Shown: positions 1 through 64,000 of the stretch, piece after piece
Position numbering within the stretch: the first letter of the stretch is position 1
How the letters are laid out: the number at the start of each line of letters is the position of its first letter
IMG/VR virus record: IMGVR_UViG_3300035670_000014
Coordinates: 64,001-128,000 of that record
Origin: a virus
Reading direction: 5' to 3' (one strand)
DNA: 64,000 nt
Translations under genes and position numbers: made by a program
Notes under the pieces: model-generated
What the model was told of the DNA's origin: nothing
What the model saw: only the letters and a program-made list of their open reading frames with translations
Databases searched by the model: none

Positions 1-1532
1 AATTCATAGCCAGGAAACTCTTCGCCTCGGCTGTCAAATTCTTCCTTGAAAGAAGAAAGTAAGCCAGAGTAAAACTCACCAGATAGGTAATCCGAGTTGA
101 CTTCGGCATCAAGAGCCATGATCTTAACCTTAGCTTCATCAAGAATAGATGCAGCTTCAGCTGGTGATTTCATAGCAGCGTAAGCTGCTTCTTCTACTGC
201 TTCCTTTATCCTGGATGCTTTGCTTATCTCTGTCTTATTGACTATAGCATTAACTTCTTCTAAGAGTGTCAGGGTAGAGAAGTCAGTTAGGAATGCAACC
301 TCTTTAACTAGCGATTCTCTCTGAATCGCAGTAGGGAAGGTAGCAATAACCTGAACAGCTTTCTCTGCAAGCTCCTCTAGTGAAGCACAGTTATCTTTAT
401 AGTAATCTAGAAGATAGGTAAAAGCAGTAGGGCGGGGAAGTGAAGTAAACTCCCTTACTCCATTCTTCTGGATAAATGAATCAGGATCTTCTCCATTGCC
501 TATGCTAAGAACAAACTTCTTAGCAGGACCTAGAGAAGAAAGGTGAAGCTGAAGAAGCTTTACTGTAGCTTCCTGACCTGCATTGTCGCCATCTAAGGCA
601 AAGACAATGTTAGCAGGAGCAAGCTTCCTAATAAGCCTTGCATGTTCATCTGTAAAAGATGAAGAGCAAATAGCTGCCGCAGCAAAGCCGCACTGATGTA
701 GTGTAAGTGCGTCACCTTGACCTTCTACTATATATAAGGTATCAACTTTGCCTTTCTTAATCAAAGTAGAAGCATTGTTGAAATTATACAGGTAGTTATT
801 CTTAAGGAAATAAGGTGAATCTAGTAGCTTTGAACCATTCCATTTTGGGTTATCTTTATCAACTGTACCCATGTACCTTGAAGTATAACCAACAGTATTA
901 CCAAGAGTATCCTTAAATGGAAAGACCAAAGAGTTAGCATTTATGAATCTATCACTAAGACCAAAAGACCTAAGTGCTGATTCACTGTAGCCAATACCTT
1001 CCATTGCCTTAACAAAGTTAGGCCATGAATAGTAACCTAGACCAAAAGATTCTATAGCTTCAGCTGCATCCCAGCCTCTGGAGTCAATAAAGCTTGATAG
1101 AGTTGCATTGCTACCTTGCAGCTCAATCTCAAGATTTCTTGAGAGTATGCCATCTACTACAGAGTAGAACTGCAAATAAGATTGCTTCTTAATATCCTCT
1201 GCAGTCAAAGAAGCAAAGTTAACAGGTATGTCAAGTTCCTTTGCTGCATACTCCATAGTATGAACAAAGTCCTGACCAGTTAATCCAAATCCATTAAATA
1301 GTGCACAAGCTGAAATAGTGTCATGCTTAGCACCACAACCATAACAAACAGCATAAAAATTCTCGGGATCTTTAGTATGAGCCCTAACCTTCATAGAAGG
1401 AGAGCTATCATTATGAGCAGGATTAATACACCTAATAAACCCCTGAGAGTTTGGCTTCATGCCATATAGCTCAAGGTAATCAGGCAGTCTTGCCTTTAAT
1501 GCTTTTGATAATTCATAAAGAGAAGTAATCAA
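1..1532 (-). CDS. dnaG: DnaG-type DNA primase (3' end runs off the window)
   Basis: Not in the ORF track; translated by hand from a TTG after GGAGAG. Has a CHC2 Zn finger (RCINPAHND...CYGC) and TOPRIM motifs IVEGQGD and ALDGDNAG. Confidence 0.9.
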   Translation of the reverse strand, partial: MITSLYELSKALKARLPDYLELYGMKPNSQGFIRCINPAHNDSSPSMKVRAHTKDPENFYAVCYGCGAKHDTISACALFNGFGLTGQDFVHTMEYAAKELDIPVNFASLTAEDIKKQSYLQFYSVVDGILSRNLEIELQGSNATLSSFIDSRGWDAAEAIESFGLGYYSWPNFVKAMEGIGYSESALRSFGLSDRFINANSLVFPFKDTLGNTVGYTSRYMGTVDKDNPKWNGSKLLDSPYFLKNNYLYNFNNASTLIKKGKVDTLYIVEGQGDALTLHQCGFAAAAICSSSFTDEHARLIRKLAPANIVFALDGDNAGQEATVKLLQLHLSSLGPAKKFVLSIGNGEDPDSFIQKNGVREFTSLPRPTAFTYLLDYYKDNCASLEELAEKAVQVIATFPTAIQRESLVKEVAFLTDFSTLTLLEEVNAIVNKTEISKASRIKEAVEEAAYAAMKSPAEAASILDEAKVKIMALDAEVNSDYLSGEFYSGLLSSFKEEFDSRGEEFPGYE

Positions 1533-1553
1533 GGCTCTCCTTCGAGGTTTAAG

Positions 1554-2549
1554 TTAGTCGTTTTTTATAGAGTTAGATAGAAGCTGCCTCAATGCACCTT
1601 GTATCGTTTCTCTTGGCTTTGTCACTATGAAGCCGGCTTTATAAAGTAAAGCTTGAAGCTGGGCATAGTGGCAGGGCGGATTGTCTCCAAGCCCTAGCCT
1701 GTGTACTAGGGTTATTCTATTTATAGGATCTAAAGAATACAAAGCTTCGTTCATAGAAACAATTAAAGTTTCAAAGTCAAGTGTATCCCTAAGATACTCT
1801 ATCTTACCAAAAGAGTCTTCATCAAAGTAATCTTCAGATTCAGACTCTGATTCAGATGACTCGTCTTCTGAGTATGAATCAGAGATATGATTCAAAGGGT
1901 TAAAAGAAAGAATGTAGTTGAGTAAAGCTTCAGCTTTCTTATCACTGAAGCCAAACTCTTCAACAACGTATGATATTGCATCATTGTTTATGGGTATATC
2001 ATTCTTCTTAACAAAAGCAAGGACCTTGCTTACGTCAGTAAGTACATGAACTGGGAGTCTGATTACTCTGTTCTTGTTGCTTATAGCCCTTGTAATTGCC
2101 TGTCTAATCCACCAGGTGGCATAGGTGGCTAGCTTCACACCCTCATCAAGATCAAAGCGCTCTATGGCCCTTATAAAGCCTATAACGCCCTCTTGAAAGA
2201 CATCATCAAATGGAAGACCGTTGTTTTGATAATACTTGGCATTCTTTATAACAAGCTTAAGGTTATGCTCTACAAGTTTATTCCTAAAGGAATTTGCTTT
2301 CTTAAGCATGTCGCTGTTATCTAGAATGTAATCTATTTCTGCAAGATCATCCATGTAGAAAAGATTTTCTATTGCAGATTCATTCAGTAGTATCTGCTCT
2401 TCAATTCTCTTCTTCTCTTTTAGTAACTGTGCCCTGGTGTTATAAGCACACTTAAATACAGTTAAGTAGTGAGCTTCCTGTTCCTTTGTAAGTCGAGGAT
2501 GCTTGTTAATAAAAGAAGATATAAAGTTTAAGGTTGTTTGTTCTGACAT
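1554..2549 (-). CDS. Sigma70-family (RpoD/RpoS-like) RNA polymerase sigma factor
   Basis: Region 2 motifs NLKLVIKNAKYY, DDVFQEGVIGFIRAIERFD and YATWWIRQAITRAI, followed by IRLPVH; region 4 is divergent. Confidence 0.93.
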   Translation of the reverse strand: MSEQTTLNFISSFINKHPRLTKEQEAHYLTVFKCAYNTRAQLLKEKKRIEEQILLNESAIENLFYMDDLAEIDYILDNSDMLKKANSFRNKLVEHNLKLVIKNAKYYQNNGLPFDDVFQEGVIGFIRAIERFDLDEGVKLATYATWWIRQAITRAISNKNRVIRLPVHVLTDVSKVLAFVKKNDIPINNDAISYVVEEFGFSDKKAEALLNYILSFNPLNHISDSYSEDESSESESESEDYFDEDSFGKIEYLRDTLDFETLIVSMNEALYSLDPINRITLVHRLGLGDNPPCHYAQLQALLYKAGFIVTKPRETIQGALRQLLSNSIKND

Positions 2550-2551
2550 GG

Positions 2552-3667
2552 TTACTCCTCTGTAGTCTCTTCGACTTCAGATACATCTTGATAAATTATT
2601 TCTCCTTGAACTTTACCATCAGGATATTCAATTGGAGTCTTCTTTGCATCAGCAGAGTAACACATATTAGAAAAGGGGCAATATCTACATTGCCAATCAC
2701 CTATCTTTATTTGAGAGAATTTATCTTTTGATGCTTTTTCTGAGTCAGTCTTATTAAGACTTCCAGATTCATAAAGTTCCTTGATCTTCTCTTCACTGTA
2801 GAAGAAGTCGTAATCCCTGGGAGGGATTAGATCAAGGTGAATAAACTTATGAGCAGACATGTATCTTCTTAAGATGTCTTCTGCGTAGAGTGTATACTTG
2901 TAAGGTTTCTTATTTACATAAACTCTATGCTGAACTCTACCAAGAGAAACACTGACCTCAGGTATAAGGTCAATATCGAACTCTACGCGACTACCATTCT
3001 CTCTAGAGAGATAAACTAACTTGAAGTAAGCCATCTCTTGCTGAAGTACACAAAAGAAATAAGCATAAAGAACAGTCTGAAGTAAGTTATCTTCTTTAGG
3101 CTCAGGTGGGACGTATATACCGCCCTTCTTTCTATGACCAAATACTTGCTTCATACCTTTGAAGCCGGTAATAGATTTAATTTCTACACCAACTTTAACA
3201 CCTGACTCAGGTGATTGGTAGGTTACAAGGTCAACTTCTCCTGAGATCAAGGCATCAGGTAGATTCTGATGAAGGGTGGGAATATACCATCTGAACTTTC
3301 TGGAGTTCTCGCTATAGACCATAGCTCTTTTAGCTTCGTCAGTTATTGCGTTTTCTGTATAACTAGAAATCTTAAACTTCCAAAGCTCTTGAGGAGTAAA
3401 CTCTTGCTTGTCAATGACGAGGTTCTGCTTCGTGGCAAACTCATTGTTTATCATTTGCCTTTGAAGTTTGTTTCTGAACCATGTCTTTCTTAAACAAGCC
3501 CCCAAAGAAACATAACCTCCATCTTCACCTATAGCTAAAGCAGAAGCTTCGCTAGGGTGTAGACTGACTTCAGTTGATGTCCTTGGGGGCTGTTCAAGTA
3601 TTGACTTATCTAGAGTCTCCCAGAAGTTAAAAGGATAGACTTCTGATAGAAACTTAGATTCAGTCAT
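2552..3667 (-). CDS. Cas4-like PD-(D/E)xK exonuclease with Fe-S cysteines
   Basis: N-terminal C-x-R, GEVD...EIKS, Q-x-x-x-Y, and C-terminal CRYCPFSNMC. Confidence 0.8.
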   Translation of the reverse strand: MTESKFLSEVYPFNFWETLDKSILEQPPRTSTEVSLHPSEASALAIGEDGGYVSLGACLRKTWFRNKLQRQMINNEFATKQNLVIDKQEFTPQELWKFKISSYTENAITDEAKRAMVYSENSRKFRWYIPTLHQNLPDALISGEVDLVTYQSPESGVKVGVEIKSITGFKGMKQVFGHRKKGGIYVPPEPKEDNLLQTVLYAYFFCVLQQEMAYFKLVYLSRENGSRVEFDIDLIPEVSVSLGRVQHRVYVNKKPYKYTLYAEDILRRYMSAHKFIHLDLIPPRDYDFFYSEEKIKELYESGSLNKTDSEKASKDKFSQIKIGDWQCRYCPFSNMCYSADAKKTPIEYPDGKVQGEIIYQDVSEVEETTEE

Positions 3668-3670
3668 GTA

Positions 3671-4096
3671 TTATTCTCCAGGTGCTTCCGTTGCTTCTTG
3701 AGAAGCTGAGGGAAGATTAAGGGATAGCTGGTCTGTAGTAGTCATGGTAGGAGTAGCTGCTTTTAGTTTCTCAGCAACTTCCTGTACAACTTCATTAAGT
3801 TTAGCTTGAGCTTCGTCTCTCGACTTAGTAGCCCTCTCAAAGATTTCCTTGAACTGATCAAAGTTAAACTCTCCAGGAGAAACAATCTTCTCAAGAGTTA
3901 GCATGACTGCATCACAGAAAGCAGTGTAGTCAATGATTAGGTTCTCAAGAGAAACCTTTACGAGAAAGTTTGCAATAGCCATCTGATCAAGATTACCTAG
4001 GATCAACTTATCGCGATTGTTAAGTTCAGATACAGAGGTATTAAGAGAATCAAGTTCAGATTGGCACTGGCAGCACTGTTCGTTATTAGTAGACAT
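3671..4096 (-). CDS. Hypothetical coiled-coil protein
   Basis: 141-aa ORF tightly packed in the operon. Confidence 0.6.
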   Translation of the reverse strand: MSTNNEQCCQCQSELDSLNTSVSELNNRDKLILGNLDQMAIANFLVKVSLENLIIDYTAFCDAVMLTLEKIVSPGEFNFDQFKEIFERATKSRDEAQAKLNEVVQEVAEKLKAATPTMTTTDQLSLNLPSASQEATEAPGE

Positions 4097-4102
4097 GTAA
4101 AC

Positions 4103-5425
4103 TCACTCAAATATGTTAATTGTTTTTATGTAATTAAAGTTGCTAATATCAGGACGGATATTACCATCTTTATCTTGGTAAATAACTGCATAGCCAACTA
4201 TAGAAGGTCTCCTTCTAAACTCAGCTTGCTTAAGGTAGCCTTGGGTCAAACATAGTGCACCTTGCTCTATGAGCAGTTTATTCTGCTCTATAAGCTTAGC
4301 TTGCTTATGTGTATGCCCCATTACGATAGAGTCAAATGAATTCCATGGCAATTGGCCTCTTAAATATTCCATGCCTCTTGTTACAGTAGCACCAGGCTGT
4401 GCAAGGTATGTATCAGGATGCATGAATATAGTCTTACCTACCTTGCCTAGCCAAGGTAAGCCTAGTTCGTTGTAGTAAACATTGGTGAAGTTGTAAGACC
4501 TACCAGTAAAACCGTTCTCATCTAGAATGAGGCCTTTAGATAGTTTATCAACAATATCGCGATTTCCAAGTATTGCTGAATAAGGGTCAAGCTTTTGGCT
4601 GAGATATCTATCAACTCTATTTTCATGATTACCCTTTACTAAGTGAACTTCGTCAAATCTGGAAGCCATTTCCTTAATGAAATTCAAGGCAAGCTGATAT
4701 TCTGACTGAAGAGGTATGCCCTTATCTTTTGAATAAGAAGATACTGAGTAACAGTCAAGTATGTCTCCGTTAAGAACAAGTATGTCTGCATTACCATCAT
4801 GCTCAAGTGCCATCTCTATTGCTTCAGTGTCATGGAAAGGCATGTGTAAGTCAGACAGGCTTAGTATTTTTCTTGTAGCCGGATTAGTAGAGAAGTAAAC
4901 TATCCCTGGTTTAGTTTTAGATAAGTACTCATTTCTTGCTGACATGTACTGCTCTGTAGCAGCAGCAGCCAAGTCAACCTTCGCTGCCTTTGCCGGCTTA
5001 ATCTCAACAGGAGCACAAGCTTCCTGGGTAGCTTCAGCTGTAGCAGAAGCTGCAACAGAGGCATCGCTAGACGAAGAGCTTCTAAGGGCATTTGACCTAA
5101 GGTTACAAGCTACATACCCAGGGGTTACAATCGGAAGATTGTCCATGTTAATTTCAGGAAAGTCCTGAGACTTAAAATGATGCCAAAGATTTGAGTAAAT
5201 AGAATTAATCAAACCAGCAGTAGGCCTGAATAGAAACTTAATATTAAAAGCATTAACTTCCATGACATGCATGTCAGAGTTCCTAATGCCTTGCTTGGGA
5301 TGTATATTGCAAATTGTATTTACCTTCTTTGCAGTATAGAAACCAAGTGAGCCATAGTATTCAAGTAAGCTTTCTCTTGTTTTAAATTCAGAAGGTTTTT
5401 TTAAGTTTAGTTTATTATTCGACAT
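4103..5425 (-). CDS. Calcineurin-like metallophosphoesterase with N-terminal extension
   Basis: SDLH, NGDILD, GNHE, H and GHTH motifs. Confidence 0.88.
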   Translation of the reverse strand: MSNNKLNLKKPSEFKTRESLLEYYGSLGFYTAKKVNTICNIHPKQGIRNSDMHVMEVNAFNIKFLFRPTAGLINSIYSNLWHHFKSQDFPEINMDNLPIVTPGYVACNLRSNALRSSSSSDASVAASATAEATQEACAPVEIKPAKAAKVDLAAAATEQYMSARNEYLSKTKPGIVYFSTNPATRKILSLSDLHMPFHDTEAIEMALEHDGNADILVLNGDILDCYSVSSYSKDKGIPLQSEYQLALNFIKEMASRFDEVHLVKGNHENRVDRYLSQKLDPYSAILGNRDIVDKLSKGLILDENGFTGRSYNFTNVYYNELGLPWLGKVGKTIFMHPDTYLAQPGATVTRGMEYLRGQLPWNSFDSIVMGHTHKQAKLIEQNKLLIEQGALCLTQGYLKQAEFRRRPSIVGYAVIYQDKDGNIRPDISNFNYIKTINIFE

Positions 5426-5427
5426 GT

Positions 5428-7860
5428 TTACCCATTGATAAATTTAATAACGCCGTTCTGTTTAAGTCTAAGAACTGCGGATCTTTCATCTACGCTGTAT
5501 TTAAAGTAGATAATAGACCCTACTTTAATCTTATCTTTATACTCCTCAACTGCATTTGGAAAGAGTGTTAGCTCAGCAACACCCGTCTTGTCCTCAACAG
5601 TGCAAGCATAAAGAGACTTGCCCTTCATCTTGCCTCTTTTTATCTGAATGTCCTCTATTCTGGTGATTACAACTAAACACCTACCAGACTGAGAGACCTG
5701 AGGTACGAGGTTATTAATGTAATCAAGTTCTATAGTAGGCGGTATTTTAATAAAGTCAATAGGGTGAGCTGAAATATATAAACCACAGTACTCACCTTCC
5801 CAGTCTACCATCTGCTTTGTGATTGATCTCTTTTCATAAACAGGAAGTTCAGGAAAAGAAGGCTCTTCTTTTGGCTTAGGAATTATAGGCTTCTTCGGCT
5901 TAGGCTCTGTATATATTTGCTTAGTACCATTCTCATCTATGACGGGAGTGGCAAGTCTGGTTATTACTTTAGTCTTGTAAAGATATTCCCAGTTAGCAAC
6001 TTCTATAGACCATTGCTCTAGTTCTTTATTCTTTAATTTTATATTAGCCTGATTCTCAAGATAAGAATCATACTGATTAAAGTAATCTAGAAGCAAAGGA
6101 AGTGAATCAACAAGGTCTTCTCTCTTGTGACCAAAAGCATCCAGTGCGCCTACTTTAGCAAGGATCGCCAAAGAGCCAGAGTTAACCTTTGATCTGTTGA
6201 TATTAGATAGCCAGTCCTTGAGAGTCTTAGCCTTGTGTACATTGCCGGCGATTAGATAGTTCGCCACAGATTTACCTATACCTTTTAGAATATCAATGCC
6301 AAATCTTATCTTGTTAGCTCCAACCTTGGCAAAGCCAATGTGAGGAGTAGTAACAGAAGGAGGAAGCATTTCTATTCCCATCGCTCTACACTCGTCTATA
6401 TAGGACTTAAGTTTATCTGGCTTATTAGACCTGAGACTCATAAGCTCAATCATAAACTCTACTGTAGAGTAAGCCTTTAGATAGGCGCAAGAGTAAGCTA
6501 TCAATGCATAAGCATAAGCATGTGGCTTGTTAAAGCCATAGCCTGAAAACTTATCAATGTATTCCCATACATAGCTTGCTTCACTCTCTGTAATCTTAGA
6601 GTTCTGAATGCAACCTTGAATAAACCTATCCTTCCACGACTGCATCTCTACTGGGTCCTTCTTACCCATTGCTCTTCTTACATTGTCAGAAGTCTCTTCA
6701 GAGAAGCCAGCAAGAACAGAAAGTGCAGCCATGCACTGTTCCTGGTAAACAAGAACACCGCCTGTCTCGGCTAGGACTGAATCAAGAAGTGGGTGAATCT
6801 TATTCTGAAGTAAGCCTGTTTTCTTGTACTCAATCCAGTCGTCAGTAAGACCATTGTCTTTAGGACCCGGTCTGATTAGTGCGCTAATAGCAGCTAAGTC
6901 TGCAACAGTAGTAGGCTGAACCTCGCTAATAACCTGGAATACATGGGACTCTTCCATCTGGAAAATGCCAGAAACAAATCCCTGGTTTATTAGCGTGAAA
7001 GCTTTAGGATCGTCAAGAGGAACCTCTTCCTGAATCCAGTCAACTGTTTTTCCGATTGCTGCTGTTGTATTCTTGAGTAGATCAAGGTTGTCAATAACAA
7101 GAATGTCAAACTTAATAAGGTTGCAATTCTTCTCAAGAGCGCCAGCTTCCCACTGAGATAAGTAGTACCAATTACCTTGATCATCTTTCTCTCCTTTAAC
7201 CTTACGTAAAGGGATATAGCTGTCCAAATAATCAGAGCCAATAATCACAGCAGAAGCATGCTGAGATTGATTCATAGGTTGCTTGTCCATTGTAGCAACA
7301 CATGAAAATACTTCTTTGTGCTGTTCTATAATCTCAGCGTAAACAGGATCATCCTTAAGGTCAATCCAGGTAGTTGCCTTACCACGATAGCTATCAGGCA
7401 GGCTGTCAGCCAAGGCGCGACCTTCTTCAAAAGTTCCACCTAGTGCTTTTGTAAAGTCAACTGTAGAACTCTTAACAGAATAAGGAGTATAAGTAGTAGG
7501 TCTAATAACACAAAGTTCACCATATTTATTCTGTAATTCTTTTATAATTACATCTTTCCCTGATGGAGAAAAGTCTGTATCTATATCTGGTCCTGCGCCA
7601 GTTACAGTAGAAGAACACCTCTTAGACTTGTCATAGTTATCACTATCAGAAAACAAGTAGAGCAATATGGAGTTACTTTTATTCTCAAGCTTCTTATTGA
7701 TATACTTCTTATCTATTACAATGCGAGTAAAGTCTTCATCGGTGATATACTTTAACTCGAATAGCAAATACCTGAAAGGTACATTCAATGTATACTTTAG
7801 ATAATCTAGCTTCTCATTAGCTTCCCTATTAACAATCTCTAGTTTAGTTTTTAAGTCCAA
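5428..7860 (-). CDS. dnaE: DNA polymerase III alpha (DnaE), C-terminal catalytic subunit of a split gene
   Basis: PDIDTDF, HASAVII, KFDIL, GIFQME, YQEQ, FSGYGFNKPHAYAY, HhH GIGK and OB-fold VEDKTG. Probable start is TTG at 7860 after GGAG (the track start is 7950). Confidence 0.92.
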   Translation of the reverse strand: MDLKTKLEIVNREANEKLDYLKYTLNVPFRYLLFELKYITDEDFTRIVIDKKYINKKLENKSNSILLYLFSDSDNYDKSKRCSSTVTGAGPDIDTDFSPSGKDVIIKELQNKYGELCVIRPTTYTPYSVKSSTVDFTKALGGTFEEGRALADSLPDSYRGKATTWIDLKDDPVYAEIIEQHKEVFSCVATMDKQPMNQSQHASAVIIGSDYLDSYIPLRKVKGEKDDQGNWYYLSQWEAGALEKNCNLIKFDILVIDNLDLLKNTTAAIGKTVDWIQEEVPLDDPKAFTLINQGFVSGIFQMEESHVFQVISEVQPTTVADLAAISALIRPGPKDNGLTDDWIEYKKTGLLQNKIHPLLDSVLAETGGVLVYQEQCMAALSVLAGFSEETSDNVRRAMGKKDPVEMQSWKDRFIQGCIQNSKITESEASYVWEYIDKFSGYGFNKPHAYAYALIAYSCAYLKAYSTVEFMIELMSLRSNKPDKLKSYIDECRAMGIEMLPPSVTTPHIGFAKVGANKIRFGIDILKGIGKSVANYLIAGNVHKAKTLKDWLSNINRSKVNSGSLAILAKVGALDAFGHKREDLVDSLPLLLDYFNQYDSYLENQANIKLKNKELEQWSIEVANWEYLYKTKVITRLATPVIDENGTKQIYTEPKPKKPIIPKPKEEPSFPELPVYEKRSITKQMVDWEGEYCGLYISAHPIDFIKIPPTIELDYINNLVPQVSQSGRCLVVITRIEDIQIKRGKMKGKSLYACTVEDKTGVAELTLFPNAVEEYKDKIKVGSIIYFKYSVDERSAVLRLKQNGVIKFING

Positions 7861-8248
7861 AGTAATCTCCGTAATCAGGTAAAGTTTCAGACAAAGCACC
7901 AAGGGTAGCAAGAACAGAGAACTCAAAAGTGGTAATACCGAAAGGAACAAACTCTAAAAGTCTAATTGAGTTTAGAATGTCAAGTTTATCAAAGTTATTT
8001 ATAAGAACAGATCCATAACTTGTCCTGTCTGCATTAATCACTTTAGTTATTCCTCTTATTTCCCTTACGGCAAGTTCAACAAAAGGTCCCTGAAAAGTTG
8101 GTGGAGATATATATGTTCCATTGGTTAATCCGGCAATGGTTACTATATAGAAATATGCAAGATTGTGACTTCTTGAATACCATGTAGGAAAACAATAGAT
8201 TGAAGAATCATCAAAATCTAATTTAAAGTAAGATTTGTTTTCACTCAT
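7844..8248 (-). CDS. Hypothetical protein between the two dnaE parts
   Basis: The ATG overlaps the end of dnaE-N (ATGAGTGA) and the 3' end overlaps the dnaE-C start; no endonuclease motif recognised. Confidence 0.65.
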   Translation of the reverse strand: MSENKSYFKLDFDDSSIYCFPTWYSRSHNLAYFYIVTIAGLTNGTYISPPTFQGPFVELAVREIRGITKVINADRTSYGSVLINNFDKLDILNSIRLLEFVPFGITTFEFSVLATLGALSETLPDYGDYFGLKN

Positions 8249-9491
8249 CAAGCTCACCACAGAAGTCAAGAGAAACTTTAACTCTACCTGGGTTTAAGAA
8301 TCTTGAAAAGTAAAATCCATTAGCAATGGGGTCCATATGCTTACCAGTAAGACCCAAAGCCCAAGCAAGGAGAGAGCCACCAGATGAACCTCTACCTGGG
8401 CCAACTGGTATGTCGTTATCTTTAGCTATCTTAATATAGTCAGCAACCATTAAGAAGTAAGAGTTATAAGAGCTATCATCAATCAGATCAATCTCGAACT
8501 TTAGTTGCTTCTTATAAGCGGGAGGAATTGGATCAGTATCTGACAAGTTAAGCCTAGACCTGAGGCCTTCAAAGGCCAGTCTCTCAAGCTCATAGAAAGC
8601 TTCCTCGTTTGACATATGGTCAAACTTAATAGGCGGATTCTTAATAGATGAAAAGAAGTAAGAGCTATCTACCATGTCTGCAACATAGCCAGTATTGTGC
8701 ACTGCTTCCTCGGGTATGTTCCATTGCCTACATAACTCCAAAGCAAAGTCTGTATCATACAACCATGCATTGTAGTCTTGTATTGGATACTTAGAATCCA
8801 GATAAGACATGTGCCATCCAATGCACTGAACTAGACCTCTAAGTTTCCATTGATCTTGATCTGACTGGTGGGCGTCAGCAGTAAGAACCAAGGGAACATT
8901 ATGCTTCTTAGAAAGAGGAATAATAAGCTGATCATTAAATTGTTTCTGAAGGTCAACATTATTAACTTGAACTTCTGCAAAGAAGTTATCTCGGCCAACA
9001 ATATCTCTAATCTTCAAGAACCATTCTTCTGCGAGGTCTAACCTGTTAGCTTTAAAGAATGTTGCCATGTGGCTGGATAAGCAAGTAGAAGTAACTATAA
9101 GGCCATCACAATGCTTAGAGAAAGTCTCTATGTCAATACGAGGAAACCTGTGAAAGCCATCACTAAAGGCATAAGTATTAAGCTTAAGTAAGTTCTTATA
9201 GCCTGTCTCATTCTTTGCAAGGCAAAGAAAGTGTCCGTTATTACCCCAGTCCTCATGTGTCTTTTCAGTAGCAGGGCCAAAAGAAAGATAAGTTTCGTTG
9301 CCAATGATTGGCTTAACTCCAGCTTTCTGACAGCCTTTTGCGAATTCTAGAACACCTGATAAAGTACCATGGTCACTTAATGCACAAGCAGTCATGCCTC
9401 TAGACTTGACAACATCACCAATCTTATCCGCTCTCTGAATGCCGTCCTTTAGAGAATTACTCGAATGAACATGTAAATGTACAAATGGCAT
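8241..9491 (-). CDS. dnaE: DNA polymerase III alpha (DnaE), N-terminal PHP and partial palm subunit
   Basis: FVHLHVHS, SDHG, TADAH, GPGRGSSGGSLLAWALGLT and FSRFLNPGR, then a stop 13 residues later. Confidence 0.92.
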   Translation of the reverse strand: MPFVHLHVHSSNSLKDGIQRADKIGDVVKSRGMTACALSDHGTLSGVLEFAKGCQKAGVKPIIGNETYLSFGPATEKTHEDWGNNGHFLCLAKNETGYKNLLKLNTYAFSDGFHRFPRIDIETFSKHCDGLIVTSTCLSSHMATFFKANRLDLAEEWFLKIRDIVGRDNFFAEVQVNNVDLQKQFNDQLIIPLSKKHNVPLVLTADAHQSDQDQWKLRGLVQCIGWHMSYLDSKYPIQDYNAWLYDTDFALELCRQWNIPEEAVHNTGYVADMVDSSYFFSSIKNPPIKFDHMSNEEAFYELERLAFEGLRSRLNLSDTDPIPPAYKKQLKFEIDLIDDSSYNSYFLMVADYIKIAKDNDIPVGPGRGSSGGSLLAWALGLTGKHMDPIANGFYFSRFLNPGRVKVSLDFCGELDE

Positions 9492-9603
9492 ATTTACCCT
9501 TGAATAAGGAAATACAAGTAGAGATAGCTAAAGAATCCCTACTTGATAAGTATTTAAAGTACTAAAGTACTCTATGCAGCTTGACCCGCATAGAGCATGC
9601 AGA

Positions 9604-10509
9604 TCACTTAAAGATTTCAATCATCAGGTCAACCAAAGGATGACGCATTACCTTCCTTAGATTTACCCAGGAAGTATAAGGTGACTGAAGATAAAGTGGA
9701 TGATTAACCATAGAGATTAGAGAGTTCTCTCCTTGAAGTCTACGGGATGCTTTATCATCTTGCTTAGTGTCTCCCATGAGTACAAGCTTAGAGTTTTTAC
9801 CTATTCTTGTGCTTAGGGTTTCAAGTTGACGTCGCCCAAGATTCTGGGCCTCATCACATATAACCAAGGCATTGCTAAAGTCAACGCCTCTCATATGCTC
9901 CAAAGGAATAATCTGTATTACGCCTTTGTCAATTAAAGTCTGTATAAATGTAGCTGAATTGTTACCAAGTATTTTGTTAAGTGCGATGTTGTAGCTAATC
10001 ATCTGAGGAGACATCTTCTCAAAGATGCCACCAGGGACTTCGCCCATAGCCTCGTCGTCATCGTCATGCACCTGCGTCCTAGGTTTAGTTAGTACAAGGG
10101 TGTCATAAACTTTATTGGTAAAGACTGAGTCGACAGCAAATGCCATAGTAAGCAAAGTTTTACCTGAGCCTGCATTGCCAGTAATAACATTACATGCAAT
10201 GTCAGGATTGCGAAGAGACAATAGAGCAATCTCTTGCTCTAGATTAGCTGGACGAACTTTAACGCTCTTTCCAATAGTGCCCGAAGGGCTTGGAACAGCA
10301 ACAATAGAGTCAGCTCGATACAAGACTATTTGAGATTTATTACCAGACCTAAAGCATCTATACTGATTGACACCAGGTATAGATAGTATAGCTTCCTCGT
10401 CTGATAAATCAAGACATAAGTTACGAATTTCGTCGTAAGTTATAGATCCATGGTCGTCAAGAAACTTTAAAATAATTGGATCAATTAAGTCCAAAACTAA
10501 TTCTGACAT
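9604..10509 (-). CDS. phoH: PhoH-family ATPase
   Basis: GNAGSGKT, MRGVDF, DEAQN and GDTKQDD. Confidence 0.9.
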   Translation of the reverse strand: MSELVLDLIDPIILKFLDDHGSITYDEIRNLCLDLSDEEAILSIPGVNQYRCFRSGNKSQIVLYRADSIVAVPSPSGTIGKSVKVRPANLEQEIALLSLRNPDIACNVITGNAGSGKTLLTMAFAVDSVFTNKVYDTLVLTKPRTQVHDDDDEAMGEVPGGIFEKMSPQMISYNIALNKILGNNSATFIQTLIDKGVIQIIPLEHMRGVDFSNALVICDEAQNLGRRQLETLSTRIGKNSKLVLMGDTKQDDKASRRLQGENSLISMVNHPLYLQSPYTSWVNLRKVMRHPLVDLMIEIFK

Positions 10510-10515
10510 ATTTAC

Positions 10516-11718
10516 TCATTGAATATGGTAGTAATTACATGGAACCTTAGATAGATTATTCTTTGGTCCTTTATTAATTACCAGTATATCTAAAGGAATA
10601 TTAATTGTGGTGTCAATAGGTGAGTATACGCCATCGCTTAATAATAAAACTCTAGATACATCAGGTAATGAATCTGCAAGGCTAAGTGCCTCTGTAAAGT
10701 TTGTACCACCTCCTCCTCTAAATTCAGCCTTAAGAAAGTCCGCAAGAGAAGAATAAGAAGATACAACCTTACAGTCAGAAACAATTATCTTTGTGTTTAT
10801 ACCTCTTCTTGTAAAACCCAAAGCAACCTGAAGATAAAGATTATAGTAATCTTTATTAGTTGAACCTGATGTATCTAGAATTAAACAGACAGAGTTATTG
10901 TGATTAACTTTAACTCTACCTGGAAGGGTGTCATGGTATCTATTAATACGAGAGTATGAGTAGTCATAGTCCTGACTATCAGAAAGAAACTCATCGTAAG
11001 GATAAAGCTTAATTAAAAGTGGATTTATCCTTGTAAGAGATACGCCGGAAAGAAAAGAATTATTTGAGGAAGAAGTCTCAGGTAACATGGAGTTACTAAG
11101 AGACTTCATCAAGGAAGCAGAAGATTCCATAATCTTTAGATTAGACTTTAAGTCTATACTCTTGGACTCGTTAATACAAATAATCATATCCGTAGAGTCA
11201 GGAGTATAGTTTTCGTTATCTATAAGTTCCTCAAAGTAAATATCCTCGACAGTATGAGTTTCAAGACTCTGATTTGACTTGAGAAAATAACCAGAAAATG
11301 GATATGTAAAGTCAAGATCAATAGTCAGAATCTTTTGAATCCAAGAATTAATATATCTATCTAGAGCTACATTCCTTCTATATAGATCTTCGACAGTATT
11401 AATTTGATCTTGGACTCTCCATGGGTGACCGAGGAATAAATGAGCTGTCTCATGTAGTATGAGATGTAAAAGTTGAGGATCCGATATTGAGTCTATATAA
11501 GGTGAGTGATAAATGACACTATACTTATTGTCTTTACCGAAGTAAAGACATGCAGTTAGTTTAAAATCACTACCGTACTGAGACTTAAGTGCATCCTCAT
11601 TTTCTTTTGTCATCTCCAGCCAAGGAAGAAGCTTGGCCATTTTAGAAATATCGCCTACTTTATGAGACAATTTCATTAGAGTATTTTTGCAATTCTCAAT
11701 GCGAGAATAAGCAGACAT
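10516..11718 (-). CDS. Metallopeptidase-like plus vWA domain protein (DUF2201-like)
   Basis: HETAHLFLGH zincin motif, MIDAS DTSGS, GGGGTNF and LSDG. Confidence 0.82.
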   Translation of the reverse strand: MSAYSRIENCKNTLMKLSHKVGDISKMAKLLPWLEMTKENEDALKSQYGSDFKLTACLYFGKDNKYSVIYHSPYIDSISDPQLLHLILHETAHLFLGHPWRVQDQINTVEDLYRRNVALDRYINSWIQKILTIDLDFTYPFSGYFLKSNQSLETHTVEDIYFEELIDNENYTPDSTDMIICINESKSIDLKSNLKIMESSASLMKSLSNSMLPETSSSNNSFLSGVSLTRINPLLIKLYPYDEFLSDSQDYDYSYSRINRYHDTLPGRVKVNHNNSVCLILDTSGSTNKDYYNLYLQVALGFTRRGINTKIIVSDCKVVSSYSSLADFLKAEFRGGGGTNFTEALSLADSLPDVSRVLLLSDGVYSPIDTTINIPLDILVINKGPKNNLSKVPCNYYHIQ

Positions 11719-12839
11719 TACTTCACCTTTAACATTGAACTGAAATAAGCATCTTGCTTAAGGGTCTTTAGGATTGAGCGACCACTATCAGTTCTTGTTA
11801 TGTAAGTCAAGCAGGCAGAGAATAATTCGGGAGATTCTTTCTTAAGTCCTTGAAGTACAAGGGAAAGATTGGAAGTGTAGGTAACAGACTTCTTAGAATT
11901 TATAATGACGTCCATCAAGTCAGTCTGGCAAATCTCATCAACTATATTAATATAGTCTACAGATATAAGGTCCTTAATCTTGTTGGGATCTTCTAGAAGA
12001 TCTATTACACTTATTTGCTTCTGATAGAACCTTGACAGGTAAATGGCAGTATTAACCTTACCTATCAGGCCGTCAGATAAAGCCTCGACTGCAAGTATGA
12101 AGTCTGTTCCTTCAATGGAAATATTGTTATGCTGAGACCTGTAGGATTCAACATAGTCAAATATTCTCTTAAAGTTTGTCAAAGACCTCGGACACAGAGC
12201 AGAGTAGGAACTTATTGATTCTATATCTGCAGAAGATGTAGCTATAGGTTCAGAGATAGAAAAGTGAGAATAAGATACAAGTGACTTAAACTCAGAATCA
12301 GAAGAATCTAAAGTTGCAGATACAAAAGATTCTTTGTTAGACTCTACATAAACATGAGAGAATCTATTCTTCTCTTGTTCCTTCAGAGGCGAGCCACCGA
12401 ATCTTGCAATGTCGTAATTACCTGCAGCAAAGATTACTGTATTAGCAGGCAAAGGATACTCATGCAGGATTCTTTCTGAAAGCATTTGCATTGAGGCTGC
12501 CCTTTCCTGCTTAGCACCGAGTGGATACTCGTCAAGGAATAATACAAATAATCCTTTGAAGTCAGAAGTAGGAAGCCAGTGTGGCCTTGATCTTCGATTA
12601 ACTTTATGTCCGTTTACTTCTATGAAGTAGGGAATACCCCACTCGTCGGGCTGACAATCAGCTAGGCGTAAATCTACAAACTTTAAGTCAATTTTATTTG
12701 ACTCTGCAAACTTCTTGGCAGAAGATGCGATTATGGAGCTCTTACCTATACCGCTAGGGCCCCAAAAGAAAGTATCAATTTGACATTCTAAAGCAAGAAA
12801 GCATACCTGTTCCATCAGGTCGATGTCAATGGTTATCAA
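11718..12839 (-). CDS. MoxR-like AAA+ ATPase
   Basis: GPSGIGKS, VDLRL, LFLDE, AAGN, NRF and PRS; adjacent to the vWA gene. Confidence 0.85.
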   Translation of the reverse strand: MITIDIDLMEQVCFLALECQIDTFFWGPSGIGKSSIIASSAKKFAESNKIDLKFVDLRLADCQPDEWGIPYFIEVNGHKVNRRSRPHWLPTSDFKGLFVLFLDEYPLGAKQERAASMQMLSERILHEYPLPANTVIFAAGNYDIARFGGSPLKEQEKNRFSHVYVESNKESFVSATLDSSDSEFKSLVSYSHFSISEPIATSSADIESISSYSALCPRSLTNFKRIFDYVESYRSQHNNISIEGTDFILAVEALSDGLIGKVNTAIYLSRFYQKQISVIDLLEDPNKIKDLISVDYINIVDEICQTDLMDVIINSKKSVTYTSNLSLVLQGLKKESPELFSACLTYITRTDSGRSILKTLKQDAYFSSMLKVK

Positions 12840-13953
12840 AAGCAGGCTCCAGGCTAATTAAGCTATCAATATCAGTAGCAGGTATTTGAGCTATCTGCTG
12901 CTTTCTATGAAGGAAATCTCTTGCCTCAATCGGGGGCAAGGAATGGGCAGATGAAAGCTTAGCAAGCAACTCTGAATTACTTCTGAGTAGTTCGTAAAAC
13001 TTATCACCTTGACCCTTAAGTAGAACTTCACCAGTCTCAGGGTCAATAATTGTGTACCACTTGTTTGCGCCAAGTAGGAACCAGGGACTCTTACACCTGA
13101 TAAAGTAATTTATCAGTGACTGAATTCTGTCAATGCCGTAGTTGTGAACTACAGAGAACGTGCAAGTGGCGTGAACCTGAGCAGCTGTCTTACTCTTGAT
13201 AATAGTAGCAACTCTAGTGTCATCTTTAGAGTTAGGCTTTGTAAGTTCTATCCTTACGTCTGGATAGAATACTGCAGCCCTGCCGCCGCTAGCATTATTA
13301 CCTCTAGCACCCATTGGGGTAATGTTAACCCTAAGCTGATTTGCCATCAGGAAGAGAACATTGTTCTGTGCTGCCGAGTTCTTTAGAAACTTAAGAACAT
13401 CTGTGCCGAACCTGGCTAGAGCGCCTACGCTCTGATTGCCGATCTCTTCTGCTTTCTGCTCTGTAGGAGTCTCTATGGCAGCCCATGAATCTATTGCAAT
13501 AACAGCAACAGCTCCTGATTCCATCAAGTCCATTGCAGTATTAACAATCTCTTGGCCGTTAATAGATGGGTCAATGATAACCCGACCTTCATACCATGGG
13601 TCACCAATAAGAAAAGCAGCATACTCTCTGTCGAGAGTACCTTCTACGTCAGCAAGGTAAGCATACTTAGTTGGATACTTCTTCAGTACTTGGGCAATAG
13701 TCTCTAGAATAAGAGTAGATTTGCCGCCTGAGAAAAGGCTCTCTATAGAATACATTCTACCCATTGCAAAGCCACCTCCTAGAAGTGAGTCTAGCTCTGG
13801 GTCATTAAGAGGAACAAGTTCCCAGTCAGGAACATCAAGAGATGACAGCAAATGATTAGTCTTCCTTGACTTAGAAATAGCGTCAATAATGGCTTGAACT
13901 TTTTTAGATTCGTTTGATGAAGTGGGTTTTTCTTCTTGTGCTTTTCTTGCCAT
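12826..13953 (-). CDS. recA: RecA/UvsX-like recombinase
   Basis: LDSLLGGG, SGGKST, DVEGTLD, IAIDSWAA, NQLR and SGGRA. Confidence 0.9.
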   Translation of the reverse strand: MARKAQEEKPTSSNESKKVQAIIDAISKSRKTNHLLSSLDVPDWELVPLNDPELDSLLGGGFAMGRMYSIESLFSGGKSTLILETIAQVLKKYPTKYAYLADVEGTLDREYAAFLIGDPWYEGRVIIDPSINGQEIVNTAMDLMESGAVAVIAIDSWAAIETPTEQKAEEIGNQSVGALARFGTDVLKFLKNSAAQNNVLFLMANQLRVNITPMGARGNNASGGRAAVFYPDVRIELTKPNSKDDTRVATIIKSKTAAQVHATCTFSVVHNYGIDRIQSLINYFIRCKSPWFLLGANKWYTIIDPETGEVLLKGQGDKFYELLRSNSELLAKLSSAHSLPPIEARDFLHRKQQIAQIPATDIDSLISLEPAFDNH

Positions 13954-13960
13954 GAAATCC

Positions 13961-14770
13961 TCAGTATGATTGATCTATTAGTATATCTAGAATCCTGTTA
14001 AACTTACGCTCAAATCTTTGAGCTTTAGCTCCAACACCAGAGTATCCTGAGATATTCCAGTGGCCATTAGAATAGTCAAATCTATTAATAAATTGAGCTG
14101 TATATGGATAAGCAAACTCTGGATTTATTAAGTCGGAACAAGAAGGGCGATTTCTTAACCTCATGCTTCTATTACTAAGGACTTGAGTCGGCCCACATGC
14201 AATGTAGTTTTCCCTGTTAGATATTTCTTCTGGAGTAGAACAGTGATGAGAAACATATGATCCATCTATATCCTGGGTATAGGTCCTACAGTCGCCGTAG
14301 GATTCGTTTGTATAGTTACTTTCGTAGCCGGCAATAATTATTAATCCAGCTGCAGTTGCGTAAGCATCTGGATATTGTCTTGCTGCATTGGCTATGTAAG
14401 TTGCAACCTCATCAAGCTCAGGCTCAGGGAGGAGTCTAATCCTAGCTCTAGGATAGAGACCCTCTTGAACAAGCATGAGATCTATATCTACCATCTTAAC
14501 GAGTGACCTCTTAACGAAGTCCTTTAAGTTATCTGGTGAACTGTAGTTAGACCGATAAGTTGCGTAGTCATCCTGAGATGAATAGTTAGCATCAACAGGA
14601 CATTCAATGTTTTCATAAGTAGGTTGTTCTTCATCAATAACAACTTCTACAGTAGTATCTTGTGTTTCAAGATTATCAGGAACGAGTACTGCCTTTACAT
14701 ACTGAGAGATAAGTAAAATAGTAATCATAAAGATAATAGAAACCAAAATATTTCTTTTATTGTTGTTCAT
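13961..14770 (-). CDS. Membrane-anchored lytic transglycosylase/lysozyme-like protein
   Basis: N-terminal TM segment; YESNY (catalytic Glu), GPTQV and SGYSG resemble SLT motifs I-III. Confidence 0.55.
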   Translation of the reverse strand: MNNNKRNILVSIIFMITILLISQYVKAVLVPDNLETQDTTVEVVIDEEQPTYENIECPVDANYSSQDDYATYRSNYSSPDNLKDFVKRSLVKMVDIDLMLVQEGLYPRARIRLLPEPELDEVATYIANAARQYPDAYATAAGLIIIAGYESNYTNESYGDCRTYTQDIDGSYVSHHCSTPEEISNRENYIACGPTQVLSNRSMRLRNRPSCSDLINPEFAYPYTAQFINRFDYSNGHWNISGYSGVGAKAQRFERKFNRILDILIDQSY

Positions 14771-14777
14771 TTTATTT

Positions 14778-14996
14778 TTACTTTTCGTTTTGGAAAACTA
14801 GATCAAGAAGCTCAGTATGAGTATACTTCTTGTTGCCTAGCTGAATATAGTTATCTCCAGATTTAACACCCACAGCATAAGAATGAAGTAGATCTGAAGC
14901 ATCAGAAGAAGCTTCCTCTATAAGCAGAAGCAGACTGCTTACTAGCTTAAGTGCATCTTCTTTGTCTCTTATTACTGGCTTAAGTTGTTCACTCAT
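14778..14996 (-). CDS. Hypothetical protein
   Basis: 72-aa ORF with GAGG upstream. Confidence 0.6.
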   Translation of the reverse strand: MSEQLKPVIRDKEDALKLVSSLLLLIEEASSDASDLLHSYAVGVKSGDNYIQLGNKKYTHTELLDLVFQNEK

Positions 14997-15121
14997 TTCA
15001 TCCTCTTTATTAGTTTAAAATTAAAGTTCTCAAGAATCTTGTAATAGAAAGCCTGGTTCTCATTTTGAGCAAGAATAAAGGTACAAATACCCCAGGCAAA
15101 GTAACTGAAAGTTATTAAGGG

Positions 15122-17119
15122 CTAAAACTTAACAACGCATCCAGTAGAGTCGCAGTACTTCTCTCCTACTCCCTCTTCGTTAGAAGACAGAGTCATACTA
15201 GAAGTATCAGTAATAGATGCAAGCATCTCATTATACTTAGCTTCATCTATTGCCTCATATGGAGCCTGGATGTAACCAGTCTCAGAAAGCTTTAAGAAAG
15301 AAATAGTTTTAAGCTCGGAGTCGAAAGCTTCGAGGACAGGCTTAATTTGATTTGCTTCATCTTCCTTAAATGTTACAGTTACACTGACTGAGTTATCAGC
15401 CCAATACTTCTGCAGGTCAGCGCAAAGCTTTACCTGCTCCCATATGGTTACATCAAACTTAGTCTTGGTAAAGTACTTTTCCTTAACAGGAAAAGATACA
15501 ACCATTGCATTAGAACCGTAAGCATCAGGCTCAACATGATAGCCCATCTGGATAAAGTCCTGAACCATGGGATTATCATTAGCAAATCTAATCCGGCGAA
15601 TATAGTACTCACTCTCTGGATAGTGCATACCAGGTGTAGCACCTGCAAGCAAGCTTACAGAACCAGAAGGCTTCACCGTTGTGAGCTTCTTGCTCCTTGG
15701 AATACAGAGCCAATCTGAGTAGGACTCATCCCAAGACTTGATTAAGCTATACAAGTATGATGAATTGTCCATAAACTTTCTATAGCCAAACTTGGCAATG
15801 GCCTGAGTTATTCCTGACTGGCTGATTCCGAGTCTTCTGTTCTTTAGCATTACAGCATTGGTCTTGGGCCAATGAGTATTGGTCAAAGTAACAGACTTGT
15901 TGTAAAGGTAAGCAAGCTTACCTATAGATACAAGCTCCTCAATAGAATCAAGATGAGCAGGGAATATTTCTACAAGGTTACAGAGCTCTCTGTTCTCAAG
16001 AGTAATCTCTGCACAAGGATTTACGCCTTTAACTTTGACATCAAAGTTTCCTTTGCCATCTAAAGTACGGCCGTAATGTCTTGAGTTATCAAGCCAGTGA
16101 AATCCAGGTTCGCCATTGATAACACACTGCTGAGATAGTTCAGAGTAATCCATACCCGGTGTAGCAGTAACAGTATTGTTACTATTCCAGCGCCAAGCAT
16201 AAAGTTTCTCTTGATCATTCTTAAGCAAAGTAAACACCTTATCTTCTGGATCGCCAATAGCAATTGCAGCAGAACGTCTTACGTTACCAGCAACAACACA
16301 TCGACCAATAACATTCTGTGTATCCACGATAAGTTCAGAGTCAATAAGCTGACCTACTTTAGCGTTCCATAATTGACGTATAGTCGTGTGTAAAAGCTTT
16401 AAAGGCTCAGGGCCAGAGGATGTACCTCCAAAGCGAACAATAGCACATCCAGCATCTCTAAGCAAGCTATAGTCAAAGACTACCGTAGCAGTACCATCAA
16501 TATAAGAATTAACCAAATGCTTAACTGATTCAGCCCAGCCTTCTCTGGAATCAGGAATAGTGTAAACAAATGTTTCATTAGGATTAGGAGCCTTAACGTG
16601 TAGGCGTCCAGCACCTAAAGTGTCGTAACCTACACCAATGCCAAGCATAAGGGCATCCATAATCCATTCAAAGATTTCACCTTTGTCTGTTTCAATTGTC
16701 TCAGTAGAAATAAAAGAACAATTATAAAGAGCAGCACCAGTACGCTCCATAACATACCGAGTTCCCATCATCCATAAGCCTCTACCTGGAGGTAGAAACT
16801 TAAAGTTGAACATGGCATCGTACATAGCTTCAGCAGTAGCGTTAGCTTTAGATTCTATCCATGGAAGTCCTGCATTTTTACAGTGATCTTTCTGTATAGA
16901 GAATACACCATTAACTACACGCTGAATGCACTCATGCCATTCTTCTGTCCTTTGTGGATCAAAGGATTCATGCCTCTCTTGCATCCGTCGAGAGTAAGTT
17001 CTCTTGAATGTAATGTATCCTACAGGGCCCCAGTCAATAGACCGGGTAGCATAAGAGTCTACAAAGTCTTGATTAAGTTGAAAGCTAAGATGGGGAAAGT
17101 AGTTAATTTCTTGATGCAT
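15122..17119 (-). CDS. nrdJ: Class II (adenosylcobalamin-dependent) ribonucleotide reductase
   Basis: RTYSR, PPGRGLW, YNC, GNVRRSA, NPCAEITL, CNL, TTVKPSG and C-terminal CDSTGC. Confidence 0.95.
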   Translation of the reverse strand: MHQEINYFPHLSFQLNQDFVDSYATRSIDWGPVGYITFKRTYSRRMQERHESFDPQRTEEWHECIQRVVNGVFSIQKDHCKNAGLPWIESKANATAEAMYDAMFNFKFLPPGRGLWMMGTRYVMERTGAALYNCSFISTETIETDKGEIFEWIMDALMLGIGVGYDTLGAGRLHVKAPNPNETFVYTIPDSREGWAESVKHLVNSYIDGTATVVFDYSLLRDAGCAIVRFGGTSSGPEPLKLLHTTIRQLWNAKVGQLIDSELIVDTQNVIGRCVVAGNVRRSAAIAIGDPEDKVFTLLKNDQEKLYAWRWNSNNTVTATPGMDYSELSQQCVINGEPGFHWLDNSRHYGRTLDGKGNFDVKVKGVNPCAEITLENRELCNLVEIFPAHLDSIEELVSIGKLAYLYNKSVTLTNTHWPKTNAVMLKNRRLGISQSGITQAIAKFGYRKFMDNSSYLYSLIKSWDESYSDWLCIPRSKKLTTVKPSGSVSLLAGATPGMHYPESEYYIRRIRFANDNPMVQDFIQMGYHVEPDAYGSNAMVVSFPVKEKYFTKTKFDVTIWEQVKLCADLQKYWADNSVSVTVTFKEDEANQIKPVLEAFDSELKTISFLKLSETGYIQAPYEAIDEAKYNEMLASITDTSSMTLSSNEEGVGEKYCDSTGCVVKF

Positions 17120-17332
17120 ATATATAGAGGGGTTAAGGGGGTTATAAGATTATATCAACCTTCCCTTTGAGGTTAAAGAACTTATTAAGCTCTTTTACAA
17201 ATTAGAGCATAAATTAAAGTTAATTAAAGTCAAAGACTTAGATAACTTAATAGATGCTTTAACAAGTTAAGCGCCACACTTTTTATGTAGCGCCTAACTT
17301 GCAAAGCAAAGACAGACTTGTAGTTTTAAAAA

Positions 17333-17638
17333 TTAGGCACCTGCTCCTGAACCTTCAGAAGCTGAACCTTCGGTAGCTGATCCCTCAGTAGGTGAACTTC
17401 CCTCTTCAGTAGGTGCTGAACCTTCTTCAGTGGAGCCTTCTTGGGTTGAACCTTCAGCATCTGGTTCAACAGGACCTGAGTCTTCACTTGTAGAATCCTC
17501 AACAACATCGACATCAGCAGCTACATCGGCATCAACAGGTGTGACTTCTTCCTCGTCTCCACCACAGGCAGCAAGATAAACTGATAGAACTAATAGAGCA
17601 AAGAACAAGGTAAAGATACGAAAAGAAAATGTATTCAC
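17333..17638 (-). CDS. Lipoprotein with acidic EGS repeats
   Basis: Signal peptide with lipobox LAAC; EGS repeated six times; AGGAG RBS. Confidence 0.75.
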   Translation of the reverse strand: MNTFSFRIFTLFFALLVLSVYLAACGGDEEEVTPVDADVAADVDVVEDSTSEDSGPVEPDAEGSTQEGSTEEGSAPTEEGSSPTEGSATEGSASEGSGAGA

Positions 17639-17797
17639 GAAAAACTCCTAAGTTAGTAATTCGAGGGTAAAAGCACCCAAGAATATAAAGGTATTTATAT
17701 ATTATATCAATCTTTTATCTGAAGCTAAACAATTTACTAGATTCTCTTATATATTAGAGTATCTTAAGAAGATAAGCCATCTCAGTGTAGATTGCTG

Positions 17798-18823
17798 CTA
17801 TTTCCTGCCTCTTAAGCTAGAGACAAACAGTAATTCTTTATTCCTTAAATGGCTCACTTCTCCTACTACTTCTCCGCTAGGATTATAGATTCCAATTTGT
17901 GCGCCCACATAACGCTTGAAATCTTTTTCAATAACCATGAGGTCAGCGTCACGCTCTAGTAAGATTTGTTCAATCTGTTCGCGGCTTAAGTATCCTTCGT
18001 CATTGAAGGATACTACTAAATGGGGACACTTAGCAGAAGAAACAATATGACGTAAACCTGATTCAGCTTCACGTTTCCGATTAAAAATACTTGATCTCTC
18101 TCGAACATCAACGCGCTTACAGGCTATTCCATACACTTCCGGCTTGTCCCACAATACCAGAGATTCCCAAATATGGTAGTTTCCCAGGTAGTTGTGCTGG
18201 TTGTACGGTGGGTCAATATAGCAAATATCAGCATCGAGAGTGCCAACTATATCGAGTGCATCTCCCTGGTTGGCTTCTCCTTTTCCAGATGCAGCCCTAT
18301 TTAAAATATTTGGCAAGCGCAAATTGAGATCATTGTTTGACCTTGCTGCCCATTGCTTCAAGTAGGCCATCTGAACGCCAGTCGTCGAGTCGACACGGTC
18401 AGCTGCTTCCATGAGTGAAACGAGAACCACGGCTCTCAGTTCAGGTTCGAGTCCCATCTCCTCGATACGCTCACGAATAGCATCAATCCGTTCTCCATTT
18501 TTAGGTTGGAAGAATCTACTATTTTCGCAGAATGTTTCAGTGAAATATCCTGGACGGCCAGGTATTTGATTCAGTTCTGTAATAATTCTTAGTGCGTCGT
18601 CAGCACAATCTTCTCGATCTGCAACAACGTAGCACTGTGCCAACTCCTTTGCATATGCATTGAGGTCGTTTGAAATTACTCTATAACCTGCCCCCTTAGC
18701 AGCATGACCTACCCGACTAGTACCTGAGAATAGGTCGACGACCGTACCACTAGGAGTCAGCTGCTGAAAGGTTTCAATAATAGTTGGTAATAGGGTTCTT
18801 TTAGAACCTAGATACTTGATCAT
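17798..18823 (-). CDS. N6-adenine DNA methyltransferase (D12 class)
   Basis: YLGSK, DLFSGT and IDPPYN; visibly more GC-rich than the flanks. Confidence 0.92.
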   Translation of the reverse strand: MIKYLGSKRTLLPTIIETFQQLTPSGTVVDLFSGTSRVGHAAKGAGYRVISNDLNAYAKELAQCYVVADREDCADDALRIITELNQIPGRPGYFTETFCENSRFFQPKNGERIDAIRERIEEMGLEPELRAVVLVSLMEAADRVDSTTGVQMAYLKQWAARSNNDLNLRLPNILNRAASGKGEANQGDALDIVGTLDADICYIDPPYNQHNYLGNYHIWESLVLWDKPEVYGIACKRVDVRERSSIFNRKREAESGLRHIVSSAKCPHLVVSFNDEGYLSREQIEQILLERDADLMVIEKDFKRYVGAQIGIYNPSGEVVGEVSHLRNKELLFVSSLRGRK

Positions 18824-18892
18824 AAGAAACTCCTAAGTTAATTAATTTCTAGATCAAAGTATCTAGAAAAATAAAAGTACTAATATAGTAAA

Positions 18893-19492
18893 TCAATCTT
18901 CTCTATGGGTAACAGGTGCATTCTTAAGCTCCTGGCCCACGGTATAAGAGAGAGTCTCTAGTGTTCTTCTTACAAAGGTAAGCCTTTCTCTTTTAGTTTG
19001 CCAGAAGAAAGTCAAATAATCTGCGAGCATTTTTTGATTATGTATCTCAGTATTCTCTGCTTCTATCTGGTACTTAAGCTCGTCATTACTTGGAGCCTTA
19101 GTACCAGACCTAGAAGACTTGAGTGCTCTGAATCTCTTAGAAGAGATGTCATCTAGCTCGCGAGACAGAGCAGAGCTAACCAAGGTAGATTCCTCAAACT
19201 TAAAGCTAGCATACTCGTAAAGAGAAGAGCATTTAGAGAGAAGCTCTTTAATGTCAGAAGAGTCTGGAGATTTAGGAATCTTAATAGCAAATATAGAATT
19301 CCATTCCTCCAGAGTCTTATTATCAATCTTAAGAAGTTTATAGTCATCAATCAAAGAAAGAACAGCCCTACGACTCCTAGCCATAGACTTAAAGAACTCG
19401 GCAGAGTTTCTTTTGCCGTCTTCCTCAATGGAAATAACCGGGACTTCTTCAGCTGGAGCTGCAACTGGACTGCTGTCAGTTTCTTGATCCAT
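18893..19492 (-). CDS. Hypothetical helical protein
   Basis: 199-aa ORF with long amphipathic helices. Confidence 0.6.
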   Translation of the reverse strand: MDQETDSSPVAAPAEEVPVISIEEDGKRNSAEFFKSMARSRRAVLSLIDDYKLLKIDNKTLEEWNSIFAIKIPKSPDSSDIKELLSKCSSLYEYASFKFEESTLVSSALSRELDDISSKRFRALKSSRSGTKAPSNDELKYQIEAENTEIHNQKMLADYLTFFWQTKRERLTFVRRTLETLSYTVGQELKNAPVTHRED

Positions 19493-19521
19493 TCCTATTC
19501 CCTTGCTTGTTGTGAGTTCTC

Positions 19522-19545
19522 AAAGAGAAAAGCCCCTAGCGGGGC
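19522..19545 (-). terminator. Intrinsic terminator
   Basis: GCCCC-GCUA-GGGGC followed by UUUUCUCUUU, after the spoVG-like gene. Confidence 0.7.
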
Positions 19546-19554
19546 CCAGAACAA

Positions 19555-19995
19555 TTAGAATTGATCCATTTCGTCATCAATAATGTTCCAGGGGTCCTTT
19601 TCTTGCCCTTTCAGGGCGGGTGAGTTAATCTTAGCTGATGCCTTCTCTCTATATTCTTGAGGAATCTTAGAGTTAGATGGATTACTTTGAGGCCTTGGAG
19701 TCGAGGCAACAGAAGATCCAGAAACCTTTCGGTTATAGGCATCAAGTATTTGTCTTGAAAATTCAGGTCCTAGTTCCTCGCCTAGAACTTCTACGATGTT
19801 AACGTACTTGGTAGTACCATCGTTAGCCTGGTATGAGCGACTCGGGGCAGATACAAATGCATCGCCCTTCTTGCTCTTGATTATCTTGTAATCATTAACT
19901 TTAAGTAAGTTATTGAAAGTTACAGTAACCATACCAAGGATTGAAGAGTTTGACTTAGGAATGTAAACCTGAACATCTGTAATTTGTAATGACAT
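19555..19995 (-). CDS. spoVG: SpoVG-family nucleic-acid-binding protein with acidic tail
   Basis: ITDVQV...VTVTFNN...KII...FVSAPSR...Y.NIV...ILDAY matches the SpoVG pattern; tail ends IIDDEMDQF. Confidence 0.85.
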   Translation of the reverse strand: MSLQITDVQVYIPKSNSSILGMVTVTFNNLLKVNDYKIIKSKKGDAFVSAPSRSYQANDGTTKYVNIVEVLGEELGPEFSRQILDAYNRKVSGSSVASTPRPQSNPSNSKIPQEYREKASAKINSPALKGQEKDPWNIIDDEMDQF

Positions 19996-20004
19996 TTTTA
20001 TACC

Positions 20005-20346
20005 TTATGAATGTATTGTTAAATAACCTGAAGAGTGTAGAACACTCAATAGCGTTGGAAATGCTGATGCAAGCTCTATGCTAGGTATTAGCATGTCTTC
20101 TGCAAGTACCTCTATTGCATCATAGTGCTTAAGGCCTGACTTAAGCATTTGAATAATAATAGCCGATGAATGGCCTGAAAGGCTAGCTGCAAGGCTATAC
20201 TTATCCTTTAGGTCCGGTATAGAGTTTATTATTCCTTCAATGTTTTCTGCCTCTGAGTCATCCATAAACATATGAATGAACTGCTCCAAAGACATAGGAC
20301 CAAGGCCCGGTAAGTCTACTAATACTCTAAGTGGATTAATCTTCAT
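20005..20346 (-). CDS. Hypothetical protein
   Basis: ORF translationally coupled in the operon. Confidence 0.6.
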   Translation of the reverse strand: MKINPLRVLVDLPGLGPMSLEQFIHMFMDDSEAENIEGIINSIPDLKDKYSLAASLSGHSSAIIIQMLKSGLKHYDAIEVLAEDMLIPSIELASAFPTLLSVLHSSGYLTIHS

Positions 20347-20861
20347 TTATTAACCTGATTGAGTAACCTGTAAGAAGGAATCTTAATCATATACTTCCTC
20401 AAGAAGTATGTAATCAAGCCAGGAGTATAGACAGGTATGAACTTCCTACCTGTACTAAATGATTCCTTATGTACCATGGAGTAGTTAGTTGCAAAATCTA
20501 AGAACCAACAATACTCAGGTAAATACTTAACATTAGAATAACTAATGTAAAGATTCCTACTTCCACTAACACCAATCCAACCAGACCAGATGTTAGAAAC
20601 GTCTGGATAGTAGTTGTTAAATTGATGAATTAAAGAATGCAAGTTACACTCTTGCTCTGGGACTTCTATATCCAAAGTAGAAGATTGGGGATGCTTCTTG
20701 TAGAAAAGAAAAGAATACATAAACATATTCATTCTTTCCAAGTCTAAAATATAAAGCTCAGTAGGGCGATAGTAAGAAACTATCAGTTCCCTGAGGAACT
20801 TTAAATTATTTAGCACAGAAGTAAAGTAGAACTTTATATATTTGTATATACTAGAATCCAT
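20343..20861 (-). CDS. Hypothetical protein
   Basis: ORF overlapping its neighbours in the operon. Confidence 0.55.
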   Translation of the reverse strand: MDSSIYKYIKFYFTSVLNNLKFLRELIVSYYRPTELYILDLERMNMFMYSFLFYKKHPQSSTLDIEVPEQECNLHSLIHQFNNYYPDVSNIWSGWIGVSGSRNLYISYSNVKYLPEYCWFLDFATNYSMVHKESFSTGRKFIPVYTPGLITYFLRKYMIKIPSYRLLNQVNK

Positions 20862-21336
20862 ACCAACCTATAATTTGAGGAAGTGAAGATTTGCACAGCT
20901 CAATAAACACAAGCCACTCGCCATAAGAGAGTGGTAGCATTACTGAACTGGATGTAGCTTCATCACCAATCTTAAGAAGTCTTGATTGATAAAACTTAGA
21001 TGATGAATCATTATTTAATTGAATAGTAAGCTTCTTACCTGGCTTCTTAGCACCTGGGGTATTACCTCCAGGTACATGATAGAGGTTTAGATCGTTATTA
21101 AGTTTGTCTGCCTCTAGTAGAGATTGAATGTCAGCAATGCCTAGAGAAAACTTTATTTTCTTAGCATCTGACCAGTCATAAACCTTGTTATCCCAATCTT
21201 TACATGGAGCAAATTCCATATAGACCGCACCGCTTCTTGCATCCTTGTAACCTCCGTCCGTACCGGTCTTAAAAGGTATGAAAGATACTTGAAGTGCTCC
21301 GCTCTTTTTATAAGTTTGCCATTGCCCTCTAGCCAT
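20851..21336 (-). CDS. Whirly-like ssDNA-binding protein
   Basis: YKKSGAL, MEFAP, YDWS..KIKFSL, LYHVP and LPLSYGEW...LPQIIGW are colinear with recalled plant Whirly motifs. Confidence 0.75.
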   Translation of the reverse strand: MARGQWQTYKKSGALQVSFIPFKTGTDGGYKDARSGAVYMEFAPCKDWDNKVYDWSDAKKIKFSLGIADIQSLLEADKLNNDLNLYHVPGGNTPGAKKPGKKLTIQLNNDSSSKFYQSRLLKIGDEATSSSVMLPLSYGEWLVFIELCKSSLPQIIGWYGF

Positions 21337-21628
21337 TTGTTCCTCTTTTGTAATTAATAAAGTTTCTTAAGGTTAATAAAGTTTGGAGAAGGTAGCTATG
21401 AATCATAGGACTTATTGCATCATGGCTTTCAGCCTTCTCTAGATAGCTAATAGTAGTATCTATATTTGTATAGTCAAGGTCTGTCAGTTCCCCCACGATA
21501 TATAAATTGTGAAAGATAAGAGAATATATTAGCTCATCAGACTTGATAGGCTGAGGCCAAGATTCAATTACTTTAAAAGTCGAGTCAGCCAAAGACTTGG
21601 CTAGCTCAGGAAAAACAATTTTAGACAT
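21329..21628 (-). CDS. Hypothetical protein
   Basis: Operonic ORF. Confidence 0.55.
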   Translation of the reverse strand: MSKIVFPELAKSLADSTFKVIESWPQPIKSDELIYSLIFHNLYIVGELTDLDYTNIDTTISYLEKAESHDAISPMIHSYLLQTLLTLRNFINYKRGTNG

Positions 21629-21640
21629 TAGTTAATTTTG

Positions 21641-22024
21641 TTAATTTTTGTTTATGAAGTCCAAGATAGATTTGGACATTTTTTGTTTGAGATCCTCCAC
21701 CATTGAAGGATGAACAAGGGAGAAGAAGAAGTTACCCTGTTCAAAGTCTATTGTAACATAGTTAGTGCCATCCTCATCAAGGCACTTTACTTTAAATAAA
21801 GTTACAGGCAAGCATTTCAGTATGGACATGATGTCTGGATTGGGAGAAGACATGACGGCCATTAGAGTTTCTTTAGTTCCCATCCCGAAGGTAATACCTT
21901 CTTTATCGGAAGTGGGAAGAAAGAAAGGTCTGACTTCATAAGAAGCAGGACCTAAAGAAATGTTAACTGACTTTAATTTCAGCAGTTGTTTAAAAGGTGC
22001 ATTTGAGACTTTATGTTTCTCCAT
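21641..22024 (-). CDS. Hypothetical protein
   Basis: Operonic ORF with GAGG RBS. Confidence 0.6.
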   Translation of the reverse strand: MEKHKVSNAPFKQLLKLKSVNISLGPASYEVRPFFLPTSDKEGITFGMGTKETLMAVMSSPNPDIMSILKCLPVTLFKVKCLDEDGTNYVTIDFEQGNFFFSLVHPSMVEDLKQKMSKSILDFINKN

Positions 22025-22599
22025 CTATCCTCGGCAGTTTCATTTATCTTTTGTGTAAATAGATTAGTAGAAAAATACTGGAAGTATAAATCTAATCTAT
22101 ATGAAATCTGATAGCTCACGTTTAGGAATTCATCCTCTTCAAGATCAAGGAAGGAATCAATCAAAACGGGCTCATCAATAAAAGGATAAATAGAAGCAAG
22201 TGACTTAACAATCCTGCTAGCTAAGAAGAATAGATAGTCAGAATTGTAATCGCTCTCAAAGTCTGATTTAATAATTGGAAAATCATAAAACTCAGACAAG
22301 CCAGAGCAAGACAACCTAAGAACAAGAGTATCTTCTGTAACTCTAGCCACAAGAGAATAGCTAAAGTCAGATGGATAACTACTGATTGAAGATAAAGAGT
22401 TCTCGCCAACCTTTAAGGTTTCGATAACTTGACTATCTGGAGGAGAAGGCAAGACCTCCTGTTTAAGTGCAGGAGGCTCTGCCTTAATGTAAGGTTTCAT
22501 TTTAAATTCAGGCTTAGGCTTTAGTAGCCTATTTAGAATCTTATTAAGCAAATAGACCTCAATCGTACATACAAGCGACAAAGCCACCAAGCCAAGCAA
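21979..22599 (-). CDS. Hypothetical protein with N-terminal TM segment
   Basis: Hydrophobic N-terminus. Confidence 0.55.
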   Translation of the reverse strand: MLGLVALSLVCTIEVYLLNKILNRLLKPKPEFKMKPYIKAEPPALKQEVLPSPPDSQVIETLKVGENSLSSISSYPSDFSYSLVARVTEDTLVLRLSCSGLSEFYDFPIIKSDFESDYNSDYLFFLASRIVKSLASIYPFIDEPVLIDSFLDLEEDEFLNVSYQISYRLDLYFQYFSTNLFTQKINETAEDRWRNIKSQMHLLNNC

Positions 22600-22924
22600 T
22601 AACTTCAGTAATACTTGTCATGGCAACCCGAGTAGGAGCATCAGGGTCAGGCAAGGGAAGAGAAACATTGTTAGATGTTCTAAGATAGAATTTTGTTTGA
22701 GTATAGGAGTGATCTTCCCCTGAAGTAAGGGGGACAACTACATCCAACCTAATTCCATTTGAATTATAAGGAGAGGGGAAAGAGCCAGAATATGTTATCT
22801 GGCGAGATACATTGGTTACAGCCTTCCATCCCAGTGCAGGCATGGCCAAGACGAAAGCATCAAGATTATCTTTTACTTCTCCAACTTCGGCCGCAGAAAG
22901 AGAAAGAACAGTTGCATCACTCAT
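22559..22924 (-). CDS. Hypothetical protein
   Basis: ORF with GAGG RBS. Confidence 0.55.
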   Translation of the reverse strand: MSDATVLSLSAAEVGEVKDNLDAFVLAMPALGWKAVTNVSRQITYSGSFPSPYNSNGIRLDVVVPLTSGEDHSYTQTKFYLRTSNNVSLPLPDPDAPTRVAMTSITEVIAWLGGFVACMYD

Positions 22925-22932
22925 ATTAACCT

Positions 22933-23907
22933 CTAATCAGAAAGTATGTTTAGGAACAAAGAGATTTTCTCATGAAGCTCACTTGCTTCACTAGAAGTTA
23001 TAGTATAACCTTGTTCTTTCTTCAATAGAGAAACAACATTATCTATCTCATAAGAATGCAGTAAGACTTTATTTAGCAACTCTTTTAGAGCAGCTATGTC
23101 TGCAGAAGAAAGAGTAAGGGCATTGAATATGTAATCTCTTGCTGCCTTTATTGTAGCAGGAGCAAGAAGTTCTATATACTCAAGCATTTTATTTGCAATA
23201 ACTCTTATCTCGAACTGAGCATCAGAAGCAGTCCTTAGTCTTAAGAAGTGCAATAAGTTATGCAAGTCCATAGTTACAACAAAAGATGTGAAAGTAGCAG
23301 TAGGGAGTATACCTCTTGCTATTTCTCGTGAAACTCCTGCTTCAAGTAACTTTGTATAAGACTCATAAGAGGAGCTAATGGAGTCCCTATAGCTATCATG
23401 TAAGTCTTTCTGATCTTCAAGGTAACTTGAAGTATCAGTGCATTGTTTATTTTGTTTATGCTGGCCAAAGAAAGCATAGGGCTCATAGATCTTATCAGGA
23501 GCCTGACTATATCTATAGGATGCCTGATTATACTTGCCAGTTCTGTGTCTCATAAACTGAGCAGCAACATAGAGCGGACACTCAATGTCAAATGTAAACG
23601 AGACATGTTCAAAAGGACTAGTATGTTTATCTCGCAACAATCTCCGAAGGAGAGCAACATCGCTGGACTTCCTGGAGGTTCCCTTAGAGTAAGATCTCCT
23701 CGCAATATCTACAATGTGAGAATCTAAAGGACTAAGTGTTGAGTTCCAGTCATCCTGTATTACTTCAAGAGGAAAAGCACCAGGGCTAGCCTCTATTAAA
23801 GTAACAGAACCAAGATAGTAAGATTTATTATCAGAGTCAACTCTTTCAATAGCTGGCTCAATGTGAGAGACTTTAGAAAGTACAGAGTAGAGTGGTGATT
23901 GTGTCAT
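22933..23907 (-). CDS. thyX: Flavin-dependent thymidylate synthase ThyX
   Basis: HTSPFEH, QFMRHRTGKYNQASYRY, REIARGILP and AQFEIR. Start moved to MTQS because the track start lies inside a terminator. Confidence 0.95.
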   Translation of the reverse strand: MTQSPLYSVLSKVSHIEPAIERVDSDNKSYYLGSVTLIEASPGAFPLEVIQDDWNSTLSPLDSHIVDIARRSYSKGTSRKSSDVALLRRLLRDKHTSPFEHVSFTFDIECPLYVAAQFMRHRTGKYNQASYRYSQAPDKIYEPYAFFGQHKQNKQCTDTSSYLEDQKDLHDSYRDSISSSYESYTKLLEAGVSREIARGILPTATFTSFVVTMDLHNLLHFLRLRTASDAQFEIRVIANKMLEYIELLAPATIKAARDYIFNALTLSSADIAALKELLNKVLLHSYEIDNVVSLLKKEQGYTITSSEASELHEKISLFLNILSD

Positions 23908-23925
23908 TATATTGCTACCTAATAA

Positions 23926-23950
23926 AGTAAAAAAAATAGCCCCGAAGGGC
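23926..23950 (-). terminator. Intrinsic terminator with cUUCGg tetraloop
   Basis: GCCC-UUCG-GGGC followed by UAUUUUUUUU. Confidence 0.8.
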
Positions 23951-23976
23951 AAGGCTTTAATAAGACTAAAGTCTTA

Positions 23977-24426
23977 TTAAGCTAGTGTAACTGGAACTGA
24001 AACAACAATCTCAGTGCTGTTAGACGAGGCTCGCCATGCTCGAATGTCTTCATCGTTTCGACAGACAAGACCCGACGGAAGTCGAGAAACCTGACCTTGA
24101 ACTGTCAGTACGCCGGTGCTCCTGTTGAAATCAGGGTCACCATGTAGCTGACGAGAGTCATAGGTGAACTCATAACGACGAGTTGAATCGTTATAAGACC
24201 CAGTAATGACAGGCATCAGTGACCTTGCCGGGGCAACATGGCCAACAGCAACACGATATGTACCTTCATTCGGGCTAACTTCCGTTAGTACCTCTGCAAG
24301 GACTTCGTCGATGTTGTGAGGAAACCAGCCGCCGTAAGCCTGGTAGCCATGAACGATTGGATTATTGCCATTGAATAGAGAGGCAATGCGTCTAGCAAAT
24401 TCTTCTGTTTGTCGTTGTGTCAGCAT
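23977..24426 (-). CDS. Hypothetical protein (GC-richer than flanks)
   Basis: 149-aa ORF bounded by hairpins. Confidence 0.65.
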   Translation of the reverse strand: MLTQRQTEEFARRIASLFNGNNPIVHGYQAYGGWFPHNIDEVLAEVLTEVSPNEGTYRVAVGHVAPARSLMPVITGSYNDSTRRYEFTYDSRQLHGDPDFNRSTGVLTVQGQVSRLPSGLVCRNDEDIRAWRASSNSTEIVVSVPVTLA

Positions 24427-24479
24427 TTGTTTTTACCTAGGTTGGGCTGAGCATCTCTCGATGCAAGTTGACATTCTAA

Positions 24480-24496
24480 ATTGCCGGAACGGCAAT
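24480..24496. repeat. ATTGCCG-GAA-CGGCAAT inverted repeat (copy 1)
   Basis: Identical 15-nt core at 47406 and 55498. Confidence 0.8.
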
Positions 24497-24553
24497 AACT
24501 GCATAACAATAGAATCTTGACTACACAGATGTAGCAGTCAAAAGTTATGCATA

Positions 24554-26989
24554 CTAAAGGCCAAATAGATTTACATTAACAGGAATATTTTGTTCTGTAG
24601 AAATGGATATACTAATAGGAATAGAGGTATCTTCTACTTCCGGGGTGTTTCTAAAATTGGAAGTTATAAAGAAGTCTGTATAAGAATAAAGGCTCGGAGT
24701 CTTTGAAGGATTCAAGTAAATAGAATTAGCATCAAGACTTACAAAATCCATAGTATTAATAATAGAATTCTTATCTAGAACTGGAGGTGAAGTTTCCGGG
24801 ACCTTTACATATTCTTGATAATAAGATTCTAGTAAATAAGCTTCTGAAATTGTAGAGATAAGTTCAAGAGCATCAAAGACATGCTGTACATCATCAATCA
24901 AATCTCTCTGTATGATGACGCCCTTCTGAGCTTCGATAAGTAAATTAACTAGTCTAACTATTTTTGGAAATGTTTGATTATCTGGTTCTAGTAAGTCAGA
25001 GGCTTCTTGAATAGATGGCAAACTCAAGAGATAGTTAGAAAGAATTGCATACAGAGGAAAAGTCTTTGAAATGAAATGACCACTCTTAACATAGGTATCA
25101 AGAGTATAGTTGTAATTTGAATGAGCATTAAATTGATGATAGCTATAATCAACAGAGTAAGAACTCTGACGAATACCACCTTCGTAACCTATCAGTGACT
25201 GATTTGTCATAGCAAAAGCGTCTACAAGTAGTTTGATCTCACTGACAATGTTAAGAGCTTTAGTTAGCTTAAAAAGCATATTTACTTGGCTGGCAGATAA
25301 GAATACAAGGCTACTCTTAAACACTATTACTTCTGTAATACCAGCAGAGACAGGCAAAGTAAACCTGTCAATACAATTATTCATCTTAAGGCCATTACTG
25401 GTAGCAGATGAATGATTGTATGTATCATTGACAGTTAACTTTGTAGAAGGAATTGCACTGTCATTAGAGACAACCAGGAATACTGAGCTATTGTTATTTA
25501 GCCAATTAAGAGGAGCAGAAGGTGCATCACTAATAAGCTTAGTCAAGCCGTTATTAGCCTTAGGAATAAAGAATGGACTAAAATCTTGAATAGTGATTGT
25601 GTCATCGTAATAATTAAAGCACATAGCAGTGCATAGATTAAAAATGTTTCTAAAGAAAGAGTCAACTGTAGAGTTAATCTCTATAGAATATTGATTATTA
25701 ATTTTGCTTGAGAGCCTTTCACTAAAAATAGCTTGAGGATTCAAATTATAAAGCCTAGAAGATATCTTATGCCTTGTCAGGGCATAGTGGGGATCAGTAA
25801 AAGCACAGCTGAGTATAGGAGATTTCTTCTTGTAAACAATAGACTTGTGATAGTCATTTGTTTCTTGAAAGCCAAATACATAAGTATCTCTGCAGGATCT
25901 CTTAAAACTCTGAGTGTAATCACTGGAAGGGGGATTATAAAGAGTGGAATCAATAAAGCAAAAGGGTGAATTATTCAAGCTATTGTAAATAGGATTCATT
26001 ATCCTATTAATGCATGCTATGAAATCTTCATAGTTAGAGTTATCAACATCACACTGCAAGTGACAGTCAACGTATGAAGATATCTCGAACTCAGAATGGA
26101 AACAAAAGAAAGGAGATAGTCCTTGTGCTCCAAAGGTATCCTTAACTTTTGTATTCATGTATTCCAGTGCTGTAATGAAAGCCTTAATTCTCATGTAGGG
26201 TGAGTCTTCAGGCATACACTGAGCATGCTTAATGTATGAAATTATATTCAAATAGAAGAAAAGAATAGTAAAATCTTTCAGCGCAATAGAAACTTCGTTA
26301 TGATTGTCGAATGATAAGTTACCGAAAGTAGTACAGATTGATTCAAAGTTGCAAGCATACAAGAACCAATTCTGCTGCGCATGAAGAAAAGACGACATGA
26401 TAGACTTGTAAGTAAACTTCTGCTTGGGGTCGCCAGTTTCCAGTGGAAGTTTAAACTGGGACCAGCAATCACCATAAGTGATAAGCTGAAAAGTCAAACA
26501 AAAGAAAAGAATATTCTTAAATATAAAAGGGTTTATCTTTTCAATAGAATAATTTTGACTTGAAGTTATAAAGTTCAGAAAGTCAATTGTAAATTCATTT
26601 GACAATATCTCTCGAAGATAGACAGCACTATCAGTATACATAAGCTCAGCAATCATTGGATGGGGAACATCCTGCAATGATTGAAAGTCTTTAAATATGG
26701 TTTTACTTCCAGTGCGTGGGTGCTGAGTCAGTATCGTTATGATCAAAGCCTTTGAGGCTTTAGAATACTTAAGCCAGGAGTCATAGTCATTAACGAACTT
26801 ACTTGCAAAGACCTCGTCGTCATCTAAATTAGAAATATTTAGATTATGCTTAAGTGCAAACTTAAACCTGAGATCAGGATTGCAAATCATCTTCATGAAA
26901 GATTGAGGCGTGATCTTGCTCAGGGTATCTGGTAATTCTACTAACCCATTTTTAATTTTGACCTTAAAGTCTGCTCTTAGATTTACCAT
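24554..26989 (-). CDS. Large hypothetical protein
   Basis: 811-aa ORF; no motif recognised. Confidence 0.75.
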   Translation of the reverse strand: MVNLRADFKVKIKNGLVELPDTLSKITPQSFMKMICNPDLRFKFALKHNLNISNLDDDEVFASKFVNDYDSWLKYSKASKALIITILTQHPRTGSKTIFKDFQSLQDVPHPMIAELMYTDSAVYLREILSNEFTIDFLNFITSSQNYSIEKINPFIFKNILFFCLTFQLITYGDCWSQFKLPLETGDPKQKFTYKSIMSSFLHAQQNWFLYACNFESICTTFGNLSFDNHNEVSIALKDFTILFFYLNIISYIKHAQCMPEDSPYMRIKAFITALEYMNTKVKDTFGAQGLSPFFCFHSEFEISSYVDCHLQCDVDNSNYEDFIACINRIMNPIYNSLNNSPFCFIDSTLYNPPSSDYTQSFKRSCRDTYVFGFQETNDYHKSIVYKKKSPILSCAFTDPHYALTRHKISSRLYNLNPQAIFSERLSSKINNQYSIEINSTVDSFFRNIFNLCTAMCFNYYDDTITIQDFSPFFIPKANNGLTKLISDAPSAPLNWLNNNSSVFLVVSNDSAIPSTKLTVNDTYNHSSATSNGLKMNNCIDRFTLPVSAGITEVIVFKSSLVFLSASQVNMLFKLTKALNIVSEIKLLVDAFAMTNQSLIGYEGGIRQSSYSVDYSYHQFNAHSNYNYTLDTYVKSGHFISKTFPLYAILSNYLLSLPSIQEASDLLEPDNQTFPKIVRLVNLLIEAQKGVIIQRDLIDDVQHVFDALELISTISEAYLLESYYQEYVKVPETSPPVLDKNSIINTMDFVSLDANSIYLNPSKTPSLYSYTDFFITSNFRNTPEVEDTSIPISISISTEQNIPVNVNLFGL

Positions 26990-27011
26990 TTGATCTCTAG
27001 TTTATAGTTTA

Positions 27012-28661
27012 TTAATTAAACAAATCCATAATTAGATGTATAGATTCTTGATTGCTAGAATCTTTAAGCAAATAATAGAAGTACGTCAGTAGACTTACTT
27101 CTGTAGATTCACTATGATTGAATGCATAGTCAACAATAGCATGTAGCTTAGAGTCAAAGTAATCAAGGTTAGGATTAAGATTACTTTCATTGCCGCTAGC
27201 CATGGTATCTTTTATATTCAAAGCATGAGAATAGAAAGAAGAAAGGACACTAAGGCTAAAAGAACGCACAAAGTAGTTCTTTATAGTAGGGTTTTCTTCT
27301 GTTGAAGTGAATGTTGAAATTGGGTTGTAAGAGTTGGTAGCGTTAGCCTTGTAGGGACTTTCTTTGAAGAAAGTATAAGGACTAAAAGGCAAGGCTCTAA
27401 CTGCCTTCTTTCCAAGAAAGTAAACAGCATAGTTGTAAGATGGATCAATAAGATAATTCTTATTCAAGAATAAAGACTCTAGATTATTTGCTGGCTCTTT
27501 ATAGAGATTAAGACTCTTAGCTTTATCTATGATAGAGCTTGAAAAATCACCAAAGGATTTACTCAAGTTAAGATTTGAAAAGTGAATATTATTTGAATGC
27601 TTACTACAAATAGATTTAGTTCCGGTATTGAAGTTCATAAAGAAGTCAATATTGGAACCAAAGAAGTTAAGACTAAAAGGCTTAGAGTGAACATTAGAAG
27701 CATTAGTAATAGGGCTAAATGTAATAGGACTAACTTTAGTAGAAGCCTCTACATCATTAGCAAGCTCAAACGAGAATAAAGAATTAATACTGGATGTTAC
27801 ACATTGAGCCATAGACTCACAAGCAGAGTCCTCATCCAAAGATGAAAACATACTATTCTTGGAGAGGCGCCTAAAGTACTCAGGAATTGAATAAGGAATC
27901 ATAAAAGGACTTGAAGTTGCAAAGACAAAGTCCTGAACGAATCCTTCTTCAAGAAGAAGAGACTGGTAATGTTCCTGGTATGGAACTTGAGAAAGAGAGC
28001 AGTATATTTTGTAGTTTGTATTTTTCAGTGTAAAAGATTCCGAAGACACACTTGCAATAAAACTACCGTCCTTAAAATCAGAAGGCTGCTTGCCATAGTA
28101 GTCAAATACATTTGGGTACTTACAGCTTACAAGCTCAAAGTTATCAACATCAGAAGTAAAGTTAAGAGTGAATGTTCCATTCTTAACAGCATTACTAATG
28201 GACTTACATACAGACTTAAACTTAGTTACAGTAGGAGAGCTCTTGTAGAGCTCAACAATGAAGTAAGCAACACTCATAGAGTAGAGGTCGATAAAAGAAA
28301 TATCTAGGTATATGTCTTCTTCGCCATTGTGAACAAATGCATCTGTATCAGTAGATGCATCATACAAGTGCTTAAGGAAGTCCCCGTAGAATATACCAGT
28401 AGAACTATACTTCTTAAAGACAGGAATGCCCAGGATGTTTTCCTTAATAGGAATATTTAGAATAAGGGCTTCACTTAGAACAGATTCCGATAAAGCAGAA
28501 CCATAACTATTTATATTAGACAAGAATACATTAAGCTTATCAGGATTAAAGTTTATAGATAAGCCAATGCTATTTTGATAAATGAATAAAGATTGTAGAT
28601 TAATGGCATCAAAAACGTTAAAAAACTCATCAGTAAATAGAGTTCTCTTTTTTCTTGTCAT
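27012..28661 (-). CDS. Large hypothetical protein
   Basis: 549-aa ORF. Confidence 0.75.
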   Translation of the reverse strand: MTRKKRTLFTDEFFNVFDAINLQSLFIYQNSIGLSINFNPDKLNVFLSNINSYGSALSESVLSEALILNIPIKENILGIPVFKKYSSTGIFYGDFLKHLYDASTDTDAFVHNGEEDIYLDISFIDLYSMSVAYFIVELYKSSPTVTKFKSVCKSISNAVKNGTFTLNFTSDVDNFELVSCKYPNVFDYYGKQPSDFKDGSFIASVSSESFTLKNTNYKIYCSLSQVPYQEHYQSLLLEEGFVQDFVFATSSPFMIPYSIPEYFRRLSKNSMFSSLDEDSACESMAQCVTSSINSLFSFELANDVEASTKVSPITFSPITNASNVHSKPFSLNFFGSNIDFFMNFNTGTKSICSKHSNNIHFSNLNLSKSFGDFSSSIIDKAKSLNLYKEPANNLESLFLNKNYLIDPSYNYAVYFLGKKAVRALPFSPYTFFKESPYKANATNSYNPISTFTSTEENPTIKNYFVRSFSLSVLSSFYSHALNIKDTMASGNESNLNPNLDYFDSKLHAIVDYAFNHSESTEVSLLTYFYYLLKDSSNQESIHLIMDLFN

Positions 28662-28888
28662 TCAGGATGGTAGTTTAGTAGGTCTTTGATAGCTACAAGA
28701 ACATAGTTAGGAATCATACTAGCCCTAACTGTGGCCATAGTATAGGCTTGCTTAAGTACCTGATTAGACATGTGAGTACCTTTAAGCAAGTGATCAGTTA
28801 AATGGTTCTCTCCGAAGTGAATCATAATAGCAACTTCGTATATCTTTTTCTTGCGATCGTAATCTTCATCAAATTTAAATATAGTCAT
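28658..28888 (-). CDS. Hypothetical protein
   Basis: ATGA overlaps on both sides. Confidence 0.6.
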   Translation of the reverse strand: MTIFKFDEDYDRKKKIYEVAIMIHFGENHLTDHLLKGTHMSNQVLKQAYTMATVRASMIPNYVLVAIKDLLNYHPE

Positions 28889-29472
28889 ATAAGTATGTTC
28901 TGGATTTTAGACCGCTGATATCCAGACATAGGTATCATGGTCGAGTCAGCATGTATAGTAAAGCTATGCTTATCTGAAGCATTGCATTCTATTACTATTG
29001 TGTAGTGCTGGCCAGAATTTACTCTCTTGTAGTACTGGCTTACATTTACTTTGAAATCACCAACATCAACAACAGAGTCATCAAAGTAATCACTTGACAT
29101 GCCATCTGGTATTTGAGTTGGATTCAAGTCGAAAGCAAGATGCATTAGATTAATAAACTCATCAGCTTCAACGAGAGGCTTGTAGACCTCAGGTAACTCA
29201 AAAGTTTCAATTGAAGTAGTCAAGCTTTGAAGTAACTCATCTGAAATATTAAACTCACAAGTATCGTCTGGTTTAACAGATTCATTTATGTAAAGTGGCT
29301 CTACAGACAGAGTGTGAGTAAAGATCTCCTTATCGTTGTAAGTATAAATTACAAAAGTATTAAACTTGTAAGGAAGATTGTAATCTGGAATCTCAGCAAT
29401 ATTACGACTGAGCCTCCTTCTGATCAGAAGAAACAGAAGTGCTGCTATAAGCAGGGCAAAGAGTGCTAGCAT
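28885..29472 (-). CDS. Hypothetical membrane-anchored protein
   Basis: N-terminal TM helix followed by RRR. Confidence 0.6.
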   Translation of the reverse strand: MLALFALLIAALLFLLIRRRLSRNIAEIPDYNLPYKFNTFVIYTYNDKEIFTHTLSVEPLYINESVKPDDTCEFNISDELLQSLTTSIETFELPEVYKPLVEADEFINLMHLAFDLNPTQIPDGMSSDYFDDSVVDVGDFKVNVSQYYKRVNSGQHYTIVIECNASDKHSFTIHADSTMIPMSGYQRSKIQNILI

Positions 29473-31210
29473 TTTCCTCTAGTAGCTTAATAATAGAAGC
29501 TTGAATTTTGTATCCACGAATAGCATTGAATGTATCAACTGCAGTCATTTGTGGATTGTGAAAATAAATAATAAACTTGGGAGTAAATGAAAACTTTTCC
29601 AGGCAGGAAAACGGAGAAATAGATACAGAGTAATCATCTGGATTTGTAAACTTGTAAAACAAGTCAACTTCTCCGGTTATCAACCTGGTAAATAGTTCAA
29701 GATTAATCTCCAGATTATGGAATATATGATAGTTTACATAAGAGTAAACTTTCTTGGAAATCTTTTGAAACAGATTATAGTAAAGAGAGTTGGGACTATT
29801 GAAGAAAAGTTTCCTTGCTTCAATAATCTTATTACCAAGTTGCTTAAGGCAAGCCCTTAGGTAGTGCAGCTGAGATGCAGTAAAGGGAACCTCATTAAGA
29901 TAAGCTCCAATGTAAGAGTCAACCTTTGCATCAATCTTACTGACGGTAGTAGAATCACAAGACTTAACAAGATTAATCAAGTATGATTCATATGCGTGAT
30001 CGTAAAAATCCTGACTCCTTAGCTTCAAGAACTTATAGGAGTTAAAGTTTTCATCCTCATAGGGATACTCAGAACTAGAAACTATCTCTCCAATAAGAGT
30101 ATCTTTGACCTTAGTAGGAACACACATAGAAATAATACTAAGAGGAACCTTTACACGTCCTCTCTTAGAGGGAAAATTGGCCATTGTATGCTTTGCTTTG
30201 ACCCAGTCCTCAGCTATCCTAGGGTCTTTAGTATAGCCCACTAGAGTGCCATCTGAAGTGCTTAGAGCCCATCTGGTAACGAGCCTTAAATCATCAGCAA
30301 GATTATAAAAGTATTCCTGAGTAGTCTCTGGTAAATGACTTACAAAGGTTTCAATTGAAGAAACAGTAAGCGGAACCTGGTTCTCAACAAACACAGAGAA
30401 AATACTTTTATTACCCTTAAGGATTTGAAGCTTAGCTATATCAATGTAGCTTTCGAGCCTGAGTTGATTCTCAATAGAATCCTTACTGGACATAAGAAGA
30501 TTGTAAAGTCCAGTAGACTCTTGAACTATATTGAATATTTCCTGGTACTTGGACTCAAGCTGAATAAAGTTTTCAGTGATCCAGGCTGGACTAAACTGAG
30601 GAGGATCAAGTGAGGGAACAGATCCAACTTCAATCTCTTGATTGTAGATGACACCAAATGATTCAAGGACCTCAAGGAAGTCCTGATGCCTTTGATTGTT
30701 TCTGCTTGTATAGAGCCCAGTACTGTTAAGAAGAATTGTATGACTAGGTATGGTAGAACCACACTCTCCTGATACCAAAGTACCATGCTTAAGTTGATGA
30801 GCAAAGTACTTTCTATTGTCAGTATTCTGTAATGTGATTCTTTTCTCGGGGAGAAATTCTCTTTCCGCTTGAATGAAAGAAGGAAACTCTGTGTAATTTA
30901 TATCGTAAGTTAAAGTGGACTCATGAATAACATCAGTATTTTCAATTTCTTGTTCAAGCTCTTCAAGTGTTTTCATCTGCTTTTTTGTTAGAGATTTTTT
31001 CTTTAATGATTGAATCCAATTCTTCACAAGTAAATCATCTTGCAAGTCTTGAGAATTAAGAGTGAGCTGGTTTGATAAATAACAATAACCATTGTTAATT
31101 AGATCAAGTGCCATCTCCCAATCTGAATTACAAAAAAGTGACTGATCAAAGTAAAGAGTAAAATCTTCATCCAACCAGTCACTTGTGGTAATCTTTGTTT
31201 TTAACTTCAT
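29402..31210 (-). CDS. Large hypothetical protein
   Basis: 602-aa ORF with GGGGG upstream. Confidence 0.75.
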   Translation of the reverse strand: MKLKTKITTSDWLDEDFTLYFDQSLFCNSDWEMALDLINNGYCYLSNQLTLNSQDLQDDLLVKNWIQSLKKKSLTKKQMKTLEELEQEIENTDVIHESTLTYDINYTEFPSFIQAEREFLPEKRITLQNTDNRKYFAHQLKHGTLVSGECGSTIPSHTILLNSTGLYTSRNNQRHQDFLEVLESFGVIYNQEIEVGSVPSLDPPQFSPAWITENFIQLESKYQEIFNIVQESTGLYNLLMSSKDSIENQLRLESYIDIAKLQILKGNKSIFSVFVENQVPLTVSSIETFVSHLPETTQEYFYNLADDLRLVTRWALSTSDGTLVGYTKDPRIAEDWVKAKHTMANFPSKRGRVKVPLSIISMCVPTKVKDTLIGEIVSSSEYPYEDENFNSYKFLKLRSQDFYDHAYESYLINLVKSCDSTTVSKIDAKVDSYIGAYLNEVPFTASQLHYLRACLKQLGNKIIEARKLFFNSPNSLYYNLFQKISKKVYSYVNYHIFHNLEINLELFTRLITGEVDLFYKFTNPDDYSVSISPFSCLEKFSFTPKFIIYFHNPQMTAVDTFNAIRGYKIQASIIKLLEENASTLCPAYSSTSVSSDQKEAQS

Positions 31211-31260
31211 GAGTTCCCCCTGAAAAGATACAAAGGAAACAACCTGAAAGGTTGGTAATT

Positions 31261-31962
31261 CTATAGGTTTTGCAAGTCAGAATAAACCGACTCAAACCAT
31301 TCTAGATCCAAATCTCTGAGGTACTTCTCATGGGCAGTAAGTAAGCTTAACATAACACTCTTATAAGTATTCAGGTTGCGATCAACAAGAAAACTATAAG
31401 TACGAGATAGAAGTATAAACTGAAAGCAGTCATTGCCTGCTTTCTTAGAGGCAAGAAAACGAAGTCCCTTTACCGTTTCGTTTATAAACTTGACTTCTGG
31501 CTCAGTAGGGATAAAATCCTTGCCCTTATATCTGTGAATGAAGGCATGAGCTCTATAACCCTTATTAAAAAAAAGAACCTTATTCAACAGTGAAGTTAAA
31601 TAAGGCTCTTTATCCGGGAAACCTGGAAGAGTAATCAGTACGCCGCTATCTTGCTTGCGGTTTTTCATAGATTCATCTTCTGAATTAACAGAGACAGGGA
31701 CTATACTTTCAATTGGTAATCCAGTATTGTCTTCCTGAGATGATTCCGTCTTCGCTATCTCGTCTAAAGTATTGACAGATAACTCCGATACATTCGTACT
31801 ATCTTGCTCGATGTACTCCTGGTTTCCAGAACTAGAGAGTATTAATTCTACTAGTTCTTTTTTGGTTTGACCTGCTGTTGTTGCAGTATCAAATCCAAAA
31901 CTCTCAGCTACATAAAGTAGCTGTTGTTTGTTCATTTTTCCAAGTTCAGAAGGTGTATGCAT
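31261..31962 (-). CDS. Protein with Rho-N/HeH-like N-terminal domain
   Basis: ELGKMNKQQLLYVAESFG...TKKELVELIL resembles Rho_N. Confidence 0.55.
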   Translation of the reverse strand: MHTPSELGKMNKQQLLYVAESFGFDTATTAGQTKKELVELILSSSGNQEYIEQDSTNVSELSVNTLDEIAKTESSQEDNTGLPIESIVPVSVNSEDESMKNRKQDSGVLITLPGFPDKEPYLTSLLNKVLFFNKGYRAHAFIHRYKGKDFIPTEPEVKFINETVKGLRFLASKKAGNDCFQFILLSRTYSFLVDRNLNTYKSVMLSLLTAHEKYLRDLDLEWFESVYSDLQNL

Positions 31963-31975
31963 AGTTTAATAGGGG

Positions 31976-32557
31976 TTAAATGTACCTATTAATTATACTT
32001 CTGATCCTTTCAGTCCATGCATCTTTAAGCTGATTGTTAGGTTGATTGCTTCTCAGTACATAGGCTGGATGAAATACTCCATGTACACCAATCTGAGAAT
32101 CATTAAACTTAACAGAGTAGTCTACATTAATTGCAGGGCCTGCGTCTTGATTAAACAAAGTTTTTATTGCAGTAGATGCAACTTTACCCACACACAAAAC
32201 AACCGAAGGTTGTAATATCTCTATCTCTCTAATCAGGTGATTAGATGCGCACTGCATTGACTGCTCTAGAGATGGGGTTGCATTATTTACTGGCCTACAT
32301 TTAACAGTGTTAGTGATATAGAAAATATTAGGTCTTTCATCAGAGGCTGCCAATAGAGTATCTCTTAGCAACTTACCTGACTTACCAACAAAAGGAACGC
32401 CTTGGAGATCTTCCTCCTGACCTGGAGCTTCGCCAACTACAAGCACAGGCGGCTTAGAGTTAGTAGGTGCACTTGAGTGCCCAACAACTGGACGAGTACA
32501 GCTAGATCTTAGTTGGCAAGAGTGACAATTAAGTATAGACTCTTGTAGTATTCTCAT
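31976..32557 (-). CDS. Family-4 uracil-DNA glycosylase
   Basis: CHSCQL, VGEAPG, PFVGKSG, TNTVKCRP and FHPAYVLR. Confidence 0.93.
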   Translation of the reverse strand: MRILQESILNCHSCQLRSSCTRPVVGHSSAPTNSKPPVLVVGEAPGQEEDLQGVPFVGKSGKLLRDTLLAASDERPNIFYITNTVKCRPVNNATPSLEQSMQCASNHLIREIEILQPSVVLCVGKVASTAIKTLFNQDAGPAINVDYSVKFNDSQIGVHGVFHPAYVLRSNQPNNQLKDAWTERIRSIINRYI

Positions 32558-32563
32558 ATGCCT

Positions 32564-32887
32564 TTACATTAAGGATTCTTTTATTTTAATAATGAGCGGA
32601 AAGACAGACTTGAAGTGATCATTCCACTCTTTGGCTTTGTTAGATTCAAAGTCAAATGCTAAATAAGATAAAAGAGAAAAGTCAGAATCAGATTCAGCAG
32701 CTGAAATAATTTCATCTGCTGTCATTTGAAAAGCTGGGATATCCTTATCAAAGAATACAAACCTGCGAGTCAAAGGGCTATAGTAAATAGAATAAACTTT
32801 TCCCCTTATTGTTTCTTTACCAAGTGTGTAAGTCAGACTTTCAATGAGAGACATGCTCATTTTCCTTACGCTTCTTCTTCTGCTCAC
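32564..32887 (-). CDS. Hypothetical protein
   Basis: Operonic ORF. Confidence 0.55.
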   Translation of the reverse strand: MSRRRSVRKMSMSLIESLTYTLGKETIRGKVYSIYYSPLTRRFVFFDKDIPAFQMTADEIISAAESDSDFSLLSYLAFDFESNKAKEWNDHFKSVFPLIIKIKESLM

Positions 32888-33473
32888 AAAGCAGGATTGT
32901 AGCTATAAGGTTATCTTGTGCCTCTGGGATTGGGAAGTCAGTATAGAGCATCTCCCAACACTCAAAGTAGTCAGATGGCCTAGAAGGATCGTAAGAGAGA
33001 AAAGAATAATATGAATCAATATAGGTACTTATAATCATCCTGGCTAAGTCAGACTTAAAAGGCACTACAGAAAATACTTCATTCAGATTAACTTCTGGAT
33101 GATCCTTAATAAAGTCAATGAAATCAAAAGCTTTGCTTAGTTTCTCATAAGGACAATCTCTAAAGTCCATAGATGAACCTTCAAAGATCTTCCTTAGATA
33201 AGAATCTACATCAACAATAGTATTAATAGGAGGGCTGATAAAGTAATGCTTTCCATTAAACTTCAGGAGCAATGAGGAGTCTATATAGATACAATAGTCT
33301 TCATAAGTTTTACTAAATAGTAAAGCTATAGCTTTACGAGAAGTAGAAAGATTGCCCTGAATCAAAGGAAAGTAAATTGGAGAATCAATTATGTAACTAA
33401 AAACAGTAGAATGAAAATGATTTAGGTAATAAGCACTAGCTGAAGCAATTTTAGAAATAGCAATCTTAAGCAT
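32841..33473 (-). CDS. Hypothetical protein
   Basis: ORF with GGAG RBS. Confidence 0.6.
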   Translation of the reverse strand: MLKIAISKIASASAYYLNHFHSTVFSYIIDSPIYFPLIQGNLSTSRKAIALLFSKTYEDYCIYIDSSLLLKFNGKHYFISPPINTIVDVDSYLRKIFEGSSMDFRDCPYEKLSKAFDFIDFIKDHPEVNLNEVFSVVPFKSDLARMIISTYIDSYYSFLSYDPSRPSDYFECWEMLYTDFPIPEAQDNLIATILLCEQKKKRKENEHVSH

Positions 33474-33493
33474 AAAACTCCAATGATATAGCT

Positions 33494-33517
33494 AAAATAA
33501 ATACCCCGATGGGGTAT
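33494..33517 (-). terminator. Intrinsic terminator
   Basis: AUACCCC-AUC-GGGGUAU followed by UUAUUUU. Confidence 0.65.
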
Positions 33518-33544
33518 AGTCATTTAGTTTAATGTTTACTTTTA

Positions 33545-36250
33545 CTAAAGCAGTTTCCCAACTTTAGATGCAAGTGAATTTAGTGAAGTAAAAGTCTTCT
33601 CTATCAGGTTAGGCAGAATAGAAGTATCTACTACTGAGTCTACAAAAGTCTCGACAGGAAGAGTAAGTTGCTTGATTTCATTCAAGGGAACTTTCTCAAT
33701 AATAATGTCGTCATCAAGTAGATCAATAACAGGAGGCTTAGATTCAAATTTAAACTTGAGTCTAATTCTATCCGCTAAAGCCTCAGGACAAAGAGAAGCA
33801 AAGTGTATATAAGTTTCTTTGTTTCTTTTGTTGTTAGTAGAACAGTAGTCAAGATAATGATCAATTGAATCTGCCCAAATGCCTAGAGCTTCTCGAAAGA
33901 ACTCATTGCATTTATTATGATTGCGAGAAGTAATTGCGTCAAGTAGTTCTTTACTTGATTGCTCATAAGAAACAACCTGATCGTATACACGACCCAAAGA
34001 GAAGCCTAGTACTTTTTCTGGCGCAAAGCCAGGCTTAGATACTACATGCTTAAGAAGCTGTCCTCCCTTTTGGCCATCGTAAAATCCTGCCTCAAATGAC
34101 TTTTTATCAAAAGCAAAAGACGGAGGAGTCAAGCTGCTATCACTACTGGTAAAGTTGCACTCATAAAAATAAGCAAACATGTCCCTGAAGAAAGAACTGT
34201 TAAAATCCTTAAACAGAGTCTTATTTAGAGTGGCACTACTAAGCTTAGCAAAGTTTATATCTGTGTCGATCATAAAGTCATCATCTGAAATTAGCATCGA
34301 GATATAAGTAGTAATGAAAGGCCAGGCAATATCTTCTGTAAAGCAATAGAACTTATCATCAGTAGAGAATTCATTGCTAAGAAGACTCGGATCTGACATC
34401 ACACAAGATGTACCAATAAGAGTAAGAAAGATATCATCAAAGCTAAGATTGTAAGATTCATCTGCCTTGGACTGATGCCCGTGAGACTTAAGATCTCTAT
34501 CAATGTCAATGATCCTAATCGCATGACCTGCAATGAAAGCAAAATACTCTAGCTCATTCATCCCAAATTGTGAACTTAATGATATGGGCTTAATGCCTAG
34601 CAGGCCCATATAGTAGAAATCCTCTTCGTTAGAGCAATATTTCCTAACAGCATCAAGAGTATGCCTAATGTTAGGATCATAAAAGGTATGATTATAAATT
34701 GAGCTAAATGCACTGTTAGGAGTGTCTTTAAGATTACTCATGTAGAAGTCAGCAAGATCAGGATTAACTTTCTTATACATAAGAAAGTCTAGCTCGCTAA
34801 TAAACTTGCCCCTAGACATGAGGTCTTTCATGACAGGTATGTTGTCATCTTTTAGATTAAGAAAAGATATCCTACTCTCTAGATTTGACTTGAAGAAGCC
34901 ATTTGCTTGAGTGTTAGACTTCAGATCAATGCTAGGCTGCTTCTTTGGTTCAGAAGTTGGAGCAATAGAAGTCAAACAATCAGTATTATTACTGAATAAC
35001 TCAGACCAATAGTTAATCTCTTTAGTCAATTCAGTGCCAGTAAAGTAATCAAACTTACCATTCTTGATAAGAGATTTGCTTCTACTGTTAGTCTTTGAAG
35101 TAGACTGACTAGGTGTAGTTCCACTAAAGGTCAGGTCCTTGTAAGGATAACCGACACTAATAGAAGCATCAGAAACATATGTATTACTTTTGGCAGTAGT
35201 AGTAATCTTCTTATTCTTGTAGTTAATTGAACCATAAGGCTTATTGTTCAATATGCCTTTGTCAATCTCACTAGACCATTCATTGGTCGATATCTTGAAG
35301 AGTAATGAAGTGAAGTAATCCATGTCATGCTCATTGGCATAAATGAATTTATCTTCGTTCTTGTGGCATATGCTCCAGATGTGGGGGATGGGTTCTGATT
35401 TAGAAAGAACCTTCTTCATCTCCTTTCTTGTCAGCGTACCAATGCAAGCAGCATTGTAACCAGCTGTCCTGAGAGGCATTGCGTCATTAGGAGGGCAGTT
35501 AATGTTTGCGTAAGTAGAACAAGTATGGTTCTTTACAGCTTCCTTAAACACCATAGAAGCAGAGTTGTAGCTCTGGTCAATCCAGTAGTGAGTGCCCCTT
35601 GCTGTAAGCTCCAGATTAAGAATCAGCCCGATTTTACCATATCGGTCTGTAGCCCTGAGTACATTAGCAAGTGCCTTGCTGCCTCCCATGCCTGACTCTT
35701 CTTCGTCAAGGATCGCAATCATAATATTATGATAAAGCAATCCTCCGCTGGCAAGGTAGTTACAGATCCTTTTGTTAAGAGCAATCAGGTGACAACAGCT
35801 AGCAAGGTTATCTTGAATGTTATCACTGTAAGAGTTTACTATGTCGTGATGGGCGGTAAAGACAATAGTATATTCTTCTTCTACCTTCTTAAGTCTATTC
35901 CTAACAGCTGATGACATAAAAATAGAATAAAGATTAACATTGGAAGGTTTATCCTGGTTTTTATTCTTGCTGTAGTTATGAAACTCAACTTTTGAGAATG
36001 GAGTATCACCCTGAACTGAATGGGAAGCTTGAAGCAAATAAGAAATCATCTTATCTGGTCTTTCTAGCAATCCATAGTCAGGATTAAAGACGTTAAGACT
36101 TCTATTCTGAGTGCAATGAGCTTTACTAGAAAGTAAAGACTCAGCAATAAGATAAGCATTTGAATCAAAGGGAGGCAAAGCCCCCCTTTGATTCAAGTTG
36201 TAGCTTCTAGTGTCAGGAATTTTTTCATTTGAAATACTAATGGCAACCAT
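33545..36250 (-). CDS. M28-family Zn metallopeptidase domain fused to a long unknown C-terminal region
   Basis: TAHHD, QDNLAS, DEEESGMGGS, LELT and CHKNED match M28 ligand spacing. Confidence 0.75.
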   Translation of the reverse strand: MVAISISNEKIPDTRSYNLNQRGALPPFDSNAYLIAESLLSSKAHCTQNRSLNVFNPDYGLLERPDKMISYLLQASHSVQGDTPFSKVEFHNYSKNKNQDKPSNVNLYSIFMSSAVRNRLKKVEEEYTIVFTAHHDIVNSYSDNIQDNLASCCHLIALNKRICNYLASGGLLYHNIMIAILDEEESGMGGSKALANVLRATDRYGKIGLILNLELTARGTHYWIDQSYNSASMVFKEAVKNHTCSTYANINCPPNDAMPLRTAGYNAACIGTLTRKEMKKVLSKSEPIPHIWSICHKNEDKFIYANEHDMDYFTSLLFKISTNEWSSEIDKGILNNKPYGSINYKNKKITTTAKSNTYVSDASISVGYPYKDLTFSGTTPSQSTSKTNSRSKSLIKNGKFDYFTGTELTKEINYWSELFSNNTDCLTSIAPTSEPKKQPSIDLKSNTQANGFFKSNLESRISFLNLKDDNIPVMKDLMSRGKFISELDFLMYKKVNPDLADFYMSNLKDTPNSAFSSIYNHTFYDPNIRHTLDAVRKYCSNEEDFYYMGLLGIKPISLSSQFGMNELEYFAFIAGHAIRIIDIDRDLKSHGHQSKADESYNLSFDDIFLTLIGTSCVMSDPSLLSNEFSTDDKFYCFTEDIAWPFITTYISMLISDDDFMIDTDINFAKLSSATLNKTLFKDFNSSFFRDMFAYFYECNFTSSDSSLTPPSFAFDKKSFEAGFYDGQKGGQLLKHVVSKPGFAPEKVLGFSLGRVYDQVVSYEQSSKELLDAITSRNHNKCNEFFREALGIWADSIDHYLDYCSTNNKRNKETYIHFASLCPEALADRIRLKFKFESKPPVIDLLDDDIIIEKVPLNEIKQLTLPVETFVDSVVDTSILPNLIEKTFTSLNSLASKVGKLL

Positions 36251-36510
36251 TAGCGAGTTAACGTTGCGTAGTTAACCAAGATGATTGAAGTTCCAGCTTT
36301 ACTAAATTTAAACTCATAGTTTTTATCTGGAGAAATATCAAGACGATCCGTATTTACATACGGGAAAGACTGTGAGTTCAAATAAGTACCGTCAGGCTCG
36401 CGATAGGCGACCCTCATAAGACTTGGCTTACTCGTGTTAAGGTAAGCAATCCTATCAGGGTTAACAGTAGGTTGAGAAGGGATCTTTTGCTGCGGAATCT
36501 GAGTCGCCAT
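36250..36510 (-). CDS. Hypothetical protein
   Basis: Coupled ORF. Confidence 0.55.
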   Translation of the reverse strand: MATQIPQQKIPSQPTVNPDRIAYLNTSKPSLMRVAYREPDGTYLNSQSFPYVNTDRLDISPDKNYEFKFSKAGTSIILVNYATLTR

Positions 36511-36679
36511 TAGATAACATCTTTGTTATTTTGTTAACGAAAGCCTCAACGAGGCGAGTGATATATTGAGTAATTTCATCAAGTAAATTCAAAACATAAT
36601 CTCTACCTTTTTGAGAAATGAAAAATTCAAGAACATAATCAGTGATGATTGAAGCTACTAGAGAAATAAATTTCATCAA
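36461..36679 (-). CDS. Hypothetical protein
   Basis: 72-aa ORF with AAGGA upstream. Confidence 0.5.
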   Translation of the reverse strand: MMKFISLVASIITDYVLEFFISQKGRDYVLNLLDEITQYITRLVEAFVNKITKMLSNGDSDSAAKDPFSTYC

Positions 36680-36708
36680 AGTCCTTAGGTAATATACAGG
36701 AAGTCTTC

Positions 36709-37089
36709 TTAGTTAGAAGTTCCTTCCTGAGGGGTGGATAGCAAAGTCTCATCAACAGCATCCAGAACTATAGGAGTAGTTGAAGCTTCAACTGGGACTT
36801 GAGGTGTACCAGCTTCAGTTACTTCTCCTGCGTCAACTTGTACAGGTGCTGATGCTTCTTGTGCAGGAACTGTATCCGATTGTAAGTCCAAGTTACAATC
36901 TGCATAAGGTGCGTCAGCGGATCCACAAGGACCAGTACCTTCAGTCTGAGCGCTAGCTTCTAGTGCCGAACCATCTGCCGGAACGGCAGGAGTCTGGGCG
37001 CTAAAAGCCCAGTATCCTAGGATCGATAGAATAATCAAGATTGCTAGAATTGACGAAAGAACTGGGTTGGGAGTTGAAAGTGATCTCAT
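36709..37089 (-). CDS. Membrane-anchored acidic low-complexity protein
   Basis: N-terminal TM segment followed by EAS/EGT repeats. Confidence 0.65.
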   Translation of the reverse strand: MRSLSTPNPVLSSILAILIILSILGYWAFSAQTPAVPADGSALEASAQTEGTGPCGSADAPYADCNLDLQSDTVPAQEASAPVQVDAGEVTEAGTPQVPVEASTTPIVLDAVDETLLSTPQEGTSN

Positions 37090-37645
37090 GTTGTTGTTCC
37101 TCTAAAATAAGTTTGGTTGATTTTTGCGAGCTAATAGATGAAGTACACAATGTAATCCTATCTTTTAGCTCTAGTAAAGATGCATACTGACTAGAAAGTA
37201 AGTAAGTATGTAGCTCTAGTACATATTGAAATAGATTTGTATTCTCTACAAAAGTAGAGAATGGCAACCTATAAGTGCTAGGAGATTTAAACAATCTCTG
37301 TAAGTCTACAAAGTTTGTATTAATATTAAGAACAGTATTGGGCGAGATCGCCTGAGAAAGATTCTTCAAAGTAGAAGAACCAAACTGGATATCGTTCCTG
37401 CCATAAGTCTTAATGGGATTAGAAGCATTAAGAATATTGCAGGTAGTAAATGTAAGATTCATCTTGAGAGATGACAAGTCACCGAAGTCATCATTCTCAT
37501 TGAATGAAACAAAGAATGAATCACAAGCATAAATGTGTGAAGAAGAAATATTCTGGTACTGAAAATCAATTGAAAAGTTAGACTTAAAGAAGTCAAGAAG
37601 TAATTTTTCAGCAGATTTGTTTTTAGTAAACAACTTATTATTCAT
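37001..37645 (-). CDS. Hypothetical protein
   Basis: Operonic ORF. Confidence 0.55.
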   Translation of the reverse strand: MNNKLFTKNKSAEKLLLDFFKSNFSIDFQYQNISSSHIYACDSFFVSFNENDDFGDLSSLKMNLTFTTCNILNASNPIKTYGRNDIQFGSSTLKNLSQAISPNTVLNINTNFVDLQRLFKSPSTYRLPFSTFVENTNLFQYVLELHTYLLSSQYASLLELKDRITLCTSSISSQKSTKLILEEQQHEITFNSQPSSFVNSSNLDYSIDPRILGF

Positions 37646-37847
37646 TTCTTTTAAGAGCAGCGATTTTGGAAATCAAAAGTTTTTGTGCTCTGTTGAGTTC
37701 ATGTAAGCTAACAACGAGGCCTTGATAATCAGGTCCCTTAGGAGTTTCTTTCATCTCTACTTCAAGATTATATATTTCATCTTGTACAGATTCAAGTTCC
37801 TCGCTAAGTTCTTCTAAAGTTTCACTAAAATTAAGTTCTTTGTTCAT
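37638..37847 (-). CDS. Small coiled-coil protein
   Basis: Heptad pattern. Confidence 0.55.
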   Translation of the reverse strand: MNKELNFSETLEELSEELESVQDEIYNLEVEMKETPKGPDYQGLVVSLHELNRAQKLLISKIAALKRNE

Positions 37848-37884
37848 TTTAAGGTATGATAAGATTATATGTTATAGGTATAGT

Positions 37885-38136
37885 ATGAATTGGAACATTA
37901 AACCAGACAAAGATTTGCTCGAAAAACTTGTTTGGGATTATTCATTAGTTGAATTATCCCTGTTCTTCGAGACATCTAATAAAACAATTGAAAAAAAATG
38001 CAAAGAGCTTAATATTGAATTGCCGCCTAAGGGGTACTGGCACACAGGAGCCAGAAGAGATTCAAAGATTAAAAGACTTGAATCACTCTTTTCTCTCAAA
38101 GAAAAAATACAAAGTCCACAAGAAGCCGGCAAATAG
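37885..38136 (+). CDS. Small HTH-like protein (LPPxGYW family)
   Basis: LEKLVWDYSLVELSLFFETSNKTIEKKCKELNIELPPKGYW resembles a recurrent HTH family; opposite strand to its neighbours. Confidence 0.6.
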   Translation: MNWNIKPDKDLLEKLVWDYSLVELSLFFETSNKTIEKKCKELNIELPPKGYWHTGARRDSKIKRLESLFSLKEKIQSPQEAGK

Positions 38137-38325
38137 AGAAGCGAATACTCCAATTATACTTTTAGTAACAGAAGTAATTGTAAAGTAAAAGAAGACCAAG
38201 CTTAGTACCTCAGATAAGAAGGGTGCCTTCTTAAAGAAGCCTCTGATAGTAATAGGTAGCTTTACATATATAAAGTATAAAGCCATGAAAGCAAAGAATC
38301 CGAATAAAAGAACCTGGATTATCAC
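38083..38325 (-). CDS. Small multi-pass membrane protein
   Basis: Three hydrophobic segments; GAGG RBS before GTG. Confidence 0.6.
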   Translation of the reverse strand: MIIQVLLFGFFAFMALYFIYVKLPITIRGFFKKAPFLSEVLSLVFFYFTITSVTKSIIGVFASLFAGFLWTLYFFFERKE

Positions 38326-38404
38326 CTACAACCTCTTGGGAACAGAGTAATTTATACTCATGTTTAAGTAAAAGTAAACCCCTTATGGGGTTTATCTTCT
38401 AAAG

Positions 38405-38523
38405 TGATAAGGGTTGGATTCGAACCAACAACGCGAGGTGTATCAAGCCTCCGCTCTACCGAGAAGTAGTTCTTAGTAGTAAATTAATACTAGTTAAGCT
38501 TTCTTCATTGGAGCTACCTTATC
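38405..38523 (-). tRNA. tRNA-Ile(GAT) with a 46-nt insertion in the D-loop
   Basis: Acceptor GATAAGG/CCTTATC, D-stem GCTC/GAGC, anticodon loop TT-GAT-AC, T-arm GTTGG-TTCGAAT-CCAAC; insert at 38461-38506; no encoded CCA. Confidence 0.8.
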
Positions 38524-38534
38524 ATGCACTGCAA

Positions 38535-38698
38535 ATTTCGCGAAGCGAAATGTCTTCCCCAGAGCAAGACACTGTTCATTTAATTAAAAATGAAACTTTG
38601 AAACCTAAGTTTACAGAGTATACTTTGAGTATCAGTGCCTTACTCCAGGGAGAACACCACACCAGAGACATGCAACATAAATTTCGCGAAGCGAAATT
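38535..38698. repeat. Two copies of the ATTTCGC-GAA-GCGAAAT hairpin (38535-38551, 38681-38697)
   Basis: Identical 17-nt inverted repeats bracketing a structured non-coding segment. Confidence 0.85.
38551..38670 (-). ncRNA. Candidate structured ncRNA (four-way junction)
   Basis: 19-bp helix (38633-38651 with 38556-38574) with 4 G-U pairs on the minus strand, enclosing three hairpins. Confidence 0.5.
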
Positions 38699-38711
38699 AT
38701 TCCTTAGTAAG

Positions 38712-38987
38712 CTAATCTTCTGTAGAAAGTAGAAAAACTTCGTAAGGAATACATTCCATGTTATCTGATGTACAGATAACGGAGGTAACTAGACCTTCTG
38801 TTTCTGTGAATTCTGCATAGCAAAAGTTAAAGTCATCAAGTTCCCAGCACTTAATGATTTCAAACTCAAGTGGTTCGGGTGCAAAAGAATTAAAGAGATA
38901 ACCTATTAAGACGCCAATAATTAATGTAAAAATTATGAACTCAAGATTCTCTTTAATGTATTTTTTAATATCTAAACGGTTTGACAT
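38712..38987 (-). CDS. Small membrane protein
   Basis: TM helix with a Cys-containing C-terminal domain. Confidence 0.55.
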   Translation of the reverse strand: MSNRLDIKKYIKENLEFIIFTLIIGVLIGYLFNSFAPEPLEFEIIKCWELDDFNFCYAEFTETEGLVTSVICTSDNMECIPYEVFLLSTED

Positions 38988-39318
38988 TTAACCTTGTTCT
39001 TAGGCGCTTTGTTGTAAAAGGCCTGTATTTGGCTATCCTGGAGGCTCCTTCTGAGGGAGCATCTGGCTTACCAACTTTAAGCCTAGGAGCTCTTAATGGA
39101 GGCTTTTTAAGCGTTAGAGGTTCTTCTACAAGTATTGTGTGAATCTCCTCTTCTGCTTCGTCCTCTTTATCATGAAGGCCAAAGTATTTCTCGACAACTA
39201 TTTGACCAGCTACAGTCGCTGCTGTTCCGAGGAAAGTAGAAACAGTTGATACTGCAATGTCAAAGAGAACACTTTTAGTTCCTGCTGCTGCAAGAAGCTG
39301 AATGGCCTGTAGATACAT
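38965..39318 (-). CDS. Hypothetical protein
   Basis: AGGAG RBS. Confidence 0.6.
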   Translation of the reverse strand: MYLQAIQLLAAAGTKSVLFDIAVSTVSTFLGTAATVAGQIVVEKYFGLHDKEDEAEEEIHTILVEEPLTLKKPPLRAPRLKVGKPDAPSEGASRIAKYRPFTTKRLRTRLNVKPFRY

Positions 39319-39349
39319 AAAACTCCTATTAAGGTATACTTTTATGGTA

Positions 39350-40660
39350 TCAACTATAGTACTGACAGACTTGATTTATATTGATCGGCTCAGTTGGTTG
39401 ATTCGGAATCATAAGAACAGAACAGCTTTTTCGACTTGATGCAGCATAAGCACTAGAGTTTAGATACAAATATGGCAAGTCATAGCGTGGATCTCTAAAG
39501 CCAAACTTGACGCCCATAGATCTGCAGTCATTAAATCGAGTAATAATGTCAAATCTCAAAGGCTGCCAGTAAATAATTGGACTAGGATCCATATCTTTAA
39601 TTAGAGTACTTGTATTTCTTGACTCAGTATTGTAAGATCGCGCATAAGTAGGGTTATTAAACCAATCTACAGCAGTAATCCACTCATTACATTGTGCAAT
39701 TGTATTGCTAGTTGACTCTTGAGTTTCTGCTTTGTATGCAAAACTAAGGTCTAAAGAAGCAAACATTTTATTAGAGTGAGATCTTTTAGCTAGACGAAAA
39801 GAAAAATCTTCAAACGAAAACTCAGAAAGAATAGACTGGTTAATTATCTCAATCTGATCGCTAAAGTTAGGATCCTCAATAACAGAATATAAAGCAGAGG
39901 TAAAATCTTGAGGAACAAGACCCTGAAATAAATATTTTGAAGAACTGTGAAGGATGCCTTCTTCTGGAAGAATACTAAGCAGATCAGAGAACTTCCGATT
40001 AGTCTTCATGTGCTCGAAAACTAAAATCTTCTTAACATAATTAAGAACATTGAAGAATAAGTATCTATAGTTATCGTGGCTTTTTCGTGAAGATGACTTT
40101 AGTATAGGATTAACACAAGCCTTAACAAAATCCATAGATAGATCTAGGCAATTTTGAGTAAGCAAAGGGAAGTCACCCATTGCATAACCCTTGTTAAAGC
40201 CTCCAAAGAAGTAATCTATACCGATTAGACCTTTATATCGCCTGTTCCAGCGTGACCAGTTAGAGTCAATAATCTCAGGATAGTGTTTTCTGAATAAAGT
40301 ATAAATTTCAGTACCTGAAAAATAATCAAAGTTATAAGAAGGAATACCAGAGCTACCAAGAATACCAGAGTAAGAAATCAAGTCATTAACATGATTCGTA
40401 TAGTCAGCCATAATAGGCCGCTCTGGCTCCCTTTCTCTAAACCTCAGGTCCATACCATTGGTGTACAAATGGAAAGTGGTACTCCAGGGATTATAAAGAA
40501 TCGTGCCTGGAATATCAGAGTAAACCTCTAAAGCTTGAATAGATTCCTTATTAAGATCATATAGCTTTACAATCTTATAATTATCAGATTCAAAATTTGA
40601 ATGCACTCCAGAGGTTAAGTTAAATGTTTTTTTATTTTTCTTTGTAGATATATATGGCAT
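39350..40660 (-). CDS. Hypothetical protein
   Basis: 436-aa ORF. Confidence 0.7.
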   Translation of the reverse strand: MPYISTKKNKKTFNLTSGVHSNFESDNYKIVKLYDLNKESIQALEVYSDIPGTILYNPWSTTFHLYTNGMDLRFREREPERPIMADYTNHVNDLISYSGILGSSGIPSYNFDYFSGTEIYTLFRKHYPEIIDSNWSRWNRRYKGLIGIDYFFGGFNKGYAMGDFPLLTQNCLDLSMDFVKACVNPILKSSSRKSHDNYRYLFFNVLNYVKKILVFEHMKTNRKFSDLLSILPEEGILHSSSKYLFQGLVPQDFTSALYSVIEDPNFSDQIEIINQSILSEFSFEDFSFRLAKRSHSNKMFASLDLSFAYKAETQESTSNTIAQCNEWITAVDWFNNPTYARSYNTESRNTSTLIKDMDPSPIIYWQPLRFDIITRFNDCRSMGVKFGFRDPRYDLPYLYLNSSAYAASSRKSCSVLMIPNQPTEPININQVCQYYS

Positions 40661-40670
40661 TTACTTTTAC

Positions 40671-41168
40671 TTAAAGTACAGTTAAGGATGATGTGTTTTT
40701 CATATTCTCAAGTTCATATAAGTCTCTGTTAATTACATACTCTCTCCTGGTGGTCAGACTATATGTCTCAACTAGAAGATCAGAGACAAAATTCCAGGGA
40801 AAAGATTTACAGGAACTAATATCGACCTGAATAAGACCAGATTCAGGAAATGTATGAATAGCAATATGGCTTTCAGCTATAACTGCAATAGCAGTGTGTC
40901 CATATACACCTTCAGATCTATAAGACAAAGACTTTCTAAGTAAGTCGGCCGTCTTAGAGTTACCCAATCCTTCTTCTTCAAGAGACTGAAGACTTCTATG
41001 CATCTCTGAAGTAGCCATTGGAAATGCTACGCAATAAGGAGCAACTATCAAAGTCATATCAAGTAATTCTACTGCTTTATTGATAAAAGCCAGAGTTACA
41101 TTGGTATCATTAAGTAGTTCAGGGGAGCCTATTGCGTCAAGTATATAGTGGAGACCATTGTATTGCAT
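40671..41168 (-). CDS. speD: S-adenosylmethionine decarboxylase proenzyme
   Basis: GLHYILD, VIAESHIAIHTFPE (E-S self-cleavage site) and DISSCK. Confidence 0.9.
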   Translation of the reverse strand: MQYNGLHYILDAIGSPELLNDTNVTLAFINKAVELLDMTLIVAPYCVAFPMATSEMHRSLQSLEEEGLGNSKTADLLRKSLSYRSEGVYGHTAIAVIAESHIAIHTFPESGLIQVDISSCKSFPWNFVSDLLVETYSLTTRREYVINRDLYELENMKNTSSLTVL

Positions 41169-41209
41169 TTAATTACCAGTTACAGGGCTGAATTGCCTAA
41201 TAGATTCTA

Positions 41210-41713
41210 TCACTTACTAAGTAAACTAGCAGATTCTATAAGCAAAGGGTATGGATTTATATTGCTTTGGACTTTATATTCTTTGGATAGAGACTTCCAA
41301 AGGTGAATAGCAGACTCAGATGTACTGCCTGTGTCACTGTATAAAGCAGGAACAAACATAAACTTGGAATCAGGCCACATAGTAGAGGCAAACTGTATAG
41401 CAAACTTATAAATAAGTTTACCTACACCTTTATTCTTATGGGATTCATACTGAATGATTGCAAGATCAACCATTAGGCAGTTAAAATCCTTTATATAAGG
41501 ATGAGGAAAAGATTTAGCTTCATAAAGATGAAAGATAAAATGAAAAACATCTATCTCAAAGCCTGGAACAACATAATATGCTGTTATGTCCAGTATGGAT
41601 GGTTTATTAGCTAATCCTTTGTCAAAATTGACAGATATAGAAATATTAAGGCCTAATATAGAAGAGACTGTGTCTTGCAGTTGACGAGCAAGATTTTGGA
41701 TGCTATTAGTCAT
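41210..41713 (-). CDS. GNAT-like acetyltransferase
   Basis: HKNKGVGKLIY (motif A) and SAIHLWKSL. Confidence 0.55.
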   Translation of the reverse strand: MTNSIQNLARQLQDTVSSILGLNISISVNFDKGLANKPSILDITAYYVVPGFEIDVFHFIFHLYEAKSFPHPYIKDFNCLMVDLAIIQYESHKNKGVGKLIYKFAIQFASTMWPDSKFMFVPALYSDTGSTSESAIHLWKSLSKEYKVQSNINPYPLLIESASLLSK

Positions 41714-41808
41714 AGAATAATTCCCAAAAATAAAATAGAGAAAATGGAAGCATTTTTTTTCTCAATTTTGAAACCTCCTATTAGGCCCCTTTTCTTTATA
41801 TGAGTAAA

Positions 41809-42402
41809 TTAAGGAAGGTTAGCGAAGTAATTAATTGCAGAATCTATAAGATCAGATGTAATACCGGTCTTATAGTTACTGTGTATTAATTGATTGCCAA
41901 ATACCAGACATTCGTCGTCATCGTCAATAACGATGTAGTTTCCAGTATAGTTGCAATAGCTAACCCAGTCCTTAATTTCTTCACTCCTGACAAAGAAACT
42001 ACCTTCGTTTCTTTGTTTGGTTCTAGAAATAATAGAACCAGTAAAACCTTGTAATTTAAGGTATTCTATAGTTCCGTAATAATTAGATCTCCATGTACTT
42101 GAGAGTACATATCTAATATCGGGATAAGTAGAATGAAGTCTATTTAGAATACTAACAAGATCAGGAAAAATACCAGGGTATTTGTCGTCTTGATTGGCGT
42201 TAAAACTACAGGTCCAATTGAGGGCATCTAGATTACTGCCCTCAAAGTTAAGGACACCATCTATGTCAAGAAAAACTAACCTGGTTATTTTAGCCAGGTT
42301 AGGTTTATTTAAGTAATCATCTGAATCATAGAAATTAAGTGGCATTTGAAAATGCCGACAATAATTTATCTCTGATAAATGACTAGAAGATGAATTAGTC
42401 AT
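41809..42402 (-). CDS. HAD-superfamily phosphatase (RNA-repair-associated type)
   Basis: FLDIDGVLN, SSTWR and VIDDD. Confidence 0.85.
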   Translation of the reverse strand: MTNSSSSHLSEINYCRHFQMPLNFYDSDDYLNKPNLAKITRLVFLDIDGVLNFEGSNLDALNWTCSFNANQDDKYPGIFPDLVSILNRLHSTYPDIRYVLSSTWRSNYYGTIEYLKLQGFTGSIISRTKQRNEGSFFVRSEEIKDWVSYCNYTGNYIVIDDDDECLVFGNQLIHSNYKTGITSDLIDSAINYFANLP

Positions 42403-42676
42403 TGTAAGGAAACAGATTCATGATTGTTTCTTCGCATTTTTCAGTGATCATAAGAGTAACCAAATCAATATCACTCTCACAGTAACCAAATTTCTTCATA
42501 AACTGAAGCAAAGGTTGATAAGATTTAAACATTACAGTTTCTGTAATGTCATCATAAGTTTCGTACTTAAAGCAATCGGAAAACTTTTTGCCATTTTGCT
42601 TCTCGATTAAATAAGTTTGATAATAGAATAAATCAGCTAATTCCATAGTTGTAACCAATGATAAAGTCGCAAGCAA
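42395..42676 (-). CDS. Hypothetical protein
   Basis: Operonic ORF. Confidence 0.5.
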   Translation of the reverse strand: MLATLSLVTTMELADLFYYQTYLIEKQNGKKFSDCFKYETYDDITETVMFKSYQPLLQFMKKFGYCESDIDLVTLMITEKCEETIMNLFPYND

Positions 42677-42816
42677 ATGTTACTGGATATTGTTCTTTCT
42701 CAGTATTCATTGAATGACTTAAATAGGGGTAATGTCGTAATAAAGACACAAAACCCATGTTGAGTTTCGTTTATAATTTACTTGTATCGGATATAAAAGG
42801 CAAGTAAAGATAAACC

Positions 42817-42853
42817 AAAAGAAAGAAGGTGAAACCTTCTAGGTTTCACCTTT
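42817..42853 (-). terminator. Intrinsic terminator
   Basis: 12-bp stem AAGGUGAAACCU/AGGUUUCACCUU followed by CUUUCUUUU, at the end of the SPL-C gene. Confidence 0.75.
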
Positions 42854-43743
42854 TAGAAAGCATACCTTATCCTGCAATAGGGGATGTACTCTTGTATTAC
42901 AGATTTAAAATTAGAAACACTTTTAGCCTTTAAATCGTATTTATAGCAAATAACATCAGGCTTGTTGTATTTAGTTTGTTGACTCTTAGGATTCCAAAGG
43001 AATGATTCTCCCTTTGGGTTCCATACTTCGTTGATCTTATGAAGCTGCTCACTATGGGTGAGCATTATGACTTCACAAGCAAGTTGATCTTTGGCCTTCT
43101 GAGATAAAGTTGAATCAATAAGCTGGAAAAGCTTAATCCAGTCCTGCCTGGCACCAGGATAAAGAATCACCGGACTAAAGTTCAAGTGAACTTCATAGCC
43201 GGCATCAACAAGTTGATTGATTGCATTTATTCTTGCTGATATTTGACTAGTCCTGATGTCAACATATTGGGATATAGATTGAGGCATAAGGCTATACCTT
43301 ATCCTTACCCTATCCCCAGGATCAAAAGCCAGTAGAGGGGCAATATTGACCGTTTTAGTAGCAAAGCTAACCTTAGCATTCTCGCTGTGCTTAACAGCTT
43401 CCATTATTTCCAGTGGAATGTTGGAAATCATAAGGTCAAGGCTTACATCATTGTTATTACCAATGTCATAAGTCCAATACTTGGAATCACACTGATTAGG
43501 TTCAAGCTTAGGACCCAAAGAGTTAGAATGAGAAATTATAGAATCTATAACATCATCTGTATTAACAAATATAGTAACAGGATTAGAACCACCCTTTCTA
43601 CGAGCCGTATAACAGTTGTGAGTTAGAATATTTTCAGCAAAATAATTTTCATAAACAGGAACATGGAAATTATAAACAGTCGTATTTTTTTCAATTTTCT
43701 TTATACTTTGAATTTTAGAAAACTTAGGAGTTTTAAGTTGCAT
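42853..43743 (-). CDS. splB: Split-intein C-fragment (43 aa) fused to the C-terminal part of a spore photoproduct lyase-like radical SAM protein
   Basis: VYNFHV...NYFAENILTHN|CYTARRKG; the extein has YDIGNNND, FATK, RIRYSL, GYEVHLNFSPVI and ends RYAF. Confidence 0.9.
   Translation of the reverse strand: MQLKTPKFSKIQSIKKIEKNTTVYNFHVPVYENYFAENILTHNCYTARRKGGSNPVTIFVNTDDVIDSIISHSNSLGPKLEPNQCDSKYWTYDIGNNNDVSLDLMISNIPLEIMEAVKHSENAKVSFATKTVNIAPLLAFDPGDRVRIRYSLMPQSISQYVDIRTSQISARINAINQLVDAGYEVHLNFSPVILYPGARQDWIKLFQLIDSTLSQKAKDQLACEVIMLTHSEQLHKINEVWNPKGESFLWNPKSQQTKYNKPDVICYKYDLKAKSVSNFKSVIQEYIPYCRIRYAF
43615..43743 (-). mobile_element. IntC half of a naturally split intein
   Basis: Blocks F and G with terminal His-Asn followed by Cys+1; Lys-rich. 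Confidence 0.9.
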
Positions 43744-44574
43744 AACTGTTCTGTTTGTGGAAAGTTTACTAATAAAAAATGCTGTGAAGAAAAAGTATTC
43801 CTAGAGAAAGGTTTAGTATTTAACTATCACAGTGAAGCTGCAAGATATTTTAATGTAGATTCAAGATATGCAAAAAGAAAACTCTATAATGTAAACTATA
43901 CTTTAAGTGAAATAAAAATAACAAAAAACAGCAAACTAGTTAATTGTAAAATTTGCAATCAATCATCAATAACTTCAAAATGTAGAGCTGGATATTGTAA
44001 AAATTGCTCTCGTAAAGGATTAGGTAAGAAAACTAGAGGAATAGAATTAAGAAATAAATACCTTGGAGAGAAAAATCCAAACTTTAAAGATGGTAAAGCA
44101 AGGCAGTCGATAAGAAACAGACATGAATGGAAAGAAATAAGAAAAGAAATTCTTTCAGAAAGACAATGCTGTGAAGTAAGTGGACATAGTAAATACTTAC
44201 ATCTTCATCATATATTGCCAGTTTGCTTATTTCCACAATATTCATTAGAAAAATGGAACATTATTGTTCTTCAGGCTAATCTACACATAGAAGTTCATCG
44301 TCAAGATTTAGATATTGTGCTTCTACCCAACCTCTGTTCTTTGTATAAAGAGGATGTTCACCTGATACGCGAAGAGTTCGTCCGTCAACTGAAATTTCAT
44401 AAATTTCACTTACTTGACGAGATGCCAAATGAAAAGCTTGAGCTACTAAAGGAGAACCAGAATTGGTATCGTAAGAAATTACATCTGATCCCGATAGAAT
44501 TTGTTCTACAGGAATTTGGCCACTTGGAGTGGATATCAAAGTTCCTTCTTCCACGCAGTAGAGGCAAGAACTAA
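43738..44574 (+). CDS. HNH homing-endonuclease-like protein, inverted inside the split-intein locus
   Basis: CxxC pairs, GEKNPNFKDG and CEVSG...HLHHILP...NIIVLQANLHIEVH. Likely start is TTG 43738 after AGGAG (the track start is 43663). Confidence 0.85.
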   Translation: MHNCSVCGKFTNKKCCEEKVFLEKGLVFNYHSEAARYFNVDSRYAKRKLYNVNYTLSEIKITKNSKLVNCKICNQSSITSKCRAGYCKNCSRKGLGKKTRGIELRNKYLGEKNPNFKDGKARQSIRNRHEWKEIRKEILSERQCCEVSGHSKYLHLHHILPVCLFPQYSLEKWNIIVLQANLHIEVHRQDLDIVLLPNLCSLYKEDVHLIREEFVRQLKFHKFHLLDEMPNEKLELLKENQNWYRKKLHLIPIEFVLQEFGHLEWISKFLLPRSRGKN

Positions 44575-44866
44575 AACAGCCGTTTGCATGAGACGGCGGA
44601 ATAAAATCAGTTGACCTTCCAGAATCAGTCATTGCCATATTAGACATACGACCAATAACAAGAACATGTCTTTTATTTGCTATCCAATCTACAGGATCGG
44701 CCTTAGCTAAATCTGGAATAAGCCAGTGATTCTTAACATATTTAACTTCATAGTTAGAGCCAGAATCTGCAAGCTTTTGACAGATTGATGTGATTCTAGA
44801 TATTTCCTTTTCACTATAATTACAATTCTGTATATAAAGAGTATTTATATCACTCAGTTTAATCAC
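44276..44866 (-). CDS. splB: N-terminal part of a spore photoproduct lyase-like protein fused to the split-intein N-fragment (93 aa)
   Basis: GRSTDFIPPSHANGCFSSCLY|CVEEGTLI...SGEHPLY...GWVEAQYL. Probable start is GTG 44866 after GGGGA. Confidence 0.9.
   Translation of the reverse strand: MIKLSDINTLYIQNCNYSEKEISRITSICQKLADSGSNYEVKYVKNHWLIPDLAKADPVDWIANKRHVLVIGRMSNMAMTDSGRSTDFIPPSHANGCFSSCLYCVEEGTLISTPSGQIPVEQILSGSDVISYDTNSGSPLVAQAFHLASRQVSEIYEISVDGRTLRVSGEHPLYTKNRGWVEAQYLNLDDELLCVD
44279..44557 (-). mobile_element. IntN half of a naturally split intein
   Basis: Block A CVEEGTLI, block B SGEHPLY and GWVEA..L..DDEL, then a stop; acidic. Confidence 0.9.
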
Positions 44867-44887
44867 TAGGTCCCCTTGGTTGGTATT

Positions 44888-44908
44888 AAGAAAAGGCCCC
44901 AAGGGGCC
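44888..44908 (-). terminator. Intrinsic terminator
   Basis: GGCCC-CUUG-GGGCC followed by UUUUCUU. Confidence 0.65.
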
Positions 44909-44916
44909 AGATAGAG

Positions 44917-45465
44917 TTAAGACTGATACTCAGCAAGTAAATTCCTTACACGCTGAATTTCTTCTAGTGTATGAGGAGTACCTGTAGCGTTGATTCGTAG
45001 GTATAACATTAGCCGATCTGCAGGACTTAGGTCAACATACATAATCTTAACTTCCGTCTTGCGATATAGCTGTCGAATGTCCTTATCATCAAACTCATGT
45101 ACATAAATGTTCTCGCCGGTAGTCGGTTCGATTGCCGGGATGTTACCAAGCATCCAATGGTACAGCGAAAAGAGCCGATGTTGCCCATCAATGATCTCCA
45201 TATGATCATCGTAGATGTTTCGATTGATCCAGCATGGAGGACAGAATCCTCCAGTAATCATACTTCCGACAAAAGCACTAGCTTGATATACAGTCCAAGT
45301 ATGATTTCGTTGATAGTCAGGGACTACCCACTTTCGATTAGGATCATCTGGACTACCTGCAAATCCCTTTTGTATCTCAAACAAGTTAGCATGCGACTCA
45401 ACAACAAAAGGCAATGGTTTAAAGATAGAATCAAATGATCTTTTGATTAGAGTTGAAGCTGTCAT
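44917..45465 (-). CDS. Stand-alone DUF262 (ParB-like, GmrS-type) protein
   Basis: VPDYQRNHTW, IIDGQHRL and RINATGTP. Confidence 0.85.
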   Translation of the reverse strand: MTASTLIKRSFDSIFKPLPFVVESHANLFEIQKGFAGSPDDPNRKWVVPDYQRNHTWTVYQASAFVGSMITGGFCPPCWINRNIYDDHMEIIDGQHRLFSLYHWMLGNIPAIEPTTGENIYVHEFDDKDIRQLYRKTEVKIMYVDLSPADRLMLYLRINATGTPHTLEEIQRVRNLLAEYQS

Positions 45466-45475
45466 GTTTTAGATT

Positions 45476-45799
45476 TTAGCCTTTAATTTTAGTATTTAAA
45501 GCACTAATATTTGTTCTTTCAGGGATAGAAGTACTATACCAAGTACTATATTCATCTAGAATATAAGATAGAGAATTAATAAATAAAGATATAGAAGGAT
45601 CGAAACTATAAGTATTATCAAGAGTCATACTTAAGCCTAGATTTGAAATTCTATATCTTGCATAAAGAACTCTATCAATAAAAATGCTTAACTCTCCGGT
45701 ACCATAGTCTTCAAATAAGATTCCTGAATCTTGGTACTTGAAGAAGTATGAAAAGAGTTTCTGAGTTACAGTTCTGCTTATAGGTAAAGTTTTACTCAT
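45476..45799 (-). CDS. Hypothetical protein
   Basis: ORF with AAGG upstream. Confidence 0.55.
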   Translation of the reverse strand: MSKTLPISRTVTQKLFSYFFKYQDSGILFEDYGTGELSIFIDRVLYARYRISNLGLSMTLDNTYSFDPSISLFINSLSYILDEYSTWYSTSIPERTNISALNTKIKG

Positions 45800-45831
45800 T
45801 TTTACCTTAATATAGGTTAGATTTAGTTAAG

Positions 45832-45906
45832 TACGCCTGGAAGGATTCGAACCTCCGACCGATCGGGTAGAAACCGATTGCTGCTATCCAACTGAGCTAC
45901 AGGCGC
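45832..45906 (-). tRNA. tRNA-Arg(TCT)
   Basis: Acceptor GCGCCTG/CAGGCGT, ATCGG-TT TCT AC-CCGAT, GGAGG-TTCGAAT-CCTTC; one extra base in the D-stem. Confidence 0.88.
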
Positions 45907-45942
45907 ATGAATAATGGCACTTAATATAAATTAAGTTAAGAT

Positions 45943-46296
45943 TTAGTGGTCAGGATAGTAGAGCATATCCTCAAAGAGATAAGGATCATCAAACGGCTCT
46001 TCTTGGGTAATAGAGCCATCAGGGTGAACTTCAAAGTGATCATGAATTGACCAAATTGAAGAATCGTTTACCAGAGCTCTAAGGTGCTTAAGGATTTGAG
46101 CATCCGTAAGCTGATTGCATGCTACATCTTCAAGAAAGATAGAAAAGTCAATTGACTTATCGCCCTTAATTGACCTGATATAGGGTGCCCTGACGTAGAT
46201 TACAATTTCAGCATCTAAATCTACAGCAAGTTTACGGGCATATTCAAATGCCTCAGACTTAGTAGTAAAAGTATTACCATTAACTAAATACTTCAT
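45943..46296 (-). CDS. Hypothetical protein
   Basis: ORF with GAGG RBS. Confidence 0.6.
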   Translation of the reverse strand: MKYLVNGNTFTTKSEAFEYARKLAVDLDAEIVIYVRAPYIRSIKGDKSIDFSIFLEDVACNQLTDAQILKHLRALVNDSSIWSIHDHFEVHPDGSITQEEPFDDPYLFEDMLYYPDH

Positions 46297-46314
46297 AAGG
46301 TAACCTCTAAGGGT

Positions 46315-46533
46315 TTAGTTGAAAGATGTAAGTATATCTTGCACGTCAAGGAGGCAATCAATAGTATCCTGATGGGTAGGATTACTCATTTTCATAAGTA
46401 AGTCTATTCTATCAAGAGCTTTAGTGATTGTAGACCTGATAGGGCTACCATTTATTTTCATTTCAGTTACAGCTTTAATCAAAGCCGAAATATCTTCAGG
46501 AGATAAAGCAAACCTGTAGTCGGTTTCGGTCAT
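46315..46533 (-). CDS. Hypothetical protein
   Basis: ORF with AGGGG RBS. Confidence 0.55.
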   Translation of the reverse strand: MTETDYRFALSPEDISALIKAVTEMKINGSPIRSTITKALDRIDLLMKMSNPTHQDTIDCLLDVQDILTSFN

Positions 46534-46552
46534 AGTTCCCCTATTATTTTAG

Positions 46553-46598
46553 AAATAAAAGCCCAACTAAACCCAAGATTAAAAGGATCTAGTTGGGC
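46553..46598 (-). terminator. Intrinsic terminator
   Basis: GCCCAACUA...UAGUUGGGC followed by UUUUAUUU. Confidence 0.6.
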
Positions 46599-46609
46599 AG
46601 TTATTTGAA

Positions 46610-47011
46610 TTATTCTGAGTCAGACTCAGAAGACTCCAGAGCACCTAGCATGGGGAGTGCAGAACGCACACTTTCCATGAGGGGCTCGGCTACATCACGT
46701 CCTACAGCCTCAGATACAAGACTTGCAGCCTGACGGGCTGTACGAGCAGTACGACCAGTAATTAGGTTTGTATCTGCTGCCATTGACAGAGCCATAGCAC
46801 CAAGAAGCTTAACAGCAGCACGGCCGTAAGGATTCTCGAGAACTACATCTGCACTTTCACCAAGTAGGCCACGGCCTACCTGAATAGCAACTTCTGATGC
46901 CTGATTGGCAACACCGACCTTGACTCCGTGACGGAGGCCAGAGGCGATTGACTCAAGAGAATTTGAAACTGGTGAACTGCCAGGAGCAGTTCCGATAGTG
47001 ATTGTAGCCAT
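46610..47011 (-). CDS. Ala/Gly-rich hypothetical protein
   Basis: Probable start at MATIT; GC-richer codons. Confidence 0.65.
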   Translation of the reverse strand: MATITIGTAPGSSPVSNSLESIASGLRHGVKVGVANQASEVAIQVGRGLLGESADVVLENPYGRAAVKLLGAMALSMAADTNLITGRTARTARQAASLVSEAVGRDVAEPLMESVRSALPMLGALESSESDSE

Positions 47012-47167
47012 TTGTTTATTTTTCCATGGAGGTTGTTTTAGTATGAATTTTATATAAGAATAGACTTGTCTGATCAAGTAAGATTTTAATACTTGTCTGT
47101 ATTTAAATAATAAGACACGGGTTTACTTAATTAGACAATTTGAACTTTTAGTAAGATTAGTACCCGA

Positions 47168-47380
47168 CTAGTGCTTTGTTTTAGCTTTTCTATTATTTTT
47201 TGTTCTAGTCGTGGGTGAATCTATAGTCTTACTATTAGTTCTTTGATCTACGCTTGTTGCAAGAATCCGATTGATCAAATTGGATCCAAGCTCAATCAAA
47301 TTAAAACGGACCGAAAAGGTGGCGGGGCCAACCTTTAGAGTTGTAATGTTACTAAGTCTGTTGTTTTTTAACATAAGCAT
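47168..47380 (-). CDS. Hypothetical protein
   Basis: 70-aa ORF downstream of a GAA hairpin. Confidence 0.45.
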   Translation of the reverse strand: MLMLKNNRLSNITTLKVGPATFSVRFNLIELGSNLINRILATSVDQRTNSKTIDSPTTRTKNNRKAKTKH

Positions 47381-47405
47381 ATCCTGGTAGGACTTACACT
47401 ACAGA

Positions 47406-47420
47406 TTGCCGGAACGGCAA
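47406..47420. repeat. TTGCCG-GAA-CGGCAA inverted repeat (copy 2)
   Basis: Identical to the cores at 24481 and 55498. Confidence 0.8.
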
Positions 47421-47453
47421 CAGGGCAGTTAAGCAAGTTTCCTTTAGGAAAAT

Positions 47454-47741
47454 CTACTTAGAAATTTCAATTTGGCCATTGAGAATGCAAACAATGGGAT
47501 TGATAGATCTAGATAGTATGCCATTAAATGTCTCTTCGGTCATTGAAACAAACTTCGCAGATTTAGGTAAGCAATCTGTAAGTTTAATTTCGTTAAGGTG
47601 AAAAGCATATATAGATTGTGTTCCATCTTGTGCTCTTAGAATCAGGTGGTAATTTTTAGCTGATAAGTTGGATAAAAATGAAATATCATTAGTTTTAGAA
47701 TGGGAAAAGTAACTATTGGCAAGTTTTATCGAATGATGCAT
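47454..47741 (-). CDS. Hypothetical protein
   Basis: Operonic ORF. Confidence 0.55.
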   Translation of the reverse strand: MHHSIKLANSYFSHSKTNDISFLSNLSAKNYHLILRAQDGTQSIYAFHLNEIKLTDCLPKSAKFVSMTEETFNGILSRSINPIVCILNGQIEISK

Positions 47742-47751
47742 TTTTAACCTA

Positions 47752-48540
47752 CTAACTTAAGATTAACACTCGTCTATTCCATCGAGATAAGAAAGGAGTA
47801 GCTTGTTGGTTTTCTTTGTATTCCGTAATAAAGGAATGGGACAAACCATAGCAATCTTGAAGAAAGGACATTACTTCAACCTCCGAAGGAGGGTTGGCTT
47901 TTATATCAAGAATATTAGACTTAAATATAGGTCTTTTTATAAGATACTTATTAACTAAAGTGCCTGACTCAAAGTATGGTTCAAGACTGAATTTGATTGC
48001 ATAAAATGTTGAACAGAAAGCCTGATAAATAATATCAACCTTTTCATCTTTAACTTCATTTTTTAGATCAAATCCTGGTAAAGGAATGACTAAATCTTCA
48101 AAATGAAAAGCTAAATTATCAACTTTATGTACTAAATCATTAGCTTTGATTCCTAAGTGATTATAGAATGAAAGCCTAAGATTCTCAATTGCCAGGTGGG
48201 CATTGTCACTCAGATGCTTTTTAACAGGAGTAATAATGTCACCAGTAACAGATTCTTCTACATCATGAAAGAGGCATTCATCTATAAAATCTTCATAGAT
48301 TACTTGGCCCTTTCTGTTTAAGACAACATTCATTGCACTAAACATCTTAGTAGCAATGAGGTAGCAGAATATACAATGCTGAAGTACACTGTACTCAGCT
48401 CTTTGGCCAGCAAATCTGTTAATTCTACTTAAAGTTGCTTCAATAAGCTCAGGCTCAACTTCTTCAACAAATTTCCTGATTTGACTGTTATCAAATAAAT
48501 CAAAGTGAGAATAGTTGAGACCATTTAGTATAAATGGCAT
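47752..48540 (-). CDS. HD-domain nucleotide hydrolase (YfbR-like)
   Basis: LSRINRFAG, YSVLQH and LFHDVEESVTGDIITPVK. Confidence 0.88.
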   Translation of the reverse strand: MPFILNGLNYSHFDLFDNSQIRKFVEEVEPELIEATLSRINRFAGQRAEYSVLQHCIFCYLIATKMFSAMNVVLNRKGQVIYEDFIDECLFHDVEESVTGDIITPVKKHLSDNAHLAIENLRLSFYNHLGIKANDLVHKVDNLAFHFEDLVIPLPGFDLKNEVKDEKVDIIYQAFCSTFYAIKFSLEPYFESGTLVNKYLIKRPIFKSNILDIKANPPSEVEVMSFLQDCYGLSHSFITEYKENQQATPFLSRWNRRVLILS

Positions 48541-48569
48541 TATCCAGGTCTCCAGGATTGTAGAGTAAG

Positions 48570-49211
48570 TTAAGATTCTTCCATTGAAAGAAACTCTACA
48601 TTATTCATTTTGTGTTTAATTGTAGACTTCAAGTTTGGAAAAACTTCAAGTACCTGATCAATAAGCTGCATTCTGACTTTAGACCTAAGACCAGATGAAT
48701 CAAAGTTAGTAGGCTCCTCAAAGTAAGGAACGCCTTTTCTATCGCACCAAGAGATTAGTTCAATCTTTGGAGTTGAAAGAACAGGCCTGGAAATGCCCAT
48801 AGAATGATTTACAGTGGGCATTAGCTTGGGATTGCCTCCAGAGAATGAAGACATAATCCAAGTTTCTACTTGATCATCCAGGTTGTGAGCAGTATGAACG
48901 TAAGCCATATCATACTGTCTCCTTAGAGCAGAGAAAGCAGAATACCTCTCATTTCTCCAGTATTCGTACCAAGATTCAGATGATTTCTTGGAAGATTGAT
49001 TCTTGGAGCAATGAAGTGTGATCTTGCGATCATTACAATAAGATTCAACTAAATCTTGTAGATAGTTACAAGAATCTGCACCATGATTATGGTGAAAAGC
49101 TATTACTTGTTTCTTTCGAGAAAGAAAATCAAGTAATGCCATTGAATCAGGACCGCCGCTGACAGCAACAAGAACACTATTATTTGGAGTTGGCCGAAGG
49201 AGTTTGATCAC
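48570..49211 (-). CDS. tilS: tRNA(Ile)-lysidine synthetase-like protein (PP-loop catalytic domain only)
   Basis: VAVSGGPDSMALL, RY, TAHNLDDQVET, RPVL, EPTN and RSKVR. Confidence 0.88.
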   Translation of the reverse strand: MIKLLRPTPNNSVLVAVSGGPDSMALLDFLSRKKQVIAFHHNHGADSCNYLQDLVESYCNDRKITLHCSKNQSSKKSSESWYEYWRNERYSAFSALRRQYDMAYVHTAHNLDDQVETWIMSSFSGGNPKLMPTVNHSMGISRPVLSTPKIELISWCDRKGVPYFEEPTNFDSSGLRSKVRMQLIDQVLEVFPNLKSTIKHKMNNVEFLSMEES

Positions 49212-49390
49212 ATCAACACTCTTAGGGTTATAAGATTTAAACTTAAAATAAAGACCCCATAATAAAACATGGCTCTATAAGTTATATGTTTAGGAGTAAA
49301 AAAAATAACAACTAAAGCTGCAAATAACAATACAAAAACGTATAGATTAGTCACAAAGCTAAGCATGATTAATTTCCTAGATACATACAT
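49208..49390 (-). CDS. Small two-TM membrane protein
   Basis: Hydrophobic 60-aa coupled ORF. Confidence 0.45.
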   Translation of the reverse strand: MYVSRKLIMLSFVTNLYVFVLLFAALVVIFFTPKHITYRAMFYYGVFILSLNLITLRVLM

Positions 49391-49749
49391 GACCAGGTTT
49401 GATCATTATTAGAATAGAAGACTCTTCTTATTCCGACGTATCTAAGGGCATTTTCACACATAGAGCAGGGCTTACTGTTGGCAAGTTTATCATTGGAGAC
49501 TAATCTTGCAACGTAAACATCTGCTCCCCTTGTAACTTTAATATCAACGTTTAAGATTAAAGCAAGCTCAGCATGGCATGAAGCAAAGTATTTATTTTCT
49601 CTAAATCTAGCACCAAAGCTTGAAAAGCCAGGTTGATTAAAAGAAGTCTTATATACTTTACCGCCCTTATATAGAGCGGCACCATGGCGCATTCTAAAGT
49701 TAGAATCTAAAGCTGCCAGAGTGGCAGCGCGAATAGGTGCCTTTTTCAT
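49369..49749 (-). CDS. Cytidine/dCMP deaminase-fold protein
   Basis: HGAAL, CHAE, KPCSMC and GIRRVFYS. Confidence 0.85.
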   Translation of the reverse strand: MKKAPIRAATLAALDSNFRMRHGAALYKGGKVYKTSFNQPGFSSFGARFRENKYFASCHAELALILNVDIKVTRGADVYVARLVSNDKLANSKPCSMCENALRYVGIRRVFYSNNDQTWSCMYLGN

Positions 49750-49758
49750 AAGGGTAGT

Positions 49759-50607
49759 TTAATGCATAGAATCTGGTTCAGTATTTGGGCTTTTGACTGA
49801 AGTAGGAGAATTAATCTCCCAATTGTTAGTTAAGCGATCAGAATCCTGAAGCCAAAGTTCGTAGATGTACTCGTTGAGAGACGGGTAGTCAGCACCTTCA
49901 AGATTGAAAATCATACACTTGTAGTAGTAAAACGCATACCTAACAAAAGTCAAAGCAAAGGGAATGAAATCCAAATAATTCCAATACTCAAGCTCAAGCT
50001 CAATGCTTGGTTCATTGTTCTGGAGATTAGGATTATAGGTTCCACCTTCTCTACTATTCAGGATTTCTCTAGATTCTGTTTCTGCGAATTTAAAATACTG
50101 AGAAAGATAAGGAGTAACAATATCGGGAATGTTATAAATGGAAAAATATGTATGGCCATTTCGACTATAGTCTCTTGCAAGGGAGTAAGACAAAGCCAGC
50201 AAGAAGCAAGCATGTCTAGTGTGCAAAACTGGCCTATTGAGATTGTCAATATTACTGATGGTGATTGTATCTTCCTCTTCCTCGGCGTCGAAGAATGTAA
50301 AAGATTCAATTACGCCACTATGCTTGTAGTTGAAAACTACATCGCCCTTATTAAGATTAAGGGCTGCCTGATTTTGTCCCTTAATTCTTGAAGGAGTATC
50401 GTTGGTAGAGCAACGAGACAAAGAAACTAGCTTGCTATTTTCACTATGGGGAGCCATGCAGAAAGTGTAAACATGCTCACCCATGCTTACATATTCCTCA
50501 ATAACACAAGAAGTGTATTCGTACTCAGGAAACAACCTATGCTTCGATGCATAGCGATCAAGTGTACGGGACATTGACAAGAACTCATCATTATTTTTAT
50601 GTGTCAT
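49759..50607 (-). CDS. Hypothetical protein
   Basis: 282-aa ORF. Confidence 0.65.
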   Translation of the reverse strand: MTHKNNDEFLSMSRTLDRYASKHRLFPEYEYTSCVIEEYVSMGEHVYTFCMAPHSENSKLVSLSRCSTNDTPSRIKGQNQAALNLNKGDVVFNYKHSGVIESFTFFDAEEEEDTITISNIDNLNRPVLHTRHACFLLALSYSLARDYSRNGHTYFSIYNIPDIVTPYLSQYFKFAETESREILNSREGGTYNPNLQNNEPSIELELEYWNYLDFIPFALTFVRYAFYYYKCMIFNLEGADYPSLNEYIYELWLQDSDRLTNNWEINSPTSVKSPNTEPDSMH

Positions 50608-50609
50608 TT

Positions 50610-51290
50610 TTACTTACAGGTTAAGAGTACAAAGAAACCAGGAGGAACTTCATTTGGCAAGTAAATATAACTATGCTCATGAAGTATACCTAAAAATAAA
50701 AGTCCGCCAGAGTCTAGTGTATAAGAGCCCTGCATCTCGTCTTCTAAGAAGTATAAATCCACATCAACTAAAGATTTGCCATCTTGAGGAATCCATAGTA
50801 AATATGAATTATGCTGAATAGGCTTCTCATAGGGCTTATCTGGTTTTCTGTCGTGTGAAGCAGGCAAGCTCAGAGTTAGAGCCTTGCAAGATTCAATAAC
50901 TGAGACTGAATAGCAAATATTTCTATTCCCCATCATTCCATCAATGACACCAATAAGTGCCATAAATGGGATTGGAATGGGGTCAAAGTAAGACTCAGAA
51001 GAGAGTGCCCACCAATTAGAAGAGTCAAAATAAAGTTCACTTCCAAAAAATAGGGAGTTAACTTCAAAGTAACTATTATCTGGCAAGGGCCAGTCAATAA
51101 TACTATATTCTAATCTCTCCAAATAAGACTTAAGCCATGATTCCATTTCAAATGGAATGTGGCCTCTATAAAGGTCAAAGGCATACTTCTCAACTTCAAT
51201 GCTTTCATTGTAATCAAAAAGTACATCTTGAAGAGAGAGTGATATTTCTCTATCAGAAAATCTACTTTCTGATTTGATTGGATCCCTCAT
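50610..51290 (-). CDS. Hypothetical protein
   Basis: 226-aa coupled ORF. Confidence 0.65.
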   Translation of the reverse strand: MRDPIKSESRFSDREISLSLQDVLFDYNESIEVEKYAFDLYRGHIPFEMESWLKSYLERLEYSIIDWPLPDNSYFEVNSLFFGSELYFDSSNWWALSSESYFDPIPIPFMALIGVIDGMMGNRNICYSVSVIESCKALTLSLPASHDRKPDKPYEKPIQHNSYLLWIPQDGKSLVDVDLYFLEDEMQGSYTLDSGGLLFLGILHEHSYIYLPNEVPPGFFVLLTCK

Positions 51291-52447
51291 AGTGTAAAGT
51301 ACTCCATCTTTTTGTTTACTTTAAACGAGTCAAAGTTATCAATTATTGACTTAACTTCTTCAGCAAACTTGGCTTTCCTGTAATAGCTTATTGGAATAAT
51401 GGTACATCCAGCACAAGATTGAAAGTCACCTGATAGCAAGTTATACTGCTTCTCTAAGGTTTCCATAAGCAAGTTAGAGTCAATGAAGTATCCTCTATCA
51501 GAATACTTTTTGACTCTTACATGAAAGTTAAGAATATTAGAATGATAAGGATTTATAACTAAAGTTTTCGACTCATTGTCTTCATAGAATGAATCAACGC
51601 AATTGACTTCACCATTGTAATAGTAGGCACTTACACAAGTAAAGTCATAGGTTTCAATCAAGTTATAAGGAGAAAGTATAAGTCTCCTAAGAGGATTTAA
51701 CATGTAATAATGAGTAAAAACTTGCTGTGATGGAGTACGAACTTTAGAAAAGAAATATGAATAAAACACTGAAATTATGTATTCAAGCTTTTCCTCGGGG
51801 AATGGAAGATTGAAAGAATTAATTTTACTGCTAAGAGTAGTAAAAGAAAGATCTCCTATAGGAGTAATTAATGTATCGTCAGTATCTGGGGTCAAATTAG
51901 AAACAGTAAAGAAATAATCAATAGGTTTTTCTGGAGGAAAAATATTCATCAGAGATTTAGAATTAAGTGCTATTACCTGAATGTGTACAGATTCAATTTC
52001 ACTTAAAACAACCTCCAAAGAGATTAGTCCAGAATTTCTAAGTTCCTGATTTCTATTTACACCAGCTGTATCTTCAAAAAAAGTAGAAACAATATAAGTA
52101 TCTACTTTATCTTCAGATTTAGAGTTATTAGAATGAATCTTAAGCTTAGAGTTAGGATATTTCTCAGCAATAAATTCAATCAAGAGCTTAAAAATAAATC
52201 CTCTTCCATTAGGAGTATAAGAGAAGCTTAAGTCCATAATGTATAAGTCCCAGTCATTAACTGGAGTATCATTCCATACGGAAGTTAGACTGCCACCTGA
52301 TAAAGCCAAAGCTGGGTAAGAAGATTCACCTAAAAAATCTTTAAATTTAGAATATTCAATAATAGGATTAACAACTTCAGCGAAGTGTTTATTTTTATTA
52401 AGTTTATCTAACAGAATTTTGTTGTTAGCTTGTTTCTCAAAATACAT
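51287..52447 (-). CDS. Pol-beta-superfamily nucleotidyltransferase-like protein
   Basis: LSGGSL...NDWDLY, IQVI, YDFT and RVKKY..RGY. Confidence 0.7.
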   Translation of the reverse strand: MYFEKQANNKILLDKLNKNKHFAEVVNPIIEYSKFKDFLGESSYPALALSGGSLTSVWNDTPVNDWDLYIMDLSFSYTPNGRGFIFKLLIEFIAEKYPNSKLKIHSNNSKSEDKVDTYIVSTFFEDTAGVNRNQELRNSGLISLEVVLSEIESVHIQVIALNSKSLMNIFPPEKPIDYFFTVSNLTPDTDDTLITPIGDLSFTTLSSKINSFNLPFPEEKLEYIISVFYSYFFSKVRTPSQQVFTHYYMLNPLRRLILSPYNLIETYDFTCVSAYYYNGEVNCVDSFYEDNESKTLVINPYHSNILNFHVRVKKYSDRGYFIDSNLLMETLEKQYNLLSGDFQSCAGCTIIPISYYRKAKFAEEVKSIIDNFDSFKVNKKMEYFTL

Positions 52448-52479
52448 TCAGTTAGTCCTACTATTGATATAGTTTAAAG

Positions 52480-52698
52480 TTAAAGTTTCTTATTTATTTC
52501 AAGGATGTTATCTTGGAGATCAGATATAGCTTGCCATAGCATTTTAATTTCTTCATCAGAAGAGCTCCTATTGCTCATTAGCTGAGGAAACTCAGGAACA
52601 AATACCATTGACACTTCATTCTGGAAGATGCTTTGATAAATCCAGCCGTTGGGAACTTTAAAGCGAGCCAAATATTTGTCTACTTTTTCGTATTCCAT
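52480..52698 (-). CDS. Hypothetical phage protein
   Basis: RFKVPNGWIY...MVFVP; GAGGG RBS. Confidence 0.6.
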   Translation of the reverse strand: MEYEKVDKYLARFKVPNGWIYQSIFQNEVSMVFVPEFPQLMSNRSSSDEEIKMLWQAISDLQDNILEINKKL

Positions 52699-52726
52699 TT
52701 ACCCTCTTAGATTGCGATTGGAGCAA

Positions 52727-52799
52727 TGTATCTGTCGGGACTCGAACCCGAAATCAGTAAATTAAAAGTTTACTGCCTTACCAATTAGGCCACAGATAC
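52727..52799 (-). tRNA. tRNA-Lys(TTT)
   Basis: GTATCTG/CAGATAC, GTAAA-CT TTT AA-TTTAC, TCGGG-TTCGAGT-CCCGA. Confidence 0.92.
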
Positions 52800-52812
52800 A
52801 AATAAAGAAAAA

Positions 52813-52895
52813 TGCCCAGAGCGGGACTCGAACCCGCAAGGCCCTAAGGCCGGGGGATTTTAAGTCCCCTGCGTCTACCATTTCGCCATCCCGGC
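52813..52895 (-). tRNA. tRNA-Leu(TAA) copy 1
   Basis: GGGGA-CT TAA AA-TCCCC, long variable arm and T-arm; G-G mismatch in the acceptor stem. Confidence 0.88.
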
Positions 52896-52926
52896 ATTTA
52901 CCCCAGTGAGCGGGGTGTTCTATCTA

Positions 52927-54084
52927 TCACAAGCGGATGGGCATGACAACTGCCATCTTGTCACCTGATTCATCCTGAAACAGGATCGGTGAAAGGGAAT
53001 TTTCCGCATACATCAAGACCTTATCATACCCCTTCAACGCATCCATCATGTAGTTTACGTTGACGGCGAATTTAGCGGCCTTGTGTTCTGCAAGGTAACC
53101 GCCTTGAATTATGATTTCGTGATCCTGCGTAAATAGGGTGTCTTCGGACACAACGCCGATAGAAATCTTCATTTCGTTATTTTCAGCAACGACACTCACG
53201 CATTTATACTTCTTATCCACTAGCCGCGAAAGGGTCTTGAACGCATCTAAGGCAACCTTTGCTGATCCCGCAAACACAGGAGATTTGTAATAGGGGATTA
53301 CCTGATTATAGTTTGGGAACGACATGGTATCGTCCCCCTTAATACGGATTTCGTACCCGTCAAATCCCGTGAATGAGTTATCGTCCCATATGATAGACGC
53401 ACGGGTACCGTTTTTACGCACCGTGGGATCAAACCGATATTGCGCGTTTTCTATGCCGGAAAACAGATTCCACACGTCCCGTGGAATTAGGTAGGTATCC
53501 GCCGTGTCATCTTCTGATCTGGTAGATGCGTTGGAGGGTGTTATCACCGCGTCTTTTTTTAGGGACTTGAATTCGAGTCAATCGGTGTCCGTCCGTTGAA
53601 ACGAGTGCCATCTTCCCGTTTTTCACTTCTGCCATAACATGCATAAGCGAGGGGAGGGATTCGTCCGCTGACACGTTAGACGCAACACTATCCGCATAAT
53701 TGCGAAAGGCTTTACCCGTATTTATCAGTACGGCGTCCGGTTGATCCACCGACGGAGGAATCTGGAAGTCCAAAGGCGGGATTTCATTCAACTGGTTGTC
53801 AACCGCAGGGGGAAGTAAATTGACTTGGGAAGTCAACGGGGATTTTTGACTCCGAAGCCTAAATCCCGTTTCCGTAGCTTCAATACTGTCAAACCCATTA
53901 GCGCGTAGGGAGTCGTGCAAAATCACCCCTAGAAAATTGGCATTTTCTGGAGCTGGGAGGATGTAGAACGCGGAAAATAATCCCGCATTTACACGAATCA
54001 CAGCCTTGCCCCTTCCGCCTTCACGAGGCATTTTGGGAAGGTGGATTTTTTCGGGATTAGGCTCAATAGGTGCTTTAATTGCAT
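52927..54084 (-). pseudogene. dnaN: Beta sliding clamp (DnaN)-like gene with two frameshifts
   Basis: MQLKHLLSLIPKKSTFP (from 54084), VSTDGHRL (ORF 53507-54031) and FPNYNQVIP...VNVNYMMDAL...VVMPIRL (ORF 52927-53547); 1158 nt in total. Confidence 0.75.
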
Positions 54085-54110
54085 GATTTACCTGTGGGGT
54101 TATGGTTGAT

Positions 54111-54563
54111 TTACCAGAGGACGATCTTGTAAATCGTTTGATTAGTTTGGTAGTCGAATGACTCAGACATCTGAATCATGCCTTCAACACACATGTGTGT
54201 AAGGTATGTGTGTATTTCGCCTTCGCATTCCCTGAATGAGAGATTCCGATCTGCCATTAATTCCCACGGGGTTAGCTTCTTCGCAAGCTCCTCTATTGTC
54301 CCTGACAAGCAGGCAACGCCCGAAATCATTTCCGCGTAATTTTTCGCACGATCCATGATTAGGGTCATGACCTCATCTTCGCGGGGTATCTTGGGATCGT
54401 TAGAACCCGCATAAGGGGGATTAGGGGAGTCAATTAGCTTCACGCTCGCAGGGGATTCGCCGTAGATTTTTGCCAGTTCACGGTACGCCTGTTCGGGTGA
54501 AAGGGCAACCCGCGAGACCTGCCCAAATAGGTTAACTTCGATTACCACTTGCAATATGTCCAT
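54111..54563 (-). CDS. Hypothetical protein (island)
   Basis: 150-aa ORF. Confidence 0.55.
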   Translation of the reverse strand: MDILQVVIEVNLFGQVSRVALSPEQAYRELAKIYGESPASVKLIDSPNPPYAGSNDPKIPREDEVMTLIMDRAKNYAEMISGVACLSGTIEELAKKLTPWELMADRNLSFRECEGEIHTYLTHMCVEGMIQMSESFDYQTNQTIYKIVLW

Positions 54564-54642
54564 GATGATTCTCGGTATTATTTCGGTAGGGTTATTTCGG
54601 TAGGATTCGGATAATCCCGTCGTTACTAACGAAGAGAAAGCC

Positions 54643-54900
54643 GTGGAAAATGCTACTTCGCCGTATCAGGAATTTCAAGGATATTGGTTACAGTATCTGT
54701 TGACCAAACACATCAAAGATAACGTGGTCGAAATTGCCTGCCTGTACGAACTCATGCAGGAGCTGATTTCTAAGCACAAGGGAAATCCGGAATTCGTCGA
54801 TTTCCTTTATCAGATTCCGGGCTATCGGGATCACATGACGTATCTCTACGACGAGCACGGGGATTCGTCCACATATCGGCAGTTTCTACCAATTCGGTAG
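54643..54900 (+). CDS. Hypothetical protein (island)
   Basis: 85-aa ORF convergent with 54909-55214. Confidence 0.5.
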   Translation: MENATSPYQEFQGYWLQYLLTKHIKDNVVEIACLYELMQELISKHKGNPEFVDFLYQIPGYRDHMTYLYDEHGDSSTYRQFLPIR

Positions 54901-54908
54901 AATCGCCC

Positions 54909-55214
54909 CTACACGAATAGGGAACGTAGCGGGTGCTTCGAGTCTAGCAGTGAAGGCAGTCGATCTACCCCTCCTATCTGAATGGCGATTTCACGATTAT
55001 ACATCGCGAGTTCGTGATTTCGATTCTGAGGGTACATGAACCCCATCGCGACGTATGCGAAAACCGACGCGGCTTCTTCCGGAGTCAGATCCGCCGTATA
55101 CTCAAAATTCCCGTCGTCGCCGTCGTTGTTGCTGTCGGCAAGGGGGTCCACAGGCTGCAAAGCCTCTGCGAGAGAAGCTGCGATTGCCGCTGCGAGGTCG
55201 TTCATGTTCATCAT
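54909..55214 (-). CDS. Hypothetical acidic protein (island)
   Basis: 101-aa ORF with AGGA RBS. Confidence 0.55.
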   Translation of the reverse strand: MMNMNDLAAAIAASLAEALQPVDPLADSNNDGDDGNFEYTADLTPEEAASVFAYVAMGFMYPQNRNHELAMYNREIAIQIGGVDRLPSLLDSKHPLRSLFV

Positions 55215-55308
55215 CTTGTTTCCTAGATCAAAGGGCGGAAGTGCCTATCAGATAGACACCGCTTGTGGAAGATCTTACAAGATCCTAATGCAATACCCTA
55301 ATGCGAAG

Positions 55309-55392
55309 TACCGAGAGCGGGACTCGAACCCGCAAGGCCCTAAAGCCAGGGGATTTTAAGTCCCCCTTCTTTACCAGTTTGAACACTCGGGC
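55309..55392 (-). tRNA. tRNA-Leu(TAA) copy 2 (poor acceptor stem; possibly chimeric or a pseudogene)
   Basis: Same anticodon stem-loop and T-arm as copy 1, variable arm differing at 2 nt; acceptor GCCCGAG/TCTCGGT has two mismatches. Confidence 0.7.
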
Positions 55393-55396
55393 GAAA

Positions 55397-55471
55397 TGCA
55401 CTCAGCCGGATTTGAACCGGCAACCACCGAATTATGAGTACGGTGCTCTAACCAGATTGAGCTATGAGTGC
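55397..55471 (-). tRNA. tRNA with CAT anticodon (Ile2 or elongator Met)
   Basis: GCACTCA/TGAGTGC, CT CAT AA, GCCGG-TTCAAAT-CCGGC; lacks initiator features. Confidence 0.88.
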
Positions 55472-55496
55472 AAATTAGCTAAATAAAGCCTAAGAA

Positions 55497-55513
55497 ATTG
55501 CCGGAACGGCAAT
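55497..55513. repeat. ATTGCCG-GAA-CGGCAAT inverted repeat (copy 3)
   Basis: About 25 nt upstream of tRNA(CAT). Confidence 0.8.
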
Positions 55514-55539
55514 CGGATATTGACTTATATAGCCTCTTA

Positions 55540-55890
55540 TTAAAGATACATTTCTTCTTCAAGATCTGTGTTACCGCTACCATTACCATTAGTAGAAAAA
55601 TCCCCAGCACAACGACTAAAGCCACAACCTAGTCCAAATTTGACAAAGCTCCCATAGCCATGGCCTCTACCACTACCATCACCATGAAGATCTATAGATC
55701 CATGACTTGAGCTAATACCAGAACCAAAGCCAGTAAAGAGTGGCTGACCATATTGGTCGCCATTACCATGACCAGTTAGGTAGCCAGATGCCACCCCATG
55801 AGCAACTCCTGGACTTGCACCGCATAGCTTATTAGTGCCAGCTGAATTGCTTAATCCAGCACCATAGCCTGTTTCTGTGTTTTTATACAC
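55540..55890 (-). CDS. Gly-rich (GxG repeat) protein
   Basis: GYG/GHG/GSG repeats; AGGAG RBS before GTG. Confidence 0.7.
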   Translation of the reverse strand: MYKNTETGYGAGLSNSAGTNKLCGASPGVAHGVASGYLTGHGNGDQYGQPLFTGFGSGISSSHGSIDLHGDGSGRGHGYGSFVKFGLGCGFSRCAGDFSTNGNGSGNTDLEEEMYL

Positions 55891-55916
55891 TATAAGCTCC
55901 TTAGGTTATTACTAAT

Positions 55917-56156
55917 TTAGTAATCTTGACTTGAACCAGTGCAGTCCCTGACTCCAGACCCATGAGCAATACCTCCTCCTATTCCTTTCATGTTTGAAGA
56001 TCCAGGAGAAGAACCAAAACCAGCTCCGTAGCCTTTAGCGTTTTCTGTCAGATCATTAGATTGATTAGCACAACCGTAACCAGTACATTTATAATATCCA
56101 TCACCATTTGAAATTCCGCCTCCATAATTAAATGTAATATTTTCAGTATGAGTCAT
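55917..56156 (-). CDS. Gly-rich (GxG repeat) protein
   Basis: Probable start at MTHTEN. Confidence 0.6.
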   Translation of the reverse strand: MTHTENITFNYGGGISNGDGYYKCTGYGCANQSNDLTENAKGYGAGFGSSPGSSNMKGIGGGIAHGSGVRDCTGSSQDY

Positions 56157-56442
56157 ATGTGCCACAAAGAGAGAAAGAGTAAACAGAAGACTTAGTCCTT
56201 TCTGCGTTAGTAGGAAATTGATTACCAAATCCCATTCCAGTTAAGTCTTTATTACCTGGGGATGTTGCCAGACCATCGCCTTCTCCAGTTAAATTAGTTT
56301 CACCAAATCCGTGAGCAATACCATCTCCCAAGCCTATAAATTGATTTAGACAATAATAGTTATCAAGGCTACTAAGTCCAATTCCCTTGCAGTTCTGTGA
56401 ACCATATGAATTGGAATTTTGGAATTCAAAAGTTTCTGTCAT
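56143..56442 (-). CDS. Gly-rich (GxG repeat) protein
   Basis: Probable start at MTETF after AAGGA. Confidence 0.6.
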   Translation of the reverse strand: MTETFEFQNSNSYGSQNCKGIGLSSLDNYYCLNQFIGLGDGIAHGFGETNLTGEGDGLATSPGNKDLTGMGFGNQFPTNAERTKSSVYSFSLCGTYDSY

Positions 56443-56452
56443 GGTATGTCCT

Positions 56453-56914
56453 TCAAAAGATTCGGTCATTAGTTATAGCTGAGCCAGAAAGAGATAAATC
56501 TCCATGTGCCAGGTCGTCACCTCCACCAAAGCCCATAGGAAGTGAAGATTCAAAGCCTGAAGCTTCACCAATACCGTCTCCATAACCATTGAGCATGCCA
56601 TCGCCGGCGGCAAAAGCAATGCCCATACCATAACCTGATATATCAATAAATCCAAATGAAGAGCCATACCCCTTTCCATTTCCTGTGGAAAGGAAGTTTC
56701 CATGGCAATCACTTTCGCCATAAGCGTCACCTGAAGAGTCATCATAGCCATAGCAACCGCTATCGCCATTGCCAAAGCCTAAAGCCTCTTCATCACCTGA
56801 ACTATTGTTGTAACCATTACCAAAGCCGGTAAGGAATTTATTTCCACAGCCAAAAGATGAACCGTATCCGAGGCCATAGCCAAATTCTTTGTTATTATCT
56901 AGAGAATCAACCAT
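56453..56914 (-). CDS. Gly-rich (GxG repeat) protein
   Basis: GYG/GFG/GDG repeats. Confidence 0.7.
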   Translation of the reverse strand: MVDSLDNNKEFGYGLGYGSSFGCGNKFLTGFGNGYNNSSGDEEALGFGNGDSGCYGYDDSSGDAYGESDCHGNFLSTGNGKGYGSSFGFIDISGYGMGIAFAAGDGMLNGYGDGIGEASGFESSLPMGFGGGDDLAHGDLSLSGSAITNDRIF

Positions 56915-56922
56915 AAGTTACA

Positions 56923-57210
56923 TTATTCAGTTTCATAGTCATCAGCGCCTTCACCTTCACCATAGCAGCTACTGTGACCTTTAGCAGAGCTATAGCCACA
57001 ACTAAAGCCATTGGCGTTTTTACTTCCAAAACCACAACTCATGCCACAGCCTGAGCCTTGATAGCCGAAGCCAGCAGCGCCACCTTCGCCTTGAGCAATT
57101 CCATTACAACTGCTATCACCAGATGCATCCGATTTACCATAACCCCAGCCATTATTTTCACAATAGCCGTATTTATAGTCAAGGGAAAGGGTAAATTCAG
57201 ATTCAGTCAT
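56923..57210 (-). CDS. Gly/Cys-rich repeat protein
   Basis: Starts at junction B; ends DDYETE. Confidence 0.7.
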   Translation of the reverse strand: MTESEFTLSLDYKYGYCENNGWGYGKSDASGDSSCNGIAQGEGGAAGFGYQGSGCGMSCGFGSKNANGFSCGYSSAKGHSSCYGEGEGADDYETE

Positions 57211-57476
57211 ACTTCCTCCCAAGGTGATTCACTACCGCTTTCGATTAGATAAGCGTGTGCTTCGCTTATATCATTGAACGCCTGAAAACCGTTTTTGATT
57301 AGATAGGCGTGAACTTCGTTTACGTCATTGAACACTTGAAGATCACTACTTGTATCTAGGCGTACTACTGTTTCCTTTTCGTCGTCTGGGGTATCTACGT
57401 TGATGGGCATAGGTGGGTACAGGTATATTACCCCTGCCTCAGTGACTGACCGCCAGCCTTTACGCAGCTTTAACAT
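57207..57476 (-). CDS. 'ESPWEEV'-family paralog
   Basis: MLKLRKGW...YLYP...EAHAYL...ESPWEEV, with an internal duplication of the F.D..E.HAYLI motif. Confidence 0.75.
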   Translation of the reverse strand: MLKLRKGWRSVTEAGVIYLYPPMPINVDTPDDEKETVVRLDTSSDLQVFNDVNEVHAYLIKNGFQAFNDISEAHAYLIESGSESPWEEV

Positions 57477-57754
57477 ACTTCCTCCAAAGGGGATTCTACT
57501 TCCTCCCATGGTGATTTATTACCTGCCTTAATCAGTAATTCATGCGCTTCCAGAATACTGCTAAATATCAGAAACTCGCTATCACTAGCGCGTCGTAATG
57601 ACTTTGGATATGCCACTACCTCTTTTTTACCGTCTGGCGCATCCAGATAATAAACGTACCATTCGGAACCAGACGTATCTCTACCGGGCGGATACAGATA
57701 GGTTATTCCATCCTCAGTAACCAAATCCCATTCGTTACGTAATTTCAGTGTCAT
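57470..57754 (-). CDS. 'ESPWEEV'-family paralog
   Basis: MTLKLRNEW...YLYPP...AYP...EAHELL...KSPWEEVESPLEEVC. Confidence 0.75.
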   Translation of the reverse strand: MTLKLRNEWDLVTEDGITYLYPPGRDTSGSEWYVYYLDAPDGKKEVVAYPKSLRRASDSEFLIFSSILEAHELLIKAGNKSPWEEVESPLEEVC

Positions 57755-57926
57755 ACTTTCTCCCACGGCGACTCGCTGCCTCTAGGCGAGGGTGCGACGT
57801 ACCTAACCACCTCGCGCCAAACCGGCGAAAAGCAATCTCAAGCATTTCTGCCTGAAGCTCGGCCTGTGATTTTGACCGCACTTCGTCAAGCAGTCGATCT
57901 ATGAGCTGCTTCGTTTCGGTGCTCAT
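57735..57926 (-). CDS. Small hypothetical cassette gene
   Basis: Starts MSTETK at junction B; its 3' end reads out of frame through the next junction B. Confidence 0.55.
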   Translation of the reverse strand: MSTETKQLIDRLLDEVRSKSQAELQAEMLEIAFRRFGARWLGTSHPRLEAASRRGRKYDTEIT

Positions 57927-58027
57927 ACTGCCTCCCATGGCGATTCGTCGCCGCAGCCGTTGCCGCTGCCGTCGCGGCCACTGCTGTAGCCGTAGCCGCA
58001 TCCTGTCTGTGTATTATTCTGAGTCAT
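57923..58027 (-). CDS. 34-aa chimeric mini-gene MTQNNTQTG...ESPWEAV
   Basis: Translated by hand: a junction A start fused to a junction B end. Confidence 0.55.
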   Translation of the reverse strand: MTQNNTQTGCGYGYSSGRDGSGNGCGDESPWEAV

Positions 58028-58029
58028 CG

Positions 58030-58539
58030 TCATCGCGAGTACCCGAGTTCCCGCAAGCGAATCAATATCATATACGCGGACACATCGAAGTCGCGCGCCA
58101 GCTGGTTACCGTCCACCATCCCACGCACCCGGATGGCTGCATGCATGTAGTCGGTCGGCATAAGGAAGCTGGTAGCAAACCGATTAGCCTGTCGTTCCTG
58201 GATGGGGTCACCGCTTCCCCGAAGTTCGGTGTCTCGAAATACCAGACCGATGGGGTGCAGGAGGATGTGCCCAAGTTCGTGCGCCATCGTGAACCGCTGG
58301 CGTTGGTGCGAATCGCCAGCCCGAACCCAAATCTGGCCATATCCAAGCACGTCGGTCTTGGCAGCGCCGGCCACGTCCATCACCGAGCGATAGACTGCGA
58401 TGCCCAAGGAGTTGCAGAGCGCCTCCACATTAACTGGCAGACCCTTGACTTGAAGCTGATTCAAAACCAACTGCGCCGCAAGTTGTGGGGAGTTAGTAGC
58501 CCACGTTTCCACTATGTTTTTGAGTTCAGTCCAATGCAT
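58030..58539 (-). CDS. ImmA/IrrE-family metallopeptidase
   Basis: RQRFTMAHELGH and ERQANRFATSFLMP with a C-terminal HTH; probable start MHWTE after GAGG; GC-rich. Confidence 0.9.
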   Translation of the reverse strand: MHWTELKNIVETWATNSPQLAAQLVLNQLQVKGLPVNVEALCNSLGIAVYRSVMDVAGAAKTDVLGYGQIWVRAGDSHQRQRFTMAHELGHILLHPIGLVFRDTELRGSGDPIQERQANRFATSFLMPTDYMHAAIRVRGMVDGNQLARDFDVSAYMILIRLRELGYSR

Positions 58540-58696
58540 GCCGACCTCGCGAGCTAGGTGTTGACTCGCTGCAACCGTATCCGCTGCTATGAGCGCCGCC
58601 ATAACCACTACCGCCGGTGTTGCCGGTGCCGTAGCCTTCACCGTATCCGTAGCCGCTGCCGGAGCCGACGCCTGTCTGTGTATTATTCTGAGTCAT
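58526..58696 (-). CDS. Short Gly-rich repeat protein
   Basis: MTQNNTQTGVGSGSGYGYG... Confidence 0.6.
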   Translation of the reverse strand: MTQNNTQTGVGSGSGYGYGEGYGTGNTGGSGYGGAHSSGYGCSESTPSSRGRHALD

Positions 58697-59030
58697 AGTC
58701 ATCATCGTCATCACTTGCGGTGCCATTGCCATAGCCTTCTCCCTCTCCAAAGCCGAAACCGTTACCGTAGCCATAGCTATCGCCGCTACCATAGCCATCA
58801 CCGCCACCAGAGCCGGTGCCGTAACAATAGCCTAATCCGTTTCCAGATCCGTAACCTTTGCCCCATCCGTAGCCATCGTCATCGCCATAACCATCGCCAG
58901 AGCCAGAGCCTTTTCCGCGGCCAGAGCATTTTCCGCGGCCAGATCCGTAACCTTTGCCCCATCCGCAGCCGAAACGGTATCCGTTGCCGGAGCCGCTGTC
59001 TATCTGTGTATTATTCTGGGTCATTGTCAT
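58683..59030 (-). CDS. Gly-rich (GxG repeat) protein
   Basis: MTMTQNNTQIDSG...DDDYDSE. Confidence 0.75.
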   Translation of the reverse strand: MTMTQNNTQIDSGSGNGYRFGCGWGKGYGSGRGKCSGRGKGSGSGDGYGDDDGYGWGKGYGSGNGLGYCYGTGSGGGDGYGSGDSYGYGNGFGFGEGEGYGNGTASDDDDDYDSE

Positions 59031-59364
59031 CTCCGCAGCCTTCGCCGTAGCCGTTGCCTCCGCCGTTGCCGTCGCCGCGACGGTAGCCGCTGCCGTAGCC
59101 GTCTCCGGCGCCATAGCCATAGCCGTAGCCATCACCGCATCCATGGCCGCGACCGGGGCCACAACCATCTCCGCTGCCGTAGCCTTCGCCGTTGCCATAT
59201 CCATAGCCATATCCATATCCGCAGCCGTCGCCGTTGCCATGGCCATAGCTGTAGCCATAGCCGTAGCCATCACCGCATCCATGGCCTCGACCATCGGCGT
59301 ATCCTTCTCCGCAGCCATCGCCGCGCCCTGATTCGGTCTGTGTATTATTCTGTGCTATCGACAT
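59011..59364 (-). CDS. Gly-rich (GxG repeat) protein
   Basis: MSIAQNNTQTESG...DDNDPE. Confidence 0.75.
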   Translation of the reverse strand: MSIAQNNTQTESGRGDGCGEGYADGRGHGCGDGYGYGYSYGHGNGDGCGYGYGYGYGNGEGYGSGDGCGPGRGHGCGDGYGYGYGAGDGYGSGYRRGDGNGGGNGYGEGCGDDNDPE

Positions 59365-59680
59365 CGCCACCTCCATCGCCGCGACCGCAATCGTAGCCAC
59401 CACCGTAGCCGCAGCCATGGCCGTAGCCATCTCCTTCGCCGTAACCTTCGCCGTAGCCGTCGCCGTTGCCGTAGCCGACGCCGCCGCCGTAGCCGCTGCC
59501 GTATCCGCTACCGCTACCGTCGCCATTTCCTTTGACGTGACCTTCGCCGTTGCCGTAGCCGTGGCCGTCTCCGGTGCCCCAGCCGTAGGCGTAGCCGTAG
59601 CCGCCTCCCTCGCTGCCGTCGCGGCCACTTCCGTAGCCGTTGCCGTAGCCGTCGCCGCGCCCTGAAGTCACGGTGTCCAT
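59345..59680 (-). CDS. Gly-rich (GxG repeat) protein
   Basis: MDTVTSGRGDGYG...DVDSTE. Confidence 0.75.
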   Translation of the reverse strand: MDTVTSGRGDGYGNGYGSGRDGSEGGGYGYAYGWGTGDGHGYGNGEGHVKGNGDGSGSGYGSGYGGGVGYGNGDGYGEGYGEGDGYGHGCGYGGGYDCGRGDGGGDVDSTE

Positions 59681-59967
59681 ACGGGTGCCCCCATGACACT
59701 AGCTGCACCTGCTTCGGAGCAGAGCACAATCTCCACCACGTCACACGAAACAACCGCAGCAACGACCGGGGCAACCTTGCTCTCCGCGTGACTCAGGCCG
59801 TTCGCGGCAATCCCGTGACAGGACGCTGCCCCGCTCCAATACCAGACCTTGCGCGCATCACGCAACACGCATGACTTGCTGGCAAGGTCCAGAGACACCA
59901 ATACTCCGACGTGGACACCCGCGCGGTGGTCCCGAACCAACACTGTCTTTCCAACAAACTGTACCAT
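59668..59967 (-). CDS. Conserved phage protein (DUF6948-like), copy 1
   Basis: VLVRDHRAGVHVG...ARKVWYWSGAASCHGIA; GAGGAG RBS. Family name is recalled, not verified. Confidence 0.7.
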   Translation of the reverse strand: MVQFVGKTVLVRDHRAGVHVGVLVSLDLASKSCVLRDARKVWYWSGAASCHGIAANGLSHAESKVAPVVAAVVSCDVVEIVLCSEAGAASVMGAPVWTP

Positions 59968-60030
59968 GATCTCTTCTCCTCTTGTTACGCCCGAAATTGG
60001 GCATTTTGCGAACCAAAATATGGAATGTAG

Positions 60031-60276
60031 TTAAAGCACTTCTTCCCACGGCGATTCGCTACCGCTTTCAATTAGATAGGCGTGAGCCTCATTCATGTCA
60101 TAAAATACCATATATTCTTCTTTCCCATTGGGGTATGCTGCTATTTCTTTTTCACCGTCTGCTATATCTAGATAATCGACGTACCAGCCGTTACCAGTGG
60201 TGACTTCCTCTAGAGGATATAAATAAGTTACTCCACGATCGGTAACTGATTTCCACCCTTTCCTTAATTTCAACAT
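60031..60276 (-). CDS. 'ESPWEEV'-family paralog
   Basis: MLKLRKGW...AYPNG...EAHAYL...ESPWEEVL. Confidence 0.75.
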   Translation of the reverse strand: MLKLRKGWKSVTDRGVTYLYPLEEVTTGNGWYVDYLDIADGEKEIAAYPNGKEEYMVFYDMNEAHAYLIESGSESPWEEVL

Positions 60277-60512
60277 ACTTCCTCCCAAGGCGATTCGCTG
60301 CCAACGCTCAGAAGGTAAGCGTGGGCTTCTTCTATAGAGTCAAATTCAAAATCATTCATACCGCCGTTGGGATACACATAAATCCCTTTGCTTTCGATTA
60401 AAGCATAGGCGTGCCCCCAGCTCTCCCCTTCCCGGTAAATCCGTTCATGGCCTTTTCGGTAAGGATTATACATTTTTTCAATTTTCCAACCCTCACGTAC
60501 TTTCAGTGTCAT
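60270..60512 (-). CDS. 'ESPWEEV'-family paralog
   Basis: MTLKVREGW...YPNGG...EAHAYL...ESPWEEVC. Confidence 0.75.
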   Translation of the reverse strand: MTLKVREGWKIEKMYNPYRKGHERIYREGESWGHAYALIESKGIYVYPNGGMNDFEFDSIEEAHAYLLSVGSESPWEEVC

Positions 60513-60751
60513 ACTTCCTCCCAAGGCGATTTGCTACCAACGCTTAACAGGTAAGCGTGTGCTTCTTCGGTGGATTTACATTTAAATGAATCATTCCCAC
60601 CATTTGGATATGCATAAACAATTTTAGCATTTAAATCCATATAGACATACCAAAAAGGACCAAACTTAGGGCTAGTCCAGGGCGGGTAGAAATAAATGCT
60701 GCAATCTGTTTCCCAAGTCTTCCATCCTTCCCTTAATTTCAACATAGTCAC
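60509..60751 (-). CDS. 'ESPWEEV'-family paralog
   Basis: MLKLREGW...YPNGG...EAHAYL...KSPWEEV. Confidence 0.75.
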   Translation of the reverse strand: MTMLKLREGWKTWETDCSIYFYPPWTSPKFGPFWYVYMDLNAKIVYAYPNGGNDSFKCKSTEEAHAYLLSVGSKSPWEEV

Positions 60752-60781
60752 CTCTCTTGAAAGGATTAAGTGTTAAATGTT

Positions 60782-61105
60782 TTACTGAGCTACGTCAGAG
60801 TCTGCTTCCTCTTTAAGCATAAGTAATGCATAGCCAAGAATATCACCATAGGGTGACTCTCCAAAGGCATCTTTCCTGTTAGCAATGCGCATAAGCTTAT
60901 CAAAAATACGAGCAATAGTTAACATGTCTTTATACTGACTTACAGCAATTCCATTTGGATAAAGAATTTCAAGAAACTGCTGGGATTTACTAAAGCTACT
61001 TCCATAAGCTTCATTCTTTTGAGAAACAAGATTAGCAATAAATATTGCAATATTTTGATATGAGTTATTCATAGATTTTACTCTCTGATTACAAGTTAAG
61101 GCCAC
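60782..61105 (-). CDS. Nucleotide-modification-associated domain 1 (DUF1599-like) protein
   Basis: KNEAYGSSF, RIFDKLMRI and DILGYALL. Confidence 0.75.
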   Translation of the reverse strand: MALTCNQRVKSMNNSYQNIAIFIANLVSQKNEAYGSSFSKSQQFLEILYPNGIAVSQYKDMLTIARIFDKLMRIANRKDAFGESPYGDILGYALLMLKEEADSDVAQ

Positions 61106-61412
61106 AAGATTTTAATTCTTGCAAAGCAAGATATTCAATAAGACAATTATTAACAGACTCGTGGTCTAGTTCTTCATTATCAATCTTAGCTTTATTTATC
61201 ATAATAAAATCAGGGTCTTGAGTGTCTAAGGTTGCAGCAATGCACCAAGTATGAATACGTCTTGTATAAACAAAATCGGGGTCAAGAAGTGAAGTCCCTA
61301 TGTACTCTATATTAATAAAGTCACCAGGATTCACAACATTCTTCTCTAGAAGAGTAGAGATCTTCTTACTAGAGTATTTAATCAAGTTCTTTATAACATA
61401 TTCAGGCAGCAT
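61089..61412 (-). CDS. Hypothetical protein
   Basis: AAGGA RBS. Confidence 0.6.
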   Translation of the reverse strand: MLPEYVIKNLIKYSSKKISTLLEKNVVNPGDFINIEYIGTSLLDPDFVYTRRIHTWCIAATLDTQDPDFIMINKAKIDNEELDHESVNNCLIEYLALQELKSCGLNL

Positions 61413-61960
61413 TATAAGTCCTTTAGTTGGTTTAGCAAAATAAAATCTTCTATTTTATGAGTATACACCCATACCCATGGGTAAGCAGAGCTTACCAAGT
61501 CACAAAAGGCTAAATAAAACAACAAGTTCCTCGGCGGCGGAATATAACAATGTCAATTTTCTACTTCTTCTAGACTAAAATCTACAAGTTAGAAAAACAA
61601 TCCTTCTATTTTACCTAATAAAGCAACCTACCTAAAACAACCGAAGGTTGTTTCACCCAGTAACTATAAATCCTACTAACCCTAGATTCTACAAACCTAA
61701 TTACTACTAACTAACTACACCTAACACATAACGCATAGACATATATGCAAGTAGCATAAGACAGGTAAAGCAGAGTGCGAAGTGAGTGCAAAGACAGGTC
61801 AAGCAAAGTACGAAGTCAGGTCAAGCAGAGTGCATAAGGTAAGCATAAGATAGTTACAAAGTAGGCATGAAGCAGTTAACCCTCCGCATAAATCCTACTT
61901 CCAGACTTCTTATTACTCTGTTTACTATGGTTATAGTGGGTTTAAGATTAGTTGTATTTG

Positions 61961-62468
61961 ATTTGTCTATGGGGGAATAAACCTATTTTAATATTCTTAT
62001 TATGGTACTTATAGGTGTATTGAATGATATCAAGTACTTAGCTTATTTAGTATCTAGAAGATAGATAAACTGTATCTATATTGCCGGCGATTTCCTGTGT
62101 GAAATAAAACCTCCTTTCGATTTCCCTATGGGGAAATAAACCTCTTTTGCTTCTTAAGAAGCCAAGGCTATATGTCTCTTGTGTAATATCAAGGACTTAG
62201 CGGAGTTGGGGTATAAGGCCCTCTTAGGAGGTTGGTACAAGTGGGTCAATTTCACTATGTAAAAATGAACCACCTTTCGATTTCACTATGTAAAAACAAA
62301 CCTCTTTTAGGGCCGGCGTAATACAGAATATACCTGATTGTAATAATATCAAACACTTACAAACTTAGCCTGCTAGATACATCCTAGACCCATATACATA
62401 TAGTGTCAATTTCATATAGGAGAAACAAACCACCTTTCCATTTCCCTGTGGGAAATAAAACCTCTTTA
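61961..62468. repeat. Degenerate tandem repeats of about 160 bp in a 1.15-kb non-coding region
   Basis: Roughly 30-nt ATTTC...AAACC boxes at 61961, 62090/62120, 62249/62280 and 62409/62440; TATCAAnnACTTA at 62028, 62187 and 62347. Confidence 0.85.
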
Positions 62469-62579
62469 AGGATAAAGAGAGATGAAAGTGAGTCTAGTTG
62501 TAAAAGGGCAGGCCAAGGCTATATGTCTCTTATGCTGGTGTAGGCCGGAGTTTTAAGGCCCCTTTTCAGGGGCCTCGTT

Positions 62580-62798
62580 TCAGGGATCGTATTCCTCAAG
62601 GATCCCTTCGATCACTTCGATCCGGTCTCTGGCATCCGCGATGCTTGAGACGTGCCTGTCGATCTCTTCGTCGAAGAGAGTATGCTCACCTATACCCACT
62701 GGGTTTTCGATGATGGCTAGAAGGTTTGATTGTGCTGTAGCCTCTTTTGCCTTTTCACGCATAAGGGCCGCTTTAAGAAGTGCGATTCCTACTCTCAT
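62580..62798 (-). CDS. Small conserved phage protein (NPVGIGEH motif)
   Basis: Motif recalled from T4-like myovirus hypothetical proteins; GGAG RBS. Confidence 0.7.
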   Translation of the reverse strand: MRVGIALLKAALMREKAKEATAQSNLLAIIENPVGIGEHTLFDEEIDRHVSSIADARDRIEVIEGILEEYDP

Positions 62799-62828
62799 TG
62801 TATTCTCCGTTTTGTTGTTAGGGACCAG

Positions 62829-62902
62829 TGACCCCGACAGGAATTGAACCTGTGGCCTACGGATTAGGAATCCGTCGCTCTATCCGACTGAGCTACGAGG
62901 TC
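62829..62902 (-). tRNA. tRNA-Arg(CCT)
   Basis: GACCTCG/CGGGGTC, ACGGA-TT CCT AA-TCCGT, ACAGG-TTCAATT-CCTGT. Confidence 0.92.
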
Positions 62903-62958
62903 AGATAAGAAAAGCCCACTAGGGATAATGACAAAGTCACTAGCTAGTGGGTCAGATC

Positions 62959-63267
62959 TTACGCAGGCTCAGGTCCCCATTCTGGGCAGTCCATTACTGA
63001 ACTTGCACCTTCTGGGGTACAGAGTACTACTTCTACCACATCTGTAGAAGCAACCATGGGCACCATGGGTGCGACCCTGCTACCCTTGTGGCACAAGCCT
63101 CTGGCTGCAATGCCATGACATGAGGCAGCGCCTTCCCAATACCATACCTTGCGCGCATTTGTCAAAGTGCACGTTTTTGATGGCAAGTCAAGTGACACCA
63201 GTGTACCTACATGTACACCTGCACGGTTGTCTCGAACGAGAACAACCTGATTGATCATTGTATCCAT
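62959..63267 (-). CDS. Conserved phage protein (DUF6948-like), copy 2
   Basis: Close paralog of 59668-59967 (VLVRDNRAGVHVG...ARKVWYWEGAASCHGIA). Confidence 0.7.
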   Translation of the reverse strand: MDTMINQVVLVRDNRAGVHVGTLVSLDLPSKTCTLTNARKVWYWEGAASCHGIAARGLCHKGSRVAPMVPMVASTDVVEVVLCTPEGASSVMDCPEWGPEPA

Positions 63268-63296
63268 GAGAGCACCTTCTAGAAGAAGAAGTAAAC

Positions 63297-63707
63297 TTAC
63301 GCTGTGTGCGTCAGGTTCTCAGTTGGATAGATTACCTGAGCAACGCGTTTCCGAACTGTTTGATTGATTGTTGCCTTGACTTCCGGCTTTACTTCCGTTG
63401 TCACAGGAACAGCATTGGGAGCAGAAGCCACTGTCTCGGTCTTTGCTGCCGACTGAGCGATAGTCACTTCAACTGGAGTTGCAGTGGTGCCGCTAGCAGG
63501 AGCAGGAGCTGTCCAGTCCCGAGACTGCCTGAAGAGTTTCTTGTTAAACTCCCTGAAAGCTGGCAACATCTTCAGGCCGAAGGCCTGGTCGACAATAGCC
63601 AACGCAATCGTTACGCCAAATACTACAAAGATGTAGTAGCAGCCAACGAGGCAAAAGTAAGCGATAGAACCAAAGATAGCTGTCCAGATTGAACCTTCAT
63701 CTTGCAT
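63297..63707 (-). CDS. Membrane protein with Ala/Thr/Pro-rich tail
   Basis: N-terminal hydrophobic segment. Confidence 0.65.
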   Translation of the reverse strand: MQDEGSIWTAIFGSIAYFCLVGCYYIFVVFGVTIALAIVDQAFGLKMLPAFREFNKKLFRQSRDWTAPAPASGTTATPVEVTIAQSAAKTETVASAPNAVPVTTEVKPEVKATINQTVRKRVAQVIYPTENLTHTA

Positions 63708-63715
63708 GGCATTTC

Positions 63716-63886
63716 TCAGTAGTTAAGGGGGTGATCCCTGTATGGTTGATGATACTCGTAACCAGAATGGGAAACTGCAGCAGGGCCACCTGCAAATACC
63801 CAAAGAATACTTGCAATGGGAATTAGTATTGCGAAAAGTAATGTGCTCAAAAGAATGACTGTCAGATTGAGGACAATACTCTGCAT
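63716..63886 (-). CDS. Small membrane protein (56 aa)
   Basis: Translated by hand: MQSIVLNLTVILLSTLLFAILIPIASILWVFAGG... Confidence 0.45.
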   Translation of the reverse strand: MQSIVLNLTVILLSTLLFAILIPIASILWVFAGGPAAVSHSGYEYHQPYRDHPLNY

Positions 63887-64000
63887 TTTCTCTTACTTGC
63901 GGCGAGAGGATTTACGAGCACTCGGAGTTTCCTCCTTGATACTTTCGATTGCTGCACTGAGTGCAGTATCTGGTTCCTCCTGTTGAAGGATCGTAACTCC

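Follow-up and report, generated by a model that had tools for sequence, protein, structure and literature searches.

Whirly proteins are regarded as an innovation of the plant lineage: plant reviews and a 2026 phylogenomic survey describe the family as plant-specific, arising at the level of Chlorophyta and Streptophyta. In reconstituted plant organellar recombination, Whirlies, unlike canonical SSBs, potentiate strand exchange by RecA (bioRxiv 10.64898/2026.10.24.761589), and residue K67 of StWHY2, the second Lys of the KGKAAL motif, is needed for the formation of 24-mers and for cooperative binding (PMC3245945). The literature that we searched describes no phage member of the Whirly sequence family. 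An earlier note on the present DNA, made from the letters alone, had warned that phage Whirlies might already have been described; the cases found, ChmC, Shedu and Menshen, are related by fold only, and the authors of the ChmC study reported no detectable sequence similarity to known proteins (PMC11077065). The phage protein analyzed here belongs to a known family and occurs in an unexpected range of hosts, and the literature searched does not describe it.

The gene is located in a stretch of 64,000 nucleotides (the window), corresponding to bases 64,001-128,000 of the IMG/VR virus record IMGVR_UViG_3300035670_000014. The record comprises 170,948 bp, has direct terminal repeats and is estimated to be 100% complete (IMG/VR), and because the window sits in such a complete virus record, the attribution of the gene to a phage in the earlier note holds. 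Every gene in the 64-kb window is on the minus strand, and six tRNAs are present. The recognizable genes include a DnaE-type polymerase split into two ORFs, RecA, class II ribonucleotide reductase and ThyX for replication and nucleotide synthesis, as well as Dam methylase, UDG, PhoH, a sigma factor and SpoVG, a set typical of the replication and nucleotide module of a large tailed phage. Among 50,697 deposited phage genomes, no match to the polymerase exceeds 28% identity, and megablast of 15 kb of the window against deposited phage records gave no match, so that the lineage of this phage has no cultured relatives. Of the 31-mers sampled from the region, 57-84% are present in metagenomes of 11 further studies on freshwater, aquatic and riverine samples, indicating that the phage is widespread in fresh water. 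The probable source sample of the record itself is a subsurface metagenome.

The features referred to below are as follows, with positions given in the window:

19530..23956, minus strand: putative transcription unit, in the order ThyX - orf121 - orf206 - orf127 - orf99 - Whirly - orf172 - orf113 - SpoVG
21329..21628, minus strand: upstream gene of 99 aa, with an 8-nt overlap between its stop and the Whirly start (ATGGCTAG)
21337..21350, minus strand: strong ribosome-binding site of the Whirly gene, with the Shine-Dalgarno sequence AAGAGGA separated from the ATG by 5 nt, inside the 3' end of the 99-aa gene
20851..21336, minus strand: Whirly-family gene, an ORF of 161 aa with ATG start and TAG stop
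20343..20861, minus strand: downstream gene of 172 aa, with an 11-nt overlap between its ATG and the Whirly stop (ATGGATTCTAG)
19555..19995, minus strand: SpoVG-family gene, 146 aa (PF04026, E 2.5e-13), of a nucleic-acid-binding regulator family
12826..13953, minus strand: phage RecA recombinase, 375 aa (PF00154, E 6.3e-26), the proposed functional partner

The 161-aa protein matches the Pfam Whirly profile PF08536 with 50.3 bits (E 2.9e-13; curated cut-off, 23 bits) over profile positions 2-133 of 136, and a six-frame search of the genome with the same profile returned the same match. In a phmmer search of all PDB chains, the significant matches are plant Whirlies only, with AtWHY1 (4koo, 1.4e-8) and AtWHY3 (3.6e-8) followed by potato PBF-2 p24 (1e-7) and WHY2 (2e-7). 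HMMER alignments to the solved plant Whirlies place all the motif pairs colinear and in register: YKKSGAL with YKGKAAL, MEFAP with LQFAP, YDWSDAKKIKFSL with YDWSRKQVFSL, LYHVP with FFHDP, and LPLSYGEWLVF...LPQIIGW with IPVTKAEFAVL...MPYLLGW. Judged on the sequences, this agreement is far past chance. The SSB profile PF00436 does not match the 161-aa protein. The chain ends in ...IIGWYGF, three residues past the GW motif, and has no tail; at the other end, the first beta-strand of the AF2 model starts at residue 6, and there is no targeting peptide.

To compare the conserved core, we aligned 55 phage and 38 eukaryote-like sequences and considered positions at which at least 60% of the sequences in both groups have the same residue. 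All 20 such positions are present in the window protein, including Y9, K10, A14, G36, E41, A43, YDW53-55, K60, F63, H87, K101, L103, P135, G139, E140, P153 and G157. The fully retained core supports a preserved ancestral function, which would be nucleic-acid binding. In the YKKSGAL motif K10 corresponds to the first Lys of KGKAAL, and Ser12 stands at the position of the second; Lys is found here in 66% of the eukaryote-like rows vs 24% of the phage rows. Because the second Lys of KGKAAL is missing, the phage protein is left out of the higher-plant WHY1/2/3 subfamily, and Ser12 in its place suggests that the protein should act as discrete tetramers.

The AF2 model, built on a 40-sequence alignment, has a pLDDT of 92.9 and a pTM of 0.86 and shows a tandem b-b-b-b-a repeat (E-E-E-E-H-E-E-E-E-H). 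Foldseek against the PDB placed plant Whirlies, including those of potato and Arabidopsis, at all of ranks 1-16 (TM 0.71-0.78, E 5e-9 to 7e-8), with other Whirly-like folds far lower (MRP1/2, TM ~0.57; Pur-alpha, TM ~0.38); for the ESM Atlas model of the protein, the nearest structure is a Streptophyta Whirly cluster (TM 0.82). Prediction with four copies gave an ipSAE of 0.92 in three runs compared to 0.04 for the best control, with at least 83% contact agreement between runs and a partner pLDDT of at least 88; the predicted interface is formed by helices 67-79 and 137-158. In calibration, 20 of 30 solved homomers reached the ipSAE mark, as did 1 of 23 single chains. Because plant tetramers are in the PDB, the predicted tetramer is to be read as a likeness to plant Whirlies; it may reflect those solved structures and is no independent demonstration of binding. 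Most likely, a homotetramer would be formed via the two helices, and ssDNA would be bound on the outer beta-sheets as in plant WHY1/2, as homology and the retained conserved core suggest. Taken together, sequence, predicted fold and predicted assembly identify the gene product as a genuine Whirly-family protein; the motif matches listed in the earlier note and its proposal of a viral member of the plant family were thus borne out by the profile score, the PDB matches, the fold and the predicted tetramer, as well as by the phylogeny with phage and eukaryote-like sequences given below.

The tight or overlapping spacing of the genes from ThyX to SpoVG and the terminator-like hairpins at 23956-23938 and 19547-19530, which are consensus matches only, suggest that the block is a single, putative transcription unit. 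The 99-aa gene occupies a conserved position in the related contigs L011 and L012 and has 87.9% aa identity to its L011 counterpart, and searches of Pfam and PHROG gave no match for it. The 172-aa gene is probably translationally coupled to the Whirly gene, given the 11-nt overlap. It evolves fast (78.5% aa identity to L011) and has no match in Pfam, PHROG or Atlas; its product is weakly similar to the positional counterpart in the phage carrying homologue P0002 (E 0.004), and a fold search with a weak model (pLDDT 54.9) yielded nothing convincing, the best hit being an unrelated rhodanese (Z 5.5).

The block is maintained in L011 in the order 99-aa gene, Whirly, 172-aa gene, 112-aa gene and SpoVG, and the overlaps of 8 and 11 nt are retained as well. 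Compared with its L011 counterpart, the Whirly gene of the window has 30 synonymous and 0 non-synonymous changes (100% aa and 93.6% nt identity; dS 0.36, dN 0), and L012 is identical to L011 in this gene. The 30:0 ratio is incompatible with neutrality and reflects strongly purifying selection. The other 18 syntenic genes have 57-96% aa identity to L011 and dN/dS values of 0.03-0.27, with RecA at 93.9%, PhoH at 96.0% and ribonucleotide reductase at 90.2% aa identity, which makes Whirly the most constrained of the 19. Its dS of 0.36 is below that of most neighbours (0.56-0.95), so that part of the identity to L011 could be due to either recent exchange or constraint at the codon or nucleotide level. 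Contigs from four more studies contain a single difference in the Whirly gene, at 21127, which is synonymous (Ile70 ATT>ATC), and three differences in the adjacent 172-aa gene. As judged from these comparisons, the phage Whirly is real, functional and highly constrained; by analogy to its relatives, its function would be nucleic-acid binding.

An exhaustive HMMER search of 1.84 billion cluster representatives yielded 159 proteins at E <= 1e-3. About 100 of these are 135-181 aa long and have no N-terminal extension, while 40 comprise 200-318 aa and carry N-terminal extensions resembling signal peptides or peptides for organelle targeting. Homologues considered eukaryote-like, a class judged without taxonomic labels on the sequences, have 30-150 extra N-terminal residues, and the nearest of them are about 30% identical to the window protein. 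The contexts of ten short-form lineages were inspected (the window with L011/L012, P0002, P0005, P0009, P0164, P0046, P0166, P0028, P0107 and P0155), and all ten are phage-like contigs, several of 116-199 kb. In all ten inspected lineages the short, leaderless Whirlies belong to large uncultured phages. Ribonucleotide reductase is encoded within 10 kb of Whirly in eight of the ten lineages; RecA and PhoH are each found within the same distance in six, and SpoVG is nearby in six, usually within ~1.5 kb. Further neighbours among the lineages are rIIB, an AAA ATPase, DnaE, a Holliday-junction resolvase and DNA ligase, and one lineage has a reverse transcriptase near Whirly. In a comparison of sequence features, the ESM Atlas clusters nearest to the protein carry the label Uroviricota.

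Searches of described phages for the same protein were negative. A tblastn search with the window Whirly, P0164, P0046 and P0166 against 50,697 GenBank phage records gave no match, PHROGs has no family for the window Whirly, PF08536 was found in 0 of 14 control genomes, and a single-protein search for related loci in viral-contig and genome-contig collections returned no relative. As they are missing from cultured-phage databases and PHROGs, phage Whirlies are routinely annotated as hypothetical.

To place the protein in the family, a maximum-likelihood tree of 146 sequences was calculated (quick search, LG+G4, unrooted). The window Whirly is sister to P0002 (SH-aLRT 95) and falls into a group of 55 rows, all of them short sequences except for one 195-aa row, with a support of 89 for the deep branch. 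A separate 55-row clade (support 96) holds 38 of the 40 eukaryote-like sequences together with some short ones, at least one of which is phage-borne (P0028). When the 38 eukaryote-like rows were grouped in a single clade that excludes nine verified phage rows, the AU test did not reject the resulting tree (p-AU 0.88), so that eukaryotic Whirlies may have a single origin, with the phage diversity around them. Phage Whirlies may, as the earlier note suggested, be relevant to the origin of organellar Whirly, although in the unrooted tree a transfer could have run in either direction, and this particular copy lies outside the phage lineage nearest to the eukaryote-like clade.

With respect to function, the gene content of the phage is informative. 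A profile search of the genome revealed two PF00436 OB-fold SSB matches just past the window end, one of which, encoded at L009:1258-1857 on the minus strand, is a protein of 199 aa with an OB domain (PF00436, 35 bits), a Gly-rich linker and an acidic tip, ...EDEALPF, resembling that of bacterial SSB. The profiles PF04098 (Rad52_Rad22) and PF03837 (RecT) have no match in the whole phage genome; the gp32 profile has none either, and since the control genomes likewise lack a match, this result is uninformative. The presence of an OB-fold SSB, the proximity of RecA and the plant precedent make an accessory role in recombination the best explanation. On balance, we favour the view that the phage Whirly is an accessory factor in RecA-dependent recombination, repair or replication restart, as the neighbourhood and the analogy to plants suggest. 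In such a mechanism ssDNA would be coated or remodelled by Whirly in support of the RecA that the phage encodes, and Whirly would work beside the conventional OB-fold SSB rather than replace it. RecA is absent within 10 kb of Whirly in four of the ten lineages, and sharing a large replication module is a weak sign of a specific Whirly-RecA partnership.

Alternatively, the protein could bind mainly RNA and act on the stability, translation or localization of phage transcripts, perhaps together with SpoVG. Such a role would have parallels in ChmC, which prefers ssRNA (Kd 58 nM vs 184 nM for ssDNA; PMC11077065), in MRP1/2, which bind guide RNA, and in plant (maize) WHY1, which also binds RNA. Moreover, SpoVG, an RNA/DNA-binding regulator, is the most faithful close neighbour of Whirly (~1.5 kb, six of ten lineages) and is probably part of the same transcription unit here. 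However, in sequence and structure the protein resembles plant Whirlies, which bind ssDNA (TM 0.71-0.78), far more than it does MRP1/2 (~0.57), the disordered N/G-rich tail of the ChmC type is missing, and the surrounding genes are those of DNA metabolism, which renders a mainly RNA-directed function unlikely.

The earlier note had left the choice between an SSB and a recombination factor. A Whirly serving as the main replicative SSB at the fork in place of an OB fold would be in line with a family of ssDNA binders, with a gene located in a replication module beside the DnaE polymerase and nucleotide-synthesis genes, and with an extreme constraint of the kind typically seen in abundant proteins with many partners, such as SSBs. 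That position is probably filled, though, because the SSB of the phage has the acidic tip and Whirly is tailless: the genome has two PF00436 matches, one with the Gly-rich linker and the partner-recruiting ...EDEALPF end, while Whirly lacks any tail. Of the two proposals, accessory recombination is thus the better supported, and replacement of the canonical OB-fold SSB encoded by the phage appears quite unlikely.

Less probable still is a function in host takeover or counter-defence, by which Whirly would compact or mask DNA or hide ssDNA from defence sensors. Plant Whirlies are nucleoid-compacting proteins (PMC9070903), some bacterial defence systems (some Shedu, Menshen) sense nucleic acids with sPC4/Whirly-like folds, and fast-evolving genes without a family match flank Whirly in the phage. 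Yet counter-defence genes are usually fast-evolving and patchy in distribution, whereas Whirly is the most conserved protein of its block and is syntenic across deep phage lineages within the replication module. Finally, a functionless gene recently acquired as a eukaryotic (algal) cDNA, or a chimera created during assembly, which might be suspected of a family previously known only from plants and algae, can be dismissed, considering that the same neighbours and overlaps are found in the independent assemblies L011 and L012, the gene is also present in contigs from 11 further studies, the 30:0 ratio of synonymous to non-synonymous changes indicates selection, ~100 clusters of short homologues are on large phage contigs with the nearest Atlas clusters in Uroviricota, and the nearest eukaryote-like sequences are only ~30% identical.

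An accessory function in recombination, the reading that we prefer, can be extended to the history of the family. Several components of organellar replication and transcription are of phage type, with the phage-type organellar RNA polymerase, Twinkle and Pol IA/IB providing the parallel for a transfer from phage to organelle. We tentatively raise the possibility, which at present we would not expect to prove correct in full, that phage Whirlies represent the older and more diverse pool, that green plants and other algae obtained their organellar Whirly from a large phage, that the phage Whirly is a dedicated RecA accessory factor, and that the Whirly-RecA-SSB triad is a phage invention. If this were true, three genes taken from a single phage could serve to reconstitute the triad of plant organelles.

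A deeply diverged, strongly selected phage branch changes the picture of Whirly as an innovation of the plant lineage and makes the origin of organellar Whirly a testable phylogenetic question. The Whirly, RecA and SSB of one phage also offer a minimal system, free of targeting peptides and paralogues, for the recombination function of Whirly, which has only recently been reconstituted for plants. For the replication modules of large uncultured phages, the protein would add a second, non-OB class of ssDNA-binding proteins.

Among the known systems, the OB-fold SSBs, such as the bacterial PF00436 proteins and T4 gp32, would be the expected functional analogy, being oligomeric and binding ssDNA independently of sequence; their fold is unrelated to that of Whirly, and the acidic tip present on the phage's own PF00436 SSB is absent from the phage Whirly. 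The N-terminal domain of Shedu type 1A and the DUF1508 domain of Menshen NsnA share a broad fold superfamily with Whirly and are likewise proposed to bind single-stranded nucleic acids. In contrast to the phage Whirly, these are bacterial, dimerizing half-repeats fused to nucleases or other effectors, and they are assigned by fold only, not by PF08536. ChmC of the Chimalliviridae (PhiPA3 gp61, PhiKZ gp67, Goslar gp176) is also phage-encoded, has a Whirly-type fold, and has been shown experimentally to form a homotetramer that binds single-stranded nucleic acids (PMC11077065). As described, its repeats are of the b-b-b-a type, whereas the phage Whirly has four strands per repeat, and its disordered C-terminal tail, rich in N/G and S/D/E, drives the formation of condensates, whereas the phage Whirly is tailless (PMC11077065). 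The preferred ligand of ChmC is RNA, and its role is in exporting mRNA from the phage nucleus; the phage Whirly is encoded in a DNA-metabolism module.

The Whirly-like proteins of green algae and Marchantia resemble the phage protein in lacking the full KGKAAL motif and are present in a single copy per genome (PMC9070903); unlike the phage's, they are eukaryotic, nucleus-encoded and organelle-targeted. The closest systems are the plant Whirlies proper (StWHY1/PBF-2 p24, StWHY2 and Arabidopsis WHY1/2/3; PDB 1l3a, 3n1h, 4koo, 4kop and 4koq), which belong to the same PF08536 family. The phage protein differs from them by the absence of an organelle-targeting peptide and of the variable C-terminal extension, by a sequence identity of 22-26%, and by Ser at the position of StWHY2 K67, the second Lys of KGKAAL. 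It shares with them the tandem b-b-b-b-a fold (TM 0.71-0.78), a helix-mediated homotetramer, which for the phage protein is predicted, and the core of K10, G36, YDW, K60, F63, H87, K101, E140 and GW. Plant organelles and the phage also have in common that Whirly is found beside RecA and a bacterial-type SSB in one genetic system.

The association of the Whirly gene with a gene of the SpoVG family is conserved across phage lineages. Six of the ten lineages whose Whirly gene contexts were inspected carry the two genes within about 1.5 kb of each other, namely the window itself, the contigs L002, L003, L013 and L015, and the P0046 contig, and this proximity is kept even between Whirlies that share only 25-30% identity. 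The neighbourhood has no published explanation. In a single lineage, P0107 (contig L014), a reverse transcriptase gene stands just upstream of the Whirly gene, with a 75-aa ORF alone between them; ThiF precedes the reverse transcriptase at this locus, and RNR and RecA follow.

Window 19555-19995: SpoVG-family gene
L014:6864-8456 region: reverse transcriptase, 302 aa, RVT_1

A profile search of the phage genome returned two matches to the OB-fold SSB family PF00436, both in stretches just past the window end (L009 and L010). One of them, the 199-aa protein on L009, has a Gly-rich linker and an acidic tip of bacterial type (...EDEALPF); beside the phage body at 36% G+C, its sequence seems rich in G+C and in Ala and Gly.

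L009:1258-1857 (genome about 129,359-129,958, ~1.4 kb past the window end), minus strand: OB-fold SSB, 199 aa
L010, genome 128,079-128,306: second OB-fold SSB match

Within the window, positions 52000-60000 reach 45-52% G+C, up from about 36%, with strongly negative GC skew, several tRNA genes and numerous overlapping ORFs on both strands; this segment is possibly an island of foreign origin or of distinct composition.

The DnaE-type polymerase is encoded in two ORFs, each of which matches phrog_405, and their junction is overlapped by a 141-aa ORF. The same split is found in the relative phage contigs L011 and L012 and in the P0046 contig.

Window 5428-9491: Pol III alpha, 416 aa N-terminal and 840 aa C-terminal

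For ThyX, a terminator-like hairpin (window 23938-23956) overlaps the listed TTG start. The L011 orthologue, at 324 aa, is 15 residues shorter than the 339 aa in the window, and the true start therefore probably lies further downstream.

Window 22933-23952: ThyX, start listed as TTG

The fastest evolution in the block compared with L011 is seen in two large ORFs for which Pfam and PHROG searches found no family. They share only about 57% identity with their L011 orthologues, compared with about 90% for their neighbours, at a dN/dS of 0.23-0.26.

Window 24554-26989: ORF, 811 aa
Window 27012-28661: ORF, 549 aa

Just upstream of PhoH lies an ORF that matches PHROG 1314, a family annotated 'HNH endonuclease'; the ORF's positional counterpart in more distant relatives contains DUF2201 domains.

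Window 10516-11718: ORF, 400 aa, PHROG 1314

Its dS against L011 is unusually low, at 0.38, a trait that the ORF has in common with the Whirly gene, but its dN/dS is 0.14.

Follow-up and report, generated by a model that had tools for sequence, protein, structure and literature searches.

How a gene that is broken within the codons of an iron-sulfur cluster motif could still give rise to an enzyme is the question raised by the locus described here. In the window (the whole 64,000-nt stretch of viral DNA that was analysed), a radical SAM gene of the spore photoproduct lyase (SPL) type is present as two separate ORFs, with one part of an intein attached to each at the CxxxCxxC motif. The answer was sought in the intein parts, in the enzyme that they interrupt, and in the DNA that lies between them.

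The gene halves and their intein

The features of the locus are listed in Table 1. The N gene (minus strand, 44276-44866) encodes 196 aa, consisting of a 103-aa N-extein and the 93-aa IntN, followed by a stop codon. The C gene (minus strand, 42853-43743) encodes 296 aa and begins with the 43-aa IntC, which ends in THN and is followed by CYTARRKG. The two genes are in different frames and 532 nt apart. The halves, their junctions, the gap of about 530 nt and the change of frame were thus all located where an earlier note on this DNA had placed them. An SD-like AAGGGG lies 7 nt 5′ of the GTG start of the N gene, and this start is consistent with two homologues (P0122 and P0002) that begin MIKLSD. 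The ATG of IntC (43743-43741) and the start codon of an HNH gene on the other strand abut back to back. No terminator-like sites were observed on the minus strand between the halves. Sigma-70-like promoter sites numbered 8, vs 9.9 expected from shuffled sequences, and no promoter is claimed on either strand. The length of the spacer is kept among relatives, being 548 nt in 17 viral loci, 532 nt in L003 and 530 nt in the L004/L005 lineage.

Table 1. Coordinates of features of the interrupted SPL-family locus (positions are those of the window)
Feature	Position	Strand	Details
N-extein, SPL-family radical SAM gene	44558..44866	minus	103 aa, GTG start, C-terminus ...HANGCFSSCLY; TIGR03886 positions 26-94
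IntN	44276..44557	minus	93 codons, CVEEGT...DDELLCVD, plus stop (44276-44278); Hint/intein N-terminal HMM matches
HNH homing-endonuclease gene (predicted)	43738..44574	plus	278 aa, TTG start; homologues, motif, PHROG
Shine-Dalgarno AGGAG	43726..43730	plus	7 nt 5′ of the HNH TTG; antisense to IntC codons 2-5
Spacer between halves	43744..44275		532 nt; coding on the plus strand only (HNH)
IntC	43615..43743	minus	43 codons, MQLKTPKF...VYNFHVP...ENILTHN; Intein_splicing HMM, TIGR01443
C-extein	42853..43614	minus	253 aa plus stop; first residue is the +1 Cys, the third Cys of CxxxCxxC
Mobile cassette (putative)	43615..44557		943-bp insertion relative to the intein-free allele; blastn vs L006
Terminator-like hairpin	42826..42852	minus	12-bp stem and T-run, directly 3′ of the C gene
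Terminator-like GC hairpin of the upstream gene	44895..44908	minus	28 nt ahead of the N gene start

IntN was matched by three HMMs (PT-HINT, 1.3e-5; Hint_2, 8.7e-5; TIGR01445, 1.4e-4) and IntC by Intein_splicing (3.5e-5) and TIGR01443. Each half alone scores just below the curated cut-offs, which apply to whole domains; a contiguous relative, P0050, is above that of TIGR01443. Cys1 (of CVEEGT) directly follows the N-extein and is invariant in the 19 aligned N halves and contiguous forms (alignment A2), as are the His and Pro of block B and the GW motif. Block B reads SGEHP in the window, with Ser for the Thr of TxxH, and T/S-x-E/D-H-P in the relatives, and in block F this copy has Asn at a position usually occupied by Asp. 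Among 14 aligned C halves (A3), N25, F26, H27, V28 and P29 are invariant, together with T41, H42, N43 and C44, and at the C-terminal junction (ILTHN/C) the His-Asn pair and the +1 Cys are present. The charge complementarity pointed out in the earlier note was recovered on recounting, IntN having 14 Asp or Glu vs 5 Lys or Arg and IntC 6 Lys or Arg vs 3 Asp or Glu. The split point corresponds to the linker that is present in contiguous mini-inteins, P0050 among them, and contiguous forms of 487-499 aa carry the intein at the identical site.

When IntN and IntC were modelled as a complex, an ipSAE of 0.69 was obtained, vs 0.00 for the best control, with at least 90% contact agreement among the runs and a partner pLDDT of at least 70. 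In the calibration of this score the mark was reached by 58 of 80 solved complexes and by 2 of 110 mismatched pairs. The halves are predicted to dock, and this pass may stem from their resemblance to solved split inteins. The data presented to this point support the assignment of the two halves, on the basis of their sequences, to a class-1 natural split intein situated inside CxxxCxxC, with the third cluster Cys as the putative +1 nucleophile. This proposal, made in the earlier note together with that of a rebuilt enzyme, held in every computational test that was run.

The interrupted enzyme and its intein-free allele

The N-extein matches the SPL-family profile TIGR03886 at positions 26-94 and the C-extein at positions 90-346 (E 8.6e-95); the exteins therefore abut. 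Thus both sets of models implied by the earlier note, those for the N and C parts of Hint/intein domains and TIGR03886/SPL, were matched by the halves. The C half by itself passes the cut-off of Pfam SPL (PF20903), with 71.6 vs 27 bits. The TIGR03886 (lyase_spl_fam) cut-off of 437.55 bits is passed by P0050, which is of the cyanobacterial type (552.8 bits), and lies above the scores of the window halves (317.8 and 60.9 bits) and of P0002, an intein-free relative (399.7 bits). For TIGR04070, the profile of true SP lyase (SplB), P0002 scores 98 bits vs a cut-off of 400. It would appear from these profiles that the host enzyme is an SPL-family radical SAM protein. Its earlier description as spore-photoproduct-lyase-like stands, that is, at the level of the family, and does not extend to a proven SP lyase.

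The motif of the in-silico spliced product, C-FSS-C-LY-C-Y, aligns to C-MGH-C-HY-C-Y of 4FHG, and the C-extein aligns with the structures 4FHC-4FHG of Geobacillus SPL, the aligned part beginning at the third cluster Cys of these. The H-donor Cys of Geobacillus SPL is Cys140. The Cys of NQCDS in the window is offset by two residues from the aligned Cys140, in a gapped stretch of low confidence, and relatives have Val there. Conservation of the exteins as proteins extends from phages to cyanobacteria.

The intein-free allele P0002, from a related phage, provides a direct comparison. It is 87-93% identical and encodes 356 aa (103 + 253), the same length as the in-silico spliced product. Its junction reads GCFSSCLYCYTARRKG, exactly as was predicted for the spliced product, so that the alignment to an intein-free homologue bore out the proposed junction. 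In a blastn comparison with L006, alignment of the flanks reaches 44556 on one side and resumes at 43616 on the other, the two meeting at L006 positions 4308-4311; relative to the intein-free allele the insert is precise and is 943 bp long. Syntenic phages carry both intein-plus and intein-free alleles. When the window is compared with L003, identity is 99-100% in the flanks and 83.5-94% in the cassette, and all 8 of the mismatches in the N-extein are situated within 25 nt of the junction.

The earlier note had named an assembly artefact as an outcome that would overturn its reading. The same split was found in L003, an independent ENA assembly with 97% nucleotide identity, in a Logan cluster (P0121), and in several samples of a 61%-identical phage lineage (L004/L005). 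Because the same break is carried by independent assemblies and samples, it is not an artefact of assembly. No match was obtained in a phage GenBank collection, either by blastn in distant mode with the locus or by tblastn with the C half.

An HNH gene antisense to the intein

A plus-strand HNH ORF of 278-303 aa, lying between and across the halves, had been missed by the earlier note; this antisense gene is the most unusual part of the locus. It runs through the entire spacer, continues antisense to IntN over the full length of the latter, and takes in 17 nt of the N-extein. A longer, ATG-started version begins at 43663 (303 aa). The protein has 146 homologues, one of which (P0237, 98% identical) starts at the same TTG as the 278-aa form. 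In 17 family members (A1), H157, H158, N174, H183 and H187 (278-aa numbering) are invariant, as are two CxxC pairs. PHROG families of HNH and homing endonucleases match the window copy at 1.5e-8 to 1.3e-6. The Pfam HNH models gave no match to the window copy; among the 17 relatives, HNH_2 was matched in 10 and HNH in 3. Weak Pfam matches of the window copy to FYVE and Peptidase_C74 were dismissed as noise. The AF2 model has a core with pLDDT values of 84-93, and its top matches in a Foldseek search of the PDB are all HNH nucleases, at E 0.1 or weaker, with nothing at E ≤0.001. On these grounds the product is predicted to be an HNH homing endonuclease with N-terminal zinc-ribbon/NUMOD-like DNA-binding modules. 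The gene is not intact in all relatives. In L004/L005 it is decayed into three pieces, with both halves of the host gene intact, and in L013 it is frameshifted and extra genes are present between the halves.

The overlap of the HNH gene with IntN is approximately 280-300 bp, and the last 95 or so HNH codons are antisense to all of IntN. The overlap contains the HxExH helix of the HNH active site, including the catalytic H183 and H187. In 30 of 30 distinct split IntN sequences, no stop occurs in the HNH frame beyond IntN codon 11. From codon resampling, 3.6-9.4 stops would be expected there, and the probability of finding none is no more than 0.001-0.008 for each lineage; in the two remaining antisense frames of IntN there are 1-11 stops. 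Three of four contiguous relatives that have no HNH gene contain 5-9 stops in the same frame. In the remaining one, L052, the frame is open, which we read, as an assumption, as recent loss of the HNH gene. The HNH stop falls at IntN codons 2-11 in most lineages and beyond Cys1 in the window and L003.

Substitution patterns provide additional data. Across 17 viral loci, the synonymous difference in IntN codons 10-98 is 0.068, vs 0.40 in IntN codons 1-9, 0.45 in the N-extein, 0.23 in IntC and 0.33 in the C-extein. For IntN this amounts to a drop of about 5-fold in synonymous change, seen only inside the overlap, with amino-acid divergence being similar across the regions; the pairs behind these statistics are non-independent, because the loci are related to each other. 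Within the HNH protein, the overlapped segment is the better conserved, with an amino-acid difference of 0.135 vs 0.188 elsewhere. It is apparent, statistically, that both of the overlapping frames are kept by selection.

The arrangement extends well beyond the window. The 30 distinct split loci include phages and a Leptolyngbya chromosome, and their hosts are SPL-like and AmmeMemoRadiSam-like genes; the same arrangement is seen in two radical SAM families. Members of this cassette family are inserted at one and the same motif position in genes of three kinds, namely long SPL-family genes (in phages and cyanobacteria), short-N SPL-like phage genes, and radical SAM genes resembling AmmeMemoRadiSam and glycyl-radical activases. 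In a narrower alignment (A4), 15 loci were found in metagenomes and none in genome contigs.

A probable mobile dual-coded cassette, its alternatives and known systems

The open HNH frame, the stops in contiguous relatives and the drop in synonymous change argue for a mobile, dual-coded split-intein/HNH cassette. The locus is, with considerable probability, a fractured gene, in which such a cassette occupies the third Cys of CxxxCxxC. The 943-bp cassette would sit exactly ahead of the codon for that Cys. On the minus strand, the 196-aa and 296-aa polypeptides would associate through their intein halves and then trans-splice, giving a 356-aa enzyme in which the +1 Cys would become the third cluster ligand. 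From the plus strand, the same cassette would supply the 278-aa HNH nuclease. During co-infection the nuclease would presumably cut an intein-free allele near the site coding for CxxxCxxC, and repair of the cut would then copy the cassette into that allele; it is the allele patterns that suggest such homing. The overlap would bind nuclease and intein into one unit, since the HNH active-site helix and C-terminal domain are antisense to IntN and the two could therefore not be separated by recombination. A broader proposal, that the family is obligately dual-coded, with both of its proteins functional, and hops among radical SAM families by way of the third CxxxCxxC Cys, seems on balance to be favoured.

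A pseudogene, a chance open antisense frame, an assembly artefact and RNA splicing were all considered as explanations and rejected. If an HNH element had entered an intein-containing gene and killed it, the halves would be relics that neither splice nor yield an enzyme. Decay does occur in this family, in L004/L005 and L013, and no recognisable Shine-Dalgarno sequence could be read at the C gene. Such a history is nevertheless very improbable. In every lineage the ORFs of the two halves are undamaged, which is so in L004/L005 too, despite the decay of the HNH gene there; the catalytic intein residues are invariant; protein-level conservation of the exteins spans phages and cyanobacteria; and 30 or more distinct sequences have kept the split form. 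That the HNH ORF merely runs on into IntN by chance, its tail being without function, is unlikely. Consistent with a by-product are the weak AF2 model at residues 250-270 and 290-303 (303-aa numbering; pLDDT 40-56), the variable position of the HNH stop, and the likewise open frame of contiguous L052. Yet with a probability of no stop of about 0.001 per lineage, the frame is open in all 30 sequences; the roughly 5-fold suppression of synonymous change in IntN is confined to the overlap; and the overlapped segment, where conservation of the HNH protein is highest, includes the final two His of the HNH motif and is confidently modelled at residues 205-250 (pLDDT 76-88).

The halves might also assemble non-covalently, the intein parts serving as a dimerization device with no peptide bond formed. 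Fracture of a gene by an HNH element without splicing is known from the nrdA gene of phage Aeh1, as cited by Dassa et al. (2009). In the window, 136 intein residues would then part the third cluster Cys from the first two, and the invariant Cys1, block B His, terminal Asn and +1 Cys serve splicing chemistry only; assembly of this type is most improbable. An assembly artefact is hardly credible, and so is RNA-level joining of the ORFs through an intron, frameshifting or bypass; no supporting point was found for either. In addition to the recurrence of the break in independent assemblies and samples, each half has its own intein part and its own stop or start codon, and the opposite strand of the spacer codes for a protein that is conserved. 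A search of 42600-45100 against Rfam, at E values up to 1, gave no match to an intron or to anything else, and there is therefore no sign of an intron.

The fractured-gene reading has clear precedents. Fractured genes were described by Dassa, London, Stoddard, Schueler-Furman & Pietrokovski in 2009 (PMC2677866), and include gp41-1, gp41-8, NrdJ-1, NrdA-2, IMPDH-1 and others. As in those cases, the enzyme gene in the window is broken at one locus by a split intein, a free-standing endonuclease gene lies between the halves, the intein is broken at its canonical endonuclease-insertion loop, its halves have complementary charges, and some copies are without the endonuclease or have a decayed one. 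In those loci, however, one strand encodes all three ORFs, the endonucleases belong to the GIY-YIG or Vsr-like type, and the endonuclease gene overlaps the downstream half by 6-69 bp on that strand (PMC2677866). In the window the endonuclease is of the HNH type and is inverted, with approximately 280-300 bp antisense over IntN and both frames under selection, and the SPL-family radical SAM host is absent from the eight host types of that study. That HNH elements could fracture genes was a prediction of Dassa et al. (PMC2677866), whose model is extended by the present locus. An HNH-type homing-endonuclease gene, mobE, parts the nrdA gene of Aeromonas phage Aeh1 into two ORFs (Friedrich et al. 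2007, as cited in PMC2677866 and PMC3322345), which resembles the window in that a phage gene of nucleotide metabolism or repair is divided; as described in those citing papers, and unlike in the window, nrdA has no intein, its halves are non-covalent, and the endonuclease is on the same strand in one operon.

The earlier note knew of no gene fractured by a split intein in an SPL or radical SAM host, and no description of a split intein in such a host was found in open-access papers or bioRxiv. Contiguous inteins at the motif are known. They occur in the CxxxCxxC of MoaA of Pyrococcus abyssi (Callahan et al. 2011, as summarized in PMC3922620) and in the actinobacterial SplB/Rv2578c family (Novikova et al. 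2016, PMC4760082; NCBIfam NF038136), the SplB inteins being reported from Actinobacteria only (PMC4760082). In these, as in the window, Cys1 is placed after the second motif Cys, which is at -3, and the interrupted protein is a radical SAM enzyme, whether COG1533/SPL-related or other; the NF038136 profile aligns unbroken over the GCxxxCxY/C junction of the N half. Unlike the window element, they are contiguous and splice in cis, and the accounts of them describe no split form and no antisense endonuclease. In the MoaA intein, as summarized in PMC3922620, a Cys-3/Cys1 disulfide forms a 'redox trap' (Callahan et al. 2011). By analogy, the Cys at -3, Cys1 and the +1 Cys may add a further layer in the window, making trans-splicing conditional on redox state or on the availability of iron-sulfur. 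With the splice junction at an iron-sulfur ligand and a Cys at -3, redox- or cluster-gated maturation of a radical SAM enzyme becomes directly testable.

The intein also resembles Npu and Ssp DnaE, in being a natural class-1 split intein with an acidic IntN, a basic IntC and Cys1 with a +1 Cys, and in its dimensions (93/43 aa, vs about 100 aa and 36-43 aa in DnaE). Sequence likeness is confined to generic Hint motifs. The cyanobacterial DnaE halves lie at separate loci with no endonuclease gene (Dassa et al. 2009, PMC2677866), unlike the halves in the window, which are 532 nt apart with an HNH gene that looks active between them. The locus adds a candidate natural split intein with native CLY/CYT junctions and the canonical 93/43-aa split. 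Natural variants that have diverged are present by the dozen among its relatives in phages and cyanobacteria, and these are candidates for orthogonal trans-splicing pairs, with exteins that tolerate surroundings rich in cysteine.

Phages and bacteria seldom have long antisense overlaps that are well supported. The locus is therefore a clean natural test case for how such overlaps originate and persist, and it is relevant to the question of how the parts of a selfish element come to be locked to one another. The association of an inverted endonuclease gene with an intein half on which it is overprinted was not found in the searchable literature (open-access papers and bioRxiv), and the comparative evidence for dual selection is strong. 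The relatives also provide intermediates of the cycle, from the split form with an HNH gene, through that with a decayed HNH gene (L004), to a presumed re-fused mini-intein (L052).

The split gene and its intein-free allele

The gene interrupted at this locus had been described in the earlier note as spore-photoproduct-lyase (SPL)-like, and as broken by a naturally split intein at the third cysteine of its radical SAM CxxxCxxC motif. That observation was confirmed from the sequence: the two genes, their junction sequences and their different reading frames are as claimed, and the gap between them, put at about 530 nt, measures 532 nt. No Shine-Dalgarno sequence was found upstream of the C gene.

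Features of the split locus (window positions; IntN and IntC, N- and C-terminal intein halves)
Feature	Position	Strand	Description
N gene	44276-44866	-	196 aa; GTG start, AAGGGG upstream; 103-aa N-extein ending HANGCFSSCLY, 93-aa IntN (CVEEGT to DDELLCVD), stop
C gene	42853-43743	-	296 aa; 43-aa IntC ending ENILTHN, then CYTARRKG
HNH ORF	43663-44574	+	Likely start TTG at 43738; 278-aa product
Inserted cassette	43615-44557		943 bp
GmrSD_N/DUF262-like gene	44917-45465	-	182 aa; immediately upstream gene

IntN is acidic (14 D/E vs 5 K/R) and IntC basic (6 K/R vs 3 D/E), in agreement with the earlier note. Profile searches, which that note had proposed, matched both intein halves to Hint/intein models and both exteins to the NCBIfam model TIGR03886 (SPL-family protein); the N-extein occupies positions 26-94 of the model and the C-extein positions 90-346 (E 8.6e-95), so the two abut. 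Cys1, the block B His, the terminal His-Asn and the +1 Cys were invariant in an alignment of 19 N-side and 14 C-side sequences. For IntN and IntC, modelled together with 6 and 9 extein residues respectively, the predicted complex scored 0.69, a pass that may only mirror likeness to solved structures, since split-intein complexes have already been solved; the best of three controls scored 0.00, and in the calibration of the tool the mark is reached by 58 of 80 solved complexes and by 2 of 110 mismatched pairs. Contacts agreed between runs to at least 90%, with a partner pLDDT of at least 70.

An intein-free homologue, P0002 (356 aa), was recovered by protein search, with identities of 93% (C-extein) and 87% (N-extein). 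The product spliced in silico (103 + 253 residues) has the same length, and the junction of P0002 reads GCFSSCLYCYTARRKG. P0002 is encoded on a syntenic phage contig (L006) having the same five downstream genes as the window. The DNA alignment with L006 runs to 44556 and resumes at 43616, and both ends fall on a single point of L006, which shows that the window contains an insert of 943 bp. Contiguous mini-intein forms (487-499 aa) occupy exactly the same site in other relatives, and the split point corresponds to their short linker, the usual endonuclease-insertion loop.

The same split was found in an independent ENA assembly (L003, 97% nucleotide identity), in a Logan cluster (P0121) and in a phage lineage of 61% identity that was sampled several times (L004/L005, gap 530 nt). 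On these grounds an assembly artefact was rejected, and the precise insertion of the intein is judged to be real. Matches to Rfam, whether to introns or to other families, were absent from the region. The P0002 junction, the precise 943-bp insert and the invariant catalytic residues support the interpretation of the earlier note, that the two halves would be joined by protein trans-splicing.

As judged by profile scores, membership of the host gene in the SPL family holds at the Pfam level, with the C half alone scoring 71.6 bits against Pfam SPL (cut-off 27). P0002 scored 399.7 bits against TIGR03886, under the cut-off of 437.55, and 98 bits against the true SP-lyase model TIGR04070 (cut-off 400). 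The restored motif C-FSS-C-LY-C-Y aligned to C-MGH-C-HY-C-Y of the Geobacillus SPL structures, with both flanking tyrosines matching; alignment with these structures gave no resolved equivalent of the catalytic Cys140 position of SPL. Since both TIGR cut-offs were missed and no counterpart of Cys140 was obtained, 'UV-repair-type enzyme' would apply at the level of the family only.

The inverted HNH gene and its overlap with IntN

The earlier note had overlooked the HNH gene. Its likely TTG start is backed by a 98%-identical database protein with the same start (P0237) and by an AGGAG sequence 7 nt upstream. This TTG adjoins the complement of the IntC start codon (43738-43743, TTG then CAT), so that the two genes diverge back to back. 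In the L014-L031 group of IMG/VR loci (e.g. L017:3429-3432) a palindromic CATG holds two opposite-strand ATGs sharing 2 nt. The 278-aa protein has 146 homologues, with an invariant HH...N...H...H motif and two CxxC pairs. The copy in the window matched the PHROG 'HNH endonuclease' and 'homing endonuclease' families (1.5e-8 to 1.3e-6), and Pfam domains among 17 relatives included HNH_2 (10 of 17) and NUMOD1 (3). An AlphaFold model had a mean pLDDT of 73.5 (84-93 in the nuclease core), and its best Foldseek matches, weak ones with E of at least 0.1, were all HNH nucleases (Cap5, T5 SciA, Gme HNH and Cas9 HNH).

The HNH protein is encoded, from residue 180 to its end, antisense to the complete IntN sequence (93 codons and the stop) and to 17 nt of the N-extein. 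Within helix HIEVH, the final two histidines of its motif are encoded opposite IntN residues DDELLC. The third codon position of IntN is the second of the HNH gene, and vice versa; no site in the overlap is therefore silent in both frames.

When the synonymous codons of each IntN were resampled from local codon usage, 3.6-9.4 stop codons were expected in the HNH frame, and the probability of finding none was approximately 0.001. Observed stops in this frame were confined to IntN codons 1-11, the stretch in which the HNH gene terminates; none lay beyond codon 11 in any of the 30 distinct split IntN sequences from all fetched loci. The other two antisense frames of IntN contained 1-11 stops, and four contiguous relatives without an HNH gene had 9, 5, 6 and 0 in the HNH frame. 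The relative with none (L052:301-1800) encodes a contiguous 499-aa intein-containing SPL homologue (P0104) and resembles the split loci in that the only stops of this frame are at IntN codons 7 and 9; it has the look of a locus that lost its HNH spacer and was recently re-fused.

In 17 viral loci from a single sub-family, compared in 136 pairs that are not independent, synonymous change was measured as the fraction of identical-residue codons showing a synonymous difference. This fraction was 0.068 for IntN codons 10-98; the values for IntN codons 1-9, the N-extein, IntC and the C-extein were 0.40, 0.45, 0.23 and 0.33, respectively. In the same loci these regions were alike in their amino-acid divergence (0.17-0.19). 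The overlapped part of the HNH protein differed less than the rest, both in amino acids (0.135 vs 0.188) and synonymously (0.122 vs 0.254). Taken together, the stop codons, the synonymous change and the conservation of the HNH protein provide good statistical support for maintenance of the antisense overlap by selection.

Distribution and mobility of the cassette

The order C half, inverted HNH gene, N half was observed in every inspectable locus with an HNH homologue, namely L003, L007-L011, L012/L028 and L014-L031 from IMG/VR, 15 metagenome loci and Leptolyngbya sp. NIES-3755. In the chromosome of the last (AP017308.1, ~4.2698-4.2767 Mb; L032:1735-3882), the N and C halves (229 and 293 aa) lie 576 nt apart, and an intact, uncalled 279-aa HNH ORF is situated on the opposite strand between these two genes, both annotated SPL. 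This organism is a culturable carrier of the split gene and HNH ORF, suited to testing.

Three kinds of host gene were distinguished: long SPL-family genes, short-N-extein SPL-like phage genes (C half 259 bits on TIGR03886) and AmmeMemoRadiSam/glycyl-radical-activase-like radical SAM genes, with junctions such as GCSMSCDY|C...THN|CQNW. In all three the cassette precedes the third motif cysteine. A variant junction, GCLGGCMKSY|C, occurs in a short-N SPL-like gene (L012:3072-3485, a locus from the same contig as L028); the L012 N half has CX3CX4C rather than CX3CX2C spacing before the intein.

Identity between the window and L003 was 99-100% in the flanks, 94.0% in IntN, 83.5% in the spacer and 93.8% in IntC. 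The 8 mismatches in the N-extein all lie no further than 25 nt from the junction (44561-44582), and only one amino acid is replaced as a result (L to I at -2); of the 6 in the C-extein, 3 are within 9 nt of the junction on that side (43606-43612). Mismatches packed at the junctions beside a divergent cassette are as expected if cassette alleles were exchanged with short co-converted flanks; they may represent co-conversion tracts or target-site variation.

In L004 (3202-4002) and L005, three short ORFs (51, 72 and 71 aa) are what is left of the antisense HNH gene; despite this decay, the spacer still measures 530 nt and each half of the host gene is intact. On a very large IMG/VR phage contig of 547,943 bp (L013:1-3753), the cassette resides in an AmmeMemoRadiSam-like radical SAM gene, with its HNH gene frameshifted into two ORFs; two further ORFs, including one of 365 aa, separate this HNH gene from the C half, so that the halves are ~2.5 kb apart. 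The broken and frameshifted HNH genes are interpreted as later stages of the homing cycle. From these comparisons, the arrangement is evidently a family trait, and the cassette mobile.

Relation to known fractured genes, proposed mechanism and genomic setting

The definition of fractured genes goes back to Dassa et al. 2009 (PMC2677866), whose hosts were gp41, IMPDH, DnaE, NrdA, NrdJ, ligase, terminase and one unknown. All ORFs in those cases are on one strand, the endonucleases are GIY-YIG or Vsr-like, and overlaps are same-strand, of 6-69 bp; the authors foresaw that HNH elements might behave likewise. The present locus differs in its SPL-family host, its HNH endonuclease and its antisense dual-coding overlap. 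It is classified as a fractured gene whose host family and endonuclease type are both new, and the dual-coding antisense architecture is well supported statistically. Contiguous SplB inteins, 48 in number, have been described in Actinobacteria (Novikova et al. 2016, PMC4760082), and the NCBIfam model for intein-containing Rv2578c-family radical SAM proteins aligned across the window's own junction. The earlier note knew of no split intein hosted by an SPL or radical SAM gene; the open-access literature yielded no paper on one, or on an intein half with an endonuclease gene antisense to it.

Sequence comparison establishes how the locus is laid out, that the insertion is precise and that both frames are conserved. 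In the mechanism proposed, acidic IntN and basic IntC would dock the two polypeptides, which would then trans-splice, the +1 Cys becoming the third iron-sulfur ligand. The HNH enzyme would cut empty sites, repair would copy the cassette in, and the overlap would lock the nuclease to the intein as a single unit. With the second motif Cys at position -3 relative to Cys1, gating of splicing by a Cys-3/Cys1 disulfide is conceivable, if speculative; such gating has been reported for the Pyrococcus abyssi MoaA intein, as summarized in a review (PMC3922620).

The source phage record is complete (170,948 bp, with direct terminal repeats), and the window comprises its bases 64001-128000. The split gene is single-copy in the genome and lies within a replication and nucleotide-metabolism module that includes DNA polymerase and ribonucleotide reductase. 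Among the 19 ORFs of at least 300 aa in the window (1-64000), the HNH ORF is the only one on the plus strand. The gene immediately upstream of the split gene encodes a GmrSD_N/DUF262-like protein (Pfam PF03235 in the relative L003; PHROG 1583) that consists of the N-terminal domain only; in this family a nuclease domain usually follows at the C-terminus. L003 has this gene, and the intein-free phage L006 lacks it.
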